In this document: piece after piece, positions 1 to 64,000 of the stretch
Layout of the letters: every line of letters begins with the position of its first letter
How positions within the stretch are numbered: position 1 is the stretch's first letter
Assembly (NCBI GenBank): GCA_029262295.1
Contig: JAJCZR010000068.1
Span: 9,749-73,748, forward strand
DNA length: 64,000 nucleotides
Source of the DNA: Deltaproteobacteria bacterium
Lineage (GTDB): Bacteria; Desulfobacterota_D; UBA1144; Nemesobacterales; Nemesobacteraceae
Direction: 5' to 3'
Made by a program: the position numbers and the translations under genes
Notes under the pieces: model-generated
Database searches by the model: none
What the model was told of the DNA's origin: nothing
Seen by the model: the letters and a program-made list of their open reading frames with translations, nothing else

Positions 1-1316
1 CCGCTAGTTTTTGTTTTATAAACCGTAGTTCCCATAAGAGCTTTCCAGAGAACTGAATTCCAGTAGTCAGGTCTTGGATCGAATGTTTCCTCATCAAGAA
101 GCCCGTAATCAAGGCCTACTAATGTTTGTCTTATTACAACTTCATGATCGTAAAGCGCAAGAATTCCCAATTGATCAAGCCACCAGAGCCCGCTTATATA
201 AACATCCGAAACGCCAGGTTCTCCTCCAAACTGAGCATTACCGGTTTCTCCCATCCAGATTGGTTTTTCGGGAGCAAACTTATCACGCCAATTTATTATC
301 TGCTTTGCCCAGTGTGCCACCTCATCAAGATATTCAGGATTTAATAGTCTAGTCGGGTTTGCCCTTCTTGTAGCAATTGGGCCTCTTCTTGACTGCTGTG
401 GATAGTAATGCCATAAAATCTTATCAATATCGTTACCTGAAAGAGTTAGATATTCTTCGGTAAATTTATAAAAAAATGAGAGCGGTTCACCTATCATCGG
501 CCAATATGCACTTCCTTGACCGTTGAAATCTGCTTCAGGATAATATTTATCAACTAATTTTTTTGCCTCTTCACCATCTTCTTTGTACTGAATAGGTTTT
601 ATAAAATTTGAGGGCCCAAAGATATACCAGTAAACATTCAGCTCATTTCCAAGCTCCCATGCACTGATTTTATAGTTTTGTTCTTTGCTGTAACGAAGCA
701 GTTCTTCTGCATTTTCGTTGTTCCAGCTTCCATCATTATTTCTTTCGGAAGGGCCCGAGTTGAGTGTGAAAATCAAATCGAGTTTATTTCTTTCAGCAAA
801 TCTGTTTACTTCATCCCATCTTTTTTTTGTGAGAGTAGATTCATAATTTTTATCCTGGTAGTTTTTTTCAGTCCCAAGATCATAAAATATTTTATCGGAT
901 TCAGAACCGCCTATTCTCAAATAAGCAGGTGCAAGGTTTTTTGTAAGCTGATTAAGTTTAGGATTTTCAAGGTCTATAAGATTGGCATTTCTGGAGCCTG
1001 ATCTCAGTTCCTTTTCATCTGCTTCAGGGTCCCACCACTTTCCCCCAACAATACTTGAAACATCCAATGAAAATGAGAGAAATTTATCTGAAATTTTATT
1101 AACGGGATTTTTAAGGTCTATTTCCAGTTCAACATTATATGGATCTTCTTTTCCACCTTCTAAGGAAATATCTCTTTTTAAATCGGGTTGTGTAAGATTG
1201 GTTTGTCCTTTTATAAATTCGCTGATGCCACCTCTGCTGTTGGGCATTAGTATAAATTTAAATAGAACAGTTAATAAAACTACTGCTAAAAGCAGGATGA
1301 AAAAAAGCTTTTTCAT
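1..1316 (-). CDS. Glycoside hydrolase family 79 (heparanase/beta-glucuronidase-like), signal-anchored; C-terminus runs off the window start
   Basis: Reverse-strand translation from the ATG at 1316-1314 gives MKKLFFILLLAVVLL... It contains IGGSESDKIFY, WELGNELN (acid/base Glu motif of heparanase, WELGNEPN in the human enzyme) and WMGETG...LWWLDQLG...IRQT...DYGLLDEETFDPRPDYW, closely matching the heparanase nucleophile region. It is not in the ORF track because there is no stop inside the window. The plus-strand ORFs 678..1001 and 982..1350 are antisense artefacts. Confidence 0.8.
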   Translation of the reverse strand, partial: MKKLFFILLLAVVLLTVLFKFILMPNSRGGISEFIKGQTNLTQPDLKRDISLEGGKEDPYNVELEIDLKNPVNKISDKFLSFSLDVSSIVGGKWWDPEADEKELRSGSRNANLIDLENPKLNQLTKNLAPAYLRIGGSESDKIFYDLGTEKNYQDKNYESTLTKKRWDEVNRFAERNKLDLIFTLNSGPSERNNDGSWNNENAEELLRYSKEQNYKISAWELGNELNVYWYIFGPSNFIKPIQYKEDGEEAKKLVDKYYPEADFNGQGSAYWPMIGEPLSFFYKFTEEYLTLSGNDIDKILWHYYPQQSRRGPIATRRANPTRLLNPEYLDEVAHWAKQIINWRDKFAPEKPIWMGETGNAQFGGEPGVSDVYISGLWWLDQLGILALYDHEVVIRQTLVGLDYGLLDEETFDPRPDYWNSVLWKALMGTTVYKTKTS

Positions 1317-1327
1317 TAAAACCTATT

Positions 1328-2725
1328 TTATAGAACTGGTGATTTTATGACCATTAATTTTTCGTGAGTCATGTCATGCATAGAGTAAGGGATTCCGCCA
1401 ATTCCAATCCCGGATTCCTTAGCCCCTCTAAATGGCATCCAATCAACCCTAAATGCAGTGTGATCATTAACCATTACAGATGTGGCATTTATTCTTTTCA
1501 CAGTATCGAGGGCATTATCTATATTCTTTGTGAACACAGATGCCTGGAAAGAAAAAGGAAGGCTATTTGCAAGTGCAATTGCCTCATGCCTGTCTTTGTA
1601 GGAATATACTGCAATTACAGGTCCGAAAATTTCTTCTTTAGAAATTTTAGTGTTTTGAGGTGGATCAAGAATGACTGTTGGTTCATAACATGTATTACTT
1701 ATTTTTTTGCCCCCGCAAAGAAGGGTTCCCCCCTTTCTTACAGCTTCTTTTACCCAGTCATGAACTCTGTCATTTTCTTTAGGTGAAATCAACGGACCTA
1801 CTTCTGTATCTTCGTTAAGCGGATCGCCAACTTTAAGATTCGTTGCAAGTTTTTTAAGGCCGTTTGCTACTTTCTTTACTATCGATTTGTGAGCAAACAC
1901 CCTTTGCACTGAAACACAGACCTGTCCTGCATGGTAATAACCACCTTTGGCAAGAAGAGGAAGCATATCATCAATATCTGCATCCGGCTCAACAATCACT
2001 GGCGCGTTTCCACCATGCTCCATAGCGCACCTGGTCCCAGGAGCTATGCTTGATCTTAAGTGCCAGCCAACTCGAGCTGAGCCGATAAAAGTCAGAAAAT
2101 CCACACGTGGATCAGTGACCAACTTCTCAGAAATTTCATTATTTGCAATGATTACCTGGGCCCACTCTTTTGGAAGTCCAGCTTCATACAATGCAATAAG
2201 TAAATTAATGGTGGAAAGCGGCGTTGAGCTTGCCGGTTTAATTATCACAGGGCAGCCTGTGGCAACCGCAGGGATTACCTGATGGATTGCAAGGTTAAAG
2301 GGATGATTAAATGCACATATTGCAGCCACAACTCCGATTGGTTCTCTGAAAGTGAATGCCATTCTGTTTAAAGAAGCTTCATTAATGCCCATAGGTATTT
2401 CAGTGCCTCTCATATTTCCAATTTCTTCTATAGCTACTTTTATTCCATTTATTGCCCTTGTGACTTCAGCTTTGGTATCAATTAAAGGTTTTCCGCCTTC
2501 CATTACAGCGTCTTTTACAATGTCATCATAGTTTTCCTTTATGTATTCTCTGGCTTTTTCCAGTATCTCTATTCTCTTCGGAATCGGGATTCTTTTTGAC
2601 GGGTCGTCTGCAAGAGCCCTTGCTGTTGAAAGTGCTTTCTCAACTTTTTTTGGCCCCATTGTTTTTAGTTTCTTTATAAATTTTTCATCGTAAGCTGTAT
2701 ATACTTCTAAATCATTTGATGCCAT
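1328..2725 (-). CDS. NAD(P)-dependent aldehyde dehydrogenase family protein
   Basis: 465 aa with ALDH-family motifs (FTFREPIGVVAAICAFNHPFNL; MEHGGNAPVIVEPDADID; catalytic Cys context GQVCVSVQRV). Lies 11 nt upstream of the GH79 gene and 14 nt downstream of the TPP enzyme, all on the same strand. Confidence 0.85.
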   Translation of the reverse strand: MASNDLEVYTAYDEKFIKKLKTMGPKKVEKALSTARALADDPSKRIPIPKRIEILEKAREYIKENYDDIVKDAVMEGGKPLIDTKAEVTRAINGIKVAIEEIGNMRGTEIPMGINEASLNRMAFTFREPIGVVAAICAFNHPFNLAIHQVIPAVATGCPVIIKPASSTPLSTINLLIALYEAGLPKEWAQVIIANNEISEKLVTDPRVDFLTFIGSARVGWHLRSSIAPGTRCAMEHGGNAPVIVEPDADIDDMLPLLAKGGYYHAGQVCVSVQRVFAHKSIVKKVANGLKKLATNLKVGDPLNEDTEVGPLISPKENDRVHDWVKEAVRKGGTLLCGGKKISNTCYEPTVILDPPQNTKISKEEIFGPVIAVYSYKDRHEAIALANSLPFSFQASVFTKNIDNALDTVKRINATSVMVNDHTAFRVDWMPFRGAKESGIGIGGIPYSMHDMTHEKLMVIKSPVL

Positions 2726-2739
2726 ATCATAATCTCCTT

Positions 2740-4386
2740 TTATACAACAAGATCACATGTCAGATTTTTAAGTTCTTCTAATAATATTTTTTCATTTTCT
2801 GAATAGTCGACAGGCACTTCTATAAGATGAACGCCCTTGCTGTTGATACACTCATCAAGTTTATCATAAAGCCCTTTGTTGCTTTTAATTCTGTGTCCGT
2901 GTGCACCGTAACTCTCAGCATATTTCACAAAGTCGGGGTTGCCAAAATCAAGACCAAAATAATCAAAACCCTCTCCTCCCTGTTTCCACTTAATCATGCC
3001 ATAAGCATTGTCTCTGAGCACCACAACTACTAGATCAAGACCAAGCCTCACAGCAGTTTCCATTTCCTGTGAGTTCATCATGAACCCTCCATCTCCACAG
3101 ACGGTTAAAACTTTTTTATCTGGCTTCACAATCTTTGCCCCGATTGCCGATGGAAGCCCTGCCCCCATAGTTGCAAGTGCATTATCGAGGATAAGTGTGT
3201 TTGGCATATATGCCTTATAGTTTCTTGCAAACCATATTTTGTAGATGCCGTTGTCTAGAGTAACTATTCCATCATCGGGCATAATTTTTCTGACATCAGC
3301 AACAATTTTTTGAGGAATTATTGGGAATCTTTCATCATCAATGCTTCTGTATATGTTTTCATCCAGACTTTCTTTAATTGTGCCAAAACCTGCAGGACAA
3401 TGTACTTTATCTTCAGTCAGTTCCTTTGTGATCTCTTCAATTGAGTTTGCGATATCGCCTATCACTTCTAATTGTGGAAAATAAACATCATCCACATTAG
3501 CACTAAAATTATTTATATGAATTACTTTCAATCCATTGTTGTGCATAAAAAACGGAGGTTTTTCAATAACATCATGGCCAACATTAATTATCAGATCAGC
3601 CTGTTCTATTGCACAGTGAATATAGTCGTGATCGGATAGAGCTGAAGTGCCAAGAAAATACTGGCTTTTCTCATCAACAACCCCTTTTCCCATTTGTGTA
3701 TTAAAAAAGAATATGCCAATATCATTAACGAATTTTGATAGTGCTTTGGAAGTCCTGTTTCTATTCGCAGCTGCCCCAATTAAAAGAAGAGGTTTTTCAG
3801 CTTCACTAATAAGTCTTACCGCATGCTCAATTGAATCATCATTGGCATGAGGCCTCATTCTGAAAGAAGGTTTGAAATAGTTTTCCTCTGCATCTTCGGT
3901 TGCCACATCTTCCGGGAGTTCGAGATGTACTGCCCCAGGGCGTTCTTCTTCGGCAATTCTCACTGATTCCCTAACAAGGCTCGGGATATTATTCGCGTCT
4001 ACAATTTGTTTTGTAAATTTTGTTAACGGACGCATCATATCCACAATATCAACTATTTGAAAGCGTCCCTGCTTGCTTTGCTTTATTGGTTTTTGCCCTG
4101 TTATCATCATCATAGGCATTGCACCCAGTTGAGCATACGCTGCAGGAGTGACTAAATTTGTAGCTCCGGGGCCAAGTGTGGAAAGGCAGACCCCAACTTT
4201 TCCTGTGAGCCTTCCATAGGTTGCAGCCATGAAACCTGCCCCCTGTTCATGTCGGGTGAGAATTAGTTTTATGCTTGAGTCTTTTAATGAATTGAGAAAA
4301 TCAAGATTCTCCTCTCCGGGGATTCCGAATATATACTCAACCCCCTCATTTTCCAGTGCTTTTACGAAAAGATCGGATGCTTTCAT
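2740..4386 (-). CDS. Thiamine-pyrophosphate-dependent enzyme, acetolactate synthase large subunit-like (IlvB/AlsS/Xsc superfamily)
   Basis: 548 aa. N-terminal TPP pyrimidine-binding region (GIPGEENLDFLNSL), central domain, and C-terminal TPP-binding motif GDGGFMMNSQEMETAVRLGLDLVVVVLRDNAYGMIKW. Confidence 0.8.
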   Translation of the reverse strand: MKASDLFVKALENEGVEYIFGIPGEENLDFLNSLKDSSIKLILTRHEQGAGFMAATYGRLTGKVGVCLSTLGPGATNLVTPAAYAQLGAMPMMMITGQKPIKQSKQGRFQIVDIVDMMRPLTKFTKQIVDANNIPSLVRESVRIAEEERPGAVHLELPEDVATEDAEENYFKPSFRMRPHANDDSIEHAVRLISEAEKPLLLIGAAANRNRTSKALSKFVNDIGIFFFNTQMGKGVVDEKSQYFLGTSALSDHDYIHCAIEQADLIINVGHDVIEKPPFFMHNNGLKVIHINNFSANVDDVYFPQLEVIGDIANSIEEITKELTEDKVHCPAGFGTIKESLDENIYRSIDDERFPIIPQKIVADVRKIMPDDGIVTLDNGIYKIWFARNYKAYMPNTLILDNALATMGAGLPSAIGAKIVKPDKKVLTVCGDGGFMMNSQEMETAVRLGLDLVVVVLRDNAYGMIKWKQGGEGFDYFGLDFGNPDFVKYAESYGAHGHRIKSNKGLYDKLDECINSKGVHLIEVPVDYSENEKILLEELKNLTCDLVV

Positions 4387-4606
4387 GTTTGCTCCTCATT
4401 ATTTAAGCTGTTTTATCATTTTAAACTCTGCTAACTATAAATCCAATTAAATTCCGAGTTTTCTTAAGAATTTACGTTTTGCAATGTAGAATAGTTTTGA
4501 AATCCAAAACTAAATTGAGAAAATTCATTATATTAAACTTACCAAAAACCTGTTTAGAAGTTTTTCCGTATATGTTTTTGATAAGTAAATTTTTGAGGAA
4601 TAAAAA

Positions 4607-5128
4607 ATGAAAAATATAAAACTGACTTTTATAATACTGATTGGGCTATTGCTTGTTTCATTTTTATTAAACTTTGCATTTAATTCTGCCGTGCATTCAA
4701 GTGATAGTAATAGCAAAAAACTTCCTGAAGGAGTTCTGGGGCTTACAACTAAAGAGTGGAAAGAAAAACTTACACCACTTGAATATGAAGTTTTATGGAA
4801 AAAAGGAACTGAAAGCCCTTATTCAGGTGATCTTCTTAAGAACAAGAAAGAAGGTGTTTATATATCAGCAGGTTGTAAACAGCCTGTGTTTAGTTCTGAA
4901 CATAAATTTGATTCTAAAACAGGTTGGCCGAGTTTTTGGAAACCAGTATCTGAAGATGCAATAAAACTTGTTCCCGACTATGCTTTTGGTATAAAGCGCA
5001 TGGAAATAGTTTCAAGTAAATGCGGTGAACATCTTGGACATGTATTTAACGATGGTCCGCCTCCAACCGGCTTAAGATACTGTATAAATTCTGCTGCTTT
5101 GGATTTTGTTGAGGAAGAAAATAAGTAG
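4607..5128 (+). CDS. msrB: Peptide methionine-(R)-S-oxide reductase MsrB with N-terminal signal peptide/anchor
   Basis: 173 aa. SelR/MsrB signature GWPSF ... HLGHVFNDGPPPTGLRYCINSAAL. Hydrophobic N-terminus MKNIKLTFIILIGLLLVSFLL suggests export. Confidence 0.85.
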   Translation: MKNIKLTFIILIGLLLVSFLLNFAFNSAVHSSDSNSKKLPEGVLGLTTKEWKEKLTPLEYEVLWKKGTESPYSGDLLKNKKEGVYISAGCKQPVFSSEHKFDSKTGWPSFWKPVSEDAIKLVPDYAFGIKRMEIVSSKCGEHLGHVFNDGPPPTGLRYCINSAALDFVEEENK

Positions 5129-5136
5129 TATTTGTT

Positions 5137-5262
5137 ATCTAAAATAAACAAAAATCCTTCCCCAGTTTTTGGCATCTTTTTTATATCTATGATATTTCAT
5201 GCGGGTGTCTCTTTGTTCAAGAAACCGCAAAACCTTTTTTTGAGTTGGACTCTTCCTTATTC
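5137..5262. repeat. Degenerate second copy (about 85% identity) of the last ~125 bp of the smr gene (6163-6292), with a frameshift; gene-3'-end remnant
   Basis: Direct comparison: tatctaaaataaacaaaaatccttccccagttttt(g/a)gcatctttttt... is shared by 5137-5262 and 6163-6292. The 6163-6292 copy encodes the Smr C-terminus (...YHRYKKDAKNWGRIFVYFR*). The 5137-5262 copy has a 1-nt deletion and an in-frame stop. Confidence 0.8.
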
Positions 5263-5496
5263 TATTGTAGGTGAAAATTCACAATATTCTGAAACAAGGC
5301 AGTGCTGAATTTATTTCAGCATTTAGTAAATGATTAACCATAATGTTATTCCGTGAAGCTCTTTCTTTGAAGATAAATGTTGAAAAGAAATTTTTCAATA
5401 CAGCCATTATTGATTTAAAGTTGCAATTGATTTATCTTTTCTTTCTATATACTAACAATTAAAAAAAATCATATAATTGTTTTCGGAGATATTTAA

Positions 5497-6111
5497 ATGT
5501 CCAATTTTCCTTCACCTTTTTACAGATGGCGTCCACATCCCTGGCATGGTCTTGATATAGGGCCAGATGCTCCCAGGATTATACATGCTTACATTGAGAT
5601 AACGCCGTTTGACTTTGTTAAGTATGAAGTAGATAAAGTTACCGGTTATCTTCGTGTTGACCGCCCGCAGCGTACATCATCACAACCGCCTACTCTTTAT
5701 GGTTTTATTCCCAGGACTTACTGTGGCAACAATGTTGGAAGCCTTTCACCTAATGCAAATAAGGGTGACAATGATCCGCTTGATATATGCGTTTTTAGTG
5801 AGAGGCCAATTAACCGCTCGGAAGTGATTTTAAATGCTAGAGTTGTTGGCGGACTGCTTGGAGTCGACGGTGGGGATGCAGATGATAAAATCGTTGCAGT
5901 GCTTGAGAATGATAATGTCTGGGGAGATATTAATGATATATCCGAGCTTCCTGAAGTTTTAGTAGAACGTTTAAGACATTATTTTAGTACCTACAAGCTA
6001 GTACCCGGCGAGGAGCCTCGCATGGTTGTAGAAGATTTTTACGGACGTGAACACGCGATGAAAGTTGTAGAGGCTGCAATTAGGGATTACGATGAAGTTT
6101 ATGGAGAGTAA
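5497..6111 (+). CDS. ppa: Inorganic pyrophosphatase (family I) with an internal insertion
   Basis: 204 aa. [39 protein letters not shown] and KIVAV match the soluble PPase active-site region. Confidence 0.8.
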
Positions 6112-6158
6112 TCTCTTTACCTTATATATTTTCTGAAAAGCGAAATATAATTTTTTAA

Positions 6159-6410
6159 TTATCTAAAATAAACAAAAATCCTTCCCCAGTTTTTAGCATC
6201 TTTTTTGTATCTATGATATTTTTTGCGGGTTTCTTTTTGCTCAAGAAATCGTAAAACCCTTTTTTTAAGCTGGCCGCTTCCCTTTCCACATATTATTTCA
6301 AGTTCATCTATTTTATTCTCTGATGCTTCATTTACATAGTTGCTAAGTTCTTTTTCGATAAGATTTCCTTTGTTGTAGATAGGGTGAAGGTCTAGTTTTA
6401 TCTTGCTCAT
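6159..6410 (-). CDS. Smr (small MutS-related) domain protein
   Basis: 83 aa. LDLHPIYN...LEIICGKGSGQLKKRV matches the Smr domain LDLHG...IIHGKG.G.L pattern. Confidence 0.65.
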   Translation of the reverse strand: MSKIKLDLHPIYNKGNLIEKELSNYVNEASENKIDELEIICGKGSGQLKKRVLRFLEQKETRKKYHRYKKDAKNWGRIFVYFR

Positions 6411-6455
6411 TGTTTTTAGATCCTAAAACAAGTTCATAATAACACGGAATCAAAA

Positions 6456-8165
6456 TTACCAGCTTCCACCACCGCCGCCGCCAAAGCCTCCTCCGCTAAA
6501 TCCCCCACCACTAAAACCTCCTGCACTTATTCCCCTGCTGCCTGCTGCATTTTTGGGTGAGGAGTAAAGGCTTTTGTTCATAATACTTATGCTTCTACCT
6601 AAATCATTGATAAAGATATGAGAATTAAAACTGGTCCCATAACTGGAAGAGTAATACCAGTCTGGTGGTTCCAAATAGAGTTCATCAAATGCATTTGCCC
6701 ATTTTTCTTCAAGTCCGAATACAAGTGCATATGGAAGAATTCTATCGAACACTTTGGGATCCTCTTTGGAGAGCCGTTTTATCCTGTCTGTCTCCGCTCT
6801 TTCTATAAACTCTCTGAAACCTCTTAAATGATTGTTAGTAATTGAACCTTTTCTTGTTTTCCTTGGCATATATCTAGAAAATATTATAAAAAGTATTCCA
6901 CATATTGCTCCTACTATTTTGTATTGAAAAAATGGTAAAAACGTTAAGCTTAAAATTAATGCTCCAATTCCAAAAAATTTAAAAACTTTTCTTATGTTTT
7001 CCGGACTTGAAGGAAAATACTTAGCTTCTACTAATTGATCGTAAAGAGATTCCTCTATTCCGGGGAGATGCGTGTAAAAGGTGTTTTTAAGTTTTGAAAC
7101 AAAAGTTTCGTTTTTGTTTCCAGAAAATAAACCATTGAGTATTTTTATCTCATGCCACTTTAGCTCTGAACCATCTCCGTCTTTAATCTTGATTAGTTTA
7201 TAATCTTTATCTGAGAGAAATAGAAACTTTGTTGTAGTAATCTCTTCAATTTTCAAAAATCCTCTTACTGCAAGATCTACAACTGTGGAAGTTATATCTA
7301 TCATATCGGCTCTTTCATCAAAAAGAGTGCCTGCCTCTGCTGGTGTGAGATCTGCAGGTGGCTCATATCTCACGGCCACCGTATCCCCGTGATATGGATC
7401 TTTTCCTTCTTTTTTCCAGAACCCATAGAGAAATGCAAATACAACAAGTGGTATTGAATAGATTGAATTTTGTTTCAGAAATCTAAAGGCTTTTGATATA
7501 AAAGAAGGCTCTTTAATAAATCCTTTTGGAAGGGCAATATCTATAGTGAGCCTAGCTCCCCTCAATAGCCTTTCTTGTGTGATGAAATTTATTATTTCTT
7601 CATCTTTAACTATCTCACAATTTTGATTTTTTGATCCAGTTTCTCCAGTAAAACACTGCGTTTTTGTTTCTTCAGGTACAGCACTATCTAAATAAACTTT
7701 TGCCCTGCTCTTGAGTATTGGAATATTCCACCAATCATTTCCTGTGGCGTTCCAATAAAACTCATCATAATTTTCTAAAAAAAGGATGGCGTTTTCAGCG
7801 CTGTATTCAATAACGTATGTGTTTATCCCCGTAATTGTTTTTTTAGGATCTCCGATCTTTATATGGATTTTGCCATTTTCTCTTTTTACTTTGTATTTGT
7901 AGGAATTCCCATTTTCATCTCTCACATCCAGAATGTTTATTCTTAGATTGTAGTTGTTAATTCCTTTCTTGTATTTATATGGAATTTCCCTGAAGATGCC
8001 GTGACGATATGTGTTTTTAAAATCATATTTAATATCTTCTTCTACCCTTATCCAGCCGGATTTATCAAGAAAAATATCAACATTGAATCTTTTAATTTCA
8101 TCGCTGGCAAAAGCAAAGGAATTTTGTAAGAAAATAAGTAGAAGCAGTAAAAGGAGCTTTTTCAT
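6456..8165 (-). CDS. DUF2207-type membrane protein (signal peptide, large extracytoplasmic domain, TM helices, C-terminal Gly-rich tail)
   Basis: 569 aa. Signal MKKLLLLLLLIFLQNSFAFA, internal hydrophobic helices, C-terminal GGFSGGGFSGGGFGGGGGGSW tail. Immediately downstream of lemA, the classic LemA/DUF2207 pairing. Confidence 0.6.
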   Translation of the reverse strand: MKKLLLLLLLIFLQNSFAFASDEIKRFNVDIFLDKSGWIRVEEDIKYDFKNTYRHGIFREIPYKYKKGINNYNLRINILDVRDENGNSYKYKVKRENGKIHIKIGDPKKTITGINTYVIEYSAENAILFLENYDEFYWNATGNDWWNIPILKSRAKVYLDSAVPEETKTQCFTGETGSKNQNCEIVKDEEIINFITQERLLRGARLTIDIALPKGFIKEPSFISKAFRFLKQNSIYSIPLVVFAFLYGFWKKEGKDPYHGDTVAVRYEPPADLTPAEAGTLFDERADMIDITSTVVDLAVRGFLKIEEITTTKFLFLSDKDYKLIKIKDGDGSELKWHEIKILNGLFSGNKNETFVSKLKNTFYTHLPGIEESLYDQLVEAKYFPSSPENIRKVFKFFGIGALILSLTFLPFFQYKIVGAICGILFIIFSRYMPRKTRKGSITNNHLRGFREFIERAETDRIKRLSKEDPKVFDRILPYALVFGLEEKWANAFDELYLEPPDWYYSSSYGTSFNSHIFINDLGRSISIMNKSLYSSPKNAAGSRGISAGGFSGGGFSGGGFGGGGGGSW

Positions 8166-8180
8166 CTGAGGCTCCTAATT

Positions 8181-8735
8181 CTAATTAAAGCTAACCTGAG
8201 GAGCTGCCGATTCTTCAGGTGAGTCGAGCTCAAAATACTCTTTTTTGGAAAAACCAAACTTATTTGCAACAATATTACTCGGCACAGTTTCTATCTTTGT
8301 ATTGAGGTCTCTCACAACGGCGTTGTAATACCTTCTTGCCATCTGAATTTTATCTTCAATGTCTGAAAGATCATTTTGAAGATCAAGAAAGTTCTGGTTG
8401 GCTTTAAGGTCAGGATAACTTTCAGACAGAGCAAAAAGGCTTTTAAGGGCAGATTGCAAAAAGTTTTCAGTTTGTGCTTGTTCTTCCGGCCCGCTTGCCC
8501 CCATTGCAGAATTTCTTGCCTGTACTACTTTTTCAAAAGTTTCTTTTTCATGAGAGGCATAACCTTTAACGGTTTCCACAAGGTTGGGAATAAGATCGTA
8601 TCTTCTTTTGAGTTGCACATCCACATCCGACCACGCCTGCTCCGATCTATTTCTAAGGCTCACAAGTCCGTTGTAAATCGCAACAAGGAAAAGTGCTATA
8701 GCAACTATTACACCTAAAACAATTAGTGCTGACAT
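8181..8735 (-). CDS. lemA: LemA family protein
   Basis: 184 aa. N-terminal TM followed by YNGLVSLRNRSEQAWSDVDVQLKRRYDLIPNLVETVKGYASHEKETFEKVVQARN, the conserved LemA core. Confidence 0.85.
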   Translation of the reverse strand: MSALIVLGVIVAIALFLVAIYNGLVSLRNRSEQAWSDVDVQLKRRYDLIPNLVETVKGYASHEKETFEKVVQARNSAMGASGPEEQAQTENFLQSALKSLFALSESYPDLKANQNFLDLQNDLSDIEDKIQMARRYYNAVVRDLNTKIETVPSNIVANKFGFSKKEYFELDSPEESAAPQVSFN

Positions 8736-8839
8736 AACTTTAACCCCCTTAATTTGGTTTTAGTATTAAAATAATAATTTAAAACCCTTAATCAAGTCGA
8801 AAGTTAATAGGTCAGTTTAATATCTGATATTTAGAATAA

Positions 8840-10060
8840 TTACCAAAGCGGATTAAAAACAAGTCCCGACATTATTTTTGGATAAAAATAAGTCGTTTTA
8901 TGAGGCATTTTTACCCCATCAAGAACAACTTCAAAAATATCATCAGCGCTGAGTTTTGGAAGTAAGAAGCCAATCTTAAAATCACCTTTTATAACATCAT
9001 TAAATACTTCTTCTGTGAATTTTGAAAACTTTACTCCAGCACTTTTTTCGTTAATGATTTTGCCGAATATCTCACTATGAAGAAGCATTACACCAAGGTT
9101 TTCATAATGCTTTTGTTTAGTTTCTTTGGGAGTTAATTTGTAGATTCCATCTTCATTATCTGTAACTATAGCAATCTGGTTAAATTCAAGGTCTGTCGCA
9201 TCTTCAAGATCAGACTTTTCAATTTTAAAAAACTTTCCAATTTCTTCCATAATTTTATAATCATTCAGTGCCCCAAGATTTTTTATAATCCTGTGTGTTG
9301 GATTAATTATTAATCCCTCTCCCTCACCCCTTGAAAGATACATCATCACATAATCGTAGGGCTTTGTGCCAGAATTTTCTCCGAATTTTTCTCTTTGTTG
9401 ATTTCTATAATTCATCGAGGTTTCATAACGATGATGTCCGTCGGCAATCAAAAGGCTTTTGCCTTTAAGATGATTTTGTATTTCAGAGATAATCCCTGGA
9501 TCAGAAATTTGCCAGAATGTATTTTTAATGCCGTCTTCAGCTTCAATATCAATTAATGGGTTTCCAAGATTGTCGTCTATAAGCTTTTCAACAGCACCTT
9601 CTTTATCTGAATAGACACTGAAAACCTGGCTCATATTTGCGTTACATGCGCTCGTTAGTTTTAGGCGATCTTCTTTATGTTCTTTAAAAGTTTGCTCGTG
9701 AGGTAGGACCGTTTTAGTCTCAAAATCTTCATTTTTCACAACGGCTATAAATCCCTTTCTTTTATAATGTTGACCTTCAAATTCAAATTCCTGATAGTAA
9801 GGATAAATTGAAGGTTCATCTTCCAGGGTTAGTGTATTATTTTCGAGCCATTCTTTGAAAGTAGCACTTGCATTTATATATTTTTCATCTCCCGCACCTT
9901 TGGAAAGGATTAGTCTGATTACATTTAATGGGTCTTTTTGGTAATAGCTTTCCTGTTGCTCACTGTTTATAACATCATAAGGAGGTGCCACCACTTTTGT
10001 GAAATCATTTATTTTGTCCTGATTATAACGAATTCCTTTAAAACCATTAATTTCAGCCAT
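8840..10060 (-). CDS. DUF1015 domain protein
   Basis: 406 aa with the conserved LLIADGHHRYETS motif typical of DUF1015/COG4198. Overlaps tsaC by 8 nt (operon). Confidence 0.55.
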   Translation of the reverse strand: MAEINGFKGIRYNQDKINDFTKVVAPPYDVINSEQQESYYQKDPLNVIRLILSKGAGDEKYINASATFKEWLENNTLTLEDEPSIYPYYQEFEFEGQHYKRKGFIAVVKNEDFETKTVLPHEQTFKEHKEDRLKLTSACNANMSQVFSVYSDKEGAVEKLIDDNLGNPLIDIEAEDGIKNTFWQISDPGIISEIQNHLKGKSLLIADGHHRYETSMNYRNQQREKFGENSGTKPYDYVMMYLSRGEGEGLIINPTHRIIKNLGALNDYKIMEEIGKFFKIEKSDLEDATDLEFNQIAIVTDNEDGIYKLTPKETKQKHYENLGVMLLHSEIFGKIINEKSAGVKFSKFTEEVFNDVIKGDFKIGFLLPKLSADDIFEVVLDGVKMPHKTTYFYPKIMSGLVFNPLW

Positions 10061-10670
10061 GAGTAAATTCCTTTAGTTCGTCTTTGGTTAAGTCCCCTTC
10101 TCTAAGCACTTTAGGAGGGGTTTGAGTAAGGTCGAGGATCGTCGATCCCAACGAAGGGGGAAGGCTACCCGAATCAACAATAAGATCAACTTTGTTAATT
10201 AAACCTTTATAAATATCCTTGAAATCGTTTGAATTTGATTTTCCGCTTATGTTTGCACTTGTTGAGGTAAGAGGCTCATCAATATAATTGAAGAGTTGTT
10301 TTACAAAAGGATTCTTTGAAATTCTCACTGCAATATTTTTATTTTCGCCCACTATAGCAGCTGGAAAATCAACCTTACTCTCAAGAATTAGTGTCAAAGG
10401 TTTTTTTGTATTGATATATTCTTTAAGATATTTTCCTCGTATTTTAAAATATTTTTCCAACATTTTTTTGTCCCTAACAAGCAAAATCATTCCCTTATTT
10501 TCAGGACGGTTTTTGATCTCGAGAATTCTCTTGCAGGATTCACTATTAAATGCAAGACATCCAATCCCATACAGAGTTTCAGTCGGATAAATTATCACAC
10601 CATTTTTGTTCAGACAGTCCGCTGCCTTATTGGGTGTTTCCTTGTTTTTTACTTTAAATATTTTAGTCAA
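10053..10670 (-). CDS. tsaC: L-threonylcarbamoyladenylate synthase, TsaC/YrdC type
   Basis: 205 aa. VIIYPTETLYGIGCLAFNSES...ILEIKNRPENKGMILLV matches the YrdC/Sua5 domain. Confidence 0.8.
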   Translation of the reverse strand: MTKIFKVKNKETPNKAADCLNKNGVIIYPTETLYGIGCLAFNSESCKRILEIKNRPENKGMILLVRDKKMLEKYFKIRGKYLKEYINTKKPLTLILESKVDFPAAIVGENKNIAVRISKNPFVKQLFNYIDEPLTSTSANISGKSNSNDFKDIYKGLINKVDLIVDSGSLPPSLGSTILDLTQTPPKVLREGDLTKDELKEFTHG

Positions 10671-10712
10671 TTTTAAGATCGAATTTTTGAGGATATATTA
10701 TTAACTTAAATT

Positions 10713-12200
10713 ATGTCGAATCCAAATAAAAATAGAAACCATTTATGGAAATCTTCATTTGAGTCGAGGTTAGTCAAGATTCTTGGAAGAGAGCTTGTTA
10801 TTTCTCGTGAAGATGAACTTATTGCCTATGATTGTGATGGGCTCACAGGCTACAGGGTAAAACCCATATTTGTTGTACTTCCTGATACAACAGAGCAGGT
10901 GTCGAAAATTGTAAAACTCTGCCATGAAGAGAAAGTTCCGTTTGTCCCAAGGGGGGCAGGCACAGGGCTTTCCGGAGGAGCTTTGCCAACAGAGGAAGGA
11001 ATTGTTATTTCTCTTGCAAGAATGAATAAGATACTTGAGGTTGATATACCCAGCCGATGTGTTGTTGCTGAGCCTGGTGTTGTAAACGCATGGGTTACAA
11101 ATGAAGTAAGTTCTCGTGGATATTACTATGCTCCTGATCCTTCAAGCCAGGTTGTCTGCACTATCGGCGGGAATGTGGCTGAAAATTCAGGTGGTGTACA
11201 TTGCCTTAAATATGGAGTTACTGTAAATCACGTGCTCGGCGTTGAAATGATTTTGCCAGATGGTGAGATAGTGGAGCTAGGGGGTAAAACCCAGGAAAAT
11301 TTTGGATATGATCTTTTATCTTTAGTAGTGGGTTCAGAGGGGCTTTTGGGAATTGTTACAAAAGTTACTTTAAAAATTATTAAAAAACCTGGCGCAGTAA
11401 AAACACTTTTTGCATCTTTTGAAAAGATTGAAGATGCAGGGGAAGCCGTTTCGGGAATTATTTCAGGCGGAATTATTCCTGCCGGGATGGAGATAATGGA
11501 TAACGTGAGTATAAGGGCGGTCGAATCGACTGTAAACGCTGGTTATCCAGAAGATGCAGGAGCTATACTTTTAGTGGAGCTAGATGGTCCCCCCATAGAA
11601 GTGGAGCTTGAGCTTCCTCTTGTAGAGGATGTACTTAAAAAGAATAATGCTATTGAGATCAAAATTGCAAAAACCGAAACAGAAAGAGAGCTTTTTTGGA
11701 AAGGAAGGAAAAGCGCATTTGCTGCAATGGGGAGAATTAGTCCTGAATACTATGTGCAGGATGGAGTAATTCCAAGAAGTAAACTTGCCGAAGTGTTAGG
11801 AGAAATTGGTGAACTCAGCAAAAAATTTGATCTTATAGTTGCAAATGTTTTTCATGCAGGCGACGGTAATCTTCACCCACTAATACTTTATAACTCAAAA
11901 AATGAAGGTGAACTTGAACGGGCAGAAGTACTTGCAGGAGAGATATTGAATGTGTGTGTTGATGCCGGCGGAAGTATTACAGGTGAGCATGGAGTTGGTT
12001 TTGATAAGAAAAGGTTTATGTCAAAAATGTTTAGTGAACAGGATATAGATACAATGAACCTTGTACGTTGCACTTTTGATAGTGAAGGTCTTTGTAATCC
12101 GGGAAAGGTTTTTCCCACTCCAAGGACATGTGTTGAGCCAGGAATGAAAAAATTTGAAGTTCACCCAATTCAAAAAGAAGGCCGTGGAGAGATGTATTAA
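10713..12200 (+). CDS. glcD: Glycolate oxidase subunit GlcD / FAD-linked oxidase
   Basis: 495 aa. FAD-binding PCMH domain (PRGAGTGLSGGALP) and the C-terminal FAD-oxidase domain. Confidence 0.85.
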   Translation: MSNPNKNRNHLWKSSFESRLVKILGRELVISREDELIAYDCDGLTGYRVKPIFVVLPDTTEQVSKIVKLCHEEKVPFVPRGAGTGLSGGALPTEEGIVISLARMNKILEVDIPSRCVVAEPGVVNAWVTNEVSSRGYYYAPDPSSQVVCTIGGNVAENSGGVHCLKYGVTVNHVLGVEMILPDGEIVELGGKTQENFGYDLLSLVVGSEGLLGIVTKVTLKIIKKPGAVKTLFASFEKIEDAGEAVSGIISGGIIPAGMEIMDNVSIRAVESTVNAGYPEDAGAILLVELDGPPIEVELELPLVEDVLKKNNAIEIKIAKTETERELFWKGRKSAFAAMGRISPEYYVQDGVIPRSKLAEVLGEIGELSKKFDLIVANVFHAGDGNLHPLILYNSKNEGELERAEVLAGEILNVCVDAGGSITGEHGVGFDKKRFMSKMFSEQDIDTMNLVRCTFDSEGLCNPGKVFPTPRTCVEPGMKKFEVHPIQKEGRGEMY

Positions 12201-12208
12201 TTATTAAA

Positions 12209-13501
12209 ATGTCTGATCTCAAGCAACTTTCAAAAATAGTATCTGAATTTGAATTTCTTCAACCTGGAGATGAAAGATTTAATGATGCAGGATTTTCTCC
12301 AAAGCTTTTGCTCTTCCCTGCAAATGTTGAAGAGTTATCTGAGTCTATTAAATTTTGTAATAAATCGAAAATACCTCTTGTTCCAATTGGAAATGGCACT
12401 AAACTTTTTATTGGGAATCCGGTTTCAGATGTGAAAGTGGTTGTCTCGCTCAGGGTTATGAACAAGGTTCTTCAATATGAAACTGCTGATCTGGTCTCAA
12501 CAGTGCAGTGTGGAATACTATTTAAAAAGTTTCAACGTTCACTTAATAAGAAAGGGCAAATGTTACCAATCAATAGCCCCTTTGAAGATAACTCGACAAT
12601 GGGCGGGATTATATCCACAAACCTTTCGGGCCCACTTGCCACCAGATATGGAAGTTGCAGGGAGCTTCTTTTGGGAATCAAGGCTGTTAGGGCAGATGGC
12701 GAAATAATAAATTGTGGTGCAAAAGTTGTAAAAAATGTTGCTGGTTATGACATTCCAAAGCTCATGGTTGGAGCACTTGGCACTCTCATAGTTTTGGCTG
12801 AAGCCACATTCAGGCTCTATCCACGCCAGGAGTTTTCAAAAACAGCAATAATGGTTTTAAATGAAAATCAGGATATTAATGATCTTTTTAATAAAATCTG
12901 CGATATAGATGTTATCCCATCATCATTTGAGATACTTGATAAAAACCTTACGGCAAGATTTTTACCCAAAGTAAAAAATTCAATCTGTGTACTTTATAGA
13001 ATTGAAAGTCTCGAAGATGCTGTTGTAAAACAGATGAAAGATCTTCACAAAATAGTTGGTAAAAAGGTAAATGAATTTTTTGAAATTGATGAAAAATCTG
13101 AAAAAAACCTTTGGAAAAAGGTAAGCAGTTTTCCATTTAATACCAAAAGTAAACTAACTTGCAGGGTAAATTTACCGATTGCTAACTCTTTTAAACTTCT
13201 TGAAATACTTAAAGAGATCAATAAAAGCATGAAAGTGAAAATTGAGTTTCTCTTAAGGCCACAAAGAGGGACCACCTTATTTTCGATTGATGGAGAGCCT
13301 GGTGATATTGTTTATGGAGTCAACCTAATTAGAAGCCAGGTAAAAGCGCTTAAAGGCGCAGTTGCACTTACCTCAGTTGCAGATGAACTTAAAGGGCAGG
13401 TAGATGTATTTGGTGATTTTGGGAGTTCTAAGTTGATTATGAAAAATCTTAAAAATCATTTTGATCCGAACAATATACTTAGCCCGGGAAGGATTTTTTA
13501 G
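12209..13501 (+). CDS. glcE: Glycolate oxidase FAD-binding subunit GlcE-like
   Basis: 430 aa FAD-binding PCMH-type protein (PIGNGTKLFIGNP; ISTNLSGP...VVKNVAGYDIPKLMVGALGTL) immediately after glcD. Confidence 0.75.
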   Translation: MSDLKQLSKIVSEFEFLQPGDERFNDAGFSPKLLLFPANVEELSESIKFCNKSKIPLVPIGNGTKLFIGNPVSDVKVVVSLRVMNKVLQYETADLVSTVQCGILFKKFQRSLNKKGQMLPINSPFEDNSTMGGIISTNLSGPLATRYGSCRELLLGIKAVRADGEIINCGAKVVKNVAGYDIPKLMVGALGTLIVLAEATFRLYPRQEFSKTAIMVLNENQDINDLFNKICDIDVIPSSFEILDKNLTARFLPKVKNSICVLYRIESLEDAVVKQMKDLHKIVGKKVNEFFEIDEKSEKNLWKKVSSFPFNTKSKLTCRVNLPIANSFKLLEILKEINKSMKVKIEFLLRPQRGTTLFSIDGEPGDIVYGVNLIRSQVKALKGAVALTSVADELKGQVDVFGDFGSSKLIMKNLKNHFDPNNILSPGRIF

Positions 13502-13507
13502 TTAATT

Positions 13508-14293
13508 ATGATAAGAAGAGATATAGATGGGGGTTGGATACTTATTACCCAGGACGACCATGCAGTCCTTTCTTTTGATATTATGAAAAACTGGGGAAAT
13601 AGTAGGTTCGAGGAAATTATTCCAAATGAGCAGGTTTTAACTGCAATTAAAGAACATGATTGCGGTTGGAAAAAATGGGATAGCAGTTCCGTATTAAATA
13701 AGCAGAATAACTACCCTACCAATTTTATCGAGATGTACACTAACGATCAATATGTAATATGGAAAAACTCTTATGAAAGTCTGAGAGATGATTCAAGTTA
13801 CGCAGCATCACTTGTAGCTCTTCACTTCTCAAAGTTTAATAATAATACTCTTACTAAAAACCCTGATAATCGGACTGCAAAAATATTGAGGGATAAAATA
13901 AATAAATTTGTTCAAAGGAATCTTAAATTAAACTCAGATAATAAAGATAAAAATGGGTTTCTTCCAATTGATGTTAGGATAAATCTCAGGTTTTTGCAAA
14001 TAGGTGATATTGTTTCTCTTGCACTTTGCCATGGTTGGAGTTCAACTGAGATTGAAAATGTGCCGCTAAACTATCATGATGATAATGTGATTTTAAAACT
14101 GAGTTCGCAGGATGGTTTAAACTATGAAATAGACCCAAATCCTTTTCCTGAGAATAATCTAGAATTTAAAGTTAAAGGAAAAAAGCTTCTGAAAAAAGAG
14201 TTTAAGTCACAAGATGAGCTAGACATGGCTTTCAGTGATGCAACAGAACAAATTCTTTCGTTTTCAATTTGCAGCTGCCAGGAGGAAAGATAA
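13508..14293 (+). CDS. Hypothetical protein embedded in the glc operon (possibly DUF3891-like; assignment uncertain)
   Basis: 261 aa ORF tightly packed between glcE (7-nt gap) and glcF (0-nt gap). No recognisable catalytic motif. C-terminal CSC. Confidence 0.5.
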   Translation: MIRRDIDGGWILITQDDHAVLSFDIMKNWGNSRFEEIIPNEQVLTAIKEHDCGWKKWDSSSVLNKQNNYPTNFIEMYTNDQYVIWKNSYESLRDDSSYAASLVALHFSKFNNNTLTKNPDNRTAKILRDKINKFVQRNLKLNSDNKDKNGFLPIDVRINLRFLQIGDIVSLALCHGWSSTEIENVPLNYHDDNVILKLSSQDGLNYEIDPNPFPENNLEFKVKGKKLLKKEFKSQDELDMAFSDATEQILSFSICSCQEER

Positions 14294-15589
14294 ATACCTA
14301 CTTTTAAAGCTTTTGATGAAATAGATAAACCGGATAAAAAAATAATTGATGATTGCGTTCACTGCGGGTTTTGTCTGTCTGCATGTCCGACTTATCTTCA
14401 GACAGGAAATGAACTTGATTCCCCAAGGGGAAGAATTTATTTAATTAAGTCTGCAGCAGCCGGTGAAATAGATATGGACCTCTCACTTGTTAATCATCTT
14501 GATTTGTGCCTTGGTTGCCTTGCTTGTGAGACAGCATGTCCATCAGGGGTTAAATACGGAAGCCTTATTGAGACTGCAAGGGCACAGATAGAAAGAAGAT
14601 ATGAGAGGGGATGGTTCGATAAGGCTTTTAAATCTTTACTGTTTAGTTTGTTTCCTTACGCATCAAGACTAAAATTGATGCTACCCTTTTTCTACCTGTT
14701 AAATCTTTTGAAACTGAAAAGCGTAATAAAACCTGAGTTTTTATACAGAATAAATCCAAAGCTGGGAGCACTTTTTGATGTTCTTCCCGAAGTTAGCACC
14801 CCATTTGTAGAAAAACTTGGGGAATTAATTCCATCAAAGACAGAGAAAAAGTACAGGGTTGCAATGCTTACCGGATGTGTTCAAAGTGCGTTTTTTTCAA
14901 AAACTAACCAGGCGACTGTTAATGTATTAACAAGTAATGGGTGCGAAGTTGTAATCCCTAAAGGACAGGGTTGTTGTGGCGCACTTTCAATTCACTCAGG
15001 AAGGCTTAGTGAAGGTAAAGAGTTTGCAAGAAAGTTGATTGATACATTCACAAAACTTGATGTGGATGCAATTGTTGTTAACTCTGCAGGTTGCGGCTCA
15101 TCAATGAAAGAGTATGGATATATTTTTAAAAATGACCCAGCTTACAAAATAAAAGCAGAAAAGTTATCTCAAAAAACTAAAGATATAATGGAGTTTCTCT
15201 CAGAAATAGGGATTGAAAGTGAACTGCAACCTCTCGATTTAAAAATTACTTATCAGGATGCTTGTCATATTATTCATGGACAAAGAATAAAAAATGAGCC
15301 GCGTGAGATCCTCGAAAAAATTCCAGAACTTAAACTTATAGAAATGAAAAACTCTGATAGATGCTGCGGGAGCGCTGGAATTTATAATATTACCCAGCCG
15401 GATATGTCTCAAAAAATCCTGCATGAGAAAGTGGAAAATATAGAACAAACAGGTTCAGATTATCTTGTTGCCGGTAACCCGGGGTGTCTTTTGCAGATTA
15501 AAAAGGGTTTTACTAAAAACCAAAAAAGCATAAAAACTGCACATCCAGTTGAAATTCTCAACTGGTCAATCAAAGGCAAAATAAGCTAA
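14294..15589 (+). CDS. glcF: Glycolate oxidase iron-sulfur subunit GlcF; start codon non-canonical (AUA at 14294?) or the gene is disrupted
   Basis: The first 4Fe-4S motif CVHCGFCLSACPTY (14354-14395) and ELDSPRGRIYLIK lie upstream of the first ATG (14474). The second cluster CLGCLACETACPSG and the CCG domains follow. The frame is open back to the TAA of the upstream ORF. AGGAGG at 14280-14285 lies 8 nt before ATA at 14294. Confidence 0.75.
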   Translation: MPTFKAFDEIDKPDKKIIDDCVHCGFCLSACPTYLQTGNELDSPRGRIYLIKSAAAGEIDMDLSLVNHLDLCLGCLACETACPSGVKYGSLIETARAQIERRYERGWFDKAFKSLLFSLFPYASRLKLMLPFFYLLNLLKLKSVIKPEFLYRINPKLGALFDVLPEVSTPFVEKLGELIPSKTEKKYRVAMLTGCVQSAFFSKTNQATVNVLTSNGCEVVIPKGQGCCGALSIHSGRLSEGKEFARKLIDTFTKLDVDAIVVNSAGCGSSMKEYGYIFKNDPAYKIKAEKLSQKTKDIMEFLSEIGIESELQPLDLKITYQDACHIIHGQRIKNEPREILEKIPELKLIEMKNSDRCCGSAGIYNITQPDMSQKILHEKVENIEQTGSDYLVAGNPGCLLQIKKGFTKNQKSIKTAHPVEILNWSIKGKIS

Positions 15590-15593
15590 AGTT

Positions 15594-15620
15594 CCAACCC
15601 TAAATCTGACTTAGGGTTGG
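15594..15620. terminator. Perfect 10-bp inverted repeat (CCAACCCTAA-N7-TTAGGGTTGG) between convergent glcF and the HU gene; candidate bidirectional terminator hairpin
   Basis: Seen directly in the sequence between the glcF stop (15589) and the HU stop (15635). Confidence 0.45.
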
Positions 15621-15634
15621 AAAGTATTACAAAA

Positions 15635-15925
15635 TTAACCTAAAATTGCGTCTTTACAGGCTTTTGCTACTCTGAATTTCACGACTTTTTTAGCTGGAAT
15701 CTGAATTACTTCACCTGTGGCAGGGTTTCTTCCAGTTCTTGCTTTTCTGTCGCTTAAAACTAGTTTACCAATTCCAGGTAATGTGAATTGACCTTTTTTC
15801 TTTGCTTCACCACAAGCAATTTCTGCTATTTCATCGAGCAGATCATTTGCGGCTTTTTTTGTAAGACCTGTTCTTTCAGCAATTTCACCTGAAAGAGCTG
15901 ATTTAGTCATGGGTTTATTATCCAT
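15635..15925 (-). CDS. hup: HU/IHF family nucleoid-associated DNA-binding protein
   Basis: 96 aa. MTKSALSGEIAERTGLTKKAANDLLDEI...FTLPGIGKLVLSDRKARTGRNPATGEVIQIPAKKVVKFRVAKA matches the HU fold and arm. Confidence 0.85.
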   Translation of the reverse strand: MDNKPMTKSALSGEIAERTGLTKKAANDLLDEIAEIACGEAKKKGQFTLPGIGKLVLSDRKARTGRNPATGEVIQIPAKKVVKFRVAKACKDAILG

Positions 15926-16106
15926 TACTCCTCCTATTAATAAAGTAATAAAAAATCTATACTAATGTAAATATTGAGAAAAATCAACTTCAAGCTTTGT
16001 AGGCTTTTTGAAAATGATTTTTAAACTTATCAAATATCGATAAACTATTATCCATATCTATTTTATATTGAATTTTAAACTTTTTCCAGCCAATTGGTGT
16101 AATAGC

Positions 16107-17234
16107 ATGAAATTAACAAAAGACACGAAAAACAAAAAGTGGTTTGTATTCTTTTTAATATTTATTGGATTCATTGTATTTCTCGGATTTTTGTATCTAA
16201 GGCTTTTATCTGTGAGGTCTGAAGCTGCAAAAAGTTTTAACAATGATTCTGCTAAACCTGTAAAAGTAATTCCCCTGGAAAAAACAGAAGGGTGGCTTTA
16301 TAGAGAAGTTTTGGGAAGAGTGGAAGGGAATCAACAGATAGACATTAAAACAAATGTGAGTGGCTGGGTTGAGGGCAAAAATTTAAAAAGAGGAAACCCG
16401 GTTAATAAAGATGAGGTAATACTTACACTTTATGATGACAGGACCGAAGCTTCTCTTACAGAAGCTCAGTTTAATCTTAAATCTGCTAAGGCAAAGCTCA
16501 AAGAAAGCAAAAGAAAATACAATCAGAATAAACTATTGCTCGAAAAGGGTATTGTTTCAAAAGATACTGTGGATGAGAGTGAAAACCTTGTAAGTATTGA
16601 TAACGCTAATGTCAGGTCACTTGAAGCCTCACTTAAAAAGATGCAGTTTGATTTTGATAAACTTAATGTTCGCTCTCCTATTTCAGGACAGGTTGTTGAA
16701 GTGCTTCCGGATGTGGGCCAGGAGGTAATAGAAGGAGAGGTTGTTGCTAAAGTTGTAAATCTTTCGTCTATTCATATTATTGTCGGTGTTGATGCCTCTC
16801 TCGCAAGATCTATAGATACGAACTCGCCAGTCGAACTTACGCTCAAGCTTAATGGTGATATTGAAAAAACCACTGGTAGGGTAGTGGGCGTGAGTAAGGA
16901 TTTTGCTGCTAACTCAGGGATATATGAAGTTGAAATAAAGATTGATGATAAAGATGTAAATTGGTGGCCAGGTGAGATTGTGTCTGTAAAAATACCTACA
17001 AAGAAGTTTCGTGATGTTGTAAGAATTCCAAGATCTGCAGTGTTGTCAGATAGCAGCGAGATATTTATTTTTGTAGTGAATGAAGGACTTTCTTTAAAAG
17101 TACCAATAAATGTAACCTGGATTGATGATAAATATGGTTTTACTAATGCAGATAATATTCCACTTAACTCACAAATAATTACCGAAGGTGCTTCCGGGCT
17201 TACATCCGGCCAGCAGGTAAAAATTCTCAATTAA
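16107..17234 (+). CDS. RND efflux periplasmic adaptor (membrane fusion protein, HlyD family)
   Basis: N-terminal TM, coiled-coil (EASLTEAQFNLKSAKAKLKESKRKYNQNKLLLEKGIVSKDTVDE), lipoyl/beta-barrel motifs (VRSPISGQVVEV). Directly upstream of the RND pump. The ATG at 16107 is preferred over 16068. Confidence 0.8.
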   Translation: MKLTKDTKNKKWFVFFLIFIGFIVFLGFLYLRLLSVRSEAAKSFNNDSAKPVKVIPLEKTEGWLYREVLGRVEGNQQIDIKTNVSGWVEGKNLKRGNPVNKDEVILTLYDDRTEASLTEAQFNLKSAKAKLKESKRKYNQNKLLLEKGIVSKDTVDESENLVSIDNANVRSLEASLKKMQFDFDKLNVRSPISGQVVEVLPDVGQEVIEGEVVAKVVNLSSIHIIVGVDASLARSIDTNSPVELTLKLNGDIEKTTGRVVGVSKDFAANSGIYEVEIKIDDKDVNWWPGEIVSVKIPTKKFRDVVRIPRSAVLSDSSEIFIFVVNEGLSLKVPINVTWIDDKYGFTNADNIPLNSQIITEGASGLTSGQQVKILN

Positions 17235-17240
17235 TAGCTA

Positions 17241-20200
17241 ATGCATATTGCTGATTTTTCTGTAAAAAATTCAGTCCTTGTAAACCTTCTAATGGGAGCA
17301 ATTCTTGTTATTGGGTTTGTTTTTGCGCTTGTGCTTCCACTTGAACTCTTCCCCTCAATTAATCTTGAAATTGTAACTGTTAAAACAGTGTTCCCGGGTG
17401 CATCTGCTGAAGATATAGAGCAGCTAATTACTATCCCGATTGAAGAAGAGATAAAGAACATCTCGGGAATAAAGGTTCTAAAATCAACTTCTTCCGAAGG
17501 CTTATCCTCGGTGACAGCTGAGCTGTATACAGGTGAGGATATAAAAAAGATATCCCAGGATATTGATTCAAATATTTCAAGAATAAAAGATAAACTTCCG
17601 GGTGATTCTGAAGAACCTATTGTTGAAGAAGTTGATGCCAATTTCCCTTTAATAAACGTGGCTATTTCAGGTGATGTTCCCCGAGCAGTTCTTCGAGATA
17701 ATGCCCTTCGCCTTGAAGATGAACTTCTACTTGTAAGCGGCGTTGACAATATTATTCCATCCGGGCTTGAAGAACCTGTATTTTGGGTCTATCTCGATTA
17801 TGCAAAGATGCGCCAGTTTGGTCTTAATGTGGATCAGGTCTCTTCTGCAATCAGTCAGAAAAACCTTGATCTTCCAGGCGGAGGTTTTAAACAGGGCGAT
17901 GTAGAATTGATAGTGAGAACTAAAGGAAAAGTAAAATCTATTGAAGATCTTTTAGATATTCCCGTAAATAGTGATCAGATGGGGAGGCAGGCTTTTTTAA
18001 GGGATATTGCCACGATAGAGCTTGGAGAAGAAAAGGCCTCTTCTTTATCAAGGGTAAACGGACTTTCTGCTATAACTTTCTGGGTAAACAAGCAAAAAAA
18101 TGTTGATGCAATTGATACAGTAAAGAAGATTGAAGAACTGACAAAAGAGTTTGAAAAAACGCTTCCGGATTCAATAGAGATTTATCTTACAAACGACGAA
18201 TCCTACTGGGTAAAAAAACGTTTTGAGACAATGCTAAAAAGCGGTGCTGCAGGGTTGATACTGGTGCTTATCTTCCTTGGACTTTTTCTAAATAAAAAGG
18301 CTGCACTTATTGCCGCTCTTGGTATACCGGTTTCCTTTTTGGGCGCTTTTATTCTTATGCAGTTAAATGGGGTCACAATAAATCTTCTCTCGATGTTCGG
18401 GCTTATTATGGTGCTTGGGATTGTTGTGGATGACTCAATTATAGTTGTAGAAAATGTGGAAAGATATATAGCTCAGGGTATGAAGCCGAGAGCTGCAGCT
18501 ATAAAAGGCACAAAGGAAGTTGCACTGCCTGTTTTGGCAACAGTGCTTACAAATATTGCGGCATTTATACCTCTTTTATTTGCAACTGGTCTTGTGGGTG
18601 AATTTTTATCTATAATTCCCACTGTAGCCATCTTTGCACTTCTTTTTTCTCTTGTAGAGGCTCTTCTAATAATGCCTGCTCATTGTGCTGAATGGCTTAG
18701 CCCGAGAAAGGCAATTAAGAAAAGGTATACCTGGTTTCATAAAATCAGATCTTATTACTTAAAGGGTTTGGTTTTTGTACTTGGAAACAGATATGTAGTT
18801 GTTCCTTGTTTCTTTATAATTTTTTTCATCACCATATATATTTTCTCGCAAATTCCAAATGTAATGTTTTATCAGCATGACACTTCTGAGCTTCGAATAA
18901 GGGTTGAAAATCCTGCACAATCTAATCTTGAGTATACGGCTTCATCTGTTAAGCAGGTTGAAGACATTATAAAAAAGAATGTGCCTGAGCATGTGCTTAA
19001 AAATATAGTATCTCTTGTGGGACTCGATCTTACAGGCCAGGCAACTGCTACAGGTGATCATCTTGCAACAATCATTGTCCAGTATGAAGATTTTGAAAAA
19101 AGAAAAGAAAATGCAATTGAGCTTAGTAATCTTGCCCGTGATGATACGCTTGCCAATGTAGCCGGTCCAAAGCAGGTGGATTACATAATTGAGGCAGGGC
19201 TTCCCACAGGTAAGCCGGTTGAAGTGAGAATTCAGGGGAAAAATCTTAATGTTCTAAAAGAAATATCTTATAAGACCCAGGAGTATTTAGAAAAGCAAAA
19301 AGGTGTTTCAGGAATAAGCGATGATCTTCTCTGGGGAAAACCGGAAGTGCGGGTGGAAGTTGATCCCAGAAAAGCTGCAATTTTTGGTCTCGATACAACA
19401 AAAATAGCGCAGGAAGTGAGGACACTTGTGGATGGGCTTACAGTTGCACAGACTCGTATTGGAAAAGAAGAAGCTGATATTAATCTTAAGTACCGCACTG
19501 GTGATGTAAATTTTGTTTCTCTTTTAGAATCTCATCAGATGCAAACTTCTTCAAATGGTCTGGTTTCCCTTGGTGCAGTTGCAAATATTGTGAATGCACC
19601 CAGCATTCTCGATATAAAAAGATATGATTCACAAAGAGCTGCGACTGTAAAAGCTGAAGTTGACCAGAAAATTACAACTTCTGTGGAAGTAAATAAAAAG
19701 TTAAAAGAGTATTTAAACGAATTGATAAAAAGCTATAGTGGATACAGTTTTAATTTTGGTGGTGAAGCAGAGGAATATAAGCAGACAATTGGAGATATTA
19801 TGAGAGCTGCCCTTGCTGCAATTATTCTTATATATTTAATTCTTGCCAGTATTTTAAGATCATATTTTCAGCCTTTTATCATTATGAGCATATTGCCTTT
19901 TACACTTATCGGTGTAATTACAGGAATATTAATTAGAGGCGAACCAATAACTCTTCCGGCAATTATTGGGACAGTGGCCCTTCTTGGAATTGTGGTGAAT
20001 GACAGCCTTGTTTTAATGGATTTTATAAATAAACGTGTAAAAACAATGAGAAGCAAAGTAATGGCAGTGGCTTTTTCAGCCAAACACCGCTTCAGACCAA
20101 TTATTCTTACCACTCTAACGACTTTTGGAGGCCTCTCTTCGCTTATGTTTGTTTACAGAGGTGAATCATCGTTTCTTGCTCCAATGGCCATCTCACTCGG

Positions 20201-20327
20201 CTTTGGGCTTCTATTTGCCACAGTGATTCTTTTATATTTAATCCCAGCCCTTTATTTGATATTGGATGATATAATTGGGTTTGTAAAAAGAAAGATTGGA
20301 AAATATAGAGTTCAATTTACGTCTTGA
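17241..20327 (+). CDS. RND family efflux transporter permease (AcrB/CzcA superfamily)
   Basis: 1028 aa, 12-TM architecture with two large periplasmic loops. Typical motifs (GIVVDDSIIVVENVERY; GIVVNDSLVLMDFIN). Confidence 0.85.
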   Translation: MHIADFSVKNSVLVNLLMGAILVIGFVFALVLPLELFPSINLEIVTVKTVFPGASAEDIEQLITIPIEEEIKNISGIKVLKSTSSEGLSSVTAELYTGEDIKKISQDIDSNISRIKDKLPGDSEEPIVEEVDANFPLINVAISGDVPRAVLRDNALRLEDELLLVSGVDNIIPSGLEEPVFWVYLDYAKMRQFGLNVDQVSSAISQKNLDLPGGGFKQGDVELIVRTKGKVKSIEDLLDIPVNSDQMGRQAFLRDIATIELGEEKASSLSRVNGLSAITFWVNKQKNVDAIDTVKKIEELTKEFEKTLPDSIEIYLTNDESYWVKKRFETMLKSGAAGLILVLIFLGLFLNKKAALIAALGIPVSFLGAFILMQLNGVTINLLSMFGLIMVLGIVVDDSIIVVENVERYIAQGMKPRAAAIKGTKEVALPVLATVLTNIAAFIPLLFATGLVGEFLSIIPTVAIFALLFSLVEALLIMPAHCAEWLSPRKAIKKRYTWFHKIRSYYLKGLVFVLGNRYVVVPCFFIIFFITIYIFSQIPNVMFYQHDTSELRIRVENPAQSNLEYTASSVKQVEDIIKKNVPEHVLKNIVSLVGLDLTGQATATGDHLATIIVQYEDFEKRKENAIELSNLARDDTLANVAGPKQVDYIIEAGLPTGKPVEVRIQGKNLNVLKEISYKTQEYLEKQKGVSGISDDLLWGKPEVRVEVDPRKAAIFGLDTTKIAQEVRTLVDGLTVAQTRIGKEEADINLKYRTGDVNFVSLLESHQMQTSSNGLVSLGAVANIVNAPSILDIKRYDSQRAATVKAEVDQKITTSVEVNKKLKEYLNELIKSYSGYSFNFGGEAEEYKQTIGDIMRAALAAIILIYLILASILRSYFQPFIIMSILPFTLIGVITGILIRGEPITLPAIIGTVALLGIVVNDSLVLMDFINKRVKTMRSKVMAVAFSAKHRFRPIILTTLTTFGGLSSLMFVYRGESSFLAPMAISLGFGLLFATVILLYLIPALYLILDDIIGFVKRKIGKYRVQFTS

Positions 20328-20348
20328 AATAAGCATAAAATAAAAAAT

Positions 20349-20834
20349 TTGATATTTGTTATTTTGTTATATTTTTTATTTTTTAATGAATGTGTAGCTA
20401 ATAACAGTTCTGATTTGGAGTCTATAGAAAATAACCCCAAAATTATTAATGATATTCCAAGTGACATGTATTGGTTTTCATTTTTTATGGGTTTACTAAA
20501 AGATGTAAAAGAGAATGAGAAGTTTGTATATGGAAAAGTTTTCGCTTACCATGGGTATGCTGATTTCAAGATTAACAAAAATGATATAGATAATTTGGAA
20601 TCTAAAACACAAGGTGCAATACGTACTATAAAACACAATATCTCCATTATTAAATACTCATCTGATTATAGTCAACAAAAAAAAAGTGCAATACAAAGAC
20701 TATATGAAATAACTGGAAGTAACTTTGATTCTTATGAAAAGTGGGACGATTGGTTCATTAATAATCAGAAAAATCTAGTCTGGTCAAATAAGCTTGATCA
20801 ATTGGTAATAAAAATAGTAATGAATAAATTGTAA
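20349..20834 (+). CDS. Hypothetical secreted protein in a very AT-rich segment
   Basis: 161 aa ORF with a hydrophobic N-terminus. No recognisable domain. Local composition is much more AT-rich than the flanking genes. Confidence 0.35.
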   Translation: MIFVILLYFLFFNECVANNSSDLESIENNPKIINDIPSDMYWFSFFMGLLKDVKENEKFVYGKVFAYHGYADFKINKNDIDNLESKTQGAIRTIKHNISIIKYSSDYSQQKKSAIQRLYEITGSNFDSYEKWDDWFINNQKNLVWSNKLDQLVIKIVMNKL

Positions 20835-20914
20835 ATTATATATTTTGTCTTTGTACCTTTAAAGCTTACTCAGATTCTCACACCTCTATCTGTTTGTTTC
20901 AACAACTATTTCAA

Positions 20915-20953
20915 TTGACAATAAACTTATCTGTATTACATTTGTATTACATA
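20915..20953 (+). promoter_or_regulatory. Candidate promoter (TTGACA-N16-TACATT) with tandem TGTATTACAT direct repeats (likely antitoxin operator) upstream of the RHH/PIN pair
   Basis: TTGACA at 20915-20920. TGTATTACAT at 20933-20942 and again at 20944-20953, just upstream of the GGGAG SD and the ATG at 20969. Confidence 0.4.
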
Positions 20954-20968
20954 TCTGGGAGTTTAAAA

Positions 20969-21229
20969 ATGAGTACTAAAACTGTGCGTTTAGATAATGA
21001 AACTGAAGAGGCTTTGAGAGAAATTAGAAAGCAAACAGGGCTTTCCATATCTGAAGTTCTCAAAGAGGGAATTCTTGTACTTAAAAAAGAAGTTGATGAT
21101 AAGAATAGGCAAAGCCCCTTTGATGTTTATAAAAGCCTCGATTTAGGTGAAGGTGGTTATTCCATAGCACCATCAACAGATACTCGAAAGGGAGTAAGGG
21201 CTGCAATTAAAAAGAAGTTAAATAAATGA
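20969..21229 (+). CDS. Ribbon-helix-helix (CopG/VapB-like) antitoxin
   Basis: About 87 aa from the ATG at 20969. MSTKTVRLDNETEEALREIRKQTGLSISEVLKEGI is a typical RHH N-terminus. Overlaps the downstream PIN gene by 4 nt (ATGA). Confidence 0.7.
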   Translation: MSTKTVRLDNETEEALREIRKQTGLSISEVLKEGILVLKKEVDDKNRQSPFDVYKSLDLGEGGYSIAPSTDTRKGVRAAIKKKLNK

Positions 21230-21639
21230 TCCTTGTAGATACGGGCCCACTCATTGCTCTTTTTGATCCAAAAGACAAAATGCATGAAAGTTGCAAAGAA
21301 ATACTCAAAACTATTGAAGAAAAAATTTGCACTACCATCCCTGTCCTCACTGAAGCTTTTCATATACTAACTCCGGAAAGCATAAGTTCAGACAGATTAA
21401 AAGATTTTATAGTAAAAGGCGGATTATCAATCCTCTTTATGGATGAGAAAGTAATAGAAAGATGCTTTGAATTAATGGAAAAGTATAAAGATCATCCAAT
21501 GGACCTTGCTGATGCTTCATTAATAGCTTCAGCCGAAAAGCTAGAAACCAGAAAAATATTTACAATAGATAGAAATGATTTTGAAACATATCGAATACAA
21601 AAGGGGCATAAATATCTTTCGCCAGAGATTCTAAGTTAA
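21226..21639 (+). CDS. vapC: PIN-domain toxin VapC
   Basis: 137 aa. MILVDTGPLIALF (Asp5), TEAF, DLADAS and TIDRNDF supply the PIN acidic residues. Confidence 0.8.
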   Translation: MILVDTGPLIALFDPKDKMHESCKEILKTIEEKICTTIPVLTEAFHILTPESISSDRLKDFIVKGGLSILFMDEKVIERCFELMEKYKDHPMDLADASLIASAEKLETRKIFTIDRNDFETYRIQKGHKYLSPEILS

Positions 21640-21695
21640 AACTTGCTCCAACTCTCGCAGCCTTTTCTTATTATCTCCACTCTTATGTTCTACCT
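21636..21695. repeat. Degenerate copy (about 85% identity, ~60 bp) of the 3' end of the cysteine desulfurase gene whose intact copy is at 22412-22471
   Basis: aaaacttgctccaactctcgcagccttttcttattatctccac versus aaaacttactcaaactctcgcagctttccctgattatttccac. Reverse translation of the remnant gives VEIIRKGCESWSKF*, compared with the genuine C-terminus VEIIRESCESLSKF*. Confidence 0.75.
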
Positions 21696-22364
21696 TTTAA
21701 AACTGAATTTTACAGCACCTCGTTCGGGATCATTTTCAGTATCGTATTCAAATTCAAGATTTACATTCAATATATCAGCCGGAATTCTTTTAAAGTATAT
21801 AAAACCTTTTACAGTTGAGCCGGGATAAACCACACCGGGGAAAAGTGCTTCAGAATAAACTTCACTCACATTTTCAGCCTGTCCGTACGCTTGAGGATAA
21901 TCGTAGGGATATGGATCATCATAATAGTAATGAAAACGACTTCTGAAAGGACTGTGGTATCGATGATGACTTCTGTAATAACCGCCATGATAATGGCCAA
22001 CGCCAATTCCAATTGAAATTCGTGGGAAAAATCTTGGGCGTGAACTCTCTTTCACAATCTCAGCAGCAATATTGGGGCTTAAAAGATTGTATTGATTATT
22101 TAATTCGTCGATCAGCACAATATCATTGGAATTGAAAGTAATCTCGTTTTTCGATTGATTCTCAATCTCTACATAAAAGGTTGTAAGGTATTTAGAAACC
22201 TTGTAATCACCAATCCCTGAAGATGGAGTGACTTTTATTTCCACACCTTCATCAGTCTTAAATTTCTGAAACGGTATAAACGGGGCTGCTGTTTTCTGCT
22301 TGTATGCACAACCTGAGATCGCAAATATTAAAATTAGGACTATTGGAAATACTTTTTTTGTCAT
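21690..22364 (-). CDS. Lipoprotein with DUF4352-like beta domain and His/Tyr-rich C-terminal region
   Basis: Lipobox MTKKVFPIVLILIFAISGC. C-terminal GVGHYHGGYYRSHHRYHSPFRSRFHYYYDDPYPYDYP. Confidence 0.6.
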   Translation of the reverse strand: MTKKVFPIVLILIFAISGCAYKQKTAAPFIPFQKFKTDEGVEIKVTPSSGIGDYKVSKYLTTFYVEIENQSKNEITFNSNDIVLIDELNNQYNLLSPNIAAEIVKESSRPRFFPRISIGIGVGHYHGGYYRSHHRYHSPFRSRFHYYYDDPYPYDYPQAYGQAENVSEVYSEALFPGVVYPGSTVKGFIYFKRIPADILNVNLEFEYDTENDPERGAVKFSFKR

Positions 22365-22413
22365 ACAAAATATTATAATGACAAAGTGCTTGAACTGTAC
22401 TTTTTTTGCAACT

Positions 22414-23580
22414 TTAAAACTTACTCAAACTCTCGCAGCTTTCCCTGATTATTTCCACCGCTCTGTTAACTTCTTCAAAAGTGTTTTCAGGGCTGAAGCT
22501 GAATCTGATGCTTGAATATGCTTCTTTTTCACTTAATCCCATTGCCATTAAGACGTATGAAGGAGTGCTGTCAAAATTAGTGCAGGCTGAGCTTTGAGAG
22601 CACCTGATTCCTCTTTTATCAAGGAGTTGAAGAAGTCTTCTCCCATCAAGATCATCAAATTTGATATTGGTTGTATTACATATTCTGTTTTTTGGACATC
22701 CGTTTACTTTTGTGCCTGGGATAAAATCAAGAAGCATTGCTTCAAATCGGTCGCGAATCTCTTTCATCTTCATTTTTAGCTTTCTAAGGTTTTCATGCCT
22801 GATCTCGGAGGCTTTTCCGATACCAACAATTCCGGGGAGGTTCTCTGTGCCGGGCCTAAAGCCTTCTTCCTGAAAACCACCAAATAAAATTGGGTTTACA
22901 AGAAACCTGTCTTTTGCATAAAGCACTCCACAACCTTGGGGAGCATTGTATTTATGTCCTGTGAAAGAAAGAAAATCGACTGATAGTTTATCAATATCAA
23001 TCTCCATTTTGCCTACAGCCTGAGCTGCATCAGTGTGGAAAATTACACCTTTTTCCATACAGAGTTTTGATATCGATTCTAAATCCTGAATAACTCCTGT
23101 TTCGTTATTTACCCACTGTACAGAAACTAAATCCACTTTTTTTTGATCCAATATCTTTTCAAGATCATCTATAATCACAAAACCGTTTTCATCTACACCA
23201 AGCATTTCCACTTCGACATTGTTTATCTTGAGATAGCTGCACATTTTTAATATAGAAGAATGTTCAACCATTGTTGTGACAACTTTTTTAGAGCCATTTC
23301 CATTTTTTGTGCAGGAATAAAAAGCCATATTGTTGGATTCAGTGCCCGAGCTAGTAAAAATAATGTGATCTGGACAACAGCCAATGAGGCTTCCTGTGCA
23401 CTCTCGAGACTTTTTAAGATGTTCTCTTGCCCTTTCTCCACCTGAGTGGGCACTTGATGGGTTTCCAAATTCTTTGCTTAATACTTTTATAACTGCTTCG
23501 CGCACTTCTTTCGAAGGCATGGTTGTGGCATTATTATCAAAATAGATTTCTGCAGAACTTTGTTTACACCCCATACTCAT
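22414..23580 (-). CDS. Cysteine desulfurase, NifS/IscS family (class V aminotransferase)
   Basis: 388 aa. PLP-lysine motif SFTGHKYNAPQGCGVLYAK. Active-site Cys loop SSACTNFDSTPSYVLMAMG. Confidence 0.85.
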   Translation of the reverse strand: MSMGCKQSSAEIYFDNNATTMPSKEVREAVIKVLSKEFGNPSSAHSGGERAREHLKKSRECTGSLIGCCPDHIIFTSSGTESNNMAFYSCTKNGNGSKKVVTTMVEHSSILKMCSYLKINNVEVEMLGVDENGFVIIDDLEKILDQKKVDLVSVQWVNNETGVIQDLESISKLCMEKGVIFHTDAAQAVGKMEIDIDKLSVDFLSFTGHKYNAPQGCGVLYAKDRFLVNPILFGGFQEEGFRPGTENLPGIVGIGKASEIRHENLRKLKMKMKEIRDRFEAMLLDFIPGTKVNGCPKNRICNTTNIKFDDLDGRRLLQLLDKRGIRCSQSSACTNFDSTPSYVLMAMGLSEKEAYSSIRFSFSPENTFEEVNRAVEIIRESCESLSKF

Positions 23581-23628
23581 GAGTATAATCGATAATTGCA
23601 GACAGTAGCAATTAGAAAAAATAGCGTT

Positions 23629-24012
23629 TTATTCATACAAATCAGCCGGAGTAAAAAGTGTGATGCATGGATTTTTATTTTCTTTGCTTACAGGGCCAAT
23701 AAAAGATGAAACCTCTGTGTTTTCACTCTTTCCATCTTTGGTAAATGATGCATTAAAATTTATAATGTTTGTTTTCTTGGTTTGCCTACTGAGTCTAATT
23801 GCCATTACGAGCTGAGATAGTATCTCTTTTGTCCTTCCATTTTCGTTCTCCCCCATTTTTACTGCTTCCTCATCAGGTTGGATAATCCCGTTCCATATAC
23901 TTGATGTTAAAAATACGGGCATAAGAAGCCCGGAATTTTTTGCCTGTTCTGAAATATCAATTTGATTTTCATTCTCCAGATCTTCACTTCTATTAATGTA
24001 AAAATTCTCCAT
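23629..24012 (-). CDS. Hypothetical protein
   Basis: 127 aa ORF. No recognisable motif. Confidence 0.35.
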   Translation of the reverse strand: MENFYINRSEDLENENQIDISEQAKNSGLLMPVFLTSSIWNGIIQPDEEAVKMGENENGRTKEILSQLVMAIRLSRQTKKTNIINFNASFTKDGKSENTEVSSFIGPVSKENKNPCITLFTPADLYE

Positions 24013-24138
24013 TGTCTAATCTCCAGAAATGTATTAGATTCCATTATGATCGAAAAGAATCTATTTGCAAAAATTTAGCTTATATATTGTAAGTGATATA
24101 ATTAGTTTTGGCAGGAACATTTTGGTGATGAGGTCTAT

Positions 24139-24693
24139 TTGAGAAAAATTTCTTTATTTTTGCTTATAACTTTTCTATTTTTACCCTACAACTCCTTTTC
24201 AATGAGTGACGAAGAGATCAACTACAGGTATAGCATTGCTTCAACCACAAGCGATCTTCTTGCAATCCGAAGAATATTTGGCGAAATCCTTCAATCAGGT
24301 GATCTTGATTACAGTTTCCAGGCCGCAAGAGATGTTATTTCCACACTTGATAAAATAGGAAAAGATCTTGATGATCTGGTTGTTCCCGGGAAAATGGAAG
24401 ATCCCTATAATGTGTTTTTGGAATCCGTAAAATCCTATAGAAAAAGTGCTACATGCATCAGAAATTCTGCTGAGATAATGCTTGGCTATTTTGATGGAAC
24501 AGAAGAAGATGCAGCTAGTCTTATGAAAAGAAGCACTGATTATGTGGAGCTTGCAAATAAATATTTTGATCTTAGCTTTGATCTTCACTCCGAGGTTTTT
24601 GATAAAGAAAAAAAAGAAGGTTTTCCAAAAGACTTTTTTAAAGAAAAAGATATTGAAAATCCAGAAAAAGATTCAGAAAAACTCTCTATTTAG
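24139..24693 (+). CDS. Hypothetical secreted protein
   Basis: 184 aa with signal peptide MRKISLFLLITFLFLPYNSFS. Acidic C-terminus. Confidence 0.4.
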   Translation: MRKISLFLLITFLFLPYNSFSMSDEEINYRYSIASTTSDLLAIRRIFGEILQSGDLDYSFQAARDVISTLDKIGKDLDDLVVPGKMEDPYNVFLESVKSYRKSATCIRNSAEIMLGYFDGTEEDAASLMKRSTDYVELANKYFDLSFDLHSEVFDKEKKEGFPKDFFKEKDIENPEKDSEKLSI

Positions 24694-24704
24694 CACCCAA
24701 ATTA

Positions 24705-25484
24705 ATGAGTAGAAAAGTAAAACAACTAGAGTTAATTCCAGTGTATGGAATTCCTGAGCTTAAGCCGAAAGATAACCTTGCACAAATAATAGTGTCTTCA
24801 ATAAAAAATGAAGATATTGAGATTAAAAATAAAGATATTTTAGTAATTGCTCAAAAAATTGTCTCAAAAGCCGAAAACAGAATTGTAGACTTAAAGAAGA
24901 TCAAACCTTCCAAATTTGCAAAAAAATTGTCTGAAGAAATATCAAAAGATCCCCGTCTTTTGGAAGTTATTCTTGGTGAGACAACAAAAATAATTAAAAT
25001 GGATGAAAGGGTAAGTGGCAAAGGAAGGTTGATTGTGGAAACTATTGGAGGACTTATATCTGCAAATGCTGGGGTGGACGCTTCAAATGTTTCAGGAGGG
25101 GATCATGTAACTCTTCTACCTCTTGATTCTGACAAGTCTGCCAAGGAGATAAGAAAAGGGCTGAAGTCAGCCACGAAAAAAAATGTGGCTGTAATAATCA
25201 GTGATACAGTGGGCAGGCCGTGGAGAAATGGTTTAGTGGATATAGCAATAGGCTGCGCCGGGATAAACCCACTCAGGGACCAAAGGGGTGAGCTTGATTC
25301 AAAGGGGCTTCAGCTTGTTGCCACAGAAATGGCCACTGCCGATCAGGTTGCCTGTGCAGCGGGGCTACTAATGGAAAAATCAGAAGGGATTCCGGTTGTA
25401 ATTGTAAGAGGCTGTAATTATTTATCTGGAAATAAGGGTTCTGGAAATCTTATAAGAGATCCTAAAGAAGATTTATTTAGATGA
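24705..25484 (+). CDS. CofE-like protein (F420-0:gamma-glutamyl ligase family fold)
   Basis: 259 aa. LISANAGVDASNVSGGDHVTLLPLDSDKSAKEIR ... VAVIISDTVGRPWRNGLVDIAIGCAGINPLRDQRGELDSKG ... ATADQVACAAGLLMEKSEGIPVVIVRG matches the conserved CofE core. Confidence 0.7.
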   Translation: MSRKVKQLELIPVYGIPELKPKDNLAQIIVSSIKNEDIEIKNKDILVIAQKIVSKAENRIVDLKKIKPSKFAKKLSEEISKDPRLLEVILGETTKIIKMDERVSGKGRLIVETIGGLISANAGVDASNVSGGDHVTLLPLDSDKSAKEIRKGLKSATKKNVAVIISDTVGRPWRNGLVDIAIGCAGINPLRDQRGELDSKGLQLVATEMATADQVACAAGLLMEKSEGIPVVIVRGCNYLSGNKGSGNLIRDPKEDLFR

Positions 25485-25491
25485 TAATTTT

Positions 25492-26349
25492 CTAGATATA
25501 AATAATAAGTCCAAATAAGATTATCCAACTCAACACACATACAAAAAGCCACTTGTCTTTTAAAAGAACTTCTGTGGGATCACCTTCAGACTTATTTCTT
25601 ATTATGTATAAATACCTTAGTGTTCCGAAGCAAACAAAAGGGGTTGTCGTAAAAAAAATCTTCCATCCTTTATTTAAAGAGTAGATTGAAAATGTAATTA
25701 TTGATCCTAAAGAGAGTAAGATAGATGCAACATCAAGAAACTTCTTGTTGTAATGTTCAAGTACTTCCCTGAAATGATGCCCTTGCCGTGCAACCCCGAG
25801 TTCCACTTTTCTTTTTCCGAATGCAAGAAGAAGGGAAAGAAACAGTGTAGTTATATAAAGCCAGTTTGATACATCTACGTTTAGGGCAAGCCCACCAGCA
25901 ATTATTCTTAATAAAAAACCTGTGGCAATACAAAGTGAGTCTACAATGAATATCTTCTTTAATACAAGTGAATAAAGAACCGTGATAGCTAGATAGACCA
26001 AAGTTGTAAGCAGAAAATAAAAATTAACTTTTAAAGATATAAAAATTGATAAGATCAAAAGAAATCCGGCAATGATGATAACTGTGTTTTTACTAATTCT
26101 TCTCGAAGCAACCGGCCTGTTTCTCTTTTTTGGGTGAAGCCTGTCATTTTTAGCATCAAGAAGATCATTTATGAGATAACCTACTGATGACATTAATGAA
26201 AACGAGATAAAGGCAAGAAATATAGTGAGAAAATTTTCAGAATTAAGGAAAACAATTCCGCCAAAAAAAGGTGGTGCTACTACAAGAAGATTCTTTATCC
26301 AGTGGTGAGGGCGAATTAAAATAATGATGTCTTTAAGTCGTGAAAACAT
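25492..26349 (-). CDS. UbiA-family transferase, decaprenyl-phosphate phosphoribosyltransferase (DPPR synthase, Rv3806c/NoeC)-like
   Basis: 285 aa polytopic membrane protein with the characteristic NDLLDAKNDRLHPKKRNRPVASRRIS motif (ND..D...DR.HP.K..RP.AS). Confidence 0.7.
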   Translation of the reverse strand: MFSRLKDIIILIRPHHWIKNLLVVAPPFFGGIVFLNSENFLTIFLAFISFSLMSSVGYLINDLLDAKNDRLHPKKRNRPVASRRISKNTVIIIAGFLLILSIFISLKVNFYFLLTTLVYLAITVLYSLVLKKIFIVDSLCIATGFLLRIIAGGLALNVDVSNWLYITTLFLSLLLAFGKRKVELGVARQGHHFREVLEHYNKKFLDVASILLSLGSIITFSIYSLNKGWKIFFTTTPFVCFGTLRYLYIIRNKSEGDPTEVLLKDKWLFVCVLSWIILFGLIIYI

Positions 26350-26390
26350 TTTTTACCATTCTACTATCTTGCTAATACATTTCAATCAGA

Positions 26391-27098
26391 GTGAGTATAT
26401 TTAGGCTTATGGATAATACTTTTGATGATGGATTCATATTGATTGCGCACAGAGGTGCGAGTTCTTACAAACCCGAAAATACAATGCTTTCCTTTCAGAA
26501 GGCAATTGAACTTGGAGCAAAAATAATTGAGTTTGATGTCAGAAAAAGCCTGGATGGCCATCTTGTAGTTATGCACGACAGTAAAGTTAATAGAACGACT
26601 AATGGGGATGGTAAGGTCAATAATATAAACCTGGCTGAACTAAATAACCTCGATGCGGGAAATGGTGAGAAAATACCAACTGTTGAAGATGTTCTTATTT
26701 TGTTTAAAGGCAAGGGTAAATTTGTTATAGAACTTAAAGAAGAGAATACGGAAAAGCAGATTCTGGACATGATATATAAATATGATCTTGCAAATGATGT
26801 GATTTTGGTTTCTTTTAAAAAAAGGGTTTTAAAAAGACTGCGGGCCCTTGATGGCAATATTACGACTGGCTTAATAACACTCACTGGTATTGGTTGTGTA
26901 AGGACTGCGGTTGAACTAGGATGTAGGGCAGTTGCAACACATGTTTATCTTGCAACAAAAAACAAGGTGCAAAATGCACATGAAAACGGGCTTCTTTTTT
27001 TCTGCTGGACTACAGATGACAAGAGAAAATGTTTGGAACTAAAAAGAAAAGGTGTAGATGGTGTAATTACCAATAAGCCTGACCTTTTGGAAAGATAA
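26391..27098 (+). CDS. Glycerophosphodiester phosphodiesterase (GDPD) family protein
   Basis: 235 aa. LIAHRGASSYKPENTMLSFQKAIELGAKIIEFDVRKSLDGHLVVMHD carries the GDPD catalytic His/Arg/Glu/Asp motif. Confidence 0.8.
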   Translation: MSIFRLMDNTFDDGFILIAHRGASSYKPENTMLSFQKAIELGAKIIEFDVRKSLDGHLVVMHDSKVNRTTNGDGKVNNINLAELNNLDAGNGEKIPTVEDVLILFKGKGKFVIELKEENTEKQILDMIYKYDLANDVILVSFKKRVLKRLRALDGNITTGLITLTGIGCVRTAVELGCRAVATHVYLATKNKVQNAHENGLLFFCWTTDDKRKCLELKRKGVDGVITNKPDLLER

Positions 27099-28246
27099 TG
27101 GAAAAAATATATCTCGATTACAACGCCACAACACCTCTTGATCCCCGGGTCTTTGATGCAATGATTCCATACTTAAAAACCAATTATGGTAATCCATCAA
27201 GTATTCACTCTTATGGAAATATTGCTAAAGCAGCACTTGATGAATCAAGAGAGCGAGTTGCAGAATTTATTGGTTCCAAGCCACGAGAAATAGTATTTAC
27301 TACTGGTGGAAGTGAAAGCAACAACTTTGCTATTAAAGGCGTGGCATATTCTTTGAAAGAGAAGGGCAACCATCTGATTACTGTTGAAACCGAACATGCA
27401 TCCTGTCTTGAGGTATTCAGATTCTTAGAAAAACAAGGTTTTGAGGTTACCTATCTTCCGGTTGATAGCTTTGGTTTAATTGATTTAGATGAGCTGGCTG
27501 ATTCTGTTACGGATAAAACAATATTAATATCCTGTATGTATGTAAACAATGAGACAGGTGTAATAAACCCAATTTCGAAAGTTGGTGAAATTGCAAGAGA
27601 AAAAGGTGTGCTCTTTCACTCTGATATGGTGCAGGCAGCAGGAAAGATGGAGGTTGATCTTTCAGAGTTGTCTGTTGATTTAGCATCTTTTTCTTCACAT
27701 AAGGTTTATGGTCCTAAAGGAGTTGGTGCATTATATATAAAAAAAGGTGTCAACCTGGATTCTCTAATTCATGGTGGTGGACAGGAGCGTGGAAGAAGAT
27801 CAGGCACTGAAAATGTTGCAGGAATATTTGGATTTGGAAATGCCTGTGAGTTTACAAAAAAGGAATTTAAAGAAGAACAAGACAGGCTATTAGGTCTGAG
27901 GGAACTTCTTTCTGAAAATATATCAAAGGTAGAAGGAACTTACCTGAATGGCCATCCTGACCTCAGAGTTTCAAACACTTTAAATATTGGATTTGAAGAT
28001 ATTGAGGGTGAATCCCTTGTTATGAACCTTGATCTTGAAGGAATCGCAGTTTCAACTGGTTCTGCCTGCTCTGAAGGAAATGTTGATCCCTCACATGTAC
28101 TTTTGGCTATGGGTCTTCAAAAGAAAGAGGCAATCTCGTCATTGAGGATCAGTTTTGGAAGGTTTACAAAGAAAGAGGAAATCGAAAAAATTATACATGC
28201 TCTACCAAAAGTGGTTGAAAGAATAAGAGGTATAAAAGAGTTTTAG
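27098..28246 (+). CDS. Cysteine desulfurase, NifS/IscS family (second, divergent paralog)
   Basis: 382 aa. SFSSHKVYGPKGVGALYIKKG. Active-site loop STGSACSEGNVDPSHVLLAMG. Confidence 0.85.
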   Translation: MEKIYLDYNATTPLDPRVFDAMIPYLKTNYGNPSSIHSYGNIAKAALDESRERVAEFIGSKPREIVFTTGGSESNNFAIKGVAYSLKEKGNHLITVETEHASCLEVFRFLEKQGFEVTYLPVDSFGLIDLDELADSVTDKTILISCMYVNNETGVINPISKVGEIAREKGVLFHSDMVQAAGKMEVDLSELSVDLASFSSHKVYGPKGVGALYIKKGVNLDSLIHGGGQERGRRSGTENVAGIFGFGNACEFTKKEFKEEQDRLLGLRELLSENISKVEGTYLNGHPDLRVSNTLNIGFEDIEGESLVMNLDLEGIAVSTGSACSEGNVDPSHVLLAMGLQKKEAISSLRISFGRFTKKEEIEKIIHALPKVVERIRGIKEF

Positions 28247-28259
28247 TTTGGAAAAAACC

Positions 28260-29003
28260 TCAGCGGCAAATAAGTGTGTTTTTACTATCAATATGAAAGT
28301 GATTTGCGTGAAGTGAATTATATTCCGGGCCAAGAACTGTTCCAAAGAATTTGCAAGCTCCATCTTTAAATTGAAATAAAAAATCAGATTTTTCCGCCTC
28401 ATTCTCATTATCCCAGTGTTTTAAAACTGAGACTGTTCTTCCATCACTCAGCTTTAAACCTGCAATATCTAAAGCGGAAGCAGTTGCGTGCTCACTCTTT
28501 TTGCCAACAACGCTATTGTTGATATTACGGCAAGCAAAGCTTCCATAGTGATTGATTTTATCTACTGATTTTCCAAATACTTCTTTTGCCAGTGGTTGTA
28601 GGCTTTGTTGTTCAAACATAAGCCATGCAACAGTAAGCGGGCAGCTCAAAATAAACTCTCTATTGAATTTTACTCCCGTGTTTTTTATTTTAATAACATT
28701 GGTTAAAGGGCATCCTTCAACAGGGGTGTAATCTCGAAGGGATTTGTAGTTAATGTCTTTTGGATAAACTTCAGACAGTATTTGAAGGCACTCATCCGGA
28801 TTTTGCTTTAGGTTATTTAACTTCCATTTTGTAATAAGGTTTATCGGCTGGTTAATTGTGAGAGGTGCCCAGGGATTCCAGTGAGGAGGTATTTTAGACC
28901 AGTTGTGTTTTATGATAAGTGTGAGGAATGAAAAAGTGGCTATAAACAAAAGCATAATAGTTAATTTCCAGATCTTCCCTTTTTTATTCATCTGCAAAGT
29001 CAT
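28260..29003 (-). CDS. Extensin-like C-terminal domain protein (membrane-anchored)
   Basis: 247 aa. N-terminal TM. LSCPLTVAW ... SFACRNINNSVVGKKSEHATASALDIAGL ... NHFHID matches the extensin-like_C (COG3921) pattern. Confidence 0.55.
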   Translation of the reverse strand: MTLQMNKKGKIWKLTIMLLFIATFSFLTLIIKHNWSKIPPHWNPWAPLTINQPINLITKWKLNNLKQNPDECLQILSEVYPKDINYKSLRDYTPVEGCPLTNVIKIKNTGVKFNREFILSCPLTVAWLMFEQQSLQPLAKEVFGKSVDKINHYGSFACRNINNSVVGKKSEHATASALDIAGLKLSDGRTVSVLKHWDNENEAEKSDFLFQFKDGACKFFGTVLGPEYNSLHANHFHIDSKNTLICR

Positions 29004-29159
29004 TTCTAAATTTGTTGCTTTGAATCTTTTGCATCTCTGCCAGTTCTCTGCAAGGGTAAATACTTAAACTCTTTGTGTTATGCCATTGTTGCTTTTAAGT
29101 TTTACAAACGAAGTATTGCTAAAATAATATCTAATTGACTCAACCTAATTTATCTTTAT

Positions 29160-29405
29160 TTACAACCACTCCCACTCATTTTCATCAAACTTATTTTGAA
29201 TGTAAACATTAGTTTCTTTTCCCATTTTTTTAAACTTTTTATTCCATCCATCTCTAGGGTTATTGCTCTTTGAAATTACTACCTTTTTATTTACGACCTC
29301 AATATCCAGTTGATTTTCAATTTCGCATTGCTTGATTATAGAATTTGGAATTATAATCCCTTTTGAGTTACCAATATCTATAAGTTTAATTTTCATTTTA
29401 TACAC
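29160..29405 (-). CDS. MazE/AbrB/SpoVT-type DNA-binding protein (orphan antitoxin-like)
   Basis: 81 aa. KLIDIGNSKGIIIPNSIIKQCEIENQLDIEVVNKKVVI resembles the MazE swapped-hairpin fold. The C-terminus FDENEWEWL resembles the MazE tail. No mazF-like partner adjacent. Confidence 0.55.
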   Translation of the reverse strand: MYKMKIKLIDIGNSKGIIIPNSIIKQCEIENQLDIEVVNKKVVISKSNNPRDGWNKKFKKMGKETNVYIQNKFDENEWEWL

Positions 29406-29436
29406 TTTTATTGTTTAACTTGTCTTGTCAATAATT

Positions 29437-30477
29437 TTATGGATAAAGAGGTAGGCCATTAATCCCAGTTGTTTCAGGTAAATCAAGCATAATGTTCATA
29501 TTTTGGATTGCCTGGCCTGATGCGCCTTTAACAAGATTATCAATAGCTGAGATGATAATTGCGGTTTTATTCTCAGGGTTTGATTTAACACCTATATCAC
29601 AGAAATTAGAGCCTCGAACATAAGATGTATTGGGATACTTTCCTTCAGGATAAATCCTGATAAAATGAGAGTTTTTATAAAAATCCTCATAAACTTTAAT
29701 TAGATCGGAAGTTGTCTGCTTTTCTTTCAGATTTACATATATAGTTGATAAAATTCCCCTATCTATCGGAATAAGATGAGGGGTGAAAGTCACGTTTACA
29801 TCAAAACCAGTATAATCCGAAAGCTGCTGCTCAATTTCAGGGCAATGACGGTGCTCTCCTACCTTATATGCTTTAAATCCTTCGTTAACTTCAGAAAAAT
29901 GAGTATCAAGAGATGGCGAACGGCCTGCTCCCGTTACTCCTGATTTTGAATCAATAATAATATTGTCTTCATTAATAACCCCGCTTTTTAGTAAAGGAGC
30001 GAGAGGCAGAATTGCTGATGTGGGATAACAGCCCGGGTTTGCCACAAGTTTTGCAGTGGCAATTTGCTCTTTATTGAGTTCAGATATTCCATATACAGCA
30101 TTATCAAGCAGTTCTGTACAAGGATGATCTCCATACCAATCTTTATAATTTTTAGCATTAAGCCTGAAATCAGCGCCAAGATCGATAATTTTTATATCCC
30201 TTTTATAGATTTTATTAATGATTTCAGCGGAAGCACCGTGAGGTAGTGCTGCAAAAACAACATCAGTGTCTTCTGGGATATTTGATGGAGCAAGTTGTTC
30301 AAGTTTTAAATTAATAGAATTATTCAAATGAGGAAAAACCTCAGAAATTTCCTTATTTGCATGTTTTGATGCGGTAATATGGTTTATAATTGTGTTTGGA
30401 TGTTGATGAAGTAACCTTATCAGTTCACTGCCGGTGTAGCCACTCGCACCTAGTATCGATACCTTGTATTTATGCAT
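29437..30477 (-). CDS. argC: N-acetyl-gamma-glutamyl-phosphate reductase
   Basis: 346 aa. Rossmann N-terminus ILGASGYTGSELIRLL. Catalytic Cys motif ANPGCYPTS. Confidence 0.9.
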   Translation of the reverse strand: MHKYKVSILGASGYTGSELIRLLHQHPNTIINHITASKHANKEISEVFPHLNNSINLKLEQLAPSNIPEDTDVVFAALPHGASAEIINKIYKRDIKIIDLGADFRLNAKNYKDWYGDHPCTELLDNAVYGISELNKEQIATAKLVANPGCYPTSAILPLAPLLKSGVINEDNIIIDSKSGVTGAGRSPSLDTHFSEVNEGFKAYKVGEHRHCPEIEQQLSDYTGFDVNVTFTPHLIPIDRGILSTIYVNLKEKQTTSDLIKVYEDFYKNSHFIRIYPEGKYPNTSYVRGSNFCDIGVKSNPENKTAIIISAIDNLVKGASGQAIQNMNIMLDLPETTGINGLPLYP

Positions 30478-30614
30478 GTTTGAACCATATCTGGAAATAA
30501 AAAAAAAGACAATATTCCAAATATTTTACACCCTTTTAGTTGCTTCCTTGACTAATAATAAGCAGAGGGTAGCTTAAATTTTAATTTTGTATATTTGTAA
30601 ATTTTGGAGGTTCA

Positions 30615-31622
30615 TTGATGTCAATCAAAGTTGGAATAAATGGTTTTGGAAGAATCGGGAGACATATACTTAGAATAGCGCTTGATAGAAAAGATGTTGA
30701 GGTTGTCGGTGTTAATGATATTACTGATGCAGCCACTATGGCCCATCTTTTTAAATATGATTCAGTTTTTGGAAAATATAAAGAAGATGTTGTTTGTGAA
30801 GGTGAGAATATAGTAGTTGGTGAAAAAACAATAAAGGTATTCTCTGAAAGAGAGCCAAAAAATATTCCCTGGGATGATCTGGGTGCTGATATTGTAGCAG
30901 AATCCACAGGAGTATTCAGAACAAAAAAGACTGCCTCTGCACATCTTGGTGGAAGTGTAAAAAAAGTAATTATTACAGCTCCTTCAGGAGATATTGACTT
31001 AACAGTAGTTATGGGAATAAATGAGCAAGATTATGATCCTTCGAATCATCATATAATCTCAAATGCTTCATGTACAACCAACTGTTTTAGTATGCTTGTT
31101 AAAGTTCTTCACGATAATTTTGTTATAACCCGTGGGGATATGACTACTGTACATTCCTACACAAGCGATCAAAGATTACTTGATGCTCCACATAAGGATT
31201 TAAGAAGGGCCAGGTCAGCGGCATTATCAATTATTCCTACAAGCACCGGAGCTGCTGATGCAATAGTAAAAGTATTTCCCGAACTCAAAGGTAAACTTAC
31301 TGCAATTGCACTTCGCGTGCCAACGCCTAATGTTTCTCTTGTGGATTTTTCCTGCGAAGTTGAAAAAAATACAACTCCTGAAGAAATAAATTCCAAGTTT
31401 AAAGAAGCTTCGAAGGGTAACTTAAAAGGATTTCTGGGCTATCTTGAAGATGAAGTAGTATCCTCTGACCTTATTGGTGATTCAAATTCTGCTTCATTTG
31501 ATCCATTTTTAACATCGGTTGTTGAAGGCAATTTGGTTAAAGCAATTGCCTGGTATGACAATGAGTATGGCTACACTTCAAGAGTTGTTGATCTCATAGG
31601 ACATGTTGGGGGGAAGCTTTGA
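30615..31622 (+). CDS. gap: Glyceraldehyde-3-phosphate dehydrogenase
   Basis: 335 aa. INGFGRIGR; active-site ASCTTNC. Confidence 0.95.
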   Translation: MMSIKVGINGFGRIGRHILRIALDRKDVEVVGVNDITDAATMAHLFKYDSVFGKYKEDVVCEGENIVVGEKTIKVFSEREPKNIPWDDLGADIVAESTGVFRTKKTASAHLGGSVKKVIITAPSGDIDLTVVMGINEQDYDPSNHHIISNASCTTNCFSMLVKVLHDNFVITRGDMTTVHSYTSDQRLLDAPHKDLRRARSAALSIIPTSTGAADAIVKVFPELKGKLTAIALRVPTPNVSLVDFSCEVEKNTTPEEINSKFKEASKGNLKGFLGYLEDEVVSSDLIGDSNSASFDPFLTSVVEGNLVKAIAWYDNEYGYTSRVVDLIGHVGGKL

Positions 31623-32815
31623 GCACAAAGCTGTCAATAACTGATCTTCCTGATTCAGAATATAAAGGTAAAAGGGTTTTTGTAAGGGTTGATTTTAATG
31701 TTCCGATAAAAGATGGAAATATCAGCGAAGATTACAGAATTAGACAAGCCATTCCGACCATTGATTATCTTATAGAAAAAGGTGCAAAAGTGATTGTGGC
31801 ATCTCATCTTGGAAGGCCCAAAGGAAGGAATATTCCAGGGTTCTCTCTCAAACCTGTTGCTGAAAGGTTAAACGAAATATTAGATATAGAAGTGAATTTT
31901 CCTGGAGAAGTGTTTAGCGACAAAGTGAGAAATGCAGCAAATAACCTCAATGAAGGTGAGGTCATGCTGCTCGAAAACTTAAGATTTCACAAGGAAGAGA
32001 CAGATAATGATGAAGAGTTTGCAGAAAATTTGGCTTCATTAGCTGATATTTATGTTAATGATGCTTTTGGTACCTGCCACAGGGCACATGCCTCCACTTA
32101 TGGAATGGCAAAATATTTTGATAAAAGGCTAGCAGGTTTTGTTATTAGTAAAGAACTTGAATTTCTGGGAGCACTCCTTCAGAATCCAGATAGGCCGTAT
32201 CTTGTGATTGTGGGTGGGGCCAAGATAAAAGATAAGATTAATGCATTAAAAAATCTTTTAGAAACAGCAGATAAAGTTTTAATAGGCGGCTGTGTTGCCT
32301 ATACTTTTCTTGCAGCAAAAGGAGTAAAAGTGGGTAAGTCACTTGTTGAAAAAGAGATGATCCCCTGGGCAAAAGAGGCACTAAAAAATTATAGTGATAA
32401 AATTGAGTTACCCATAGACCATGTTGTTGCAGACAGCGTAGAAAATAGCAGGGTGATGATGGTAGTTGATAGAGAAATTCCGGAAGACCTGATGGGCTTT
32501 GATATTGGTCCTAAAACAGTTTCTAACTTTAATTCTCATATAAAGGGAAATGGCACAGTTTTTTGGAATGGACCAATGGGGCTTTTTGAAATGAACGATT
32601 TTTCAAATGGCACCTCGTCTATAGCAAGATCGGTTGCACTTGCCACTTGGAGAGGTGCCACAACAGTTGTTGGAGGAGGAGATAGTACTTCAGCGCTTAG
32701 AAGGGCAGAAGTGCTTATTTCCGAAATAAAACATGTTTCCACAGGTGGAGGGGCATCACTTGAGTTTCTAGGCGGGGATGAACTTCCGGGGATCTCTGTT
32801 TTAAGTGACAAATAA
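31619..32815 (+). CDS. pgk: Phosphoglycerate kinase
   Basis: 398 aa. RVDFNVP; ASHLGRPKG; GGGDS motifs. Overlaps gap by 4 nt. Confidence 0.95.
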   Translation: MSTKLSITDLPDSEYKGKRVFVRVDFNVPIKDGNISEDYRIRQAIPTIDYLIEKGAKVIVASHLGRPKGRNIPGFSLKPVAERLNEILDIEVNFPGEVFSDKVRNAANNLNEGEVMLLENLRFHKEETDNDEEFAENLASLADIYVNDAFGTCHRAHASTYGMAKYFDKRLAGFVISKELEFLGALLQNPDRPYLVIVGGAKIKDKINALKNLLETADKVLIGGCVAYTFLAAKGVKVGKSLVEKEMIPWAKEALKNYSDKIELPIDHVVADSVENSRVMMVVDREIPEDLMGFDIGPKTVSNFNSHIKGNGTVFWNGPMGLFEMNDFSNGTSSIARSVALATWRGATTVVGGGDSTSALRRAEVLISEIKHVSTGGGASLEFLGGDELPGISVLSDK

Positions 32816-32834
32816 ATAACTAAAGGGGAAAAAT

Positions 32835-33908
32835 ATGACAATTAAAGAAATTAAAGGAATAAAAGATATTGAAGAAACTCTTGGAAAAGAGGCAAAATAC
32901 TTTTTAAGTCATAATAGTAAGACAATAAATAAAAATGATTTACATCTTCCTGGCCCGAATTACATTGATGATATTTTCATTCAGACAGACAGGCCAACTC
33001 CAGTACTAAGAAATTTGCAATCACTTTTTGATCATGGCAGATTAGCTGGCACAGGTTACCTTTCAATTCTTCCAATAGATCAGGGAATTGAACATTCAGC
33101 AGGAGCTTCTTTTGCCCCAAACCCTATTTATTTTGATCCTGAAAACATAGTTAAGCTTGCAATTGAGGGTGGTTGTAATGCTGTGGCTTCCACACTTGGA
33201 GTATTAGGTTCGGTTGCAAGAAAATATGCACATAGAATTCCTTTTATAGTAAAAATAAATCATAACGAACTTCTTTCATATCCAAATACACATGATCAAA
33301 TAATGTTTGCAAGTATTGATCAGGCATTTCAAATGGGTGCTGTGGCAGTGGGTGCAACTATTTATTTTGGCTCTGAAGAAAGCGGCCGCCAGATTCAGGA
33401 AATATCAGAAGCATTTCACTATGCTCATGGTCTTGGTTTAGCAACGATACTCTGGGCTTATCTAAGAAACCCTGCCTTTTCCACAAAAGAAAAAGATTAT
33501 CATCTTGCCGCTGATCTGACAGGGCAGGCAAATCATCTTTCTGCCACAATAGAAGCCGATATAGTGAAACAAAAACAGCCTATAAATAATGGTGGTTATA
33601 ATGCAATAAAGTTTGGAAAGACCCATCCCAAAGTTTATTCAAAACTTACTTCAGACCATCCAATTGACCTTACACGTTATCAACTTGCAAATTGTTATAT
33701 GGGTAGGGCAGGGCTTATTAATTCTGGTGGAGCTTCAGGCGATAATGATCTCGAGGATGCTGTTAGGACTGCTGTAATAAACAAAAGGGCAGGTGGCATG
33801 GGACTTATTTCAGGCAGAAAATCATTTCAACGTCCAATGAAAGATGGAATTGCACTACTTAATTCTATTCAAAATGTTTATCTTGAAAAAGAGGTTAGTG
33901 TAGCTTAG
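32835..33908 (+). CDS. fbaB: Class I fructose-bisphosphate aldolase (FbaB/DhnA type)
   Basis: 357 aa. [11 protein letters not shown]...[68 protein letters not shown] is near-identical in pattern to E. coli FbaB. Confidence 0.85.
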
Positions 33909-34922
33909 TTATTCATTAACAAAATTTAAAACCCTGTTTACCATATTGTATGAGCCAATATAGATAGAGACTCTTTGATGAATATCCTTTGGTTCAATGT
34001 CCAGAATTCTTTTCGTTCCACTGGATGCTACTCCTCCTGCTTGTTCAACAATATAGGCAAGAGGGTTACATTCATAAAGTAATCTCAGCTTTCCTTCAGG
34101 AGCGTCATCTGTTGGTGGGTACATGAATATCCCCCCTTTTAGAATACTTCTATGAATATCGGCTACCATTGAACCCACATACCTCATTGAATAAGGCCTT
34201 CCTGTTTCGGGATCAACTTCATTACAGTAATCCAGATATTTTTTTACTCCTGGTGACAGAAATCTTGCGTAATTACCAAAATTTATTGAATAGGTATTTC
34301 CCTGTTGAGGCATCTGGATATTTTCGTGTGAAAGGCAAAACTCACCGATTGAAGGGTCAAGGGTAAATCCATTTACACCTCTTCCAGTAGTATAAACAAG
34401 CATCGTAGATGAGCCGTAAATCACGTAACCGGCAGCTGCCTGATTTATACCACTTTGAAGAAAATCTTCCATAGTGCACTTTGAGTTTGGATCAGATTTT
34501 CTTCTATATATGGAAAAAATTGTGCCTACCGAAACATTCACATCAATATTGGATGATCCATCGAGAGGATCCATGGCAATTATATACTTTGAGCTTATTG
34601 AGTTTTTATGATCAAAGATTATAGGTTCTTCATTTTCTTCTGAGACAACACCTGCACATTCTCCATCAAGCTCAAGGGCATTTAAAAATTTTTCGTTAGC
34701 ATAGCTATCAAGTTTTTGAACTTCCTCACCCTGCACATTAGTATTTCCCGTTTTTCCAAGGATATTCCTTATGAGTCCAGCCTTGTTTACTTCCCTATGG
34801 ACAATTTTTGCAGCAAAGCCAATATCTCTAAGAAGCCTCGACAATTCTCCTGTGGAATAAGGAAAATCAGCCTGTTTTTTGATTATAAATTCATCAAGAG
34901 TTGTAATTCCAGATACATTCAC
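33909..34922 (-). CDS. fbp: Fructose-1,6-bisphosphatase class 1
   Basis: 337 aa. [15 protein letters not shown]; [15 protein letters not shown]; metal-binding DPLDGSSN. Confidence 0.9.
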
Positions 34923-34963
34923 AGATATATAATTTAACCGAATTTAGTTATTTGATAAAAAGT

Positions 34964-35491
34964 TTAGGATTCGTTGGAATCAGGTGCTTTTCTTTCAGAT
35001 TTTTTAAAAAATGATTTTATATCTTCAGGAATATTCTCATCAATTTTCTCATAACCTTTTTTTACATACGGAAGCACTTTGGAGTCTATAATTAAAGGAT
35101 CATCCAGGTTTATAAAGAAAGTTAATCCTGCAATAGCAAAATGCGAAAAAATAATTCCCATAATTATTCCAAGAAAACCGCCAGCCAGCCTGTTTACCCA
35201 ACCAAGCATAAGTTTGCCTATCATCTTTGTTAGAAACCATGCAATTATCTGTATCAAAATATAGTAAGAAACTGCAATTGCTATAAAACCCATCACTGCT
35301 GCCACTGATTTATCATCTGTGAGGTCATACTTTAATATTTGCACAGCTGCAATATTGTAAAAGATAAAGCCTACAATTATCCCACCAACAATAGCTATAA
35401 AAGAGAAAAGCTGCTTTATAAGCCCTCTCCATATCCCAATTAAAAAGAATAAGGATATTATTGCAATAAGTATGATGTCGAGAATGTTCAA
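34964..35491 (-). CDS. cvpA: CvpA family membrane protein
   Basis: 175 aa, 4 TM. N-terminus MNILDIILIAIISLFFLIGIWRGLIKQLFSF. Confidence 0.7.
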   Translation of the reverse strand: MNILDIILIAIISLFFLIGIWRGLIKQLFSFIAIVGGIIVGFIFYNIAAVQILKYDLTDDKSVAAVMGFIAIAVSYYILIQIIAWFLTKMIGKLMLGWVNRLAGGFLGIIMGIIFSHFAIAGLTFFINLDDPLIIDSKVLPYVKKGYEKIDENIPEDIKSFFKKSERKAPDSNES

Positions 35492-35604
35492 TTTAGCTCC
35501 TTAAATAAGTGACTTCTTAAAACTCAGTATGGTATGACATTTTATCGTAATGTAACACTTCCTCAAAGTTTTGACATATTTATACCTTCAGATACCTTAT
35601 CGAC

Positions 35605-36588
35605 TTGATGAACCTGAGTGAAATTTTAAGCGTAATTTCAAGCGATTTAAGTGGAGTGGAAGACAGGATTGAAAAGGAAATTCAATCTGATATTCCTCTT
35701 GTTTATGAAATATCAAAATATCTTCTTGGAAGTGGTGGTAAAAGGTTAAGGCCATCTGTATTACTTCTTTCGAGTGGTGCCTGCGGGCTTTTGGAGGGTG
35801 AGAACAGAGTTGCTGCCGCTACTGCGCTTGAACTTATTCATACTGCCACACTTCTTCATGATGATGTTGTGGATGATGCAACACTCAGGAGGGGAAAGAC
35901 TTCTTCTAACGTTCGTTGGGGAAATAAACCAACAGTACTTGTTGGAGATTTTATGCTTGCAAAAGCGCTTAGTCTACTTCAAAGTTGCGGAAATCTGGAG
36001 CTTATAAAGGCAGTTACAGATGCTTCGGCAAAACTTGCTGAGGGGCAGGTGTTGGAAGTAATGAGTGGAAAAAATATGGTGGACGTTTCTGAAGATATAT
36101 GTTTTTCAATTATAGATCACAAGACTGCATCTTTAATAGAAAGTTGTGGAAAAGTTGGGGCACTTCTTTCTAACGCCGGAAATGGTTCAGTAAAGGCACT
36201 TTCTGAATATGGCCAGAATATAGGCATTGCGTTTCAGTTAATAGATGATGCTCTTGATTATACATCAAGTGAAAAAGAATTTGGTAAACAGGTTGGCCAT
36301 GATCTTTTAGAGCGAAAGATGACACTTCCTCTTTATTATTCATTGGAAAAAGCCCCTCAATCAACAAGGAGAAATGCAAGGGCAATACTTGAAAAAGACA
36401 GCTTTGAGAACTCAGAGGTTGAGGAGCTAAGAGCAATTGTGGATAAATTTAATGGCGTGAAAATTACTTATAACGTTGCTTCTGATTTTATAAAAAAAGC
36501 AAAAAGCTCAATAAAAATAATTCCTGAAAACAGCTACAAAGATTCTCTGAATAAACTTGCCGATTATGTTGTGGACAGAAATTTTTGA
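35605..36588 (+). CDS. ispB: Polyprenyl diphosphate synthase (octaprenyl/heptaprenyl, IspB-like)
   Basis: 327 aa. First DDxxD (LLHDDVVDD) and second (FQLIDDALD) aspartate-rich motifs. Confidence 0.85.
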   Translation: MMNLSEILSVISSDLSGVEDRIEKEIQSDIPLVYEISKYLLGSGGKRLRPSVLLLSSGACGLLEGENRVAAATALELIHTATLLHDDVVDDATLRRGKTSSNVRWGNKPTVLVGDFMLAKALSLLQSCGNLELIKAVTDASAKLAEGQVLEVMSGKNMVDVSEDICFSIIDHKTASLIESCGKVGALLSNAGNGSVKALSEYGQNIGIAFQLIDDALDYTSSEKEFGKQVGHDLLERKMTLPLYYSLEKAPQSTRRNARAILEKDSFENSEVEELRAIVDKFNGVKITYNVASDFIKKAKSSIKIIPENSYKDSLNKLADYVVDRNF

Positions 36589-37046
36589 AAGTAATCATCT
36601 AAATTTATAAACATCACAAGCGCATCTTCTTTTGTAGTTTGATAATAGTTTTTCCTGACTCTGAGGGCTTCAAAACCTATTTTTTTATATAGATTTATTG
36701 CACTTTCATTGCTGACCCTTACTTCGAGTATTGCATTTTTTGCCCCTTTTTCTTTATAGAAATAAAAAGCATCTTCAAGCAAATATTTTGCTATCCCTTT
36801 TCTTCTATGGTTCTCGTGTACAGCAACTTTAAATATATGAAGTTCATCAAATATTAGATTTGAAATGCAGTATCCTGCAACAATATCCTCCTGTAGCGCA
36901 ATTCTGCAAAAAGATTTCCCTTTTTCAATTTCAGCCAGGAATATTTGTTTAGGCCAGGGCGTTTTGAATGAAGAGTTTTCAATGTCTACGACCTTATCAA
37001 CCTGTTTAGTATTAAGCTGTTCAATAAAAATACTGTTGTTCTCCAT
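36564..37046 (-). CDS. rimI: GNAT N-acetyltransferase, RimI-like
   Basis: 160 aa. VHENHRRKGIAKYLL matches the acetyl-CoA-binding motif. Confidence 0.65.
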   Translation of the reverse strand: MENNSIFIEQLNTKQVDKVVDIENSSFKTPWPKQIFLAEIEKGKSFCRIALQEDIVAGYCISNLIFDELHIFKVAVHENHRRKGIAKYLLEDAFYFYKEKGAKNAILEVRVSNESAINLYKKIGFEALRVRKNYYQTTKEDALVMFINLDDYFQKFLSTT

Positions 37047-37058
37047 ATCATAAGGGAC

Positions 37059-38072
37059 CTAACTTATTAGTTTGGAGTAGATTTTTAAAAGTTTATTTGC
37101 TGCTACAGTCGAGCTGGTTTTCCCTTTCATAACTTTTTCTTCCAGTTTTACTATATTCTTTTTAATCTCTTCATTTTTATAAAAGCTTGTTTCAAGTATG
37201 TCTTTAACTGTTTCGTGCATCCAAAATTTTGCCTGCTGCTTTCTTTTTTTTATAAAATAATTTTTATTTTTTGCTAATTTTTTGTAGTCTGAAATAGTTT
37301 TCCATATCTCTTTTATTCCAATGTTTTCCATTGATGAACAAGTTGAAACCCTTGGTTTCCAGCCGAGATCATTTGATGGAAAGAGTGAAAGCGCATTTTC
37401 AAATTCTTTTTTAGCAAGGCTTGCATTTTTTTTATTTTTTCCATCTGCTTTTGTGATAGCAATAGCATCTGCCATTTCCATAATTCCTCTTTTAATTCCC
37501 TGCATTTCATCGCCTGCACCAGCAAGTTGTAATAATAAAAAGAAATCAACCATTGAGTGGACTTTTATTTCAGACTGCCCAACACCAACTGTCTCAACAA
37601 TTATCACATCAAATCCTGCAGCTTCACAAAGAAGGATTGTTTCTCTGGTTTTTCTTGCAACGCCACCCAGTGAACCTGATGATGGAGTTGGCCTGATATA
37701 TGCATTTTTATGGGAAGATAGTGTTTCCATACGCACTTTGTCAGCAAGAATGCTTCCTTTTGTAATTTCACTGGTTGGATCAATTGTAAGAACTGCAAGT
37801 TTCTTCTTTTCTTTGTTTACAAGGTGGCTGCCAAAAGATTCAATAAATGTGCTTTTACCTGCACCAGGTGCCCCAGTTATGGCAATTCTTATTGAATTAC
37901 CGGTTTGAGGAAGGCAACTGTTAACAATTTTCTGAGCGATTTCAGAATGTTTAGGCAAAGTGCTTTCTACAAGGGTAATTGCCTGGCTCAAGATAGTAAT
38001 ATTTCCATCCAGAATACCATCAACATATTCTTTAGCTTTTAATTTTTTTTTGCCAGGAGATTTTTTGGTCAT
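37059..38072 (-). CDS. meaB: Methylmalonyl-CoA mutase-associated GTPase MeaB/ArgK
   Basis: 337 aa. P-loop GAPGAGKST; LAVLTIDPTS; NKAD-like KAD. Overlaps the mutase alpha gene by 1 nt. Confidence 0.85.
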   Translation of the reverse strand: MTKKSPGKKKLKAKEYVDGILDGNITILSQAITLVESTLPKHSEIAQKIVNSCLPQTGNSIRIAITGAPGAGKSTFIESFGSHLVNKEKKKLAVLTIDPTSEITKGSILADKVRMETLSSHKNAYIRPTPSSGSLGGVARKTRETILLCEAAGFDVIIVETVGVGQSEIKVHSMVDFFLLLQLAGAGDEMQGIKRGIMEMADAIAITKADGKNKKNASLAKKEFENALSLFPSNDLGWKPRVSTCSSMENIGIKEIWKTISDYKKLAKNKNYFIKKRKQQAKFWMHETVKDILETSFYKNEEIKKNIVKLEEKVMKGKTSSTVAANKLLKIYSKLIS

Positions 38073-40207
38073 TATATATGGCTTTTTATTAATGGTTGAA
38101 GAATTTTCTGAGCTGCAACTGAAATTACGGTACCAGGCCCAAAAATTTCAGAAACCCCGGTTTTATAAAGAAAGTCATAATCTTTTTTAGGAATAACCCC
38201 GCCTGCTATAATTCTAATATCTTCCCTACCAAGTTTTTCAAGTTGCTCAATTAATGCGGGTATAAGGGTTTTGTGCCCAGCAGCAAGGCTAGATATACCA
38301 ATTAGATGAACGTCATTTTCAACTGCCTGTTTTGCAGCTTCGGCTGGAGTCTGAAAAAGCGGGCCAATATCAACATCAAACCCAAGGTCTGCAAAGCTGG
38401 TGGCTATTACTTTTGCTCCGCGATCATGCCCATCCTGGCCTATTTTGGCAACTAAGATTCTAGGACGTCTTCCCTCAAGTTCAGAAAATTTATCAGCTAA
38501 AGCCTTTGCTTTTATAAATTCTTTATCTTTTGAAATTTCCGAAGAGTAAACTCCCGAGATGGAGCGTATCACTGCTTTATACCTCCCACAGACTTTTTCA
38601 CAGGCATAGGATATTTCTCCTAATGTTGCCCTTTTTCTTGCAGCATCCACAGCCAGCATGAGAAGGTTGTCTTTACCGCTTTTGCTTGCTTCTGTGATTT
38701 TTGAAAGCGCCTTCTCAACAGATTTATTATTCCTTTCTTTTTTTAATTTTTCTAATCTTTTGAGCTGTTTTTTCATAACAGCAGTGTTGTCAATTTCCAG
38801 AGTTTCAATCTCTTCTTCTCTTTTTGTCTGATATTTATTTACACCTACAATTATATCTTTCCCTGAATCAATTCTTGCCTGTTTTTTTGCGGCAGCTTCT
38901 TCTATCCTCATCTTTGGGATACCGGTATCTATGGCCTTTGCCATTCCCCCAAGTTCTTCAATTTCCTCAATAAGTTTCCAGGCTCTTTTAGCAAGGGCAT
39001 CTGTGAGGTATTCAACATAGTAAGAACCTGCCCACGGGTCAACTGACTTGCATATATTTGTTTCATTCTGAATATAAATCTGAGTGTTCCTTGCAATTCT
39101 TGCCGAAAAATCTGTTGGAAGTGCTATTGCTTCATCAAGGGCATTTGTGTGAAGTGATTGAGTGCCACCAAAGACTGCTGCAAGTGCTTCCACGCATGTT
39201 CTTGTAACATTATTAAATGGATCCTGTTCTGTAAGGCTCCAGCCTGAAGTTTGGCAGTGAGTCCTGAGAGCGAGTGACTTGGGGTTTTTAGGTTTAAATT
39301 CATTTACTATTTTTGCCCAGAGCAATCTTCCAGCCCTGAGTTTAGCAATTTCCATGAAGTGGTTCATTCCAATTCCCCAGAAAAAAGAGATTCTGGGTGC
39401 GAAATCATCAATATCAAGGCCAGCTTTTATTCCTGTTCTGATATAGTCGAGACCATCCGCCAGAGTATATGCAAGTTCTATATCTGCAGTGGCACCCGCT
39501 TCTTGCATGTGATAGCCACTTACACTTATTGAATTAAATTTAGGCATGTTTTGAGATGTATATTCAAATATGTCCGCAATAATTTTCATTGAAAAATCAG
39601 GTGGGTAGATGTAAGTATTTCTAACCATAAACTCTTTTAAAACATCATTTTGAATAGTCCCGTTAAGCTTTTCTGGCGAAACTCCCTGCTCCTCAGCAGC
39701 AACAATATAAAAAGCCATTATTGGAAGCACTGCTCCATTCATTGTCATTGAAACAGATATCTCATCAAGCGGAATCTGATCAAAAAGAATTTTCATATCA
39801 AGGACTGAATCTATTGCCACACCAGCTTTTCCCACATCTCCAACAACGCGTTTGTGATCAGAGTCATATCCTCTATGAGTGGGAAGATCAAAAGCAACTG
39901 AAAGCCCTTTTTGCCCTGACTGCAGGTTCCTTCTGTAAAATGCGTTTGATTCTTCTGCGGTTGAAAATCCTGCATATTGCCTGATTGTCCACGGCCTTGT
40001 CACATACATTGTTGAGTATGGGCCTCTTAGGTACGGCGGAATTCCAGCGGCGAAATTCAGATGTTCAATGTCTTTTAAATCTTCATAGTTGTAAAAAGGT
40101 CTTACGGGAATTTCTTCAGGGGTTTCCCAAAAATTATCATAATGTTTATTCTTATGGGACTTTTCTTTTTTAATATTGAGTTTGATTTTAGAGAAGTCAG
40201 GGCGCAT
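38072..40207 (-). CDS. mutB: Methylmalonyl-CoA mutase large (alpha) subunit with C-terminal B12-binding domain
   Basis: 711 aa. TIM-barrel substrate domain and C-terminal cobalamin-binding Rossmann domain ([13 protein letters not shown]; His in the DxHxxG context). Confidence 0.9.
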
Positions 40208-40208
40208 T

Positions 40209-42062
40209 TTAATTTACACCTATTCCAAAGAGTTTTTGGTATTTCGACAGTATTTCTATCATATTTGAGCGAGCATAGATAAAATCATCAATTTTTTGGC
40301 ACTGCAGGTTCTCAAGAAGTTTTTTAGAATACCCTGCAACTATAATTTTAATCTTTGGATTTGCTGACCTGAGTTTTTTTACAGCTTTTGGAACAATTTC
40401 CAGGTAATCGTGGTTTGAGCTGCAAATTACGACAATTTCTGATTTACTATTTAGTGCTGCTTTTACACCCACTTCAACAGTTTCAAAGCCTGAGTTGTCA
40501 ATTACTTCAAAGCTGGCACACCCAAAAAAATTACGTGTGAAATTTGCCCTTGCATTTCTCATGGCAACATTCCCTAGCTGAAGGAGAAAAACTTTTGGGG
40601 GCTTTCTTCTAGATCTTTCTGTAGCCAGCCGTAGTTCTTCAAATATTTCACTTCCCCGCTGCGGTTTTAATGTTTCAAACTTATTTATGGATTCAGGATT
40701 TACGTTTGATTTACTTATTTTTTTAAAAATAGTTTCTTCGTTATTAGGGTACTTATTTGTTCCCAAAAACACTTCTTTTGCAGTTTGAATATTTTTTTCA
40801 AGGTATTTTCTGTTTTTATGTGTCTCACTTTGTATAGTTCCTTTTCTTAACTCTTTAACAAAGCCGCCAGATTTCTCTATTTTCTGAAATAGTTTAAGAG
40901 ATTCATTGGCAATAGAATTTGTAAGGGTTTCGATATAGTAAGAGCCAGCTCCTGGGTCAATTACTTTATCAAGATAAGCTTCCTCTCTTATTACAAGCTG
41001 TGAGTTACGGGATATTCTTTTAGAAAACTGATCAGGGTTTTTATAGTAATAATCAAATGGCATAACAGTGATGGAATTAGCCCCCCCAATTGCTGCTGCC
41101 ATTGTTTCAGTTGCGCCCCTCAAAATATTTATATGTGGATCGTAGATCGTTTTATTAAAGTGAGCTGTATGGGTGTGAACATACATTTTGAGGGACTCAT
41201 TATCTTTTGGTTTGTATTGTTTAATTATGTTTGCCCAGAGAAGCCTTGCTGCTCTTAGCTTGGCAACTTCCATGAAGAAGTTGGAACTTACTGAGAATGA
41301 AAAAGCCAATTTGCTGGATATAAAGTCAATATTGAACCCTAATTCTGAAAGCCTCGTTATATATTCTACTGCTGAGCTGAGTGAGAAAGCCACTTCCTGG
41401 ACAATGTTCCCTCCTGATGATTTAAAGTGATAACTATGAACCGTAAATAATTTGTAATCAGGAAGTACCTCGTTAAAAAGGGTAATGCTCTGTTTTAGAT
41501 CTTTAAAAATTGTTTCATTTAAATGTCCATTTAAAGCCAAATCTTTAAGGGGATCAAAAAAATAACAGCCTTTTAATTTGTCTTGCCTGCTTTTCCCATA
41601 TTTTATTAATAAGGACAGAAACTTTTTTGAATCTTCTGTTTTTGTAAAGTTTATTTCAATTTTTTCGGTATCAATCTTGTTTAGTAAAGACTCAAGGTCT
41701 TCTTTATCTTTAATAACAGCTGAATCAAAAGTGATAGAACCTGCACCATTATTAATGGAATTAATAGCTTGAGAGTTGGCCTTTTTTGGGTTGAGTTCAT
41801 TAATGTTTTCATTTATGAGCCAGGTGTTTTGCTCAGTTTTATTTCCCCTAATATAAGGAAACTCTCCTGGGGATGATTTGGAAATATCAATATCTTCTTT
41901 TCTGTAAAACGGTTGTACATCAAAACCTTCATAGGTTTTCCAGACAACTGTTTTATCAAAGTCACTGCCTTTCAGGTCTTTTTCAACAACTGATTTCCAC
42001 TCTTTAGTTTTTACAGGAGGAAACTCTGCAAACAATTTGTCTTTTATTTTTTTCTCACCCAT
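40209..42062 (-). CDS. mutA: Methylmalonyl-CoA mutase small (beta) subunit
   Basis: 617 aa mutase-fold protein lacking the canonical B12-binding motif, directly upstream of mutB (2-nt gap). Confidence 0.75.
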
Positions 42063-42167
42063 TTCTCACTCTTAATGTGTCAGATCGACAGTTAATAATA
42101 ATTGAACCATTTATACAATCAAATTGTTAATTTGTTTATCAGAATCATCAAAATATAATATAGTCTC

Positions 42168-42842
42168 ATGAAAAATAGTGCGGTTGTAATATTATCAGGT
42201 GGCATAGATAGTTGTGTTCTTGCTTTTAAAGCTGTAGGTAAGGGGATAGAGGTATATCCACTCACTTTTGTTTATGGACAAAAACACAGCAAAGAGATTG
42301 ATTCTGCAAAAAAAATCTGTGAAGAATTAAAACTTGACCCTAAAATTATAGATATATCTTCAATAAAAGAACTGTTAAAAGGTTCTGCTCTTACGGATGC
42401 TACAGTAAAAATCCCCGAAGTTGCTGCGGAAGTAGAAAATTATGAAACCCTTAAAACAACTGTTGTGCCAAACAGAAATGCAATTTTCCTTTCAATTGCG
42501 GTTGGTTATTCAGAGAGTATGGGTGTGAACAAGGTTTTATACGGGGCACACCATTCGGATAGAGGCGTATATCCTGATTGTAGAGTTGAGTTTGTTGAGG
42601 CTTTTGAAAGTGCTGAGCGAATTGCAAATGATAATGAAAATCTTGCTATAGAAGCTCCTTTTGTGAATATGGATAAGTCTCAAATCATAAAACTTGGAGA
42701 TAAACTGGGAGTACCATTTGCCGATACATGGTCATGTTATGTTGGCACGGATATTCATTGTGGCACTTGTAGTTCGTGTAGGGAAAGAAAAAGGGCCTTT
42801 CTTGAAGCTAATGTTATAGATCCAACGGAATATTTGAAATGA
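42168..42842 (+). CDS. queC: 7-cyano-7-deazaguanine synthase
   Basis: 224 aa. PP-loop ILSGGIDS. C-terminal zinc motif CGTCSSCRERKRAF. Confidence 0.9.
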   Translation: MKNSAVVILSGGIDSCVLAFKAVGKGIEVYPLTFVYGQKHSKEIDSAKKICEELKLDPKIIDISSIKELLKGSALTDATVKIPEVAAEVENYETLKTTVVPNRNAIFLSIAVGYSESMGVNKVLYGAHHSDRGVYPDCRVEFVEAFESAERIANDNENLAIEAPFVNMDKSQIIKLGDKLGVPFADTWSCYVGTDIHCGTCSSCRERKRAFLEANVIDPTEYLK

Positions 42843-43480
42843 AAGTAAATGAAATATTTTATTCTATACAAGGTGAAGGTTTGCAAGTCGGGCTTCCCAC
42901 TGTATTTCTAAGGCTTTTTGCATGTGATCTCAGGTGCAGTTGGTGTGACACTATGTATGCAGTTGAGGGAAGGGGTTTTAAGGATCTTGAAGAAAAAGAA
43001 GTTTTGGATGAGATATATAAATACAACTGTAAAAGACTTTGTATAACCGGCGGGGAACCCCTTCTTCAGGCAAATGAAGTTGAAAAATTATCCAAAAAAC
43101 TGTCTCAAGATGGTTTTTTTATAGTTTTAGAGACAAGCGGGCATAAAAAACCACCTGATATATTTGGAGAAAGTAACTTCTTGATAAGTATGGATTGTAA
43201 ATGTCCGAGTTCAGGAATGGAGAAAAGGATGAACTTTGATTTGTTTAAGCAACTTGATGAGAAAGATCAGCTAAAGTTTGTGATTGCAGATAAAAACGAT
43301 TATGAATATGCAAAGAAAGTCTTGAAGGAATATTGTGTAAAAGCTGCAGTTATATTTCAGCCTGTTTATGGTGAGACTTTTCAGTGGCTTGCAGAACTTG
43401 TTTTAAAGGATAACCTTACTCATCTAAGGATAATTCCGCAGGTGCACAAAGTAATATGGGGTGAGAAAAGAGGGGTTTAG
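42839..43480 (+). CDS. queE: 7-carboxy-7-deazaguanine synthase (radical SAM)
   Basis: 213 aa. Cx14CxxC-type QueE cluster motif FLRLFACDLRCSWCDT. Overlaps queC by 4 nt. Confidence 0.85.
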   Translation: MKVNEIFYSIQGEGLQVGLPTVFLRLFACDLRCSWCDTMYAVEGRGFKDLEEKEVLDEIYKYNCKRLCITGGEPLLQANEVEKLSKKLSQDGFFIVLETSGHKKPPDIFGESNFLISMDCKCPSSGMEKRMNFDLFKQLDEKDQLKFVIADKNDYEYAKKVLKEYCVKAAVIFQPVYGETFQWLAELVLKDNLTHLRIIPQVHKVIWGEKRGV

Positions 43481-43575
43481 TTTTAAGTTAACAATTGAAT
43501 GATTTTTCTTTCAAATTGTAGTATAATAAAGATTGTGTAGAAACAACCTATGTTTTTGTTTTTTTGGAGGCAACA

Positions 43576-44439
43576 ATGAGTAACGAAGTTGAAAAATATG
43601 ATTATGAACCCTTCGCTGACACCGAAGAATATAAAAAGGTGAACAGTGACATTATCACTACCTGGATTCAAATAATGATAGATAAGGGTACAAAAAGTGT
43701 AGATAAATTATTGGACATAGCTACAGGTGCAGGCACTATGGTGCAACTGTTTTTTAACCTTCTACCTTCTAATTTAAAAGAGTCGGCGGTTTTATGTCTT
43801 GATCAGTCTGGTGAAGCTTTGAAATTAGCTCAAGAAAGGCTTGGAAAGGAAATAAAAAAATTAAACCTTATTAACTCACAAATACAGGATATGGATCTTC
43901 CAGATAAGAGCGTTGATGTGGCACTTTGGGGAAATGGCATTCATTATCTTTGTGAAGAAGAACAGATTGAATGTTTAAAAAGAATTAAAAGGGTTCTAAA
44001 ACCAGGCGGCATGTTCTTTTTCAATACAGCTTTTTATGAAGAAGCAAGACCCGCAGACACTCTCCCATTTTATAGATCACAGGTAAAAAATGCAGTTCAA
44101 TATCTGAGAGATAAAGGAATAAAAAGAGAAAAAACCGAGAAAAAAGCAGAGGCAGGTAAATTTCTTCCACGCTCACATTATGAAAGCCTTGTCAGCAAAG
44201 CAGGTTTTAGTCTTGTAGAAGCACAGGAATTTGCTGCCGACCTCACAAAAGATGCCTGGGAACATATAAGCGCATTTCAACAGTATGCTTCAGGAGCCCT
44301 AGGTGGTTATCCATTGGAACATGCTTCTACAGCTATGAAAAATGCTGTTGGGCCAGCAATTCAGCAACATGGTGAAGTGGATAATAGCGGAACTTTCTTT
44401 GTAACAAGAAACTGGCTTGCTATTAGTGCACAAGCCTAA
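43576..44439 (+). CDS. Class I SAM-dependent methyltransferase
   Basis: Motif I LDIATGAGTMVQLF. GGAGG SD 5 nt before the ATG at 43576. The track start at 43564 is a TTG. Confidence 0.65.
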   Translation: MSNEVEKYDYEPFADTEEYKKVNSDIITTWIQIMIDKGTKSVDKLLDIATGAGTMVQLFFNLLPSNLKESAVLCLDQSGEALKLAQERLGKEIKKLNLINSQIQDMDLPDKSVDVALWGNGIHYLCEEEQIECLKRIKRVLKPGGMFFFNTAFYEEARPADTLPFYRSQVKNAVQYLRDKGIKREKTEKKAEAGKFLPRSHYESLVSKAGFSLVEAQEFAADLTKDAWEHISAFQQYASGALGGYPLEHASTAMKNAVGPAIQQHGEVDNSGTFFVTRNWLAISAQA

Positions 44440-44488
44440 GCTTATACAGATTTCTTCTAAAACCAATTTAAGTTAAACTTGTTAACTT

Positions 44489-45442
44489 ATGATGGTTGAC
44501 AAAAGTAAAGAAGTCTCTCCAAACGAATTTGAAATAGGCGCTGTTTCAAAAATTACAGGGATATCGCAGCATCGACTTCGAGTCTGGGAAAGACGTTATG
44601 ATGTTGTAAGTCCAAGAAGAAGTGAATCAAATAGAAGATACTATTCCGGGCAAGATGTAAGAAAACTCCTTTTAATAAAAAGCTTACTTGATGGTGGTAA
44701 CTCTATTGGATCTATTGCCTCTCTTTCAATTAAACAACTTGAAGAAAAGATAAAGAGTGATCCATATCTTAAAACTTCTGACAATAAGAAAAAAAGTTTT
44801 GTAATTAAGGCTGCTGTATGCGGGTTTGATGTTGTAAGCAAAATTGAAAATAATTCCAGAAATTTAAAAAACCTTAAAGTACAACTTCTTGAAACTGATT
44901 TTACTACTTTAAAAAACAAAATTTCTAAAATTGATGTGGAATTACTAATTCTCGAATATGAAACTCTTGAGAACCAAAATATTCAGGAAATTTATAATTT
45001 CATAGGTGAGTCGGGAGCGAACCACGCAGTTCTAATTTATTGGTTTTCAGAAAGTAAAATTCTGGAATCAATAAATAAATCTTTAATTACACCTGTTAGA
45101 TCTCCAATTGAATTGGATGAACTTCTTATTATCTGTAACAATCTTTATAATTTATGCACAGATTTTGAATTAGATTTAAAAAATGAGGCAAGAATTTTTA
45201 ATTTTTCACAGCTAGCAAGTATAGCTTCGTGTACACCTACTGTTGAATGTGAATGTCCCCATCAGCTTGTTACTTTAATATATGGACTTCTAGCTTTTGA
45301 AAAATATAGTGCCGAGTGTGAAAGTAGGAATATTCAGGATGCAAAGCTTCACAGGTTTTTGTATGAGACCACTTCCAAAGCAAGGTCTCTAATAGAAAAA
45401 GCACTGGAAAAAGTAGCAGAAATTGAAGGGATTGAATACTAA
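44489..45442 (+). CDS. MerR-family HTH transcriptional regulator with a long C-terminal domain of unknown function
   Basis: 317 aa. FEIGAVSKITGISQHRLRVWERRYDVVSPRRSESNRRYYSGQDVRKL is a MerR-type HTH. A 7-bp inverted repeat AAGTTAA-N5-TTAACTT abuts the start codon. Confidence 0.65.
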   Translation: MMVDKSKEVSPNEFEIGAVSKITGISQHRLRVWERRYDVVSPRRSESNRRYYSGQDVRKLLLIKSLLDGGNSIGSIASLSIKQLEEKIKSDPYLKTSDNKKKSFVIKAAVCGFDVVSKIENNSRNLKNLKVQLLETDFTTLKNKISKIDVELLILEYETLENQNIQEIYNFIGESGANHAVLIYWFSESKILESINKSLITPVRSPIELDELLIICNNLYNLCTDFELDLKNEARIFNFSQLASIASCTPTVECECPHQLVTLIYGLLAFEKYSAECESRNIQDAKLHRFLYETTSKARSLIEKALEKVAEIEGIEY

Positions 45443-45670
45443 TTGTCAGCCAACTTTTAAAAGAAAATTCTGTAATAACTGCAATTCAAGATGGATAATA
45501 TAACCATGTGGATTTACCTCATTTGTAAATTCAAAAATGTATAAAATTTTGTTAATGGACTCTTTTTAAAATTGCTGGTTATGTAAACATATTTCTGGAA
45601 AGAAGCATTTATTTTGTGACGTTATTAAATAAATCTGGTTTAATGTTTTTGTGTAAGATTAAATTTAAAA

Positions 45671-46387
45671 ATGGAGATAAACATGATTAATAAAAGAATA
45701 ATAACAGTTTTAGGTATTTTGATTTTTTGTTTTTCAATAAATGCAACTGCCGATGAGTTTAGTAAAAGCACAATTCAGGTAAATGGAAAAGGTGAGATCA
45801 CAGCCGAACCTGATGTTGCGTATATAAATATATCTGTGGAAACAAGCTCAAAAGTTGCAGCTGATGCAGTGAGGCAAAATGCTGAAAAAACAACAAATGT
45901 GATTAAAAAAATAAAATCTGTAATCAGTGGGAATGATAAGGTGAAAACTACAAACTACAATCTTTCACCTGTTTATGAATACAACAGCACTACAAAAAAG
46001 CAGTATTTAAAGGAATATAGAGTTGTAAATGAAGTTTTGGTTGAAACTTATAATCTTGATAATATTGGCAAACTTATTGATTCCACTACCACTCTTGGAG
46101 CCAACAGGATAAGCGGGCCAAGGTTTGGAATTAAAAATTCAGATGAACTCGAGAGAAAAGCTTTAGTAAAGGCTGTGGAGGATGCAAAAAAAACAGCTGA
46201 GACTGTAGCCCTTGCTTCGGGTACTAATATTATTAAAATTCTCAGAATTAATCCAAGTTATAACAGACCAGCCCCTCATTTTAACAGGTCTTTCGAGTCT
46301 AGGGCTGTTGCTGATTCTTCTACTCCGATTGAGGCTGGAGATCTAACCATCACAGCGAATGTAACAATTGTTTATGAGATTGAGTAA
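45671..46387 (+). CDS. SIMPL (DUF541) domain periplasmic protein
   Basis: 238 aa. Signal peptide. VNGKGEITAEPDVAYINISVET matches the SIMPL/BP26 N-terminal region. Confidence 0.75.
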   Translation: MEINMINKRIITVLGILIFCFSINATADEFSKSTIQVNGKGEITAEPDVAYINISVETSSKVAADAVRQNAEKTTNVIKKIKSVISGNDKVKTTNYNLSPVYEYNSTTKKQYLKEYRVVNEVLVETYNLDNIGKLIDSTTTLGANRISGPRFGIKNSDELERKALVKAVEDAKKTAETVALASGTNIIKILRINPSYNRPAPHFNRSFESRAVADSSTPIEAGDLTITANVTIVYEIE

Positions 46388-46392
46388 TCGAT

Positions 46393-46713
46393 TTATTCCA
46401 GATTGGAATCGTTTTCTCTTAAAAAATCAAAGGTGTAAAAGCCGGTATCACACCAGTTTTCGCCAACAAATTTTATTGCATAGTTACCAATAAACTCAAT
46501 TTTTTCGGGGCTCATACCTTGTGAACCAAGTGGTATCTTCTTTTTGAAAGGAAGTTTACCTGTCCTGCTTTTTTTTCTTAATCTTCTACAGCTTGCACAT
46601 GGGCAAATCGCTCTTAAATCTTCGTAAAGGAATATACTTTCATGCCCATCGTCCCAAATAATTTGAAGTGTGGTATCTGTAAACTCATTTATTTCTTTAG
46701 GTGTGTGTTCCAT
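46393..46713 (-). CDS. DUF971 domain protein
   Basis: 106 aa with the conserved ICPCASC cysteine motif of DUF971. Confidence 0.55.
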   Translation of the reverse strand: MEHTPKEINEFTDTTLQIIWDDGHESIFLYEDLRAICPCASCRRLRKKSRTGKLPFKKKIPLGSQGMSPEKIEFIGNYAIKFVGENWCDTGFYTFDFLRENDSNLE

Positions 46714-46820
46714 TTGTAATTGTATCCTACCTGAATTCTTTAGAATTTAGTATTAGAGAGTTGCTCATAGAGTATTTCAAGTTGTTGCTATCAAACCTGC
46801 TGGATAGTATAATCAAAACT

Positions 46821-47573
46821 ATGGAACAAGATGCAGTTTCTACTCTTATTGAATGGATTAAAACTTCATCACAGATTGTTTTTCTAACTGGTTCAGAACT
46901 TTGTTATGAAGCTGGTATTCCGGATGTTGCCGATAAAAATTTTAACCCTGATATTAATCAGTATAAAAATATTCCAGAGGTAAGAAAAAAGTACTGGAAC
47001 AAGATCAAAGAGTATTATCCAAAAATTTCATCTGCAAAGCCTTCTCCAACACATGAAGCAATTTATGAGATGGAGCTTTTATACAATGTGGATTGTGTTC
47101 TCACGCAGTGTGCAGACGGGCTTCATCTGAAAACTGGTTCTGAAAAAGTAATAGAGATATATGCATCAATAAACTGGGTTACCTGCCCAAATTGTGGAAA
47201 GGACTATAAGATTGAAGAAGTTATATCAGAGCTTGAAAAAGGTGCTGAAGTTCCAAGTTGCAAGGAATGTGGAAATGACAGGATAAAGCCACCTATTTCT
47301 TTTCCTGGTCAGGCTCTTCCCCACTGGGAGATTAGAGAGTCGTGGATGAGATTACAAAACTGTGATCTTCTAATAATTGTTGGTGCGAATCTTGAAGATG
47401 AACCTGTTGCATCGTTTCCATTTCAGGTCATGAATAACGAGAATAAAGTTGCAATAATTGGTGAAGCTGCCACACTGGCTGATGACTATGTAAGTGCTGT
47501 AATAAATGGGAAACCAAGTCATGTTTTGCCATATATTTTAAAGCAGCTTAAAGAAACAACCATTGTTTCATAA
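46821..47573 (+). CDS. Sir2-family NAD-dependent protein deacylase (sirtuin/CobB-like)
   Basis: About 250 aa from the ATG at 46821. Catalytic QCADGLH. Zn ribbon CPNCG...CKECG. The track start at 46701 overlaps the DUF971 gene and is unlikely. Confidence 0.65.
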   Translation: MEQDAVSTLIEWIKTSSQIVFLTGSELCYEAGIPDVADKNFNPDINQYKNIPEVRKKYWNKIKEYYPKISSAKPSPTHEAIYEMELLYNVDCVLTQCADGLHLKTGSEKVIEIYASINWVTCPNCGKDYKIEEVISELEKGAEVPSCKECGNDRIKPPISFPGQALPHWEIRESWMRLQNCDLLIIVGANLEDEPVASFPFQVMNNENKVAIIGEAATLADDYVSAVINGKPSHVLPYILKQLKETTIVS

Positions 47574-47622
47574 GTTTAAATCCATTAGTATTATAAACCT
47601 AAAAATTAGCGGAGTTTTTTAA

Positions 47623-49086
47623 GTGGATAATGAAGTTTTGTCAGAAGAACTAAAAAAGTATGTATCAAATATTGATAAAGATATTTACACTGTAAGTAAT
47701 ATCCCCGAAGAAGTAATTGCCGTAATATTTGCTTATGTGAGCAGGAGTTCCAAAGGGTTTAGAGAAAATATTGATGTAGTAATAAAAGAGGAGCAACACG
47801 GTAGGGAAAGGGCAGCGAAGTTTCATGAAAAATGGGTTCTAAATTATGGCCACGCATCTGTGGCTGAACATGCCGCTGTACACATGGGTGTTGAAAAAGT
47901 ATCAAGGCTTTTTTCTTCCATATTTGAACTTAGTAATGAATTTCTGTCTTTTACTGAATATTCTCAAAGATACCAAAGACCAAAAAAAGGCGATTTTTAT
48001 GTACCTGATGAACTTTCATCAAATCAAACTCTAAAAACAGAATTTACTCAGCTTTGTGACTATCAGTATGACATTTATGCAAGACTTAACTCAAAGCTTT
48101 TAGAATATCTCAAAGATAAAAATCCAGTACCTTCTGATCAAGACGAGAAAAGACACATCTCAGCACTTGAAAAAATTGCTTTTGAAGATGCAAGGTATGC
48201 ACTCAACCTTGCTACTCTTACCAATCTTGGGATGACAGCCAATGCAAGGGCAATTGAAGACTGTATCTCCAGCCTTCTTTCATCAAAGTATCCAGAAGTA
48301 AGGAAAAGAGCTCGGGAAATGAAAGATGAAGTTAAGTTTTCCGTGCCCACACTCGTAAAGTATGCAAATGAAAATGAATATATAGTTAATACAAGAAAGG
48401 AGTTTTCCCATTTTGATTTAAAAGTTTCTGAATCTGCCCTGAATGGCCCTACTGCAAATCTTTTAGACTTTACGGGAAGGGAAAATGCTAAGCCTGAGAA
48501 TGAGGCTATTAGAAAAGTTTTGCAGGCACTTTTTTATAAATATTCAGAGGCTGATCTTGAGAGTATCAATAGTGAAACTTCCGTTGAACCAGTTGAACTT
48601 GTAGGGCTTTTTGAAAAAGCAGTGAATAGCCTTAGTAAACATGATAATCCAACGAATATATTTAAACTCATAAAGTATGAAGCTGAATTTATACTGAGTG
48701 AAGCCAACTGGCATCAACTTCTTCGCCATAGAAAAGTAAACTGGATTGTAAAAGATCCGTCTGTGAAGAATGGTATAACCGTTCCCCCCAATATCACTGA
48801 GTCAGGCAACACTGATCTTTTAATGAAGGCAGTGGAAATGAGCGAAAGGCTGTATAATAAATTAGTTGAGAGCGGTTTTGAAACTACTGCCCATTATGTT
48901 GTTACAAATGCCCATAATAGAAGAGTAATTGGGGATTTTGATCTTTGGGAACTTTATCATCTTATAAATCTCAGAATGTCTGAGGGTGCGCAGTGGGACA
49001 TTAAAAAGCTTATAGCTGATCTTGCGGAAAAGATTGCTAAATATCACCCTAATCTTGTAAAACCAGCTTTATTGAGGGTTCATTAG
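47623..49086 (+). CDS. ThyX-like (flavin-dependent thymidylate synthase) long-form protein
   Basis: 487 aa. The first half has ThyX-like NYGHASVAEH and YSQRY but no RHR. The second half has LLRHRKVNWIVKDPS (RHRx7-9S-like) and a WDIKKLIADLAEKIAKYHP C-terminal segment. Confidence 0.5.
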   Translation: MDNEVLSEELKKYVSNIDKDIYTVSNIPEEVIAVIFAYVSRSSKGFRENIDVVIKEEQHGRERAAKFHEKWVLNYGHASVAEHAAVHMGVEKVSRLFSSIFELSNEFLSFTEYSQRYQRPKKGDFYVPDELSSNQTLKTEFTQLCDYQYDIYARLNSKLLEYLKDKNPVPSDQDEKRHISALEKIAFEDARYALNLATLTNLGMTANARAIEDCISSLLSSKYPEVRKRAREMKDEVKFSVPTLVKYANENEYIVNTRKEFSHFDLKVSESALNGPTANLLDFTGRENAKPENEAIRKVLQALFYKYSEADLESINSETSVEPVELVGLFEKAVNSLSKHDNPTNIFKLIKYEAEFILSEANWHQLLRHRKVNWIVKDPSVKNGITVPPNITESGNTDLLMKAVEMSERLYNKLVESGFETTAHYVVTNAHNRRVIGDFDLWELYHLINLRMSEGAQWDIKKLIADLAEKIAKYHPNLVKPALLRVH

Positions 49087-49089
49087 ATC

Positions 49090-49284
49090 ATGTCTAAAAT
49101 GCATTTAACAAAATGTGAAGAGTGCGGATACGAAATTACAATGAAGACAAAAACCTGTCTTAATTGTGGAGAGCGAATCGGTGGTATAACTAAATCTGGA
49201 TACAAAGGTTTTATTAGAAAAATATTTTTCATTCTTTTTGCTATCTATATGCTTGCATCCGCACTATGGGGTTTTTGGAAGTAA
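49090..49284 (+). CDS. Small zinc-ribbon protein with C-terminal TM helix
   Basis: 64 aa. CEECG...CLNCG. Hydrophobic tail. Confidence 0.4.
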   Translation: MSKMHLTKCEECGYEITMKTKTCLNCGERIGGITKSGYKGFIRKIFFILFAIYMLASALWGFWK

Positions 49285-49290
49285 ATAATA

Positions 49291-49788
49291 ATGGCAAACC
49301 CGGATCATGTTAATAAGATAAAAGAAGGTGTTTCAAGTTGGAATGAGTGGAGAGAGAAAAACCCTGAGATAAAGCCTGATCTTGGATGGGCAAATCTTGT
49401 ATCACTTGACCTTAAAGAAGTGCACTTTAACGAATCTAATTTAAAACTTGCCTTTTGTAGGGATTCAAACTTTACTAATGCTGATTTCTCGAATGCCAAT
49501 CTGTATGGAACCAATTTCCAAAATGCTGATCTTAAAGATGCAAACTTTGAAAATTCTAATTTGGAAGGCGCACACATTACGAATGCCAATCTCAAAGGGG
49601 CTAATCTTAAAGGTGTAAACCTCAAACTTGCTAATTTTGATGGCTCCGATCTCTCTGATGTAGATCTTATAGGAGCAAAAAAACTAAAGTTTAAACAACT
49701 TTTGAATGTTAATAGTTTAAAAAATACCAAGCTTGATGGTGACTTGCTTGAACAGGTAAAAGCAAATGCACCTCATCTTCTGGATTAA
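49291..49788 (+). CDS. Pentapeptide repeat protein
   Basis: 165 aa with tandem A(N/D)LxG-type pentapeptides (ANLYGTNFQNADLKDANFENSNLEGAHITNANLKGANLKGVNLKLANF). Confidence 0.85.
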   Translation: MANPDHVNKIKEGVSSWNEWREKNPEIKPDLGWANLVSLDLKEVHFNESNLKLAFCRDSNFTNADFSNANLYGTNFQNADLKDANFENSNLEGAHITNANLKGANLKGVNLKLANFDGSDLSDVDLIGAKKLKFKQLLNVNSLKNTKLDGDLLEQVKANAPHLLD

Positions 49789-49790
49789 CT

Positions 49791-50954
49791 ATGGAAGATC
49801 TCCCTTCATTTAAAGATATTCCCCAAAAAAAAGTTTACGCAGTATCCGAACTTAACTCAGAAATAAAATCAATTATTGACGAAGGCTTTGAATCAAAGCA
49901 TATCCTTGTCGCAGGTGAAATTTCAAACTTCAGGGGTAACTATGCAAGTGGTCATTGGTATTTTTCCCTAAAAGATGATCAAAGCCAGATATCCGCTGTT
50001 TCATTTAAGTGGGCCAATAGCCATATAAAGTTTGAGCCTGAAAATGGGATGGAAGTAATCTGCAATGTCCAGGTCTCTGTTTATGAAAAAGGTGGCACTT
50101 ATCAACTTAATGTAAAGCATATTGAACCAAAAGGGGTAGGGGCGCATGCACTTGCCCTTGAGCAGCTCAAAGAAAAACTTTTAAAAGAAGGTCTATTTGA
50201 TCCTGAAAGAAAAAGGCAACTACCTTTTTTGCCGAGTAAAATTGGTGTAGTTACTTCTCCCACTGGTGCAGCTATTAAAGATGTGCTCAAAGTTATTGAT
50301 AGCCGTTTCCCCAATATTCATGTTTTGGTTTCTCCGGCAAGAGTGCAGGGCGGGAGTGCAGCAATTGAGATTATTAAGGCACTTGAAATTCTATACAAAA
50401 TAAAAGACCTTGATTTAATAATTCTAACAAGAGGTGGTGGTTCAAAAGAAGATCTTTGGGTCTTTAATGATGAGAATGTCGCCAGAACAATAGTTAAATC
50501 CCCTGTGCCGCTTATTTCTGCTATTGGACATGAGATAGATATTACTATTTCTGATCTTGTTGCCGATGTAAGGGCTGCCACTCCTTCTAATGCTGCTGAA
50601 CTTGCAGTCAGAGAAAAAACTGAACTTATTTATGGGCTCATTGATTTTAAAAAGAGGATGAATTCTTCATTGAAAAATAAAGTGAATATTGTTGGTTATG
50701 AGCTTGATCAGTATGTTAATCGGATAAAATGGAATATTAATTCAAAACTTGAAGCCATTGAATCTGAAATGAGAAACTTGTCCGGCAAACTGGATTCCCT
50801 AAGTCCACTGAAAGTATTGAGCAGAGGCTACAGTGTTGTAACTAAGAACAAAAAAGTTGTTATCGACTCAAGTAAACTTAAAGCAAAAGATAAGTTAGAG
50901 GTTAGATTTCATATCGGAAAAGCTTTTTGTTCTGTGGATAAAACGGAAAAATAA
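49791..50954 (+). CDS. xseA: Exodeoxyribonuclease VII large subunit
   Basis: 387 aa. OB-fold N-terminus. Catalytic region ILTRGGGSKEDLWVFNDE. Confidence 0.9.
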   Translation: MEDLPSFKDIPQKKVYAVSELNSEIKSIIDEGFESKHILVAGEISNFRGNYASGHWYFSLKDDQSQISAVSFKWANSHIKFEPENGMEVICNVQVSVYEKGGTYQLNVKHIEPKGVGAHALALEQLKEKLLKEGLFDPERKRQLPFLPSKIGVVTSPTGAAIKDVLKVIDSRFPNIHVLVSPARVQGGSAAIEIIKALEILYKIKDLDLIILTRGGGSKEDLWVFNDENVARTIVKSPVPLISAIGHEIDITISDLVADVRAATPSNAAELAVREKTELIYGLIDFKKRMNSSLKNKVNIVGYELDQYVNRIKWNINSKLEAIESEMRNLSGKLDSLSPLKVLSRGYSVVTKNKKVVIDSSKLKAKDKLEVRFHIGKAFCSVDKTEK

Positions 50955-51023
50955 CAAACTCAACATATTTTATACACTGTGATATATTATAATTATTAAG
51001 TTTAGTAAGTTTTTTGAGAAAAT

Positions 51024-51254
51024 TTGATGTCAATCCAGCGTAAAGAATACACATCTCCTGTTGAAGCTCTTGCTTCTATTATTCGTTCGTTGTTTGAATA
51101 CGAGCGAAAGTATAAAATATCTTCAGATGATTTTTTCAATCGTTACCAAGAGGGTAAGATGGAAGATTCTGCTGATTTTGTGGAGTGGGCTGGAGATTAT
51201 CAACATTATATAAATCTTAAAGAAGAATTGGAACGAAAGCTCATTGCAGTATGA
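51024..51254 (+). CDS. Small hypothetical protein, upstream partner of an overlapping two-gene (toxin/antitoxin-like) module
   Basis: 76 aa. Overlaps the downstream ORF by 11 nt. Confidence 0.45.
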   Translation: MMSIQRKEYTSPVEALASIIRSLFEYERKYKISSDDFFNRYQEGKMEDSADFVEWAGDYQHYINLKEELERKLIAV

Positions 51255-51630
51255 TAAATCTCTTCTGGAATATCTTGAGTATGTCCGTCACCTAATACAG
51301 GATTTTAATGATTCAAAAATAGAACAGTATCAAGAAGAGATTCTCTCAAATAATAGAATTAATATTCGGGTAAGGCTTAGGTTTTCTGATAATTCTCTAT
51401 TGCAAATAAGTGAAGCTATCTTTTTGAAAGCTGAAGAAAGTTCTTGGCTTAGTTATCGTTATCATTACCAAGATTCTTCAAAAAAGTTAGTCTTTCGTTA
51501 TGATAATACTCCACATTATCCTGATATTTCTACTCATCCAGATCATAAACATGAAGGTGATCAAGTTTTGGAAAGTTCAAGGCCAACAATTGAGCAGGTA
51601 TTGTTAGAAATAAAAAACTTTTTAAAATAA
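51244..51630 (+). CDS. Hypothetical protein with C-terminal His-rich motif (YDNTPHYPDISTHPDHKHEGD); resembles DUF6516/TumE-like toxin family (tentative)
   Basis: 128 aa. TTG start in the track. Conserved-looking HYP...HPDHKH motif. Confidence 0.45.
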   Translation: MQYDKSLLEYLEYVRHLIQDFNDSKIEQYQEEILSNNRINIRVRLRFSDNSLLQISEAIFLKAEESSWLSYRYHYQDSSKKLVFRYDNTPHYPDISTHPDHKHEGDQVLESSRPTIEQVLLEIKNFLK

Positions 51631-51684
51631 AAGCAAGTAAGAAATTTTAAGAATAAGGGGTAAGGATTTACATTAAAGCTTTTG

Positions 51685-52078
51685 ATGAAGAAATTAAAGA
51701 AAAAAAATAGATGTAACGGTTGAAAAAACAAAAACGGGCTATTCTGCGTATGCAGATGATCTTCCTGTATTTAGCACTGCTGAAAATATATCGGCTTTAT
51801 ATGAAAATTTGATTGAAGCATTAAACCTTCATTATGAAGAAAAGGCTTACGTAGTTGAAGAGAACAACTTAAAATTGAATATTGATTTACAACAATTTTT
51901 TCAATATTACAGGGTTTTGAATGCAAAATTCCTAGCTGAAAGAATTGGTATGAACCCTACGCTGCTTTCTCAATATGTAACTGGGAAAAAACGTCCATCA
52001 AAGAAACAAACTCTAAAGATTATTAAAGGCATTAATAAAGTTGGGAAAGAGCTCTCTAAGATCAATCTTGTAAGTTAA
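51685..52078 (+). pseudogene. hicB: hicB-like antitoxin (UPF0150 N-domain plus XRE-type HTH) disrupted by a frameshift in an A8 tract
   Basis: From the ATG at 51685 the frame stops after 12 codons. The -1 frame from 51707 reads IDVTVEKTKTGYSAYADDLPVFSTAENISALYENLIEALNLHYEE... (HicB fold) and then LAERIGMNPTLLSQYVTGKKRPS (HTH). Removing one A from the run at 51700-51707 fuses them. No hicA nearby. Confidence 0.55.
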
Positions 52079-52242
52079 GTGGTGTAAAGTGTCAGTCTGG
52101 GGCCCATTGTTCACTAATGTTTGGTGGATCAAAGAAAAGATTAATTCTATAAAAATTTATTTGAAAATTGTGTAAAATGTATTGTTGTTTTAATGTGAAT
52201 AATTGTAAAAGTGCTTATTAAGTCTAAGACGGAGAATTTTTT

Positions 52243-53193
52243 GTGATTATTTGTGATAAATGTCAGGCTAATATAACACCAGATTCAAAGTATTGTCCGC
52301 AATGTGGTGATCCTGTTACAGAAGCTGATATATCTAATAAACCAATTGTTGAAGGAAAAATCCCAAGAGCAATAATAGAATTTGGCTATAGTTCGTCTCC
52401 ATCCTATGATAAAGCTGTAAACATAGTTAGTAATATTGACACTTATTCAAGTAGTGGTAATGAAAAGGAAATTAAACATAGAATAGATCTTCCTGTTACT
52501 GAAGTTGAACTTCTAATAACTATTTATGATTTAGTAGGAGGTTGGAAATCTTCATCTATGCTTATTGATGGAAAAAGAGCAACTAAAAGGAATCTAACTT
52601 ATTATGGACTAGGATGTTATAGAAAGAGACAGGAATCGGTTAACCCTAAGCAATATTGCTATGGAGAAGAACAATGGTCTGCAAATATATGGGGATGTTC
52701 CAAACTTAATATGCCTGTTATTACGTGGGGTGGATGGTTAGATTATGGTAGGTTTGATGATGAAGGTATTTGGCACTTTGACAAAGATAAAATTAAAGAA
52801 GAACTGCTTAAAGGGATTAATGAAAATGAATTATGTCCAGTGTTAAATCCCACAAAAATATTTGAGACTCTTGATAAGCTTCCTAATACAATAAATCCAA
52901 AAACTGATAAAAATTGGGAATATAAGGAAACTTACGAAGAGATAGATGGCGAATATAAGAAAGTAGCCAAAGGTATAACACCTATAATAAATAAGATTGA
53001 TACTTTCATACTAGATGATTTTAAGCCACAATGGAAAATTGAATTAGAAAATGATAGAGAAGAACAGAAAATTAGTACTATGGAACTTTCTATTGACCTT
53101 ACAGATCTTCCTAAAAAGAAAAAAACTGGAACTGGATGTCTTGTAAATATTCTTATCTTAATTTCATTGATTAGTGCATGGATCTTTATATAG
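52243..53193 (+). CDS. Hypothetical protein with N-terminal double zinc ribbon and C-terminal TM anchor
   Basis: 316 aa. CDKCQANITPDSKYCPQCGDP at the N-terminus. GCLVNILILISLISAWIFI at the C-terminus. Unknown central domain. Confidence 0.5.
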   Translation: MIICDKCQANITPDSKYCPQCGDPVTEADISNKPIVEGKIPRAIIEFGYSSSPSYDKAVNIVSNIDTYSSSGNEKEIKHRIDLPVTEVELLITIYDLVGGWKSSSMLIDGKRATKRNLTYYGLGCYRKRQESVNPKQYCYGEEQWSANIWGCSKLNMPVITWGGWLDYGRFDDEGIWHFDKDKIKEELLKGINENELCPVLNPTKIFETLDKLPNTINPKTDKNWEYKETYEEIDGEYKKVAKGITPIINKIDTFILDDFKPQWKIELENDREEQKISTMELSIDLTDLPKKKKTGTGCLVNILILISLISAWIFI

Positions 53194-53228
53194 AAGGCAA
53201 ATTATATCTTATTCATGCAAAAATTTTA

Positions 53229-54290
53229 TCAACTCTCAACCAATGCAAGCTGATTAAGTTCAATTACAGTAATTCCATTTTTTACAAGATCAGTTTTGAT
53301 ATTATCTCCCGGCATAGTATCAGTAAAAATATACTTTGATCTCCCGCCGAAGTTTTCTTTTATGGATCCATCTCTGCTTTTGAATTCTTTTGTAATCTTC
53401 TCGAGTTGATCCTTTGTAAGAAAAAGTATTTGAGGCATTACTTCTCTTACATCATCAAAAAAATCTTTTAGGTTTGCTGCAATTGCACCTCTGTTACCTA
53501 ACTGCACATTAAGAACATTTGCAAATTTTGAGAATGAATCTATTGCAGGAAGATATGAAAAAGACTGTGATTCTTCGGTTATAAACTTCAATTTCTTTTG
53601 AATAACTTTTAAAAGATTTATTATTTTTTCCTGTGAGAATTTTTGTGCTTTTGGTTCTACATTTTCACTAAATTTATAAAAAATGGTTGCAGTTGCTTCC
53701 TGTGAAACAGATTGTGAATGTTCATCAAGAGTATCTTTTAGTTTTTTTCTCTTTAGAAAACCAAACTTTACAACGTTAAGGTAGTTAAGGAACTTTTCTT
53801 CAATCTTGATTTTATCTTCTGTAACAATGAAGCCTTTGATTATTCTATTTCTGATTAAATCGTCTTTTGAAATATGTTCGATAATTTCCGGCTTGTCAGA
53901 GAATATGTAATAACTATCTTCAGAGCTATCAACAATTTTGCTTATATCGGAGTATTTTTTGATCGGAATTGTAATTCCGCCCAGTAAGAAAACTGCAAGC
54001 TCAAAAAATAAACTCTCCAAAGTGTTTGTTGAATAAAAAATGATTTTATCTTCTTTCTTAAATTCAAGATCAAGAAGAAAGCAGGCAATGCTTTTCACTT
54101 CAGTTTCAAAGTCGAGCCAGGTTATCTGTTTCCAACTCCAGCCGTCTCTTTTCTGAAATATAAGTTTGGATTTATTTTCTTTAATCCTTTTCTGTAGCAG
54201 GTTATGAAAGTTGTTTTCATTCATGTTATATTGGTTTTCCGGCTTTGGGTTTAAGCTAAAATTAGCAGTTATATTAACTGTTTTAAACAT
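53229..54290 (-). CDS. Truncated AMP-binding (acyl-CoA synthetase, ACSL/FadD-like) N-terminal homolog with degenerate ATP-binding motif; probable pseudoenzyme or gene remnant
   Basis: Aligns to the N-terminal ~350 aa of long-chain acyl-CoA synthetases (KLIFQKRDGWSWKQITWLDFETEVKSIACFL...GGITIPIKKYSD...). Where TSGTTGxPKG is expected it reads KFSENVEPKAQKF. The whole C-terminal half is absent. The likely start is the ATG at 54224. Confidence 0.5.
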   Translation of the reverse strand: MFKTVNITANFSLNPKPENQYNMNENNFHNLLQKRIKENKSKLIFQKRDGWSWKQITWLDFETEVKSIACFLLDLEFKKEDKIIFYSTNTLESLFFELAVFLLGGITIPIKKYSDISKIVDSSEDSYYIFSDKPEIIEHISKDDLIRNRIIKGFIVTEDKIKIEEKFLNYLNVVKFGFLKRKKLKDTLDEHSQSVSQEATATIFYKFSENVEPKAQKFSQEKIINLLKVIQKKLKFITEESQSFSYLPAIDSFSKFANVLNVQLGNRGAIAANLKDFFDDVREVMPQILFLTKDQLEKITKEFKSRDGSIKENFGGRSKYIFTDTMPGDNIKTDLVKNGITVIELNQLALVES

Positions 54291-54303
54291 TAAGTTGAAT
54301 CAA

Positions 54304-55653
54304 ATGAAAAAAATACTCGATTTTGAAAAAGAAAGTTACGCAGAAGCTTTAAAAATAGTGGATAAGCTCCGTTCAAAAGGGCATAAAGCCTTTTTTGTGG
54401 GAGGCTGCGTGAGAGACTCTCTTCTTGGTTTTAAACCTAAAGAGATTGATATTACAACAAGCGCCAATCCAGATGAAGTTCAAAGAATGTTTTTGCGAAC
54501 AGTACCAATAGGAGAGAGTTTTGGAGTTGTATTAGTCCTAGAAGGTGAACATCAGTTTGAGGTGGCAACATTCAGAACAGAATCAAAATATGAAGATGGA
54601 AGGCATCCCGAACATGTTGAATACAGTGAAAGTGAAAAAGAAGATGTATTAAGAAGGGATTTCACAATAAACGGTCTTTTGTATGATCCACTTGAAAGTG
54701 ATTTGTTTGACTATACCGATGGCATTTCTGATCTTGATTCTAAAATAATCAGGACAATTGGTGATCCTTCTGAGAGGTTTTCTGAAGATAAACTCAGAAT
54801 GATAAGAGCTATTAGGTTTGCCTCTAGATTTGGTTTTGAAATTGAAGCTGAAACATACTCTGCCATAACAAGTATGGCTTCTGATATCAATAAAATAAGT
54901 GTTGAGAGATTAAGAGATGAGATTGTAAAGATAATAACTCAAAAGAATCCAGGCAAAGGGTTGAATGGGCTTTATGATTCTGGGCTTCTAAAGCAGGTAC
55001 TCTCCGAAGTCGCAGAGATGAGCGGGGTCCCCCAACCTGCTGAGTTTCACCCTGAAGGTGATGTGTTTGTTCACACGTGCCTTGTGCTGGATAAGCTCTA
55101 TGAAAATACTAATGGAGAGTACTCAGATGAACTTGCAATAGCTGCCCTTTTGCACGATGTTGGCAAACCTCCTACCTTTGAAGAGCTCGACAGAATAAGG
55201 TTTAACGGCCACGACAGGGTAGGGGCGAAAATGGCACAGGTAATTTGTAAAAGACTTCGATTTTCGAAAAAGCAGATTGAGATAATTTCAGGTATCGTTA
55301 GAGATCACTTGAAATTTAAAGATGCTTTTAATATGCGTGAAAGCACTTTGAAAAGGTTTTTGGGCCAGCACCGTTTTGAAGAACATCTTGAGATGCACCT
55401 TGCAGACTGTATGGCAAGCCACGGCATGACAAAAGTTTACTATTTTCTTAAAGATAAGCTTGAAGAGTATAGTGAGGTTGATATCAGGCCGGAACCACTT
55501 TTAAATGGAAAAGATCTTATTTCTATGGGTTATAAACCCGGGCCTATTTTTACTGAAATACTTAATGAAATTGAAGAAAAGCAGCTCGAAGGAAATTTGA
55601 GTTCTAAAGAGGAAGCTATGGACTTTGTTGCAAATACTTTTGTGAATAATTAA
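54304..55653 (+). CDS. cca: CCA tRNA nucleotidyltransferase (class II, with HD domain)
   Basis: Pol-beta head FFVGGCVRDSLLG..DIDITT. HD motif LLHDVGK. Start taken at MKKILDF (54304). Confidence 0.85.
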   Translation: MKKILDFEKESYAEALKIVDKLRSKGHKAFFVGGCVRDSLLGFKPKEIDITTSANPDEVQRMFLRTVPIGESFGVVLVLEGEHQFEVATFRTESKYEDGRHPEHVEYSESEKEDVLRRDFTINGLLYDPLESDLFDYTDGISDLDSKIIRTIGDPSERFSEDKLRMIRAIRFASRFGFEIEAETYSAITSMASDINKISVERLRDEIVKIITQKNPGKGLNGLYDSGLLKQVLSEVAEMSGVPQPAEFHPEGDVFVHTCLVLDKLYENTNGEYSDELAIAALLHDVGKPPTFEELDRIRFNGHDRVGAKMAQVICKRLRFSKKQIEIISGIVRDHLKFKDAFNMRESTLKRFLGQHRFEEHLEMHLADCMASHGMTKVYYFLKDKLEEYSEVDIRPEPLLNGKDLISMGYKPGPIFTEILNEIEEKQLEGNLSSKEEAMDFVANTFVNN

Positions 55654-56126
55654 TTCAGTTCTTCCCGTGTGAAATCACTTGTCAAAAACTCATAATTAAC
55701 AAACCAGGCCTCATTGACTTTATTCCATTCGTTCCACAAAGTAAGTTTTTTTTCTACCACTGAGGGATACCTGTAAAAGGTAATTAGTACTTTTACTTTT
55801 GCATTTTCTTCATCAATAGGTGTGTAATCCTTAATTTCATAACCTGTAATGTTAAGATCATCCTCGTTTTCAGTTGTAAAAGTATCATAAGCTACCAACT
55901 GATCGTGATGAACAAAAGCTGCAGCCCTATCGTAATATTTCCACATCAGCATTTTGTAAAAAGTATCGGCAGTTTTTAGGGGCGTCTCATCCTCTTTATT
56001 AAAAGGTGATTTTGAACTACAACCTGGTGAGAACAATATCCCTAAAACAAGAAATAAAAAGATAGATCTTTTAAAAGTCTGCATCGCAATTAATATAACT
56101 GCTATGAAAGGAGAAAGGGAACTCAC
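55650..56126 (-). CDS. Hypothetical lipoprotein
   Basis: 158 aa. Lipobox LGILFSPGC. Confidence 0.5.
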   Translation of the reverse strand: MSSLSPFIAVILIAMQTFKRSIFLFLVLGILFSPGCSSKSPFNKEDETPLKTADTFYKMLMWKYYDRAAAFVHHDQLVAYDTFTTENEDDLNITGYEIKDYTPIDEENAKVKVLITFYRYPSVVEKKLTLWNEWNKVNEAWFVNYEFLTSDFTREELN

Positions 56127-56154
56127 TTTCGTAAGCCCCCACTTCTTTTTAAAG

Positions 56155-56472
56155 TTAGATTTTTCCCTGAAGCAAAAATGCTATGAGAAGGGCGTAGATT
56201 ACAAGTGACTCAATAAGAGCAAGACCGATAATCATAGGTGTCTGAATCTTTGATGCTGCACCCGGGTTTCTTGCAATTCCGTCTAGAGCTGCGGCAGTTG
56301 CTCTTCCCTGACCTAATCCGCCAAATGCTGCGGCAAGACCAATAGCAATACCAGCTCCGATAGCAATACCCATCTTTGCCAAGTCTCCGCCCTCAGTTGC
56401 AGCAAAAGCACTTGGAGCTACACCAATAGATGCAATAACAGTCAACACAATAAAAGAGAATAACCTCTTCAT
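56155..56472 (-). CDS. atpE: F0F1 ATP synthase subunit c with N-terminal extension
   Basis: 105 aa. [19 protein letters not shown] ... [19 protein letters not shown] is the c-subunit hairpin with its carboxylate Glu. About 25-aa signal-like N-terminal extension. Confidence 0.85.
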
Positions 56473-56517
56473 TTTTTACCTCCTAAAAGTAATGAAATAT
56501 TCTAATTTAATTTAGCC

Positions 56518-57207
56518 TTAATGTTCATGTGCCTCAGACAATGCTATGTATATACTTGAGAGCACGGTAAATATAAATGCCTGTAAAAACGATACAAAGA
56601 TACCTAATCCCACAAATAAAGCAGGTATTAAAAAATGTGTAAGATCAGTAAACACCCCAAGCACTAGATGGTCACCTGTAATATTCATAAAAAGCCTGAG
56701 GGAAAGCGAAATTGGCCTTACAATATGGCTTATTACCTCAATTATAATCATTAGTGGTGCAAGAAAGATTACTGGCCCCATAAAGTGTTTAAGGTATGAG
56801 ATGCCATGTTCTTTAAATCCATAGTAGTTATACATAAAGAATATTACAGCACTGCAGGCAAGAGTTGTGTTTAAATTGCCTGTTGGTGGAAGAAACCCTG
56901 GAACAATTCCAAGTAAGTTGCCAAACAAAATAAAGAAAAAACATCCTGCAAGCAAAGGAAAATATTTTTTAGTTTTTTCTCTGGAACCAATTATATTTTC
57001 AAGAGTATTAAACAGAAACTCCAAACCCAGAATTTCGAATACATTATTGAAAGTGGGTTTTTCATCAGGAATTACAGAAGATTCCTTTTGATAATTTTTT
57101 TTGATTTTAAATCCTATCAGGGTGAGTAAAACAACAACTAATATTGCGCCCAAGATATGATCGTATTCTATAAGGTTTAGGAGTGTAAACCAGCTAAAGT
57201 GTCCCAT
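56518..57207 (-). CDS. atpB: F0F1 ATP synthase subunit a
   Basis: 229 aa. Conserved Arg in ISLSLRLFMNITGDH. Confidence 0.85.
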   Translation of the reverse strand: MGHFSWFTLLNLIEYDHILGAILVVVLLTLIGFKIKKNYQKESSVIPDEKPTFNNVFEILGLEFLFNTLENIIGSREKTKKYFPLLAGCFFFILFGNLLGIVPGFLPPTGNLNTTLACSAVIFFMYNYYGFKEHGISYLKHFMGPVIFLAPLMIIIEVISHIVRPISLSLRLFMNITGDHLVLGVFTDLTHFLIPALFVGLGIFVSFLQAFIFTVLSSIYIALSEAHEH

Positions 57208-57555
57208 TTAAACTTGATCCTTTAAATTTTTCCCTATGATTATTATTACTACCGAAGTAAGCCCTATAATGAAACCATAAAAATTCACTTTTGCAAATAA
57301 AAACAGGCTTGCAATTATTCCGAGCAGTATTAGTAGTTTAAGTGCAATTAAAAATAGGCTAAAACCAATATTATATTTTTTTTCAGTAAGCGATATTACA
57401 ATAAATCTTATAACTGTGTAGTCGAGAGTAAAAAGTATTCCACCTAATGCTATACCGAGTGCAATTTCTTTTTGTCCAATTAATAAGTTTATGACACTGA
57501 AGAGTGAAATTACAACAATGGCAATTTTTTCTACACCTGAAATTATGTTATTCAT
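57208..57555 (-). CDS. atpI: ATP synthase protein I-like (AtpI/AtpR) small membrane protein
   Basis: 115 aa, 4 TM, immediately upstream of atpB. Confidence 0.55.
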   Translation of the reverse strand: MNNIISGVEKIAIVVISLFSVINLLIGQKEIALGIALGGILFTLDYTVIRFIVISLTEKKYNIGFSLFLIALKLLILLGIIASLFLFAKVNFYGFIIGLTSVVIIIIGKNLKDQV

Positions 57556-57760
57556 CGTTTTTATTTTTTATCTTTAGTAGTTTTATTAGCACTGTAAATC
57601 CTGTAAACACACCTACAATTAAGCCAATTAATGTAAAATAAGGTGTTTTGTTTGCAAACTTTTCATCCAGATAACTTCCAAGTAAAAGCCCCACAGCTAC
57701 AGAGGTGGCTAGTTCAAATCCAATTACAATATAGAAAGTCCATTTTTGGTTATTAATAAT
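57548..57760 (-). CDS. AtpZ/ATPase_gene1-like small membrane protein with probable AUU start
   Basis: Minus-strand frame reads IINNQKWTFYIVIGFELATSVAVGLLLGSYLDEKFANKTPYFTLIGLIVGVFTGFTVLIKLL... (matches the AtpZ pattern G.E....G..LD..F.T.P). Its stop overlaps the atpI ATG (GATGAATAA). No ATG/GTG/TTG in frame. The frame opens at the hemL stop. AAGGA lies 4 nt upstream of ATT at 57760-57758. Confidence 0.4.
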   Translation of the reverse strand: MINNQKWTFYIVIGFELATSVAVGLLLGSYLDEKFANKTPYFTLIGLIVGVFTGFTVLIKLLKIKNKNDE

Positions 57761-57769
57761 CTTTTCCTT

Positions 57770-59059
57770 TTAATTCAAATCTTTAAATGATTTATAAACA
57801 GCATCCAACGTTTTATTAACCTCTTTTTTTGTATGAGAAGTGGAAACAAATACTGCCTCAAATTGAGATGGCGGAAACATTACGCCATTTTCAAGAAGAT
57901 TTTTAAAGAAGGCGCCATATTTTTTGGTATCGCACTTGAGTGCACTTTTGTAGTTTACAACTTCATTCTTTGTGAAAAAGATTGTAAACATAGATCCAAT
58001 CTGGTTTATATTTGCATCAATTCTGGATTTTGAAATTATATCTTCTATTCCATCCACAAGTTCCGCAGTTGTATCTTCAAGGTATTTATAAGTTTTTGAA
58101 TTGAGTTTTTTTAAGGTTGCAAACCCTGCCGACATTGCAAGCGGATTTCCTGAAAGTGTGCCTGCCTGATACATCGGGCCTTCTGGGGAAACCATTTTCA
58201 TTATCTTTTTACTTGCCCCGTAAGCTCCCACTGGCAAACCACCGCCAATAATTTTCCCGAGGCATGTAATATCTGGGATTACACCAAATCTTTTTTGAAC
58301 ACCACCCATATCTAATCTAAAGCCTGTCATAACTTCATCGAATATTAAAAGTGATTTGTGCTTTTTGGTGATTCTTTTAAGATCCGCAAGAAACTTCTTT
58401 TCAGGAACCACAACTCCCATATTCCCGCAAACAGGCTCAATTATTATTCCAGCGATATTATCCGGGTATTTTTTGAATAGTTTTTCTACCGAATTTATAT
58501 CACCGTATTTTGCAAGAAGGGTTTTGTCTGTGAAAGATTTTGGCACTCCGGGGCTGCTTGGGTTTCCAAAGGTTGTGGCGCCCGAGCCTGCTTTTACAAG
58601 CAGGTAATCAGGGTGTCCATGATAGCAACCTTCAAACTTAACAATGTAGTCATTTCCTGTATAAGCCCTTGCGAGCCTTATTGCACTCATGGTGGCTTCT
58701 GTACCAGAGTTGGTCATTCTCACTTTTTCTATCGAAGGTACGCTTTTCACAACAAGTTTTGCCACTTCTATTTCCAGCTCGCACGGAGCTCCATAGCTTG
58801 TGCCCTTGGAAGCAGTTTTTTTAATAGCACTTACAACATCTTTATCTGAGTGCCCAAGTATTAACGGGCCCCATGAACCTATATAATCAATAAATTTGTT
58901 GCCGTCTTCATCATAAATATAAGGCCCTTTGGCTTTTGAGATAAACAGAGGTGAGCCCTGCACAGCATTGAATGACCTGACCGGGCTGTTTACACCACCT
59001 ACAAGATAGTTTTGTGCCTTTTTAAATAATCTTTTTGAGGTTTTGTTGTTAAGCTTCAT
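57770..59059 (-). CDS. hemL: Glutamate-1-semialdehyde 2,1-aminomutase
   Basis: LVGGVNSPVRSF N-terminus. PLP-lysine region. Start taken at MKLNNKTSKRLF (59059) rather than the extended track start 59128. Confidence 0.9.
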   Translation of the reverse strand: MKLNNKTSKRLFKKAQNYLVGGVNSPVRSFNAVQGSPLFISKAKGPYIYDEDGNKFIDYIGSWGPLILGHSDKDVVSAIKKTASKGTSYGAPCELEIEVAKLVVKSVPSIEKVRMTNSGTEATMSAIRLARAYTGNDYIVKFEGCYHGHPDYLLVKAGSGATTFGNPSSPGVPKSFTDKTLLAKYGDINSVEKLFKKYPDNIAGIIIEPVCGNMGVVVPEKKFLADLKRITKKHKSLLIFDEVMTGFRLDMGGVQKRFGVIPDITCLGKIIGGGLPVGAYGASKKIMKMVSPEGPMYQAGTLSGNPLAMSAGFATLKKLNSKTYKYLEDTTAELVDGIEDIISKSRIDANINQIGSMFTIFFTKNEVVNYKSALKCDTKKYGAFFKNLLENGVMFPPSQFEAVFVSTSHTKKEVNKTLDAVYKSFKDLN

Positions 59060-59100
59060 AAGTGTATAAGAATGGACGAGTTTAAGTCTATAATCAAGAA

Positions 59101-59129
59101 AATGGATAAAAAAAAGGGAAAAGATCAAA
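59101..59129 (-). terminator. Rho-independent terminator for the pal-like gene (GGGAAAAGAT-caa-ATCTTTTCCC followed by a U-run on the minus strand), embedded in a triplicated ~18-bp repeat (59107-59165)
   Basis: Minus-strand transcript reads ...gggaaaagatttgatcttttcccttttttt. The plus strand shows three copies of the aaagggaaaagattt(acc/gatc) unit. Confidence 0.6.
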
Positions 59130-59196
59130 TCTTTTCCCTTTGGTAAATCTTTTCCCTTTGGTAAATCTTTTCTTTTAATTAATAAATACTTTCTAT

Positions 59197-59904
59197 TTAT
59201 TTATTAACAACAAAAATTAGTCTTGCTCCAACACTTGCAGAACCTGAAGGTACTACAAAATGAGCTCTTCTGTTCAACTGATAAGATTCTTCAGTTGATC
59301 CTGCAGCAAACTGACTTGTTTCACCACCACTTGTAGTAGTGACTCTTGATGAATCAACACCAAGTCCTGTCAAGAATGCTTTAGTAGAATCTGCTCTTCT
59401 TTGAGCAAGCCTTAAGTTGTATGCCGATGAACCTCTAATGTCTGCATAGCCTTCAATAACTACGCTTATGTTAGGATTATCATTTAATACTTTTGCGTTT
59501 TCTTCCAAAACCGCAGCAGCATCACTTCTTATATTTGATCTATCAAAATCAAAGAAGACATCTTTTAATCCCACTTCCTCACCAGAACTCATCATTGGGC
59601 TTGCGCATTTTGCTATTGCTTCTTCAGCTTTAGCTCTTGCGTCAACCAGCATCCTTCTTGCTTCTAACTCACTGCAAAATTCAGATGCTAATGCCTTTCC
59701 TCTTGCTAGTGCTGCTTCTGCAGCTGCAAGATCATCCGGTGCACATTGAGCTGCTCCCGCATCCTTTGCTTGGGCAACTGCCTGTTCAGCTTCTCCGATT
59801 TCTTCGGTTGGTGGCGGAACTGCGCAACTTGCTAGATATATTATTGAGACCAATAATAAAGGAAGAGCTAATAGTAGTTTCTTCTCCCTTCTCATAATAA
59901 ACAC
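59197..59904 (-). CDS. OmpA-family (Pal-like) lipoprotein with N-terminal Ala-rich DUF4398-like domain
   Basis: Lipobox LASCAVPP. C-terminal OmpA_C motif (NLRLAQRRADSTKAFL...NRRAHFVV). N-terminal domain AEQAVAQAKDAGAAQCAPDDLAAAEAALARGKALA. Confidence 0.75.
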   Translation of the reverse strand: MFIMRREKKLLLALPLLLVSIIYLASCAVPPPTEEIGEAEQAVAQAKDAGAAQCAPDDLAAAEAALARGKALASEFCSELEARRMLVDARAKAEEAIAKCASPMMSSGEEVGLKDVFFDFDRSNIRSDAAAVLEENAKVLNDNPNISVVIEGYADIRGSSAYNLRLAQRRADSTKAFLTGLGVDSSRVTTTSGGETSQFAAGSTEESYQLNRRAHFVVPSGSASVGARLIFVVNK

Positions 59905-59976
59905 CTCCTTTAAGAGTTTATAAAAGTTATTATAATATAAAAATCAATTTGTTGCTATAGTAAATTTAAAACTATC

Positions 59977-60756
59977 TTATGTTTCCAGTTCAGACAGTTT
60001 TTCCCTTGCCTCATCCGCTTCCTGCGAACTTGGGTACTTATCGATCAGAGACTCAAGAAAAAGCTTGGCCTCTTCCACCCTATTTATTTTAATTAAAGAA
60101 AGCCCTTGTTTCAAATATGATAAAGGCACTCTACTGTTTTTAGGGTACCTATCTATCAAAGTTTGATATTCTAAAATAGCTTCTTCATACAGACCTTCCC
60201 TGTAATATGAATCTGCAATAAGGAAAACTGCCTCGGGCACTTTCTCTCCATCTTTGTTGTTTGCTACATATGCCTTGAAATTTTTTCTTGCAGATGAATA
60301 GTCTCCCCTTGCTAGTGCAGAGTAGGCTAGATCGTATTTATTTTTTTCCGGTGGAGGGGGAGGAATAACTTCCGGCTCCGGTCTACTTACTACAGGTGGG
60401 GGTTGAGTTCTCAAATTTGGTTTAGGACTAGTTTGTCGCGGCGCTGGCGGCGGGGCGTATGAAAGATTTAAAATCTTGTCGTTTAAGTCCGCAATTGATT
60501 GCTCAAGCTCAAAAACCTTATTTTCAAGCTGGAATATTTGTTCACTGTAATCAATTGCCGGTGCCGCACTTACCTCATTATTTGAACTTGAGGAAGTAAG
60601 CTGCTTTGTTAGCCTGTCTACCTTTGCTTCAAGCCTGCTTTGCCTTGAGTAAAGCCCACCAACATCATCCTGCGTGGCAACACATCCAGAAGCCATCACT
60701 GATATTAGTAGGGTTATAAGTGGATATCTGTATTTAATATTCATATTTACATTCAC
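59977..60756 (-). CDS. cpoB: Tol-Pal system protein CpoB/YbgF (coiled-coil plus TPR)
   Basis: 259 aa. Signal peptide, coiled-coil, Pro-rich linker, C-terminal TPR (YDLAYSALARGDYSSARKNFKAYVANNKDGEKVPEAVFLIADSYYREGLYEEAILEYQTLIDRYP). Confidence 0.75.
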   Translation of the reverse strand: MNVNMNIKYRYPLITLLISVMASGCVATQDDVGGLYSRQSRLEAKVDRLTKQLTSSSSNNEVSAAPAIDYSEQIFQLENKVFELEQSIADLNDKILNLSYAPPPAPRQTSPKPNLRTQPPPVVSRPEPEVIPPPPPEKNKYDLAYSALARGDYSSARKNFKAYVANNKDGEKVPEAVFLIADSYYREGLYEEAILEYQTLIDRYPKNSRVPLSYLKQGLSLIKINRVEEAKLFLESLIDKYPSSQEADEAREKLSELET

Positions 60757-60768
60757 AAAATCTTAAGA

Positions 60769-61515
60769 CTATTTTGCAAGTAAAATAAAATGAGCTCTTC
60801 TGTTTTGCTGATAAGCATATTCAGAAGTTCCTGAACCCCATTTTTCTGTTTCACCCTTACTTACTGCCTGCACCATCGATGGAGAAATTCCTGTGCCCAC
60901 CATATATGATTTTACAGATTCTGCCCTTCTTTGACCAAGAGCCAGATTATATTCATCTGTGCCTCTTGTATCACAATATCCTTCAATTATAATAGCCTGA
61001 AGGCCGGATATTCTGTTTAATATAGCAGTTGCATTCTGATCAAGTGCACCTTGTGTGTCAGACCTTACAGAAGCCTGGTCATAGTCAAAATACACATCCA
61101 CAATATTAAGGGTTGGATCTTTTTGGGGAGTTAACTCTTTTCCCTGGGAAAGTTCCTGGGATAAGGTTTGACCTTCCACATCCTGCTGTTCTACACTCAC
61201 TGTGGAGTCAAAAGACTGGGTCTTTGCCGCACCTTTAGCCTGTATTGCTTTAAACCTTGCTTCTTCAAGAAGCTCTCTAGCTTCTTTTTGTTTACCTTCA
61301 GCCATAAGTTGTTTGGCTCTAGCAATAAGTTCTTCAGCTTCTTTATATTCAAAGGTGTTTTCTGCTCCTTCACTCTGGGCCGCGGCAAGTGCACTTTCTG
61401 CATCCGCCAACTCTTTATCTGGTTTGGAAGCACATCCAATTATACTAAAGGCTACAAAGAAGATGGATAAAAGAATAAAAGTTCTGTTCCTGCTCAACAT
61501 AGTTAATTCCTCCAC
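60769..61515 (-). CDS. pal: Peptidoglycan-associated lipoprotein (Pal-like OmpA family) with N-terminal DUF4398-like domain
   Basis: Lipobox IIGCAS. OmpA_C motif GYCDTRGTDEYNLALGQRRAESVKSYM...NRRAHFILL. N-terminal ELADAESALAAAQSEGAENTFEYKEAEELIARAKQLMAEGKQKEARELLEEARFKA. Confidence 0.8.
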   Translation of the reverse strand: MEELTMLSRNRTFILLSIFFVAFSIIGCASKPDKELADAESALAAAQSEGAENTFEYKEAEELIARAKQLMAEGKQKEARELLEEARFKAIQAKGAAKTQSFDSTVSVEQQDVEGQTLSQELSQGKELTPQKDPTLNIVDVYFDYDQASVRSDTQGALDQNATAILNRISGLQAIIIEGYCDTRGTDEYNLALGQRRAESVKSYMVGTGISPSMVQAVSKGETEKWGSGTSEYAYQQNRRAHFILLAK

Positions 61516-61802
61516 TTAATTTAGGTAATTAATGAATATTACCCTAGAATATTATTATTGCTACATAATTAATGGTTTATTCAAAATATTTTACTAACTT
61601 TACTTGTGTTTACAATAAATAATATTAAAGAGATGATAACAATCTAAAGAGTTAAAAGTCTTTATAATTCTTATATATTACGAACGAATATAGAAATAAA
61701 GACTTTTTAGTTCCTGTTTTTTATAAGAAATGTTTTTGATACATATTTTACTATTTCCTTTGAGTAAAACATGTGCATTGTAGTTTCTCTTTTAATTGCT
61801 TG

Positions 61803-62108
61803 TTACTGATTTGCAGGATTCCTTGCTTCGTATGCATTTACTTTTGCCTCTTCAAGCAATTTCCTTGCTTCAGCTTTTCTCCTGTTCTTCATGAGTATTT
61901 TTGCTCTAATAATATACCTTTCAGCTTGTTTATATTTAATAGAGTTTTCAGCACCTTGGGCTTTTGCCTCTGCAAGTGCAGCTTCAGCATCTGCGAGTTC
62001 AAAATTTGGTGAAGAATGACAACCAATTAAATTCAGTGATAAAAAAAGCACCAAAAATGTGATTAAGAGCTTGTATTTATTTAACATAATTATCAGCCTC
62101 CATATCAA
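61803..62108 (-). CDS. Small lipoprotein consisting of a stand-alone DUF4398-like domain
   Basis: 101 aa. Lipobox LIGCHSS. ELADAEAALAEAKAQGAENSIKYKQAERYIIRAKILMKNRRKAEARKLLEEAKVNA is paralogous to the N-domains of both Pal-like proteins. Confidence 0.65.
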   Translation of the reverse strand: MIWRLIIMLNKYKLLITFLVLFLSLNLIGCHSSPNFELADAEAALAEAKAQGAENSIKYKQAERYIIRAKILMKNRRKAEARKLLEEAKVNAYEARNPANQ

Positions 62109-62236
62109 AATATGGGTAAATGTACCTAAAAAAATAAGAAACGTGTAAAAAGTCTTAAAAAATTACTTTGATAGTTTTAGTTTTTTTTTATGATTTGGGA
62201 AATGAGAAAGCTTTATTTATGTTAAAATAAAATGTT

Positions 62237-62812
62237 ATGAATGAAGCCTCAATGTTCTCAGGAATTTTCTGGCATAACTCACCCGTTGTGATTGTCACAA
62301 GCAGGTTTGATGGCAAAATAAATGGCCAGGTGGCTGTTACAGTGGTCACTTCTTCCCTTGTGCCAAGTAAGCCCAGGCTCATTCTGGGGATATGGAAAAA
62401 AAATTACACACAGCAGTTTATAAAAAAAAGTAAAGTCCTAAACCTCCATCTTTTAAAAAAAGATCAGATTGATCTTGTAAAAAACTTTGGTTTTTACACT
62501 GGCCGGGAAAAAGACAAATTCGAGAATATTACTTTTTCAGATGGTCAAAATGGCTGCCCTATAATAAAAGGTGTTCATTCTTATGCAGAGTGCCGAGTGC
62601 TTAATGCGATGGATGGAGGAGATATGACAGTTTTTTTGCTGGACGTAGTTCACGGTAATGTCTTAAGTGGTGGCGGCTGGATGACCCTTAATGATTTTTA
62701 TTCAACAGCACCTCAGGAGTGGATTGAGCAGTATAGCGAGAAAGTGGGTGAATCAATTGAGTATTCACTTCCAATAATTGATAAAATCAGCCATGAGCCT
62801 TTTGAGCCTTGA
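62237..62812 (+). CDS. Flavin reductase-like (FMN-binding split-barrel) protein
   Basis: 191 aa. PVVIVTSRFDGKINGQVAVTVVTSSLVPSKPRLILGI...GCPIIKGVHSYAECRV matches the flavin reductase domain. Confidence 0.7.
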   Translation: MNEASMFSGIFWHNSPVVIVTSRFDGKINGQVAVTVVTSSLVPSKPRLILGIWKKNYTQQFIKKSKVLNLHLLKKDQIDLVKNFGFYTGREKDKFENITFSDGQNGCPIIKGVHSYAECRVLNAMDGGDMTVFLLDVVHGNVLSGGGWMTLNDFYSTAPQEWIEQYSEKVGESIEYSLPIIDKISHEPFEP

Positions 62813-63040
62813 TTTACTGCTTAGGATTGATAGCAACCCTCTTTCATTTTATCTAAAATAACTCGATTTTTCGTATAGTTTGTGTTTGGATATCTTTAGG
62901 CACTACATGTTGTGTTTTAGTGGGTAAAACTAATTTAAGTATTTTTATTAAATTTTCCTTGACTTCTTGCTAAACTAGCTTAAATTATATTTACAGATTA
63001 AGAATTTATATATCATCCTCCATCCTCCTTTAAGAGATCG

Positions 63041-63080
63041 GGAGTGTTTCCAAGAGCTTGGGAATACTCCTGTTTTTTTT
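63041..63080 (+). terminator. Strong intrinsic terminator hairpin (14-bp stem, agc loop) followed by a T8 run
   Basis: GGAGTGTTTCCAAG-agc-CTTGGGAATACTCC then TGTTTTTTTT. Lies about 230 nt after the flavin reductase stop and abuts the fxsA stop. Confidence 0.6.
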
Positions 63081-63082
63081 AT

Positions 63083-63481
63083 CTAGTGAATTGTAATTGT
63101 GGTCTCTGTCTTGTTTTGATCTACTTTTTGTTTGAGCTTCTTCTTTAATATTTTTTTAAACTGATCTCTGGTTTGGGGTATTAAAAGAAGAAAACCGAAG
63201 GTATCTGTCAAAAGCCCTGGAGTTAGCAAAACGATACCACCCACTAAAATAAGAACACCATTTATAAGGTTTTCAGCAGGCACTTTGCCAAGGGAAAGTT
63301 GTGCCTGTATTTTATTTAAAGTGGAAAGTCCTTGTTGCCTTGTAAGCCATGCACCTAAAATTCCTGTTGTAACAACAAGAAAAAGTGTCGGTATAAGCCC
63401 CACAATATTTCCGAGCTTTATAAGAATTATTAGTTCAATAAGCGGAATTAATGTGAAAATGAGAATAAGTTTTATAAACAT
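63083..63481 (-). CDS. fxsA: FxsA family membrane protein
   Basis: 132 aa. MFIKLILIFTLIPLIELIILIKLGNIVG...LLTPGLLTDTFGFLLLIP is the conserved FxsA core. Confidence 0.8.
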   Translation of the reverse strand: MFIKLILIFTLIPLIELIILIKLGNIVGLIPTLFLVVTTGILGAWLTRQQGLSTLNKIQAQLSLGKVPAENLINGVLILVGGIVLLTPGLLTDTFGFLLLIPQTRDQFKKILKKKLKQKVDQNKTETTITIH

Positions 63482-63563
63482 TATTAAAAAAGTGTAGTTA
63501 GAAGTTATAAATTATCAATAATAATATTAACCTGTAGATTTTTAATATCAGAGGAAAAGTTTA

Positions 63564-64000
63564 TTGCTAAGAAGTAAAAAGAAAATTGCCTTCGTTTTAA
63601 TCATATTAATATTTTCATTGTCGGGCTGCCTACTTTTTCGTTTCCTTGAATTCAGGGATCAGCTTAAGGATTTTGAAAAAAACTTTGAGATTGATGATAA
63701 AGATGGTCTTGAACTTATATTTAAAGATCCGGTTTTGAAAGGGAGCGATATGGTTTGGCTTATGAGAACTGAGCCATCTATAAAGAAAAGTAAAGAGGAG
63801 TGGACATACAATTTTATTAAAAGATACAAGGGAAGAAAAAACGAAAAAGGCGATTTCAATATTCCAGTGAAAATGAAGTATGAAAACAATCTTTTAAAAT
63901 CAATGGCTTTTCCTGAAAGGTTTTTAAAATATTTTTCGAAAGAGCTTTTTGCAAAGTTTATGGAATCTATGGGTGAAACCCAGGTCAAAAAACTTAGCAA
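63564..64000 (+). CDS. Hypothetical lipoprotein (TTG start; continues beyond the window end)
   Basis: GAGGA SD then TTG at 63564. LLRSKKKIAFVLIILIFSLSGCLLF lipobox. The frame is open to the end of the window. The track's minus ORF 63659..64000 is judged antisense noise. Confidence 0.45.
   Translation, partial: MLRSKKKIAFVLIILIFSLSGCLLFRFLEFRDQLKDFEKNFEIDDKDGLELIFKDPVLKGSDMVWLMRTEPSIKKSKEEWTYNFIKRYKGRKNEKGDFNIPVKMKYENNLLKSMAFPERFLKYFSKELFAKFMESMGETQVKKLS

Follow-up and report, generated by a model that had tools for sequence, protein, structure and literature searches.

A Campbell-type single crossover, which is RecA-dependent, inserts circular DNA so that direct repeats of exactly the homologous segment, with sharp borders, are left around it. 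Integration hotspots usually hold accessory genes. The prophage e14 and phage 21 integrate into icd of Escherichia coli and leave icdC, a C-terminal pseudogene fragment (Hill et al., 1989, via PMC13626634). e14, a prophage of 15 kb, encodes its own integrase and excises on SOS induction (PMC13626634). [quoted passage not shown]

The locus analysed here is a new instance of an already known type of feature. It lies in a 64 kb stretch of DNA, referred to as the window throughout, and has the 3′ end of the gene for a small nuclease with an Smr domain (smr) on both sides of a segment that carries the pyrophosphatase gene ppa.

The repeat and the segment between its copies

The genes smr and msrB are convergent, and the ppa segment of ≈0.9 kb lies between them. 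The features of the locus are the following (positions in the window):

4607–5128, + strand: msrB (SelR domain, Pfam), the final gene of a conserved ALDH-TPP-msrB block; homology with relatives stops at ≈5119–5123.
5135–5258, − strand: copy A, a dead smr 3′ fragment consisting of the last 41 codons and the stop, 6 nt from the msrB stop codon.
5135–5170 = 6159–6194, unstranded: 36-nt identical block at the stop-codon end of the repeat, at which the Logan de Bruijn contig breaks.
5259–5409, unstranded: segment of 150 nt that separates copy A from the upstream region of ppa, with a hairpin at 5301–5323.
5410–5496, + strand: ppa upstream region, conserved with the ppa loci of relatives (L032 from 5410, L035 from 5427).
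5497–6111, + strand: ppa, an intact family I inorganic pyrophosphatase of 204 aa (Pfam Pyrophosphatase).
6112–6158, unstranded: ppa-smr spacer, 47 nt from stop to stop; homology with the ppa locus of L029 stops at 6130.
6159–6283, − strand: copy B, the 3′ end of the intact smr, i.e., its last 41 codons and the stop.
6159–6410, − strand: smr, coding for a stand-alone Smr-domain protein of 83 aa (Pfam Smr, E = 2.6e-14).
6456–8735, − strand: genes for DUF2207 and LemA, which form the conserved block next to smr; the homology of relatives stops at 6158.

The DUF2207 gene itself occupies 6456–8165 on the − strand and is supported by Pfam. Between the repeats, ppa is the only ORF with a family match, in agreement with the original prediction that the cargo contains no recombinase. 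An exact-protein look-up of the Smr of the window returned no record. The hairpin at 5301–5323 has a ΔG of −10.6 kcal/mol (z −2.2), and the 150 nt at 5259–5409 had no match in any locus retrieved for comparison. No leftover homology to the 5′ half of smr was seen in 5259–5496.

The direct repeat of ≈125 bp that had been predicted is real, with its coordinates shifted to 5135–5258 (copy A) and 6159–6283 (copy B) and a start-to-start spacing of 1024. The two copies are 88.7% identical over 124 aligned bases with one 1-nt gap, and they differ at 14 positions in addition to this indel. The identity is 91% over the ungapped first 107 nt and 82% over the last 28 nt, past the 1-nt deletion, which sits in copy A within an A7G3 run. 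The 36-nt identical block encodes the most conserved C-terminal residues of Smr and may have arisen by chance; 36 unchanged bases in a row would be seen by chance with a probability of roughly 1–7% (a rough estimate, made after the fact). When the window was searched against itself, two copies only were found (27- and 33-nt probes, ≤3 mismatches; 0 expected from 100 shuffles), and tblastn of Smr against the window matched nothing but the smr gene and the copy A fragment. No similarity above chance was detected past either repeat end, in the outer or the inner flanks (Smith-Waterman against shuffles), and both repeat borders are therefore sharp. The inner border coincides with GKGSGQLKKRVLRFL, where conservation in the Smr family is highest.

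Copy B is the genuine 3′ end of smr, as had been proposed, since it is part of the intact 83-aa ORF with the Smr match at E = 2.6e-14. Copy A has neither the 5′ half of the gene nor a start codon. Its minus strand reads ...VLRFLEQRDTRMKYHRYKKDAKNWGRIFVYFR followed by a stop, and then the frame is lost, as had been predicted. Copy A furthermore shows S→R and G→V changes in the GKGSGQ motif, in which the G is invariant and the S nearly invariant in the Smr family. The closest relative of copy A is copy B and vice versa (88.7%); compared with the smr genes of six other lineages, copy A has 77–84% and copy B 78–86% identity. Among the lineages compared, copies A and B alone end in AGA-TAA. Private changes are ≈2–3 times more numerous in copy A than in copy B, the frameshift included. 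This excess, the frameshift and the changes in the GKGSGQ motif together indicate that copy A is decaying. The dS between copies A and B is ≈0.38, vs. 1.5–2.1 between this lineage and its relatives L029 and L016, which means that the event is not recent.

A metagenome assembler could have produced the same picture by merging two strains or paths via the shared 36-mer. The window is probably from a metagenome-assembled genome, the closest named relatives of its ppa being MAGs, and at the 36-nt block the Logan graph (k = 31) is ambiguous, the alternative path being msrB beside an intact smr plus a circle of 1,024 bp. A Logan contig of 1048 bp from an independent assembly (SRR15505517) is, on the other hand, 100% identical to 5141–6188. 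It independently confirms the path from copy A via unique sequence and ppa to copy B, and ends short of the join between msrB and copy A. The length of this contig equals one repeat period plus 24 nt, which is explained by a break of the k = 31 graph inside the 36-nt exact block and provides no evidence for a circle. Copy A, with its 14 differing positions and the indel, is thus a separate sequence and not a mis-join, and on the independent contig it runs into unique sequence and ppa. A 1-kb circle without a replication gene is implausible as a replicon, and assemblers with k > 36 should settle the 36-nt block from single reads. An assembly artefact is very unlikely.

The msrB-smr junction and ppa in relatives

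The closest relative is represented by ten Logan contigs (L016–L025), with an Smr that is 95% identical in aa to that of the window. Its flanks are those of the window, LemA-DUF2207-smr at one end and msrB-TPP at the opposite end (aa identities of 83% for DUF2207, 85% for msrB and 93% for TPP; ≈79–80% at the nucleotide level). Homology to the window stops at 6158, 1 nt past the smr stop, and at 5123, 5 nt before the end of msrB. Between the stop codons of smr and msrB these contigs contain an AbiEii/AbiEi pair (Pfam) instead of ppa, and no smr fragment or duplication was found around the AbiE pair. The contig L026 (Smr 88%) has kept DUF2207-smr, with an ORF of 164 aa and an HTH/SocA_Panacea gene after it. 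The contigs L116–L121 (msrB 80%) have kept ALDH-TPP-msrB, followed by a cytochrome P460 gene and another ORF, and have no smr and no ppa. In the more distant L013, L015, L027, and L028, smr is found in other contexts.

Two conserved blocks, ALDH-TPP-msrB and smr-DUF2207-LemA, thus meet in the interval between msrB and smr, and no two of the lineages examined have the same content there. The position of ppa between msrB and smr is lineage-specific. The absence of ppa from this locus in relatives, which the original prediction had put forward as the comparison to make, was thus seen both in L016–L025 with their AbiE pair and in L116, where neither smr nor ppa follows msrB.

The comparison was extended to a further 96 smr loci, of which 80 came from JGI metagenomes and 16 were retrieved by exact look-ups. 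A single smr match was obtained at each locus, with 0 of the 96 showing ppa or another piece of smr; msrB or DUF2207 beside smr was seen only in the syntenic relatives among them. The 80 loci, found by scanning the JGI metagenomes with an Smr alignment, all have ≤76% identity and lack msrB and DUF2207 as well as ppa and any additional smr fragment. The corresponding scan with a DUF2207 alignment gave no matches. Using the DUF2207 neighbor, no close species was found in species-representative genomes, where the matches had ≤38% identity. None of the loci compared came from a related genome with nothing inserted between msrB and smr, so that we can only infer which state is ancestral and in which direction the event ran.

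Some candidate similarities were rejected. The outer flank of copy A showed only AT-rich chance similarity to the native smr-downstream flank of the relatives. A circular permutation was considered from the similarity of 6116–6140 and 5441–5471 to the msrB-downstream spacer of L016; 22 and 122 of 1000 shuffles, respectively, reached the same score, and control intergenic regions scored as high.

The predicted bracketing of ppa by a duplicated gene 3′ end was borne out, and the nearest homologs of this ppa are located in other neighborhoods. A homolog with 94% aa identity lies in an alaS-ppa-sigma factor neighborhood (L029–L031), one with 92% is followed by a 184-aa ORF and DUF3943 (L032–L034, from the same sample series as L116), and one with 89% lies next to a sigma54 activator gene (L035, a Thermodesulfobacteriota MAG according to NCBI). 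The nucleotide homology of these loci to the window covers 5485–6130 (L029–L031), 5410–6104 (L032–L034) and 5427–6104 (L035), from which the conserved unit can be delimited to ppa and ≤87 nt upstream. As 5410–5496 is conserved at the ppa loci of L032 and L035, this region belongs to the ppa unit. None of the genes found next to ppa in the relatives (alaS, sigma factor, DUF3943, sigma54 activator) is present in the window.

The dN/dS of ppa is 0.027 against L029, the closest homolog with retrieved DNA, corresponding to strong purifying selection. The ppa identities (94, 92, and 89%) are in line with those of the neighboring TPP gene (93 and 86%). As their ranking parallels that of vertically inherited neighbor genes, ppa looks native rather than foreign. 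It has the appearance of a housekeeping gene passed on vertically. The postulated donor, with smr and ppa in convergent orientation, was seen at 0 of the 96 smr loci and 0 of 7 ppa loci, among which close relatives are thinly sampled.

Origin of the second smr end

We consider it fairly probable that copy A is the relic of a single, fairly old and lineage-specific recombination that placed ppa between smr and msrB, i.e., a one-off scar anchored on smr homology. The resident copy, the route of the recombination and the source of the ppa segment are what we infer within this reading. The incoming DNA would have contained the 3′ half of a functional smr allele adjoining ppa, together with the upstream region of ppa itself. 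It could have paired with the resident smr while its other end was joined illegitimately, as in the homology-facilitated illegitimate recombination of C-terminal displacement, or a circularized fragment could have entered by a Campbell-type single crossover. Both routes would give one intact smr and one orphaned 3′ end, with direct repeats around the insert, and neither would need a dedicated recombinase. The orphaned end would then decay, by the frameshift and the two radical changes in the region of the catalytic motif.

The arrangement is the one expected after displacement in so far as an intact smr is accompanied by an orphaned 3′ smr fragment in the same orientation beyond the insert. 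The inner border at GKGSGQLKKRVLRFL fits a join that was guided by sequence conservation. In the sense of the Rhs, CDI and T6SS loci the match is incomplete, since the two ends do not differ in type and no partner gene follows downstream. Several observations speak against a scar anchored on smr: no donor genome was found, the 36-nt identical block also resembles the core site of a recombinase, and the 150 nt at 5259–5409 match no source.

The main rival is an in-situ duplication, in which the last 124 nt of smr were copied as ppa moved within the same genome, so that the copies were initially identical and copy A has decayed since. This might have happened by a replication template switch that copied ≈0.9 kb from the ppa locus and returned upstream of the break, or by repair of a long staggered break. 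It would agree well with A and B being sister sequences, with A having more private changes, with the native appearance of ppa, whose identities follow those of TPP, and with the lack of mobile-element genes in the window. The substitutions between the copies point, weakly, in the other direction. In the in-frame part, 7 synonymous vs. 5 non-synonymous codons differ, with a dN/dS of ≈0.15. If copy A had been neutral since an in-situ duplication, 57–69% of the substitutions should be non-synonymous, while 6 of 13–14 are observed. Depending on the mutation model the test of neutrality gives p = 0.04–0.2, and the result is not significant under a realistic transition bias. The argument is built on 13 substitutions, and we take it as a weak hint that copies A and B may have diverged partly as functional alleles, as if one of them came with foreign or ectopic DNA. 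An in-situ duplication would moreover call for a source locus that matches the flanks of the inserted segment, and none was found; the known homology to ppa loci covers only 5410–6130. We regard this rival as rather unlikely.

The original prediction read the duplicated gene end as the hallmark of a site-specific, attL/attR-like insertion. This part was not supported: no recombinase is found in the 64 kb (ORFs ≥ 150 aa), the duplication recurs at 0 of 96 other smr loci, and the insert of the closest relative is not flanked by a duplication. A duplicated gene end also arises by homology-anchored or illegitimate recombination, or by a Campbell-type crossover, for which no dedicated recombinase is needed.

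A remnant of an integrative element at the smr 3′ end was nevertheless weighed. The repeats would then be attL and attR, with the crossover core in the 36-nt identical block; the integrase and everything else but ppa would have been deleted later, unless the 1,024-bp unit is moved in trans. The smr 3′ end is indeed repeated directly around the insert with one copy keeping smr intact, and in relatives the site beside smr is variable and contains genes of the TA type. An integrase would be expected inside the element next to the att site. The Pfam scan of all ORFs ≥ 150 aa in the 64 kb window revealed no integrase, recombinase or transposase domain, neither in the insert nor elsewhere. Repeated use of the site would also be expected, and we found neither a second smr fragment at any of the 96 other loci nor an empty site, and no repeats around the AbiE insert of the relative. 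The cargo, a housekeeping gene, experiences strong purifying selection and its identities follow a vertical-like pattern, viral contigs contain no relative of this ppa or Smr, and no plasmid matches the whole insert. Finally, a crossover at the stop-codon end would make the further 88 nt of smr-like sequence in copy A superfluous. Altogether, such a remnant is distinctly unlikely.

Other kinds of mobile DNA fit no better. Terminal inverted repeats are absent from the ends of the insert, and the duplication has a length of 124 nt, vs. the short 2–15 bp target duplications of transposons, IS elements and MITEs; there are two copies and no transposase. An integron cassette would have an attC-like structure and an integrase; the repeat and its spacers fold no better than shuffles, and there is no integrase.

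Copy A might also have been kept for a function, either as terminator of msrB or as a stretch of the msrB 3′ UTR lying antisense to the mRNA of smr. It lies directly 3′ of msrB on the + strand, and transcription reading through it would yield RNA antisense to that mRNA, with perfect complementarity over 36 nt and 89% over 124 nt, and the 36 nt nearest the stop codon are unchanged. The RNA structure of the repeat is not significant (z = 0.16–0.30 vs. shuffles), and neither a terminator-like site nor an Rfam match was found in it, which argues against a structured recombination or regulatory element. The fragment is also missing from every relative examined, and the 36 unchanged bases are not compelling after the fact, given the chance estimate above. 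We give hardly any credence to a retained function.

More far-reaching readings of the same features are very improbable. In one of them, smr-tail and ppa would form a minimal cassette of 1,024 bp that attaches at the last 36 nt of smr and would be inserted and excised in trans by a recombinase gene product from another part of the genome, so that a core housekeeping gene would travel on a mobile cassette; in the second, the msrB 3′ UTR running through copy A would be a trans-antisense regulator of smr. The four related lineages with their differing ppa neighborhoods would fit a cassette mobilized in trans.

Comparison with known systems

Our best reading is that one ordinary recombination event left its scar at a junction of variable content, rather than that the repeats are a pair of att sites, and there is no sign of an active mobile element. 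The locus illustrates how a core metabolic gene such as ppa can come to occupy a variable place in the chromosome with the neighboring smr left intact. The lineage is uncultured and, judged by the names of homologs, probably related to Thermodesulfobacteriota or Dadabacteria. Dead gene-tail fragments of this kind could be miscalled by annotation pipelines, and short-k assemblies break on such repeats. The importance is otherwise limited and would be greater only if the 36-nt core were a working recombination site, i.e., if this were a mobile housekeeping-gene cassette.

As in e14/icd, an intact gene is found together with a dead duplicated C-terminal fragment past the insert, the direct repeats have few and mostly conservative differences, and recombination between them would give back a single chimeric gene. 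Unlike e14, the insert has a length of 0.9 kb and consists of one housekeeping gene, there is no integrase in 64 kb, and neither recurrence nor phage relatives were found.

The resemblance to C-terminal displacement lies in incoming DNA that would be anchored on the conserved 5′ part of the gene, with the old 3′ end displaced downstream as an orphan, without a dedicated recombinase and with the fragment border at a conserved motif. The Rhs, CDI and T6SS loci differ in having polymorphic toxin tips and cognate immunity genes, and often arrays of orphans, whereas the 3′ ends are here of the same type (89% identical), with one orphan, no immunity gene and ppa as passenger.

The 124-nt repeats with sharp borders around ≈900 nt are also like those of a Campbell integration. 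This route needs a circular intermediate with the 3′ half of smr and ppa, and no such source was found.

The junction as a whole resembles the variable islets with conserved flanks, its content being ppa here, AbiE in L016–L025, a SocA_Panacea-type gene in L026 and P460 with a possible restriction-enzyme gene in L116. It is unlike the usual hotspots in that its occupant here is a core metabolic gene.

Position of smr and conservation of its product

The window is syntenic with L015, a more distant relative, over positions 13508-31622, where the gene order runs from DUF3891 through an RND efflux operon to GAPDH. Both in L015 and in L027, another distant relative, smr directly follows the ACR_tran gene. 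The place that smr takes in L015 is filled differently in the window, and smr is not found there:

20328-22413: a 161-aa ORF, a DUF6290/PIN pair and a 224-aa ORF
20894-21639: the DUF6290/PIN pair, which is VapBC-like

Since the window has other ORFs at the spot used by smr in L015 and L027, gene order indicates that the position of smr shifts between lineages. Judged from the neighboring genes, smr tends to be surrounded by toxin-antitoxin or WYL-type genes. The protein encoded by the gene, a stand-alone Smr of 83 aa (window 6159-6410), showed unusually high conservation when compared across proteins P0001-P0120. Matches at ≈65-71% identity bear the names of Omnitrophica, Anaerolineales, Flavobacteriales and organisms of Firmicutes type, and the close relatives show almost no variation in the DNA that codes for KNWGRIFVYF.

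Occupants beside smr and msrB in other lineages

The stretches next to smr or msrB were also inspected in contigs of the closest syntenic relative (L016-L025), of a lineage with 88% Smr identity (L026) and of the ERR3484xxx lineage (L116):

L016, 386-2451 (also in L017-L025): AbiEii/AbiEi, a type IV toxin-antitoxin pair, between smr and msrB
L026, 1622-4946: DUF2207-smr, then a 164-aa ORF, an HTH + SocA_Panacea gene and a 415-aa ORF
L116, 2797-4494: msrB, separated by a 400-nt gap from a cytochrome P460 gene, which is followed by a partial ORF

Upstream of AbiEi, at 2264-2386 of L016, repeated TGTACA...TGTACA palindromes (repeat families D4 and D7) look like operator sites by their sequence. 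The SocA_Panacea gene of L026 is antitoxin-like and the 415-aa ORF had no match to any family; the stretch downstream of smr in this lineage is one more accessory-type occupant. In the ERR3484xxx lineage, too, the content to the right of msrB varies; the partial ORF after P460 resembles the N-terminus of a type I restriction enzyme only below threshold (HSDR_N, E=0.008).

Small features around the repeat and a second locus

Three small features lie at or between the two repeat copies, copy A next to msrB and copy B at the 3' end of smr:

5301-5323: 9-bp hairpin AGUGCUGAA/UUCAGCAUU, in the 150 nt that separate copy A from the ppa upstream region
5132-5308, plus strand: 58-aa ORF with a TTG start, through copy A in another frame
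6155-6289, minus strand: 44-aa ORF, through copy B in another frame

The hairpin (dG -10.6 kcal/mol, z -2.2; 7 of 200 shuffles folded equally well) may be the msrB terminator or a remnant of the earlier context of the segment. Both short ORFs are without gene support, and annotation pipelines could miscall them. The Logan contig L001 (window 5141-6188) exceeds one repeat period (1024) by exactly 24 nt and could be misread as a 1-kb circular element. Both its ends fall inside the 36-nt block identical in the two copies, and they are a k=31 graph break.

Elsewhere, the window contains a ThyX-type ORF:

47623-49086: 487 aa, with two separate Thy1 domain matches

ThyX is usually about half this length, and the doubled matches and size together suggest internal duplication or fusion of a thymidylate synthase ThyX.

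Follow-up and report, generated by a model that had tools for sequence, protein, structure and literature searches.

Comparative evidence for a near-cognate AUA start in a glcF-like gene that follows a conserved DUF3891 gene in a Dadabacteria-type clade

Results

Organization of the glcDEF-like locus

Analysis of the window, the whole 64-kb stretch of DNA considered here, revealed a glcDEF-like operon on the plus strand with an additional gene between its second and last members. The first gene (10713..12200) encodes a 495-aa glcD-like FAD-linked oxidase subunit with the Pfam FAD_binding_4 and FAD-oxidase_C domains, and its stop lies 8 nt from the start of the gene for a 430-aa glcE-like FAD-binding subunit (12209..13501; FAD_binding_4). 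These are followed by ORF X (13508..14293; 261 aa) and by a full-length gene for a 431-aa glcF-like Fe-S subunit (14294..15589), recognized by the Pfam Fer4_8/Fer4_7 models and two CCG stretches. Convergent with glcF is an HU-like gene on the minus strand (15635-15925), and the 14-bp hairpin between the two (15592..15622, no strand assigned), detected by a pattern scan only, is likely the operon terminator. Rfam and tRNA scans of the window were empty, with no riboswitch, leader RNA or tRNA bearing on decoding, and a promoter scan gave no more matches than the shuffled expectation.

The extended GlcF product consists of an N-terminal 2x[4Fe-4S] ferredoxin-type domain followed by two CCG domains. 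The first of its two CxxCxxCxxxCP cluster motifs, CVHCGFCLSACP (C21-P32; 14354..14389), carries the invariant residues C21, C24, C27, C31 and P32, and the second (C72-P83; 14507..14542) is evident from the sequence and the alignment. The Pfam 4Fe-4S dicluster models cover residues 18-86, while the alignment to the NCBIfam GlcF model begins at residue 14. With its two motifs, its two CCG domains and the neighboring glcD and glcE homologs, the gene has a GlcF-like architecture. The locus resembles E. coli GlcDEF in its order D-E-(X)-F, in the 2x[4Fe-4S] and two CCG domains of GlcF and in the ~20 residues that precede the first Cys, and differs from it by the extra gene between E and F, the non-canonical glcF start and scores below the NCBIfam cut-offs. 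The glcD-like product reaches 558 bits against GlcD TIGR00387 (slightly below the cut-off of 567.9), the glcE-like product 156 bits against GlcE (cut-off 284) and the 431-aa GlcF 316 bits against the equivalog NF008434 (cut-off 333). Because all three scores fall below the equivalog cut-offs, the glycolate substrate is only putative.

ORF X, which a sequence-only reading had described as an unknown frame inserted locally into a glcDEF operon, proved to be neither. It is a DUF3891 family protein (Pfam PF13030, E 1.6e-40; 139.7 bits for a cut-off of 24, over profile positions 1-217 of 219), and a DUF3891 gene occupies the same place between glcE and glcF in 7/7 lineages of the clade described below and in 8/9 other Dadabacteria-type loci. 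Residues H18, H50-D51, H106 and D167 are invariant. The AF2 model of the protein has a pLDDT of 91.8 and showed no significant fold match in the PDB. When the DUF3891 alignment was used for a profile search, every top match listed came from the same subfamily of Dadabacteria type.

Start-codon geometry of glcF

The open glcF frame spans 431 codons (14294 to 15589) and begins directly 3' of the DUF3891 stop codon, a TAA at 14291..14293, with a spacer of 0 nt; in the window, ORF X and glcF share one frame with this single stop between them. The first ATG in the glcF frame is codon 61 (Met61; 14474..14476). No GTG or TTG is found between 14294 and 14474, where the only start-like codons are ATA and ATT plus one CTG (codon 28). 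The claim of the sequence-only reading that the N-terminus of glcF and its first Cys motif are encoded upstream of any canonical start is therefore correct, at every position it gave. As a check on chance, we considered the stop-to-stop frames that span 120 codons or more in the 64-kb window. Of these 72 frames, three run for at least 60 codons before reaching a canonical start. Apart from glcF they are two short antisense frames within longer ORFs, which leaves glcF as the sole long gene-like ORF with such a run in the window, and its run encodes invariant residues of the family. A genome-wide change of initiation rules was considered and rejected for the window, where every other long ORF has a canonical start.

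The candidate initiation codon, ATA at 14294..14296, is indicated by the limit of the open frame, the alignment of orthologs and conservation in the clade, and it aligns with the Met of ATG-started 431-aa orthologs (MSLETAFD.. vs IPTFKAFD..). The predicted N-terminal peptide of an AUA-started GlcF is (f)M/I-PTFKAFDEIDKPDK. A Shine-Dalgarno (SD) sequence, AGGAGG (14280..14285), lies 8 nt 5' of the ATA, within the last codons of the DUF3891 gene. It pairs with the anti-SD at a duplex energy of -10.3 kcal/mol, compared with a median of -4.0 for the genes of the window, only 11% of which are at or below -9 kcal/mol.

Conservation of the start codon among relatives

The start was compared across seven lineages of one Dadabacteria-type clade, all known from uncultured MAGs (the window, L002, L004, L012, L094, L098 and L099). 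GlcF identity among six of them is 64-79% over the full length, the seventh sequence being partial, and synonymous sites are saturated among the clade lineages. The homologous start codon is ATH in all seven: ATA in the window, L002, L012 and L094, ATT in L004 and L098, and ATC in L099. That none of them has G at the third position is not statistically significant, since only ~3 changes are inferred. Sister groups have ATG at the exact codon where the clade has ATH. In the outgroups glcF starts with ATG at this position or close to it, and in most of them that ATG overlaps the DUF3891 stop or is 0-10 nt away from it. A neighbor-joining tree (calculated without support values) groups the six full-length ATH lineages in one clade.

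Within four lineages the ATH state recurs in independent samples or assemblies (8 samples for an ATT lineage, 4 NCBI assemblies for L094 and 2 samples for L002), and an independent Logan assembly has the same sequence as the window. The 431-codon frame is intact in the six lineages with full-length sequence, and a disruption was seen in one assembly only, L095, beside an ambiguous base. Since the ATA is the first codon of the open frame in the window and the second in L012, no upstream start is possible in either. AUH stands where orthologs have an initiator AUG, with no canonical start upstream, except in L098, where an in-frame GTG seven codons upstream of the ATT, without an SD, is picked by the gene caller. 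No relatives came out of a JGI metagenome scan that used the DUF3891 alignment, and the matches listed from a genome-collection scan comprised only farther relatives (at most 65% identity), which served as outgroups and added no members to the clade.

In 6/7 lineages the SD lies 7-9 nt 5' of the ATH, within the functional range of about 5-10 nt, with energies of -8 to -12.4 kcal/mol; the SD of L094 is weak (-5.5 kcal/mol). The position of the SD follows the first ATH in all lineages. The SD of the ATG-using sister group (L014, L015) is equally strong (-10.0), which makes a strong SD permissive rather than demonstrably compensatory. The spacer between the DUF3891 stop and the ATH is 0 nt in the window, 2 nt in L004 and L099, 12 nt in L002 and 13 nt in L012, L094 and L098, thus below ~20 nt in all seven lineages. 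Translational coupling depends on genes that overlap or are separated by very little (PMC10666635), and as the 12-13-nt spacers of four lineages are near the fall-off of coupling, it is not a general explanation. No RNA structure was predicted at the stop/start junction in six lineages, which gives no support to an SD-sequestering hairpin opened by upstream translation.

Purifying selection on codons 2-60 and database gene calls

Codons 2-60 of glcF have pN values of 0.06-0.18 and pS values of 0.59-0.96, comparable to the remainder of the gene, and pN/pS is ~0.1-0.2 in this 60-codon leader. Codons 2-17 are also under purifying selection. The whole family keeps A6, F7, D8, D11 and P13 unchanged, as well as the first Cys motif. 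The stretch from the AUH to the first canonical start is thus under purifying selection and contains essential residues. With an intact frame and pN far below pS, the gene does not behave as a pseudogene.

Database records of these genes are inconsistent. For the relative L012, the NCBI annotation has the 431-aa product P0002 begin at the ATA. The window gene is recorded as a 371-aa product, P0001, starting at ATG 14474, which we judge to be a mis-call in view of the pN/pS of codons 2-60. The L002 and L004 lineages are likewise recorded only as truncations of 371-378 aa, and the L094-lineage locus has the same kind of 371-aa call.

Discussion

Taken together, the comparative evidence makes it likely that glcF is a complete, functional gene of 431 codons that starts at the near-cognate AUA at 14294. 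Initiation at this codon, one of the options put forward in the sequence-only reading, is strongly supported by the ATH codons of seven lineages, the SD and the selection on the leader. Judged on sequence comparison, the ATH start is a real near-cognate codon, specific to this gene in the window and conserved in the clade, and a new example of a known phenomenon: AUA, AUU and AUC are recognized as rare bacterial start codons (PMC5499595). In the proposed mechanism, the near-perfect AGGAGG with its 8-nt spacer, inside the last codons of DUF3891, would position the ribosome at the AUA, which would be read by the initiator tRNA, and ribosomes ending at the abutting UAA may help through coupling or re-initiation. 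The change from ATG to ATH would have arisen once, in the ancestor of the Dadabacteria-type subclade, after which the codon would have drifted among AUA, AUU and AUC. The weak codon may set or regulate GlcF output relative to that of the other subunits.

Other accounts of the locus fare differently against these data. A sequencing or assembly error, a very recent mutation or a decaying pseudogene would agree with the public gene calls of the window gene, which give only the 371-aa truncation, and a recent ATG-to-ATA change or sequencing error had been among the earlier suggestions. The probability of such an account is close to nil, however, as seven diverged lineages have the non-ATG state, repeated within four of them (as many as 8 independent samples for one lineage), the Logan assembly is identical, and the frame is intact and its leader under selection. 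Read-through of the in-frame UAA into a DUF3891-GlcF fusion, or the remnant of a fusion split by a nonsense mutation, as the sequence-only reading had also considered, is suggested by the common frame and single stop in the window and in L002. Yet UAA is the most efficient terminator, and the seven lineages between them show all three stop-to-glcF phases (0 for the window and L002, +1 for L012, L094 and L098, +2 for L004 and L099); no in-frame arrangement is conserved, which excludes conserved read-through or fusion. The outgroups have two separate genes, with glcF starting at its own ATG, and no protein of fusion length (~690 aa) was found in the best 120 GlcF or DUF3891 matches, so this origin of the arrangement is extremely improbable. 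Only slightly more credible, and still very unlikely, is a start further downstream, at ATG 14474, which would yield a GlcF without the first cluster motif, or at ATA 14321, ATA 14342 or ATT 14345. Although ATG 14474 is the sole canonical codon and the clade conserves Met61, a start there removes C21, C24, C27 and C31. In the two-cluster ferredoxin fold each cluster draws ligands from both motifs, so that neither cluster would survive. The downstream candidates all lack an SD, in contrast to the first ATH, and the selection on codons 2-60, including 2-17, argues against them all. For the AUU at 14345, the alternative near-cognate start proposed earlier, the invariant residues A6 to P13 named above lie 5' of the codon and are under purifying selection.

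The remaining accounts accept initiation at the ATH and concern its persistence. It is quite possible, at somewhat less than even probability, that the ATH is a near-neutral relic: in an AT-rich genome, an ATG-to-ATA change would have been tolerated thanks to the strong SD and the adjacent stop, and drift would have followed. This account shares the mechanism proposed above and differs from it only on why ATH persists. It is favored by the ATG-using sister group, which already has a strong SD and little space between stop and start, by the GC content of ~36% here, by a third position that is freely A, T or C and shows no significant avoidance of G, and by the finding that, in vitro, an mRNA with AUA and an optimized initiation region behaved like its AUG counterpart (PMC5499595). 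Against it, purifying selection generally maintains AUG (PMC5622118), the ATH state is gene-specific within the window, and none of the sampled lineages has reverted to AUG despite saturated synonymous sites, even though ATA-to-ATG is a single transition. Starts of the AUH type are regulated by IF3, ppGpp and nutrient state. An adaptive, clade-fixed control, in which GlcF would be made mainly by ribosomes that have just translated DUF3891, or would be gated by IF3, ppGpp or nutrients as in infC, with GlcF output locked to that of DUF3891, is drawn by analogy and appears doubtful.

The preferred reading, initiation at the AUA, has clear parallels in known systems. infC, whose AUU or AUC start serves IF3 autoregulation, and E. 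coli pcnB (AUU) likewise have a gene-specific, conserved AUH in place of AUG, with a non-G third position and the need for a good initiation region (PMC5499595). The AUH of infC, however, is near-universal in bacteria and a proven target of IF3 autoregulation, whereas that of glcF is confined to one Dadabacteria-type subclade and found in a metabolic Fe-S subunit gene with AUA predominant, where IF3-type control would follow only by analogy of codon type. The rare initiators of NCBI translation table 11 (ATA, ATT, ATC, CTG) account for about 0.004-0.024% of annotated starts, and P0002 of L012 is annotated with exactly such an ATA. As in classical termination-reinitiation coupling, the DUF3891 stop and the glcF start are 0-13 nt apart, the SD lies inside the upstream ORF and the genes plausibly belong to one complex (PMC10666635); the classical cases, though, have ATGA or TGATG overlaps with canonical starts, whereas glcF would restart at an AUH, with spacers of 12-13 nt in four lineages, for which weak coupling is expected.

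The locus offers a clean natural AUH start outside infC, kept in one gene through synonymous saturation, and is useful for the question of whether such codons are selected or tolerated. It also reveals a systematic fault in annotation: callers that accept only ATG, GTG and TTG as starts drop 60 residues, including a whole Fe-S cluster motif, and the truncated GlcF shows in databases as a CCG-only protein, which would mislead the metabolic reconstruction of Dadabacteria. By its conserved position, DUF3891 appears to be a tightly linked partner of the GlcDEF-like complex, which would give this uncharacterized family a testable context. If the AUH is indeed a control point, a Dadabacteria-specific 2-hydroxyacid dehydrogenase of the GlcDEF type would have DUF3891 as its fourth subunit or as a maturation factor.

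The glcF frame and its operon

The glcD-like gene (10713-12200, + strand), the glcE-like gene (12209-13501, +), ORF X (13508-14293, +) and glcF (14294-15589, +, 431 codons) form an operon, with spacers of 8 nt between the first two genes and 6 nt between glcE and ORF X. ORF X, described as unknown in the sequence-only reading, is a member of Pfam family DUF3891 (E 1.6e-40). Its TAA (14291-14293) directly abuts the ATA codon at 14294, and the Shine-Dalgarno (SD) motif AGGAGG (14280-14285, +) lies 8 nt before this ATA. The first in-frame ATG (14474) is codon 61, and no GTG or TTG was read in the glcF frame between 14294 and 14474, confirming the earlier view that a canonical start is missing upstream of that ATG. 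The 431-aa GlcF has a complete 2x[4Fe-4S] ferredoxin-type domain (residues 18-86, Pfam Fer4_8/Fer4_7) and two CCG domains, and the alignment to the NCBIfam GlcF model begins at residue 14 of the extended protein.

In the 64-kb window, 72 stop-to-stop frames reach 120 codons, and three of these run for 60 or more codons before the first canonical start. Two of the runs (72 and 61 codons) belong to short antisense frames within longer ORFs, so that glcF alone of the three is a long, gene-like ORF. In four long ORFs (31592-32815, 33909-34943 on the minus strand, 47623-49086 and 52228-53193), ATG first appears 87-124 codons into the frame; a GTG or TTG that occurs 0-9 codons in is probably the start.

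The glcE-like protein has 430 residues versus 358 positions in the NCBIfam GlcE model, which matches only residues 40-303; a short FAD-oxidase_C match is seen at its extreme C-terminus. Between convergent glcF and an HU-like gene (15635-15925, minus), a perfect 14-bp hairpin (15592-15622) is likely a bidirectional terminator. Divergent from the operon, DUF1015 and Sua5/YciO/YrdC-family genes (8840-10670, minus) overlap by 8 nt, an arrangement kept in every contig of the clade described below that is long enough to show it.

The same codon in relatives

Used as a protein query, the 431-aa translation retrieved the window's gene as a 371-aa, CCG-only protein, with two more truncated calls, P0003 and P0084 (78% and 69% identity), among hundreds of full-length 431-435-aa homologues. 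The contigs of both share the window's gene order (DUF1015(-), Sua5(-), glcD, glcE, DUF3891, glcF, HU(-), RND pump), with ~180 nt from the DUF3891 stop to the called ATG, as in the window. With further lineages gathered via DUF3891 relatives and two GlcF hits, seven lineages carry ATH (ATA, ATT or ATC) at the homologous codon: ATA in the window and L002 (both AGGAGG, 8 nt), L012 (AGGAGG, 9 nt) and L094 (weak GGGG-type SD); ATT in L004 (AAGGAG, 8 nt) and L098 (AAGGAGG, 7 nt); and ATC in L099 (AAGGAGG(G), 6-7 nt). SRR15505519 as assembled in Logan matches the window exactly, and the L002, L094 and ATT lineage states recur in two samples, four NCBI assemblies and eight ERR3484xxx samples, respectively. 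This reproducibility contradicts the suggestion of a sequencing error or a recent ATG-to-ATA change. The L012 protein (431 aa, MSIYKAFD...) is already annotated by NCBI as starting at ATA.

In L098 (28-51; ENA scaffold DONG22-1...47588), the called start is a GTG 7 codons upstream of the ATT, inside the DUF3891 3' end and without an SD, whereas the ATT has its AAGGAGG. No other clade member has a canonical codon that might serve as the start instead. In the L094 lineage, glcE is broken into two ORFs in L093 (2743-3985, GCA_012974745.1), as is glcF beside an ambiguous base in L095 (4866-6096, GCA_011772825.1); both genes are intact in the sister assembly L094, and the splits are probably assembly errors, not biology.

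Evidence for initiation at the ATH codon

Comparison between lineages identifies the ATH codon as the predicted glcF start, with codons 2-60 translated. Because the frame opens at the ATA itself in the window and one codon earlier in L012, an upstream start is impossible in these two lineages. In the alignment of GlcF N-termini, 431-aa orthologues that start with ATG (MSLETAFDDTDRPS.KIIQDC) have their Met exactly at the Ile-coded position (IPTFKAFDEIDKPDKKIIDDC), and A6, F7, D8, D11, P13 and the first Cys motif are invariant. The SD position follows the ATH codon across lineages, and six of the seven lineages have anti-SD duplex energies of -8 to -12.4 kcal/mol; the median for window genes is -4.0, with only 11% at -9 or lower.

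Both a glcF pseudogene and a product starting at Met61 are ruled out by codons 2-60, where synonymous sites are saturated (pS 0.59-0.96) and pN is low (0.06-0.18), a pattern shared by the remainder of the gene. Starting at Met61 would also cost the protein four Cys ligands and, with them, both clusters, since each cluster of a two-cluster ferredoxin fold is bound by residues of both motifs. Neither is glcF the remnant of an ORF X-GlcF fusion split by a nonsense mutation, nor read through from ORF X. The two genes share a frame in the window and L002 only, the offset being +1 in L012, L094 and L098 (where the DUF3891 stop was set at TGA 33-35 by homology of the C-terminus, ...FSISSD*, to other lineages) and +2 in L004 and L099. 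They are separate in outgroups, with ATG for glcF, and no fusion-length protein was found among the best hits of GlcF and DUF3891 searches.

Evolution of the ATH state

The relatives' source names are 'Candidatus Dadabacteria' and 'Thermodesulfobacteriota', and NCBI taxonomy places Dadabacteria as a class within the latter; we infer that the window belongs to the Dadabacteria lineage. The position of ORF X inside the operon, earlier considered notable, is confirmed but is not peculiar to the window: in 8 of the 9 other Dadabacteria-type loci examined (L013-L018, L020 and L097; not L019), glcF is immediately preceded by DUF3891, which is absent from GlcF loci retrieved from Actinomycetota, Chloroflexota and other phyla. 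In 7 of the 8 outgroup loci with DUF3891, its stop and the glcF ATG overlap or the ATG follows at a distance of no more than 10 nt; tight stop-start linkage is therefore probably ancestral. In L014 and L015 (2986-2996), which belong to the ATG-using sister group, the glcF ATG precedes the DUF3891 TGA by 8 nt, giving an 11-nt gene overlap (ATGTCGCTTGA), a coupling geometry other than that of the ATH clade.

In a neighbor-joining GlcF tree computed without support values, the six full-length ATH lineages form one clade, sister to the 431-aa ATG group. The simplest reading of these sequences would be one ATG-to-ATH change followed by at least three changes among ATA, ATT and ATC, with no reversion to ATG among the sampled ATH lineages. 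Given this small number of inferred changes, the lack of third-position G is not statistically significant and therefore does not demonstrate selection for a weak start. A strong SD is common to the ATG sister group too (-10.0 in L014 and L015); 'permissive' fits it better than 'compensatory' as Belinky et al. (PMC5622118) use the term.

Proposed mechanism and significance

Bacteria are known to initiate at AUA, AUU and AUC, though very rarely; IF3 discriminates against these codons, and initiation at them is affected by ppGpp and the nutrient state (PMC5499595). They reach ~1-2% of AUG in E. coli in vivo (PMC5499595; Hecht et al.). In vitro, an AUA mRNA with an optimised initiation region performed much as an AUG mRNA did, and the AUU or AUC start of infC serves IF3 autoregulation (PMC5499595). 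On glcF, the SD would position the ribosome at AUA, where initiator tRNA would begin translation, probably helped by ribosomes ending at the abutting UAA. Translational coupling needs overlaps or very short spacers (PMC10666635). The spacer from the DUF3891 stop to ATH is 0-2 nt in three lineages and reaches 12-13 nt in four, so coupling may contribute but is not the sole mechanism. The DUF3891-glcF junction showed no conserved RNA structure. The weak codon may tune subunit stoichiometry or provide IF3- or ppGpp-dependent control; that it is neutral and simply tolerated has a somewhat less than even chance.

Across 28 aligned DUF3891 orthologues, H18, H50-D51, H106 and D167 are invariant, a set resembling HD-type metal sites as judged from sequence; E49 and C174 are likewise invariant. 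A confident AF2 model gave no significant PDB fold match. DUF3891 is a candidate for an accessory subunit or a maturation factor, given that its place between glcE and glcF is conserved and that it is closely linked to the start of glcF.

In the way it works, the glcF start resembles the AUH starts of infC and pcnB, and NCBI table 11 covers it. The mechanism is thus of a known kind, and what glcF adds is a new case, conserved across a clade, in a metabolic gene; no paper describing such a start for glcF was found in the literature. Most public gene calls in the ATH clade consequently shorten GlcF by 54-60 residues and lack one cluster-binding motif.

Follow-up and report, generated by a model that had tools for sequence, protein, structure and literature searches.

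Copies of core-gene 3' ends at the boundaries of variable blocks in a low-GC Dadabacteria-like lineage

Introduction

Many bacterial hotspots of gene transfer have no recognisable mobile element, and the route by which DNA enters them is still debated. When DNA integrates at the end of a gene, it classically leaves next to the insert a partial duplicate of the target's 3' end (attL/attR). In streptococci, cis-mobilisable elements integrate at the 3' ends of protein genes, and arrays of ICE and CIME at the 3' ends of protein genes provide an example of tandem accretion. Homology-facilitated illegitimate recombination is known from naturally transformable bacteria, where it occurs during the uptake of foreign DNA. 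Tandem accretion is also seen in tycheposon islands, which contain partial tRNAs, the older copies having been pushed outward by later arrivals (bioRxiv 10.1101/2020.12.28.424599). [quoted passage not shown]

Here we analyse a 64-kb stretch of DNA (the window), taken from a contig that is at least 124 kb long and belongs to a low-GC Dadabacteria-like lineage. Judged by sequence comparison, the gap between a nifS-like cysteine desulfurase gene and an RND efflux pump gene is best read as a flexible hotspot, flanked by two convergent core genes, in which small accessory genes come, go and exchange, and the gap between smr and msrB is best read likewise, as a second hotspot in the same lineage. 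The partial gene-end duplicates found at these sites are scars of a familiar type; what is unusual is that neither the blocks nor their surroundings yielded a recombinase gene. With junction scars preserved and alternative states of both sites available in several relatives, the DNA offers a concrete, testable case for deciding if short duplicated gene ends suffice for genes to be gained, lost and relocated in a compact genome or if they are the substrate of an unseen recombinase.

Like hotspots that are free of mobile elements, the locus has conserved core flanks, fast-changing content, no integrase or transposase that we could find and, in the one genome pair compared, flank identity that rises towards it. 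It differs from them in having, at the block boundaries, partial duplicates of the 3' end of one flanking gene, which are not an outcome of simple double crossovers in the flanks. As in tandem accretion (tycheposons, ICE/CIME), direct repeats of the target 3' end separate the blocks, the outer copies being older and more decayed; the target gene is intact and the cargo includes defence and toxin–antitoxin genes. Unlike tandemly accreted elements, however, neither the window nor the fillings examined in relatives contain an integrase, excisionase or replication gene. Tycheposons are defined by integration at tRNA or tmRNA genes, with a tyrosine recombinase as hallmark, and neither was found in the window; the targets here are protein-coding (nifS-like and smr), the blocks measure 0.7–1.8 kb and the remnants vary in length. 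The locus resembles integrative elements in that direct repeats of the target flank the insert (three of nifS and two of smr in the window, two of nifS in the relative L083) and in that site occupancy varies among relatives, but no tyrosine, serine or DDE recombinase was found inside the window blocks or the fillings examined.

Results

Genes between nifS and the RND pump gene

All the ORF positions given in an earlier note on this DNA were confirmed (Table 1). The AT-rich patch that it described extends over about 20250–21000 (GC 0.24–0.28) and not over the remainder, since GC is 0.33–0.36 in vapB, vapC and the lipoprotein gene and the window mean is 0.357. ACR_tran is on record for the orthologues of the RND gene in the relatives' contigs L083, L097 and L106; the RND C-termini diverge after LILDD between lineages, homology to L106 stopping at 20299 and homology to L083 at 20270. 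On the other side of the gap, the nifS-like product matches Aminotran_5 (E 8e-72) and TIGR03402 (E 2.5e-119, yet below the cut-off of that model), and nifS–DUF6573 synteny is conserved in Dadabacteria.

ORF161, which is missing from L106, L083 and L081, had been described as an ORF without homology signal. This description did not hold, as 81 representative clusters were recovered at E ≤ 1e-3 and 13 at E ≤ 1e-10. The homologues are distant and consist of a domain of about 120 aa, either single or in tandem; ORF161 gave no match in Pfam or NCBIfam. The proposed TTGACA promoter with two direct repeats is present as a promoter-like site of putative function, and the TGTATTACAT repeats (20932–20941 and 20943–20952) are presumed to be the operator of vapB. 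Promoter-like sites are no more numerous in this region than shuffling would lead one to expect. For the antitoxin, said to be of the RHH type, the matches to RHH_1 (20.1 bits, cut-off 20.5) and DUF6290 (25.6, cut-off 27) are present but fall below the curated cut-offs, and NCBIfam gave no match; the ATGA overlap with vapC was borne out, as were the assignment of VapC as a PIN toxin and the His/Tyr-rich character and lipobox of the lipoprotein. Orthologues of the lipoprotein are encoded in L081 (91% at the amino acid level) and L106 (82%).

Table 1. Positions of features at the smr–msrB and nifS–RND gaps, numbered from the first nucleotide of the window
Feature	Position	Strand	Remarks
smr 3'-end remnant copy, adjoining msrB	5135..5258	-	reads ...VLRFLEQRDTRMKYHRYKKDAKNWGRIFVYFR*
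ppa block between two smr-tail copies	5259..6158	+	ppa ORF 5497-6111
smr (Smr-domain) gene, core flank	6159..6410	-	PF01713, E 2.6e-14; genuine tail 6159-6283
RND efflux pump gene	17241..20327	+	conserved core flank; last 10-19 codons lineage-specific
ORF161	20349..20834	+	small protein, hydrophobic N-terminus, GC 0.26, accessory
nifS-tail copy A	20859..20912	-	most decayed copy; in-frame stop; reads VVETNR*RCENLSKL*
vapB promoter-like site (TTGACA-16-TACATT)	20915..20952	+	site itself 20915-20942; two direct TGTATTACAT repeats overlap
vapB-like antitoxin gene, 86 aa	20969..21229	+	ATGA overlap with vapC at 21226-21229
vapC PIN-domain toxin gene	21226..21639	+	PF01850, E 3.7e-13, 50.6 bits (cut-off 23.6)
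nifS-tail copy B	21636..21689	-	reads NIRVEIIRKGCESWSKF*
lipoprotein gene, 224 aa	21690..22364	-	lipobox AISGC, His/Tyr-rich stretch; weak DUF4352 match
nifS-like cysteine desulfurase gene	22414..23580	-	conserved core flank; last 54 nt (22414-22467) = genuine tail, copy C

Copies of the nifS 3' end

The earlier note had reported that the nifS 3' end recurs as a degenerate copy, which is copy B in Table 1. This was confirmed: 38 of 45 positions match over the gene end, compared with 26 of 45 at the best of the unrelated sites elsewhere in the window, 100 shuffles yielded nothing comparable, and identity to the genuine tail is 80% over 54 nt. With copy A (chance expectation 1.6e-6), the nifS-like 3' end is present in three direct copies, in register, with start-to-start spacings of 777 and 778 nt, and identity drops with distance from the gene (45, 38 and 34 matches out of 45 for C, B and A). 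The lipoprotein gene is thus bracketed by nifS tails in the window, as had been observed, but that account was incomplete, since the third copy brackets vapBC too. The source of the copies is this nifS and not the paralogue at 27098–28246. A widespread intergenic repeat family, the alternative considered earlier, does not account for them, the repeats being specific to nifS and smr.

The last ~13 nt of nifS (GAGTAAGTTTTAA-like) are kept in every remnant, and copies C and A and the genuine tail of L083 are alike for about 6–10 nt past the stop codon. Remnant lengths vary, the values being 54, 43 and about 16 nt for nifS (range 16–54) and about 125 nt for smr. The derived GAGAATCT is common to copy A and the L081 remnant, and the stop codon of vapC overlaps that of copy B on the opposite strand. 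Homology breakpoints lie at the edges of the tails (21683, 22411 and 22425 in the window); the homology to L081 stops at 21683, the inner edge of copy B. Where the lipoprotein gene meets copy B there is a possible AACA microhomology.

Folded as DNA in either strand, none of the three copies gave an attC-like hairpin (MFE 0 to −5.9 kcal/mol; z-scores −0.9 to +2.1 relative to shuffles). Inspection of the repeat ends revealed no RYYYAAC or GTTRRRY core, no terminator-like site was seen at any tail copy and none matched an Rfam family. Viral contigs scanned with the tail patterns yielded one chance match and nothing more. A Pfam scan of 59 ORFs detected no integrase, transposase or other mobility gene in the 64-kb window, nor does the window contain a tRNA or tmRNA gene. 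Likewise, the records and Pfam gave no integrase or transposase match in the fillings of L081, L083, L106, L086 and L096, where several small ORFs matched no Pfam family. The relatives' fillings contain HigBA, AbiE, methyltransferases, a Panacea antitoxin and a type IIG restriction–modification enzyme. An integrase may lie elsewhere in the genome, because the window covers only part of the contig.

Contents of the gaps in relatives

Comparison with the relatives' contigs revealed that the contents differ at both hotspots and that block boundaries carry tail copies in two lineages. The informative relatives for nifS are four, represented by short metagenomic contigs, and the direction of gain or loss rests on percent identity. 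The nifS–RND gap has four different fillings in four lineages, including the window, in which the lipoprotein gene, copy B, vapBC, copy A and ORF161 occupy it. In L081 the filling comprises the lipoprotein gene, a decayed tail and higBA; in L083 two methyltransferase genes precede a tail copy with 93% identity over 28 nt, so that the nifS tail occurs twice. In L106 the methyltransferase genes are followed by 187 nt, a 16-nt tail remnant and the lipoprotein gene, with the RND gene 5 nt further on; runs common to the genuine tail end and the remnant are at most 3 nt long. The nifS–RND hotspot lies between core genes that are conserved, its accessory content differs among relatives and no mobility genes were found in it.

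A methyltransferase gene follows nifS in L082, L083 and L106, and therefore the simplest reading is that the pair was lost from the window and from L081 by an event at the tail/remnant repeat. The lipoprotein gene is probably an old neighbour of nifS and not a cassette, because in L106 it has no downstream tail copy and RND abuts it. The earlier note had counted relatives carrying this gene without flanking repeats as evidence against its proposal; L106 is such a relative in part, lacking the downstream copy. Identity to L081 climbs towards the hotspot, from 76% in ubiA to 87–90% in nifS and the lipoprotein gene, in a single pair out of the handful of genomes available, where gene-specific constraint could explain the trend. 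L106 is collinear with the window over 14–36 kb, the exceptions being the hotspot and 28247–29436. The same order of nifS, lipoprotein gene, copy B and vapC was recovered in an independent assembly (L001, SRR15505519).

At the second hotspot, the 3'-end duplication reported around ppa was also found, the smr tail being copied on either side of ppa. The pair (5135–5241 and 6159–6265) is 91% identical over 107 nt and extends to about 125 nt. Fillings at the smr 3' end, in the smr–msrB gap, are ppa, AbiE (AbiEi/AbiEii), or a Panacea antitoxin with a type IIG restriction–modification enzyme, and the three relatives examined each have ppa at a different locus. In the smr pair, the remnant has the derived state at all three second-position (amino-acid-changing) differences, and the genuine copy has it at two or more of the third-position ones. 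Seven of 10 differences fall at codon position 3 (P about 0.02 against a uniform distribution and about 0.09 against a model of in-place duplication).

Discussion

The results presented above indicate that the gene-3'-end duplications are real and gene-specific, and that they mark places of entry and exit of DNA, as the earlier note had proposed in calling them integration scars. Its suggestion of an unrecognised mechanism is another matter: a duplicated gene end is the classical attL/attR pattern, and therefore the signature alone requires none. The explanation that we tentatively favour, although we would put it at a little below an even chance, is that the tail copies are junction scars, that the replacement gene end came with the DNA and that host recombination then turns the blocks over. 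DNA would enter at the end of a core gene, bringing a replacement copy of that end, so that the core gene remains intact and its former end is displaced outward; successive events would stack the scars, the distal ones being more decayed. The direct repeats, together with the flanking core genes, could then serve as substrate for the host recombination machinery, leading to loop-out deletion, to the exchange of blocks between related lineages and to joins that are homologous on one side and illegitimate on the other, and the cargo need carry no recombinase. The apparent relocation of ppa shows that the process also reaches beyond typical accessory genes. We infer both this order of events and the involvement of host recombination rather than a site-specific enzyme encoded elsewhere. 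Variable remnant lengths and lineage-specific RND C-termini are signs of imprecise, non-site-specific events, and the rise in identity towards the hotspot fits recombination at the flanking genes. As in homology-facilitated illegitimate recombination, a conserved gene (nifS, smr or RND) would anchor one end and the other would be joined arbitrarily; that process predicts variable remnant lengths and altered far-side gene ends, both of which are seen here, but alone it leaves the targeting of the same few bases at the nifS end unexplained. Several points count against the junction-scar model. The retention of the same last ~13 nt in all remnants is exactly what a site-specific core predicts, and the L083 remnant retains 93% identity though the methyltransferase block looks old, so that gene conversion or a separate event is needed. 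Moreover, host recombination is inefficient on 16–54 nt with 80–90% identity, and the data revealed neither a donor molecule nor an empty site nor a circular intermediate.

It is possible, if on balance unlikely, that a recombinase encoded elsewhere integrates site-specifically, using an att core made up of the last ~16 nt of nifS and a few bases past the stop. The blocks would then be integrase-less elements mobilised in trans, or the remains of stripped islands, stacked by tandem accretion. Gene-3'-end direct repeats flanking variable DNA are the standard attL/attR signature, and the retention of the same terminal segment in every remnant, the likeness of copies C and A and the genuine L083 tail for about 6–10 nt past the stop and the presence of different cargo at the same point across lineages all argue for such an enzyme, with the partial tRNA copies that separate stacked tycheposons as an analogue. 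However, there is no integrase in the 64-kb window or the fillings examined, and hardly any spare DNA between cargo and repeats to accommodate arm sites or decayed integrase genes. Remnants differ in length (16–54 nt), in L106 no run longer than 3 nt is common to the remnant and the genuine tail end, and the nifS and smr tails have no evident common core. Precise recombination would not alter the RND C-termini, yet they differ by lineage. Duplication in place, by a long staggered cut and fill-in giving a 50–125-bp target-site duplication of which the distal copy decays while the gene copy is under selection, seems to us very unlikely. It accords with the smr differences (three of three second-position changes derived in the remnant, at least two third-position changes derived in the genuine copy) and with the adjacent, in-register arrangement of the copies. 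On the other hand, we know of no transposon with target duplications of 50–125 bp, and we found no transposase, terminal inverted repeats or element ends here. The blocks have no common ends, the model leaves unexplained both the 16-nt remnants and the different cargo bounded by the same tail, and the codon-position bias (P about 0.02 versus about 0.09) does not separate the models.

We give scarcely any credence to an integron-like cassette array or integrase-less attC cluster in which the tail copies act as attC sites, a reading that is close to refuted. The units are small (777–1802 nt) and often consist of a single gene or operon, the cargo is rich in toxin–antitoxin genes (vapBC, higBA), as in chromosomal integrons, and content differs between close relatives. 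Nevertheless, the repeats do not fold into attC hairpins (0 to −5.9 kcal/mol), RYYYAAC/GTTRRRY core sites were not seen and the window has no IntI gene; what is repeated is coding sequence from the end of a housekeeping gene, the cargo genes do not share one orientation as cassettes would, and vapBC has its own putative promoter. Hardly more credible is the notion that the repeats are kept for a function of their own, as terminators, RNA-processing or regulatory sites, or that they reflect chance matches or assembly artefacts. Terminators are indeed expected at the 3' ends of convergent genes, which is where the copies lie, but the copies have no stable structure, terminator-like site or Rfam match, their decay grows with distance and copy A has an in-frame stop. 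A chance match is opposed by expectations of 1.6e-6 or less, and an assembly artefact by the recovery of the arrangement in an independent assembly; collapsed or duplicated identical repeats are an unlikely source because the copies are only 63–91% identical.

A more far-reaching reading, which we regard as doubtful, is that short 3'-terminal segments of core genes are portable recombination sites for inserting, excising, exchanging and relocating genes or operons. If so, the cargo would comprise toxin–antitoxin pairs, methyltransferases, defence genes and the housekeeping gene ppa, and the outcome would be integron-like without attC hairpins, IntI or a cassette-borne recombinase, the driver being either an unrecognised trans-acting enzyme or host recombination alone.

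Duplicated gene ends in the nifS–RND gap

The last 54 nt of the nifS-like cysteine desulfurase gene occur three times in direct orientation, as the genuine tail (copy C) and as copies B and A; successive copies lie 777 or 778 nt apart. The duplication reported in the earlier note is therefore real, but it had been counted as two copies rather than three; vapBC thus lies between A and B, and the lipoprotein gene between B and C. Of the final 45 nt of the tail, 38 are matched in B and 34 in A, whereas no unrelated site in the window matches more than 26. The chance expectation for copy A is 1.6e-6 and, since it reads VVETNR*RCENLSKL*, it represents a decayed copy. The tail of the paralogous aminotransferase gene (27098-28246) was rejected as the source (local alignment scores of 19–25 against the paralogue and 58–64 against nifS); A and B derive from nifS itself.

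Features of the window and of related loci (coordinates are those of each sequence)
Locus	Feature	Coordinates	Strand	Remark
Window	smr-tail repeat	5135-5258		directly after msrB
Window	ppa	5497-6111		between the two smr-tail copies
Window	smr (small Smr-domain gene)	6159-6410	-
Window	RND pump gene	17241-20327	+
Window	ORF161	20349-20834	+
Window	nifS-tail copy A	20859-20912
Window	TTGACA-16-TACATT site	20915-20942		overlapped by two TGTATTACAT repeats
Window	vapB	20969-21229	+
Window	vapC	21226-21639	+
Window	nifS-tail copy B	21636-21689
Window	lipoprotein gene	21690-22364	-	224 aa
Window	nifS tail, copy C	22414-22467
Window	nifS	22414-23580	-
Window	aminotransferase gene	27098-28246		convergent with asd
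Window	Extensin-like_C ORF	28260-29003	-	in insertion 28247-29436
Window	putative MazE/AbrB-like ORF	~29185-29421	-	small; in the same insertion
Window	asd	29437-30477
Window	TumE toxin ORF	51244-51630		PF20126, E 5e-23
L081	34-nt motif (CCAATATNCCAAGCCTGACCC...)	5711-5744		non-coding
L083	34-nt motif (CCAATATNCCAAGCCTGACCC...)	2789-2821		non-coding
L097	MFP-RND pump genes, then smr	865-4178		same strand
L099	ppa	10001-10615		alaS/sigma factor
L103	ppa	130-747		DUF3943
L102	ppa	4700-5314		VTT/amino-acid permease

The ORFs assigned to this gap in the earlier note were all recovered, as was the promoter-like site with its two direct repeats. VapC is a clear PIN-domain protein, as had been proposed, and the RHH assignment of VapB is less secure, its scores lying slightly below the RHH_1 and DUF6290 cut-offs. 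ORF161 had been described as lacking homology; HMMER, run in full over 1.8 billion representatives, instead identified 81 clusters at E<=1e-3, which form a domain of ~120 aa. The AT-rich character ascribed to the whole patch holds only for ~20250-21000, and the composition of vapBC and the lipoprotein gene resembles that of the rest of the window.

The two repeat units (20859-22413) are 777 and 778 nt long even though their genes are unrelated and lie on opposite strands. With the tail excluded, their in-register identity is 226/717, against 195.5 +/- 11.5 for circular shifts, a slight excess reached by only 5/707 shifts; BLAST found no alignable homology between the units.

The tail copies are specific to this gene end. 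A widespread intergenic repeat family was looked for and rejected, as no copy beyond these three occurs in the window and none in 103 other loci; nor did nifS-tail duplicates follow nifS in any of the 55 Dadabacteria loci outside this lineage for which downstream sequence was available. When all ORF tails of the window were systematically compared with their own downstream 6 kb, nifS and smr were the only two cases. Applied to other Dadabacteria loci (~730 kb), the same scan returned nothing but unrelated repeat arrays in L017 and L030; among close relatives (119 kb), the nifS tail of L083 was its sole hit. In L017 (OY729416.1), a more distant relative, dense families of ~30-100-nt repeats flank nifS on both sides (about 2000-8400 and 11100-19000) and are unrelated to the nifS tail.

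Comparison of the nifS–RND gap with relatives

NifS matches in species-representative genomes and JGI metagenomes came from Dadabacteria and Thermodesulfobacteriota MAGs at 66% identity or below, so that these contig scans were of no use for empty-site analysis. The upstream DUF6573–nifS pair is conserved in these relatives; the downstream side is not. Informative closer relatives were obtained through protein cluster searches. In L081 (NifS 94% identical), nifS is followed by the lipoprotein gene, a decayed tail remnant and higB with an HTH antitoxin. In L083 (83%), two methyltransferase genes, a tail copy (93% identical over 28 nt, ~43 nt overall) and 480 nt of non-coding DNA precede the RND gene. 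The L106 contig, whose NifS falls in the same 90% cluster and which is collinear with window 14-36 kb, carries the same two methyltransferase genes, 187 nt, a 16-nt nifS-end remnant, a conserved 49-nt spacer and the lipoprotein gene, with the RND gene 5 nt further on. In L082 (75%), the contig ends after the first methyltransferase gene, which is immediately downstream of nifS.

On comparison of L083, L106 and L082 with the window, the methyltransferase pair is probably ancestral in this clade. Its loss in the lineage of the window and L081 would be explained most simply if the genuine tail had recombined with the remnant. The derived GAGAATCT is common to the L081 remnant and copy A, and homology between L081 and the window extends as far as the inner edge of copy B (21683). 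The L106 gap lacks vapBC and ORF161, and its lipoprotein gene is not followed by a tail copy; the repeats claimed to flank that gene on both sides are thus present in the window but not in full in L106. The lipoprotein gene has the look of a long-standing nifS neighbour rather than of a cassette. Directions of gain and loss were taken from percent identity rather than from a tree, the relatives being short metagenomic contigs, and neither an empty site, a donor nor a circular form was seen in these contigs or the window. The non-coding parts of the L081 and L083 hotspots have in common a 34-nt motif (88% identity) that the window lacks.

On the far side of the gap, the RND C-termini of the window, L106 and L083 all differ after LILDD. 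The last 10–19 codons (window 20270-20327) vary, with a different length and stop codon each time. Such lineage-specific ends point to imprecise events here, and suggest that the 3' end of the RND gene has been repeatedly rewritten by hotspot indels.

The smr–msrB gap and the position of ppa

The gene-end duplication previously noticed around ppa is present as described, the last ~125 nt of smr recurring with ~90% identity on its other side. Ten contigs with 95%-identical Smr carry AbiEii/AbiEi in place of ppa and have at most a very weak tail remnant; beside the AbiE block in L086 there is only a weak smr-tail-like match (score 44, shuffle mean 24, maximum 50). In another relative, the neighbours of smr are an unknown gene, a Panacea-domain antitoxin gene and one for a type IIG restriction-modification enzyme.

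The position of ppa, which in the window lies inside the tail-bracketed block, also varies. A 94% relative has it between alaS and a sigma-factor gene, with nucleotide homology to the window confined to the ORF itself and to 12 and 19 nt on its two sides, and 92% and 80% relatives show two further contexts; this housekeeping gene therefore has a different location in each lineage. A stretch of L103 made up of the final ~9 nt of ppa and 25 nt downstream (740-773) is repeated at the contig start (3-36) with 85% identity, which suggests that ppa is, or once was, present there in tandem. In L097 (83%-identical Smr), pump genes with 66% nucleotide identity to window 16968-20307 directly precede smr. 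The flanks of both window hotspots thus adjoin in L097, which makes the junctions breakpoints of rearrangement as well.

Origin of the tail copies

Both gaps, each lying between convergent core genes, are flexible hotspots, and the tail copies are best read as junction scars. Each copy would mark a former junction of the gene end with downstream DNA, pushed outward by incoming DNA that carried a gene end of its own. The exchanges could proceed by host recombination, through homologous crossover in the flanking genes or in the tails themselves, together with illegitimate joins and loop-out between repeats. Host recombination has already been proposed for hotspots without mobile elements (PMC5635113), and we tentatively favour it here because of several unusual features: the blocks are tiny, hardly any spare DNA separates cargo genes from repeats, no recombinase gene occurs in the window or the examined fillings, remnant length varies (16-54 nt for nifS, 125 nt for smr) and the RND end is remodelled. 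Identity to L081 climbs towards the hotspot, which fits this proposal but proves nothing. An integrase acting in trans is less probable on the same grounds, even though the terminal ~13 nt of nifS recur in every remnant, exactly as a site-specific core would predict, and the absence of a recombinase covers only the window's 64 kb of the genome, from a contig of at least 124 kb. Among the 59 window ORFs scanned there was no integrase, transposase or other mobility family, and the window contains no tRNA or tmRNA; in the relatives' fillings examined, no integrase or transposase family was on record or found. Viral contigs searched with the tail patterns, the lipoprotein and VapC gave one chance match inside a phage gene and no relatives, and a phage or satellite origin was rejected.

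Other readings are improbable. Integron activity was rejected because folding of all three nifS-tail copies revealed no attC-like structure. Duplication in place has a low probability; the differences between tail copies, polarised by codon position and outgroup, fit an imported orthologous tail and in-place duplication with decay alike. Functional or artefactual repeats are similarly improbable: no Rfam family matched anywhere in the window, and the same order of genes and copies is present in an independent assembly. Scars separating stacked blocks recall tycheposons, where partial tRNAs, rather than gene tails, lie between stacked elements; the general signature is the same. As it is well known from integrative elements, it does not require the unrecognised integration mechanism put forward in the earlier note: integration scars at gene ends and genuine hotspots stand, and a new mechanism is not established.

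Other accessory patches

Relative to L106, the window carries an insertion at 28247-29436, between the aminotransferase gene and asd; its MazE/AbrB-like ORF was assigned by reading of the sequence. An asd-tail duplicate was looked for at this insertion and none was found, so some insertions in this genome leave no tail scar. A further small accessory patch follows xseA (51024-52078), in which the TumE ORF is overlapped on its upstream side by a 76-aa ORF and followed by an 89-aa ORF with a putative helix-turn-helix.

Follow-up and report, generated by a model that had tools for sequence, protein, structure and literature searches.

Pentofuranosylation by a polyprenyl phosphoribose synthase, a flippase and a GT-C glycosyltransferase is known from Citrobacter youngae O1/O2 (Kelly et al. 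2024; PMC11127046), and the known systems need a separate phosphatase, which is drawn from varied families (PMC11127046). This three-component system is also akin to mycobacterial Rv3806c/DPPRS and to the pilin arabinosylation pathway of P. aeruginosa. For Rv3806c, roles have been assigned to the residues that bind PRPP, Mg and the 5-phosphate (PMC10994848). [quoted passage not shown] The nearest described glycerophosphodiester phosphodiesterases (GDPDs) are the UgpQ-like cytosolic enzymes and the T. tengcongensis GDPD (2PZ0). Here we compare with these systems a locus in which genes of all three kinds lie side by side, within a 64-kb stretch of DNA (the window). The source organism is a low-GC member of Candidatus Dadabacteria.

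Gene content of the region

All seven open reading frames that the initial annotation had placed between 22414 and 28246 were confirmed at their coordinates (Table 1), and the family names it had assigned (CofE, DPPRS-type UbiA, GDPD and NifS) hold by both profile scores and motifs. The UbiA gene is convergent with cofE, at a 7-nt gap, and divergent from the GDPD gene, at 41-59 nt. Every gene of the block is intact when compared with the related locus L094, despite saturated synonymous sites. The window was searched by Pfam scans of approximately 55 open reading frames and, for every window open reading frame of at least 50 aa, by phmmer with sequences from related loci as seeds. Neither search found CofC, CofD, CofG, CofH or an F420-dependent enzyme in the 64 kb, nor DprE1/E2 or a GT-C protein, which agrees with the earlier observation that the window holds no other F420 or arabinan genes.

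Table 1. Features of the region, in window coordinates.
Feature	Position	Strand	Length	Family models
NifS_L (divergent class-V aminotransferase / NifS-IscS-type cysteine desulfurase paralog)	22414..23580	-	388 aa	PF00266, TIGR03402
DUF6573-family protein	23629..24012	-	127 aa	PF20213
Protein with hydrophobic N-terminus, without family match	24139..24693	+	184 aa	
cofE, predicted coenzyme F420-0:L-glutamate (gamma-glutamyl) ligase, stand-alone type	24705..25484	+	259 aa	TIGR01916, PF01996
UbiA-superfamily predicted polyprenyl-phosphate 5-phosphoribosyltransferase (DPPRS/PPPRS type)	25492..26349	-	285 aa	PF01040, NF008977, NF008978
Soluble GDPD (predicted)	26391..27098 (likely start ATG 26409)	+		PF03009
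NifS_R (IscS/NifS-type cysteine desulfurase)	27098..28246	+	382 aa	PF00266, NF002806

CofE and the context of F420 genes

The CofE protein matched PF01996 at 237 bits and the TIGR01916 equivalog at 252.6 bits (cut-off 180.65), over profile positions 2-244 of 244, so that the proposed CofE assignment stands well above threshold. It aligned over its full length with A. fulgidus CofE (2PHN/7ULD; E=4e-41). The three isoalloxazine-contacting residues of that enzyme, in the order given above, correspond to R251, G170 and R171 of the window protein, and D109, D150 and T151, which we take to be metal ligands, are likewise conserved. As a broader measure we used the alignment columns conserved at 90% or more in 46 CofEs that adjoin CofD; the window protein was identical at 53 of these 55 reference columns. 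This conservation argues for F420 as the CofE substrate, and by orthology the cofE product would add gamma-glutamates to F420-0 using GTP. [quoted passage not shown] It differs from FbiB in standing alone, without the nitroreductase domain, and from both of these in having neither cofD nor cofC beside its gene, in a Dadabacteria-specific insertion of approximately 7 residues (ERVSGKG, ~101-107) and in Q214, where 93% of the reference CofEs have glutamate.

For comparison outside the phylum we examined the 10-kb neighbourhood of 77 non-Dadabacteria CofE loci (41-50% CofE identity). CofD lay within 10 kb of CofE in 46 of them, while UbiA or GDPD did so in none (0/77), and across the whole scan of CofE loci UbiA or GDPD appeared within that distance only in Dadabacteria-type loci. 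The same scan placed CofG/H in 29 loci, F420-dependent LLM enzymes in 26 and Fno in 22, and representatives of these F420 gene clusters exceeded NCBIfam cut-offs. Within Candidatus Dadabacteria, the locus L012 carries CofD-CofG-CofH, then CofE, then GT-C/TPR-UbiA-GDPD-CysE-NifS, all within 20 kb; its cofD-cofG-cofH genes are less than 10 kb from a CofE whose downstream synteny is that of the window. The cofD-cofG-cofH operon also occurs in three further Dadabacteria loci (L090, L095 and L096; 38-39% GC in two), where no GDPD gene adjoins it. Among the contigs searched, none with a window-type CofE had a CofD match, and the eight genomes larger than 1 Mb that encode such a CofE were absent from the best 146 CofD matches (down to ~60% identity). 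We presume that the remaining F420 genes, cofD-cofG-cofH, lie elsewhere in this particular genome. Taken at the level of the locus, these data add support to the prediction that Dadabacteria produce F420.

A predicted phosphoribosyltransferase in a variable cassette

The UbiA protein matched PF01040 at 95.5 bits and has approximately nine hydrophobic segments. On the three DPPRS models (NF008976-8) it scored 205.1, 203.7 and 160 bits, against cut-offs of 234, 207 and 474; the 205 and 204 bit matches, to NF008977 and NF008978, thus fall just under the cut-offs of these curated models, as does the L012 ortholog (232.4 against 234). The HAD-UbiA model PRK08238 gave 176 bits, and the other non-DPPRS subfamilies, including MenA, UbiA, heme-O and chlorophyll synthase, gave at most 51. 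By these scores the protein most probably belongs to the DPPRS/PPPRS subfamily, as the initial annotation had proposed, and not to the MenA, UbiA or chlorophyll-synthase types. Residues 61-82 read NDLLDAKNDRLHPKKRNRPVAS, an exact fit to the reported pattern NDxxDxxxDRxHPxKxxRPxAS. The best PDB match was Rv3806c itself, over the full length (8J8J; E=2.4e-37), and 9 of its 12 ligand residues (R22, K28, Y70, N73, D77, K87, R90, Y138 and K143) are kept. Of the others, Y157 is replaced by F, a tolerated change that is also seen in some mycobacteria, Q135 by T123 and K208 by E195. L094 has an intact copy of the gene, whose product is 62% identical and whose synonymous sites are saturated, and the family is large (1,841 clusters at 50% identity with E<=1e-30). 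The kept ligand residues, the Y157F change and the GT-C partner found in relatives make the earlier suggestion of a polyprenyl-phospho-pentose donor a well supported one, and we predict that this UbiA makes such a donor.

In four relatives (L002, L007, L011 and L012) the UbiA gene is accompanied by a gene for a GT-C protein with 7-10 hydrophobic segments and TPRs, which in L007 matched PMT_2 at 30.2 bits (cut-off 26.1). UbiA occurs without the GT-C gene in a marine lineage comprising the window, the P0003 contig and L094; the L094 locus was inspected for GT-C and has none. Neither gene is found in at least five lineages (L005/6, L008/9, L010, L097 and L098/99), and in these loci CofE is followed directly by GDPD. 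The losses fall on two separate branches of the CofE tree. UbiA and GT-C/TPR thus form a variable, dispensable cassette, which is visible at different stages of loss.

Compared with the three-component system, the window enzyme shares a UbiA-fold, PRPP-dependent transferase with the NDxxDxxxD loop, the K/R cluster and the 5-phosphate-binding Lys and Tyr, and in relatives it shares the pairing with a multi-pass GT-C-like protein. It differs in that no GT-C gene adjoins it in the window lineage, and in the lack of a fused HAD phosphatase domain, a PAP2 gene and a MATE or GtrA flippase; a search of the window for a phosphatase or a flippase (MATE, SMR, GtrA) that could act on the UbiA product was negative. 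Since DprE1/E2 or another epimerase is also lacking, we would expect ribofuranose as the sugar. In relatives the C-terminal part of the GT-C protein consists of TPRs instead of a CBM, and this may hint at a protein acceptor. DPPRS-like genes also occur in three annotated plasmid records of other bacteria, where they accompany GT39 and in some cases DprE1/E2-like genes, and where no GDPD, CofE or visible phosphatase gene is present alongside. These comparisons extend the recently defined polyprenyl-phosphoribose and GT-C glycosylation systems to Candidatus Dadabacteria. A small EamA protein, encoded close to the cassette in L002 and in L011, was considered as a flippase and set aside, as the cassette-free loci L097 and L098 retain it.

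The predicted glycerophosphodiester phosphodiesterase

The GDPD protein covered PF03009 completely (positions 1-244 of 244; 153 bits against a gathering threshold of 23.6), and its best PDB match was 2PZ0 (E=3e-33). The HRG, E-x-D (EFD) and HD motifs are present and there is no hydrophobic segment. It is thus like the UgpQ-type cytosolic enzymes and the T. tengcongensis GDPD in its full TIM-barrel domain, catalytic His/Arg/Glu/Asp motifs, solubility and length of ~230 aa, and we predict a canonical soluble, cytosolic glycerophosphodiester phosphodiesterase. Unlike them, it reached 118 bits on the UgpQ equivalog model, well short of the cut-off of 264, and is encoded next to a cysteine desulfurase and always beside cofE. 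Its stop codon overlaps the start of NifS_R (TAATG) and, as read from the sequence, the two are translationally coupled. In every Dadabacteria-type locus the GDPD gene lies beside CofE or beside the cassette.

Separate units or a shared pathway

The initial annotation had joined CofE, UbiA and GDPD in a single module for lipid-linked sugar or headgroup modification. We favor a different reading, to which we give a probability of roughly two in three, that the lineage has conserved the region as a block of gene order, with four functionally separate units in it. In the first, CofE would glutamylate F420-0, the other F420 genes lying elsewhere in Dadabacteria genomes. In the second, UbiA would move phosphoribose from PRPP to polyprenyl phosphate, and the resulting lipid-linked ribofuranose-5-phosphate would be dephosphorylated, flipped and then used as donor by a periplasmic GT-C glycosyltransferase; the GT-C/TPR partner that more distant relatives keep beside UbiA would have been lost from the locus in the window lineage, and would now be elsewhere in the genome or gone. 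The third unit would be the cytosolic GDPD, co-translated with a housekeeping desulfurase of IscS/NifS type, and the fourth the second, divergent desulfurase NifS_L, paired with the DUF6573 protein as a possible, and speculative, sulfur acceptor. Separate units sharing an inherited gene order would make the region ordinary rather than a new pathway. The value of this reading is mainly for annotation, with the warning that adjacency within one largely collinear phylum is a poor guide to function.

Several observations count against the separate-units reading. No contig searched joined a CofD match to a window-type CofE, the window CofE has Q214, the window shows no phosphatase or flippase for the UbiA product, and UbiA and GDPD have a short divergent spacer (41-70 nt) in common. 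In addition, CofE and GDPD adjoin and share a strand in each of the ~12 Dadabacteria-type contexts, with 12-85 nt between them in loci that lack the cassette, and they stay together when the outer genes change, as would be expected of a functional pair. A Dadabacteria-specific pairing, with GDPD acting in the synthesis or turnover of F420 (or of a variant that bears a phosphodiester in its side chain) or with CofE acting on a substrate other than F420 where cofD is lost, would also fit the lack of linked cofD in genomes with a window-type CofE, among the contigs and best CofD matches described above. However, no GDPD lies within 10 kb of CofE in the 77 loci from other phyla, GDPD does not accompany cofDGH in L090, L095 and L096, and the residue conservation of CofE favors F420. 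Moreover, GDPD is tied equally to the downstream CysE/NifS genes, which suggests inherited order, and a literature search on F420 biosynthesis with glycerophosphodiester found no paper. We therefore regard such a pairing as unlikely. Its narrower form, in which the streamlined marine Dadabacteria and their sister clades have a true operon of cofE then GDPD with a joint function, GDPD acting on an F420-type phosphodiester side chain or an orphan CofE glutamylating another phosphodiester-linked carboxylate, seems to us slightly more unlikely still. Were the pairing functional, it would represent an undescribed step of F420 metabolism or a new substrate of the CofE fold.

That GDPD processes the UbiA product is very improbable. 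It might take over from the HAD/PAP2 phosphatases in removing the ribose 5-phosphate, or recycle a glycerophospho-linked acceptor, and the two genes are indeed divergent and 41-70 nt apart wherever they co-occur (the window, L094, L002, L007, L011 and L012), with none of the separate phosphatases that known systems need (PMC11127046) visible in the cassette. Yet loci without UbiA and GT-C retain GDPD unchanged, and the three plasmid records equally lack a visible phosphatase. In addition, GDPD enzymes are diesterases, not monoesterases.

The proposed single module, in which a polyprenyl-phospho-pentose (or a related carboxylate) would receive glutamate and GDPD would trim a phosphodiester to give a new lipid-linked sugar or headgroup, is the least probable reading: the trio is contiguous in the window and recurs in the closest relatives (77-86% CofE identity), lies within a single block in L002, L007 and L011, and has no other F420 gene within the window, but since the cassette is dispensable in lineages that keep CofE and GDPD, CofE retains its isoalloxazine-contacting residues and 53 of the 55 conserved positions, Dadabacteria encode cofDGH and the plasmid DPPRS-like genes are never found with CofE or GDPD, a trio module is not supported. 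None of the observations that had been named as contrary to it (a UbiA of another subfamily, a CofE below threshold, a trio not conserved in relatives) was made in full.

Desulfurases and small open reading frames

The two desulfurases are 40% identical, confirming them as divergent paralogs. NifS_L matched PF00266 at 242.7 bits, and its PLP-lysine (HK) and SSAC cysteine motifs are readable; NifS_R matched PF00266 at 296.8 bits. Both stay under the TIGR03402 NifS cut-off of 530.75 (398.5 and 502 bits, respectively), while on NF002806, the IscS subfamily (cut-off 304), NifS_L scored 243.3 and NifS_R 342.2, so that only NifS_R passes the IscS/NifS subfamily cut-off.

The two small open reading frames had both been called unannotatable, which holds for one of them. 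The 127-aa protein on the minus strand is a DUF6573 member (PF20213, 36.6 bits; cut-off 27). Its gene is always upstream of, and co-oriented with, NifS_L, and the two are kept together in L005-L010 and L094. Orthologs from six loci and L094 share an invariant cysteine in the C-terminal 'PCITL', and we speculate that the protein may accept sulfur from NifS_L. A single-sequence AF2 model of it was unusable (pLDDT 51). The 184-aa protein on the plus strand had no match in Pfam or NCBIfam. It has one N-terminal hydrophobic segment and is likely secreted, and its reading frame stops 11 nt before cofE. Conservation is limited to the marine lineage of the window, with 72% identity in L094 and a 187-aa open reading frame in the P0003 contig.

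Gene order around a variable cassette

The genes for CofE, a UbiA-family protein and the phosphodiesterase GDPD adjoin one another in the window, and the initial annotation proposed them as a possible uncharacterised module for lipid-linked sugar or headgroup modification, bordered by two NifS-type desulfurases (NifS_L on the left and NifS_R on the right). The seven ORFs of the region were recovered exactly where that annotation had placed them. Comparison with related loci (numbered L002 to L099, together with the P0003 contig) revealed three states among those of Dadabacteria type. A GT-C/TPR glycosyltransferase gene and UbiA both lie between CofE and GDPD in L002, L007 and L011, and likewise in L012, which also carries an inserted reverse-transcriptase element. 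UbiA is present without the GT-C/TPR gene in the window, in the P0003 contig (CofE 86% identical) and in L094 (77%). Neither gene is found in L005/6, L008/9, L010, L097 and L098/99, where CofE is followed directly by GDPD across a gap of 12-85 nt. All three genes are conserved in the first two groups and not in the third. Since the empty state falls on two separate branches of the CofE tree, two independent losses are implied. UbiA is therefore a member of a dispensable cassette, and the window lineage represents an intermediate state.

The reading we favor, with a probability of about two in three, is that the three genes stand together through inheritance of their order around a glycosylation cassette that varies, and do not make up one module. 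A functional pairing of CofE with GDPD is unlikely in our judgment, even with the two genes being neighbors in every Dadabacteria context, including those where the outer genes vary; GDPD itself is a soluble, canonical enzyme found in every Dadabacteria locus examined. The very short divergent intergenic region between UbiA and GDPD (41-70 nt) would speak for a functional link between those two instead, which we hold to be quite improbable. The three-gene pathway originally proposed is in our view very unlikely: UbiA is missing from lineages that keep CofE and GDPD, and inherited order around a variable cassette fits better.

Horizontal acquisition of the block was considered and rejected; the GC content does not vary along the window. 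At 35.7%, it agrees with a low-GC marine lineage of Dadabacteria such as PMC8115339 describes, and the CofE homologs with 60-88% identity carry the labels Candidatus Dadabacteria or Thermodesulfobacteriota. One group of relatives has a small EamA-type membrane protein (137-145 aa) after GDPD; the window lacks it, and we rejected it as a specific flippase partner of the cassette, since it is kept in loci without the cassette.

Features of the window and of related loci
Feature	Locus	Position	Strand	Remarks
Glycolate-oxidase-like cluster	window	10713-15589		two FAD_binding_4 proteins and a CCG-domain protein, DUF3891 gene inserted between
RHH/DUF6290-like antitoxin	window	20894-21229		overlaps PIN gene by 4 nt
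PIN-domain toxin	window	21226-21639
NifS_L	window	22414-23580	-	under IscS-subfamily cut-off
DUF6573 protein	window	23629-24012
CofE	window	24705-25484	+	PF01996, 237 bits; NCBIfam equivalog TIGR01916, 252.6 bits (cut-off 180.65)
UbiA protein	window	25492-26349	-	PF01040, 95.5 bits; top three NCBIfam matches are DPPRS models
GDPD	window	26391/26409-27098	+	PF03009, 153 bits
NifS_R	window	27098-28246	+	over IscS-subfamily cut-off
Slot between NifS_R and ArgC	window	28260-29003		variable; Extensin-like_C in window, DNA_alkylation in L094, empty in P0003 contig and clade A
Polyprenyl synthetase	window	35605-36588		trans-type, PF00348; 9 kb downstream
ThyX	window	47623-49086		487 aa, two Thy1 domain stretches, about twice usual length
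TumE toxin domain	window	51244-51630		81 bits, 128-aa ORF
Reverse transcriptase	L012	11992-13536		group II intron or retron-like; separates CofE from GT-C/TPR
IS630 transposase	L010	8825-9916		between DUF6573 gene and CofE
EamA-type protein	L002	14314-14730
EamA-type protein	L011	15016-15453
EamA-type protein	L097	11602-12015
EamA-type protein	L098	11510-11923

UbiA and a glycosyltransferase neighbor in relatives

The assignment of the UbiA protein to the decaprenyl-phosphate 5-phosphoribosyltransferase (DPPRS) type was borne out. DPPRS models lead its NCBIfam ranking at 205.1, 203.7 and 160 bits; the two highest scores fall narrowly short of their cut-offs (234 and 207). The MenA, UbiA, heme-O and chlorophyll-synthase models reach at most 51 bits, and the protein contains the motif NDLLDAKNDRLHPKKRNRPVAS. 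It belongs to a large family, in which 1,841 clusters at 50% identity score E<=1e-30. The nearest solved structure is that of Mycobacterium tuberculosis Rv3806c (8J8J, E=2.4e-37, full length), in which twelve residues bind Mg, ribose, the 5-phosphate and pyrophosphate (PMC10994848). Nine of the twelve are conserved in the window protein, one shows a tolerated Tyr-to-Phe change and two differ (Q135 to T and K208 to E).

The UbiA gene of L002, L007, L011 and L012 is convergent and overlapping with a gene encoding a protein of 587-601 aa. We identified this partner as a GT-C-type glycosyltransferase because it has 7-10 hydrophobic segments, C-terminal TPRs and a PMT_2 match (30.2 bits against a threshold of 26.1 in L007). 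The pair resembles the combination of polyprenyl phosphoribose synthase and GT-C enzyme that forms the core of the periplasmic 'three-component' pentofuranosylation systems, reported in 2024 (PMC11127046). In three records from a tblastn search of annotated plasmids, DPPRS-like genes are accompanied by GT39, alone or together with DprE1/E2-like genes, and in no case by GDPD or CofE. Between the window and L094 synonymous positions have reached saturation (dS exceeds 1.5 or is undefined), so that dN/dS tells no more than that the UbiA ORF, 62% identical in the two, has stayed intact in spite of this. The window UbiA thus probably still works, its partner being encoded elsewhere in the genome. 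A split UbiA-like ORF in L097 was rejected as a cassette relic, as it belongs to a different UbiA subfamily. The polyprenyl synthetase downstream is probably for quinone synthesis and has no obvious link to UbiA.

CofE and F420 synthesis

The CofE family call also stood, its TIGR01916 score lying over the cut-off. Scanning genomes with a CofE alignment gave 80 loci, 77 of them from outside Dadabacteria (41-50% identity; Acidobacteriota, Chloroflexota, Alphaproteobacteria, Thaumarchaeota and others). These 77 show classic F420 settings: in 46 of them CofE has CofD no more than 10 kb away, and of all loci in the scan 29 contain CofG/H, 26 F420-dependent LLM enzymes and 22 Fno, with representatives of these genes scoring above curated cut-offs. 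The window CofE aligns over its full length with the Archaeoglobus fulgidus enzyme, keeps its isoalloxazine-holding residues R234, G153 and R154 (window R251, G170 and R171) and, of the 55 columns conserved to 90% or more among CofEs adjoining CofD, is identical in 53. Compared with most CofEs, those of Dadabacteria have in common about seven inserted residues (ERVSGKG, window residues ~101-107); at residue 214 most of them show Gln in place of the Glu found in 93% of reference CofEs, a Glu that L011 and L012 keep.

As initially noted, no other F420 or arabinan genes were found in the 64-kb window by Pfam scans of about 55 ORFs and by phmmer with CofD, CofG/H, LLM, Fno, FDOR, nitroreductase and GT-C seeds. 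Dadabacteria CofEs form a single clade in a neighbor-joining tree, with L012 basal. At 7-10 kb upstream of its CofE, this Dadabacteria MAG encodes CofD (cut short where the locus ends), CofG (431 bits) and CofH (489 bits); downstream it has the same genes as the window. Three further Dadabacteria assemblies, two of them at 38-39% GC, have a cofD-cofG-cofH operon in housekeeping contexts with no cofE nearby, so that in this phylum a cofE standing apart from the remaining F420 genes is normal. When the matches listed in two Dadabacteria-CofD homolog searches were compared with the CofE matches, no cofD could be linked to a genome with a window-type CofE, that of the window included.

Desulfurases and other features

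The two class-V aminotransferases at the flanks are NifS/IscS-type and share 40% identity. In the window, the stop codon of GDPD and the start of NifS_R overlap (TAATG); a CysE gene comes after GDPD in L011 and between GDPD and NifS in L012. One of two small ORFs initially thought unannotatable proved to be a DUF6573 member (36.6 bits), while the other (184 aa) indeed shows only a hydrophobic N-terminus. The DUF6573 protein is always just upstream of NifS_L, also in L005-L010 and L094, and its invariant C-terminal 'PCITL' cysteine may accept persulfide from NifS_L. An AlphaFold2 model from a single DUF6573-like sequence was unusable (pLDDT 51).

An Rfam scan of the whole window gave no match, and promoter and terminator counts in the region were no higher than in shuffled sequence. 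In two relatives the block itself has received mobile elements, the reverse transcriptase of L012 and the IS630 transposase of L010. The RHH/DUF6290-PIN pair looks like a strain-specific toxin-antitoxin insertion, because two close relatives, L094 and the P0003 contig, lack it at this position. The long ThyX is a fused or duplicated flavin-dependent thymidylate synthase. The order of the glycolate-oxidase-like cluster, including DUF3891, is kept across the Dadabacteria loci L005, L008 and L010.
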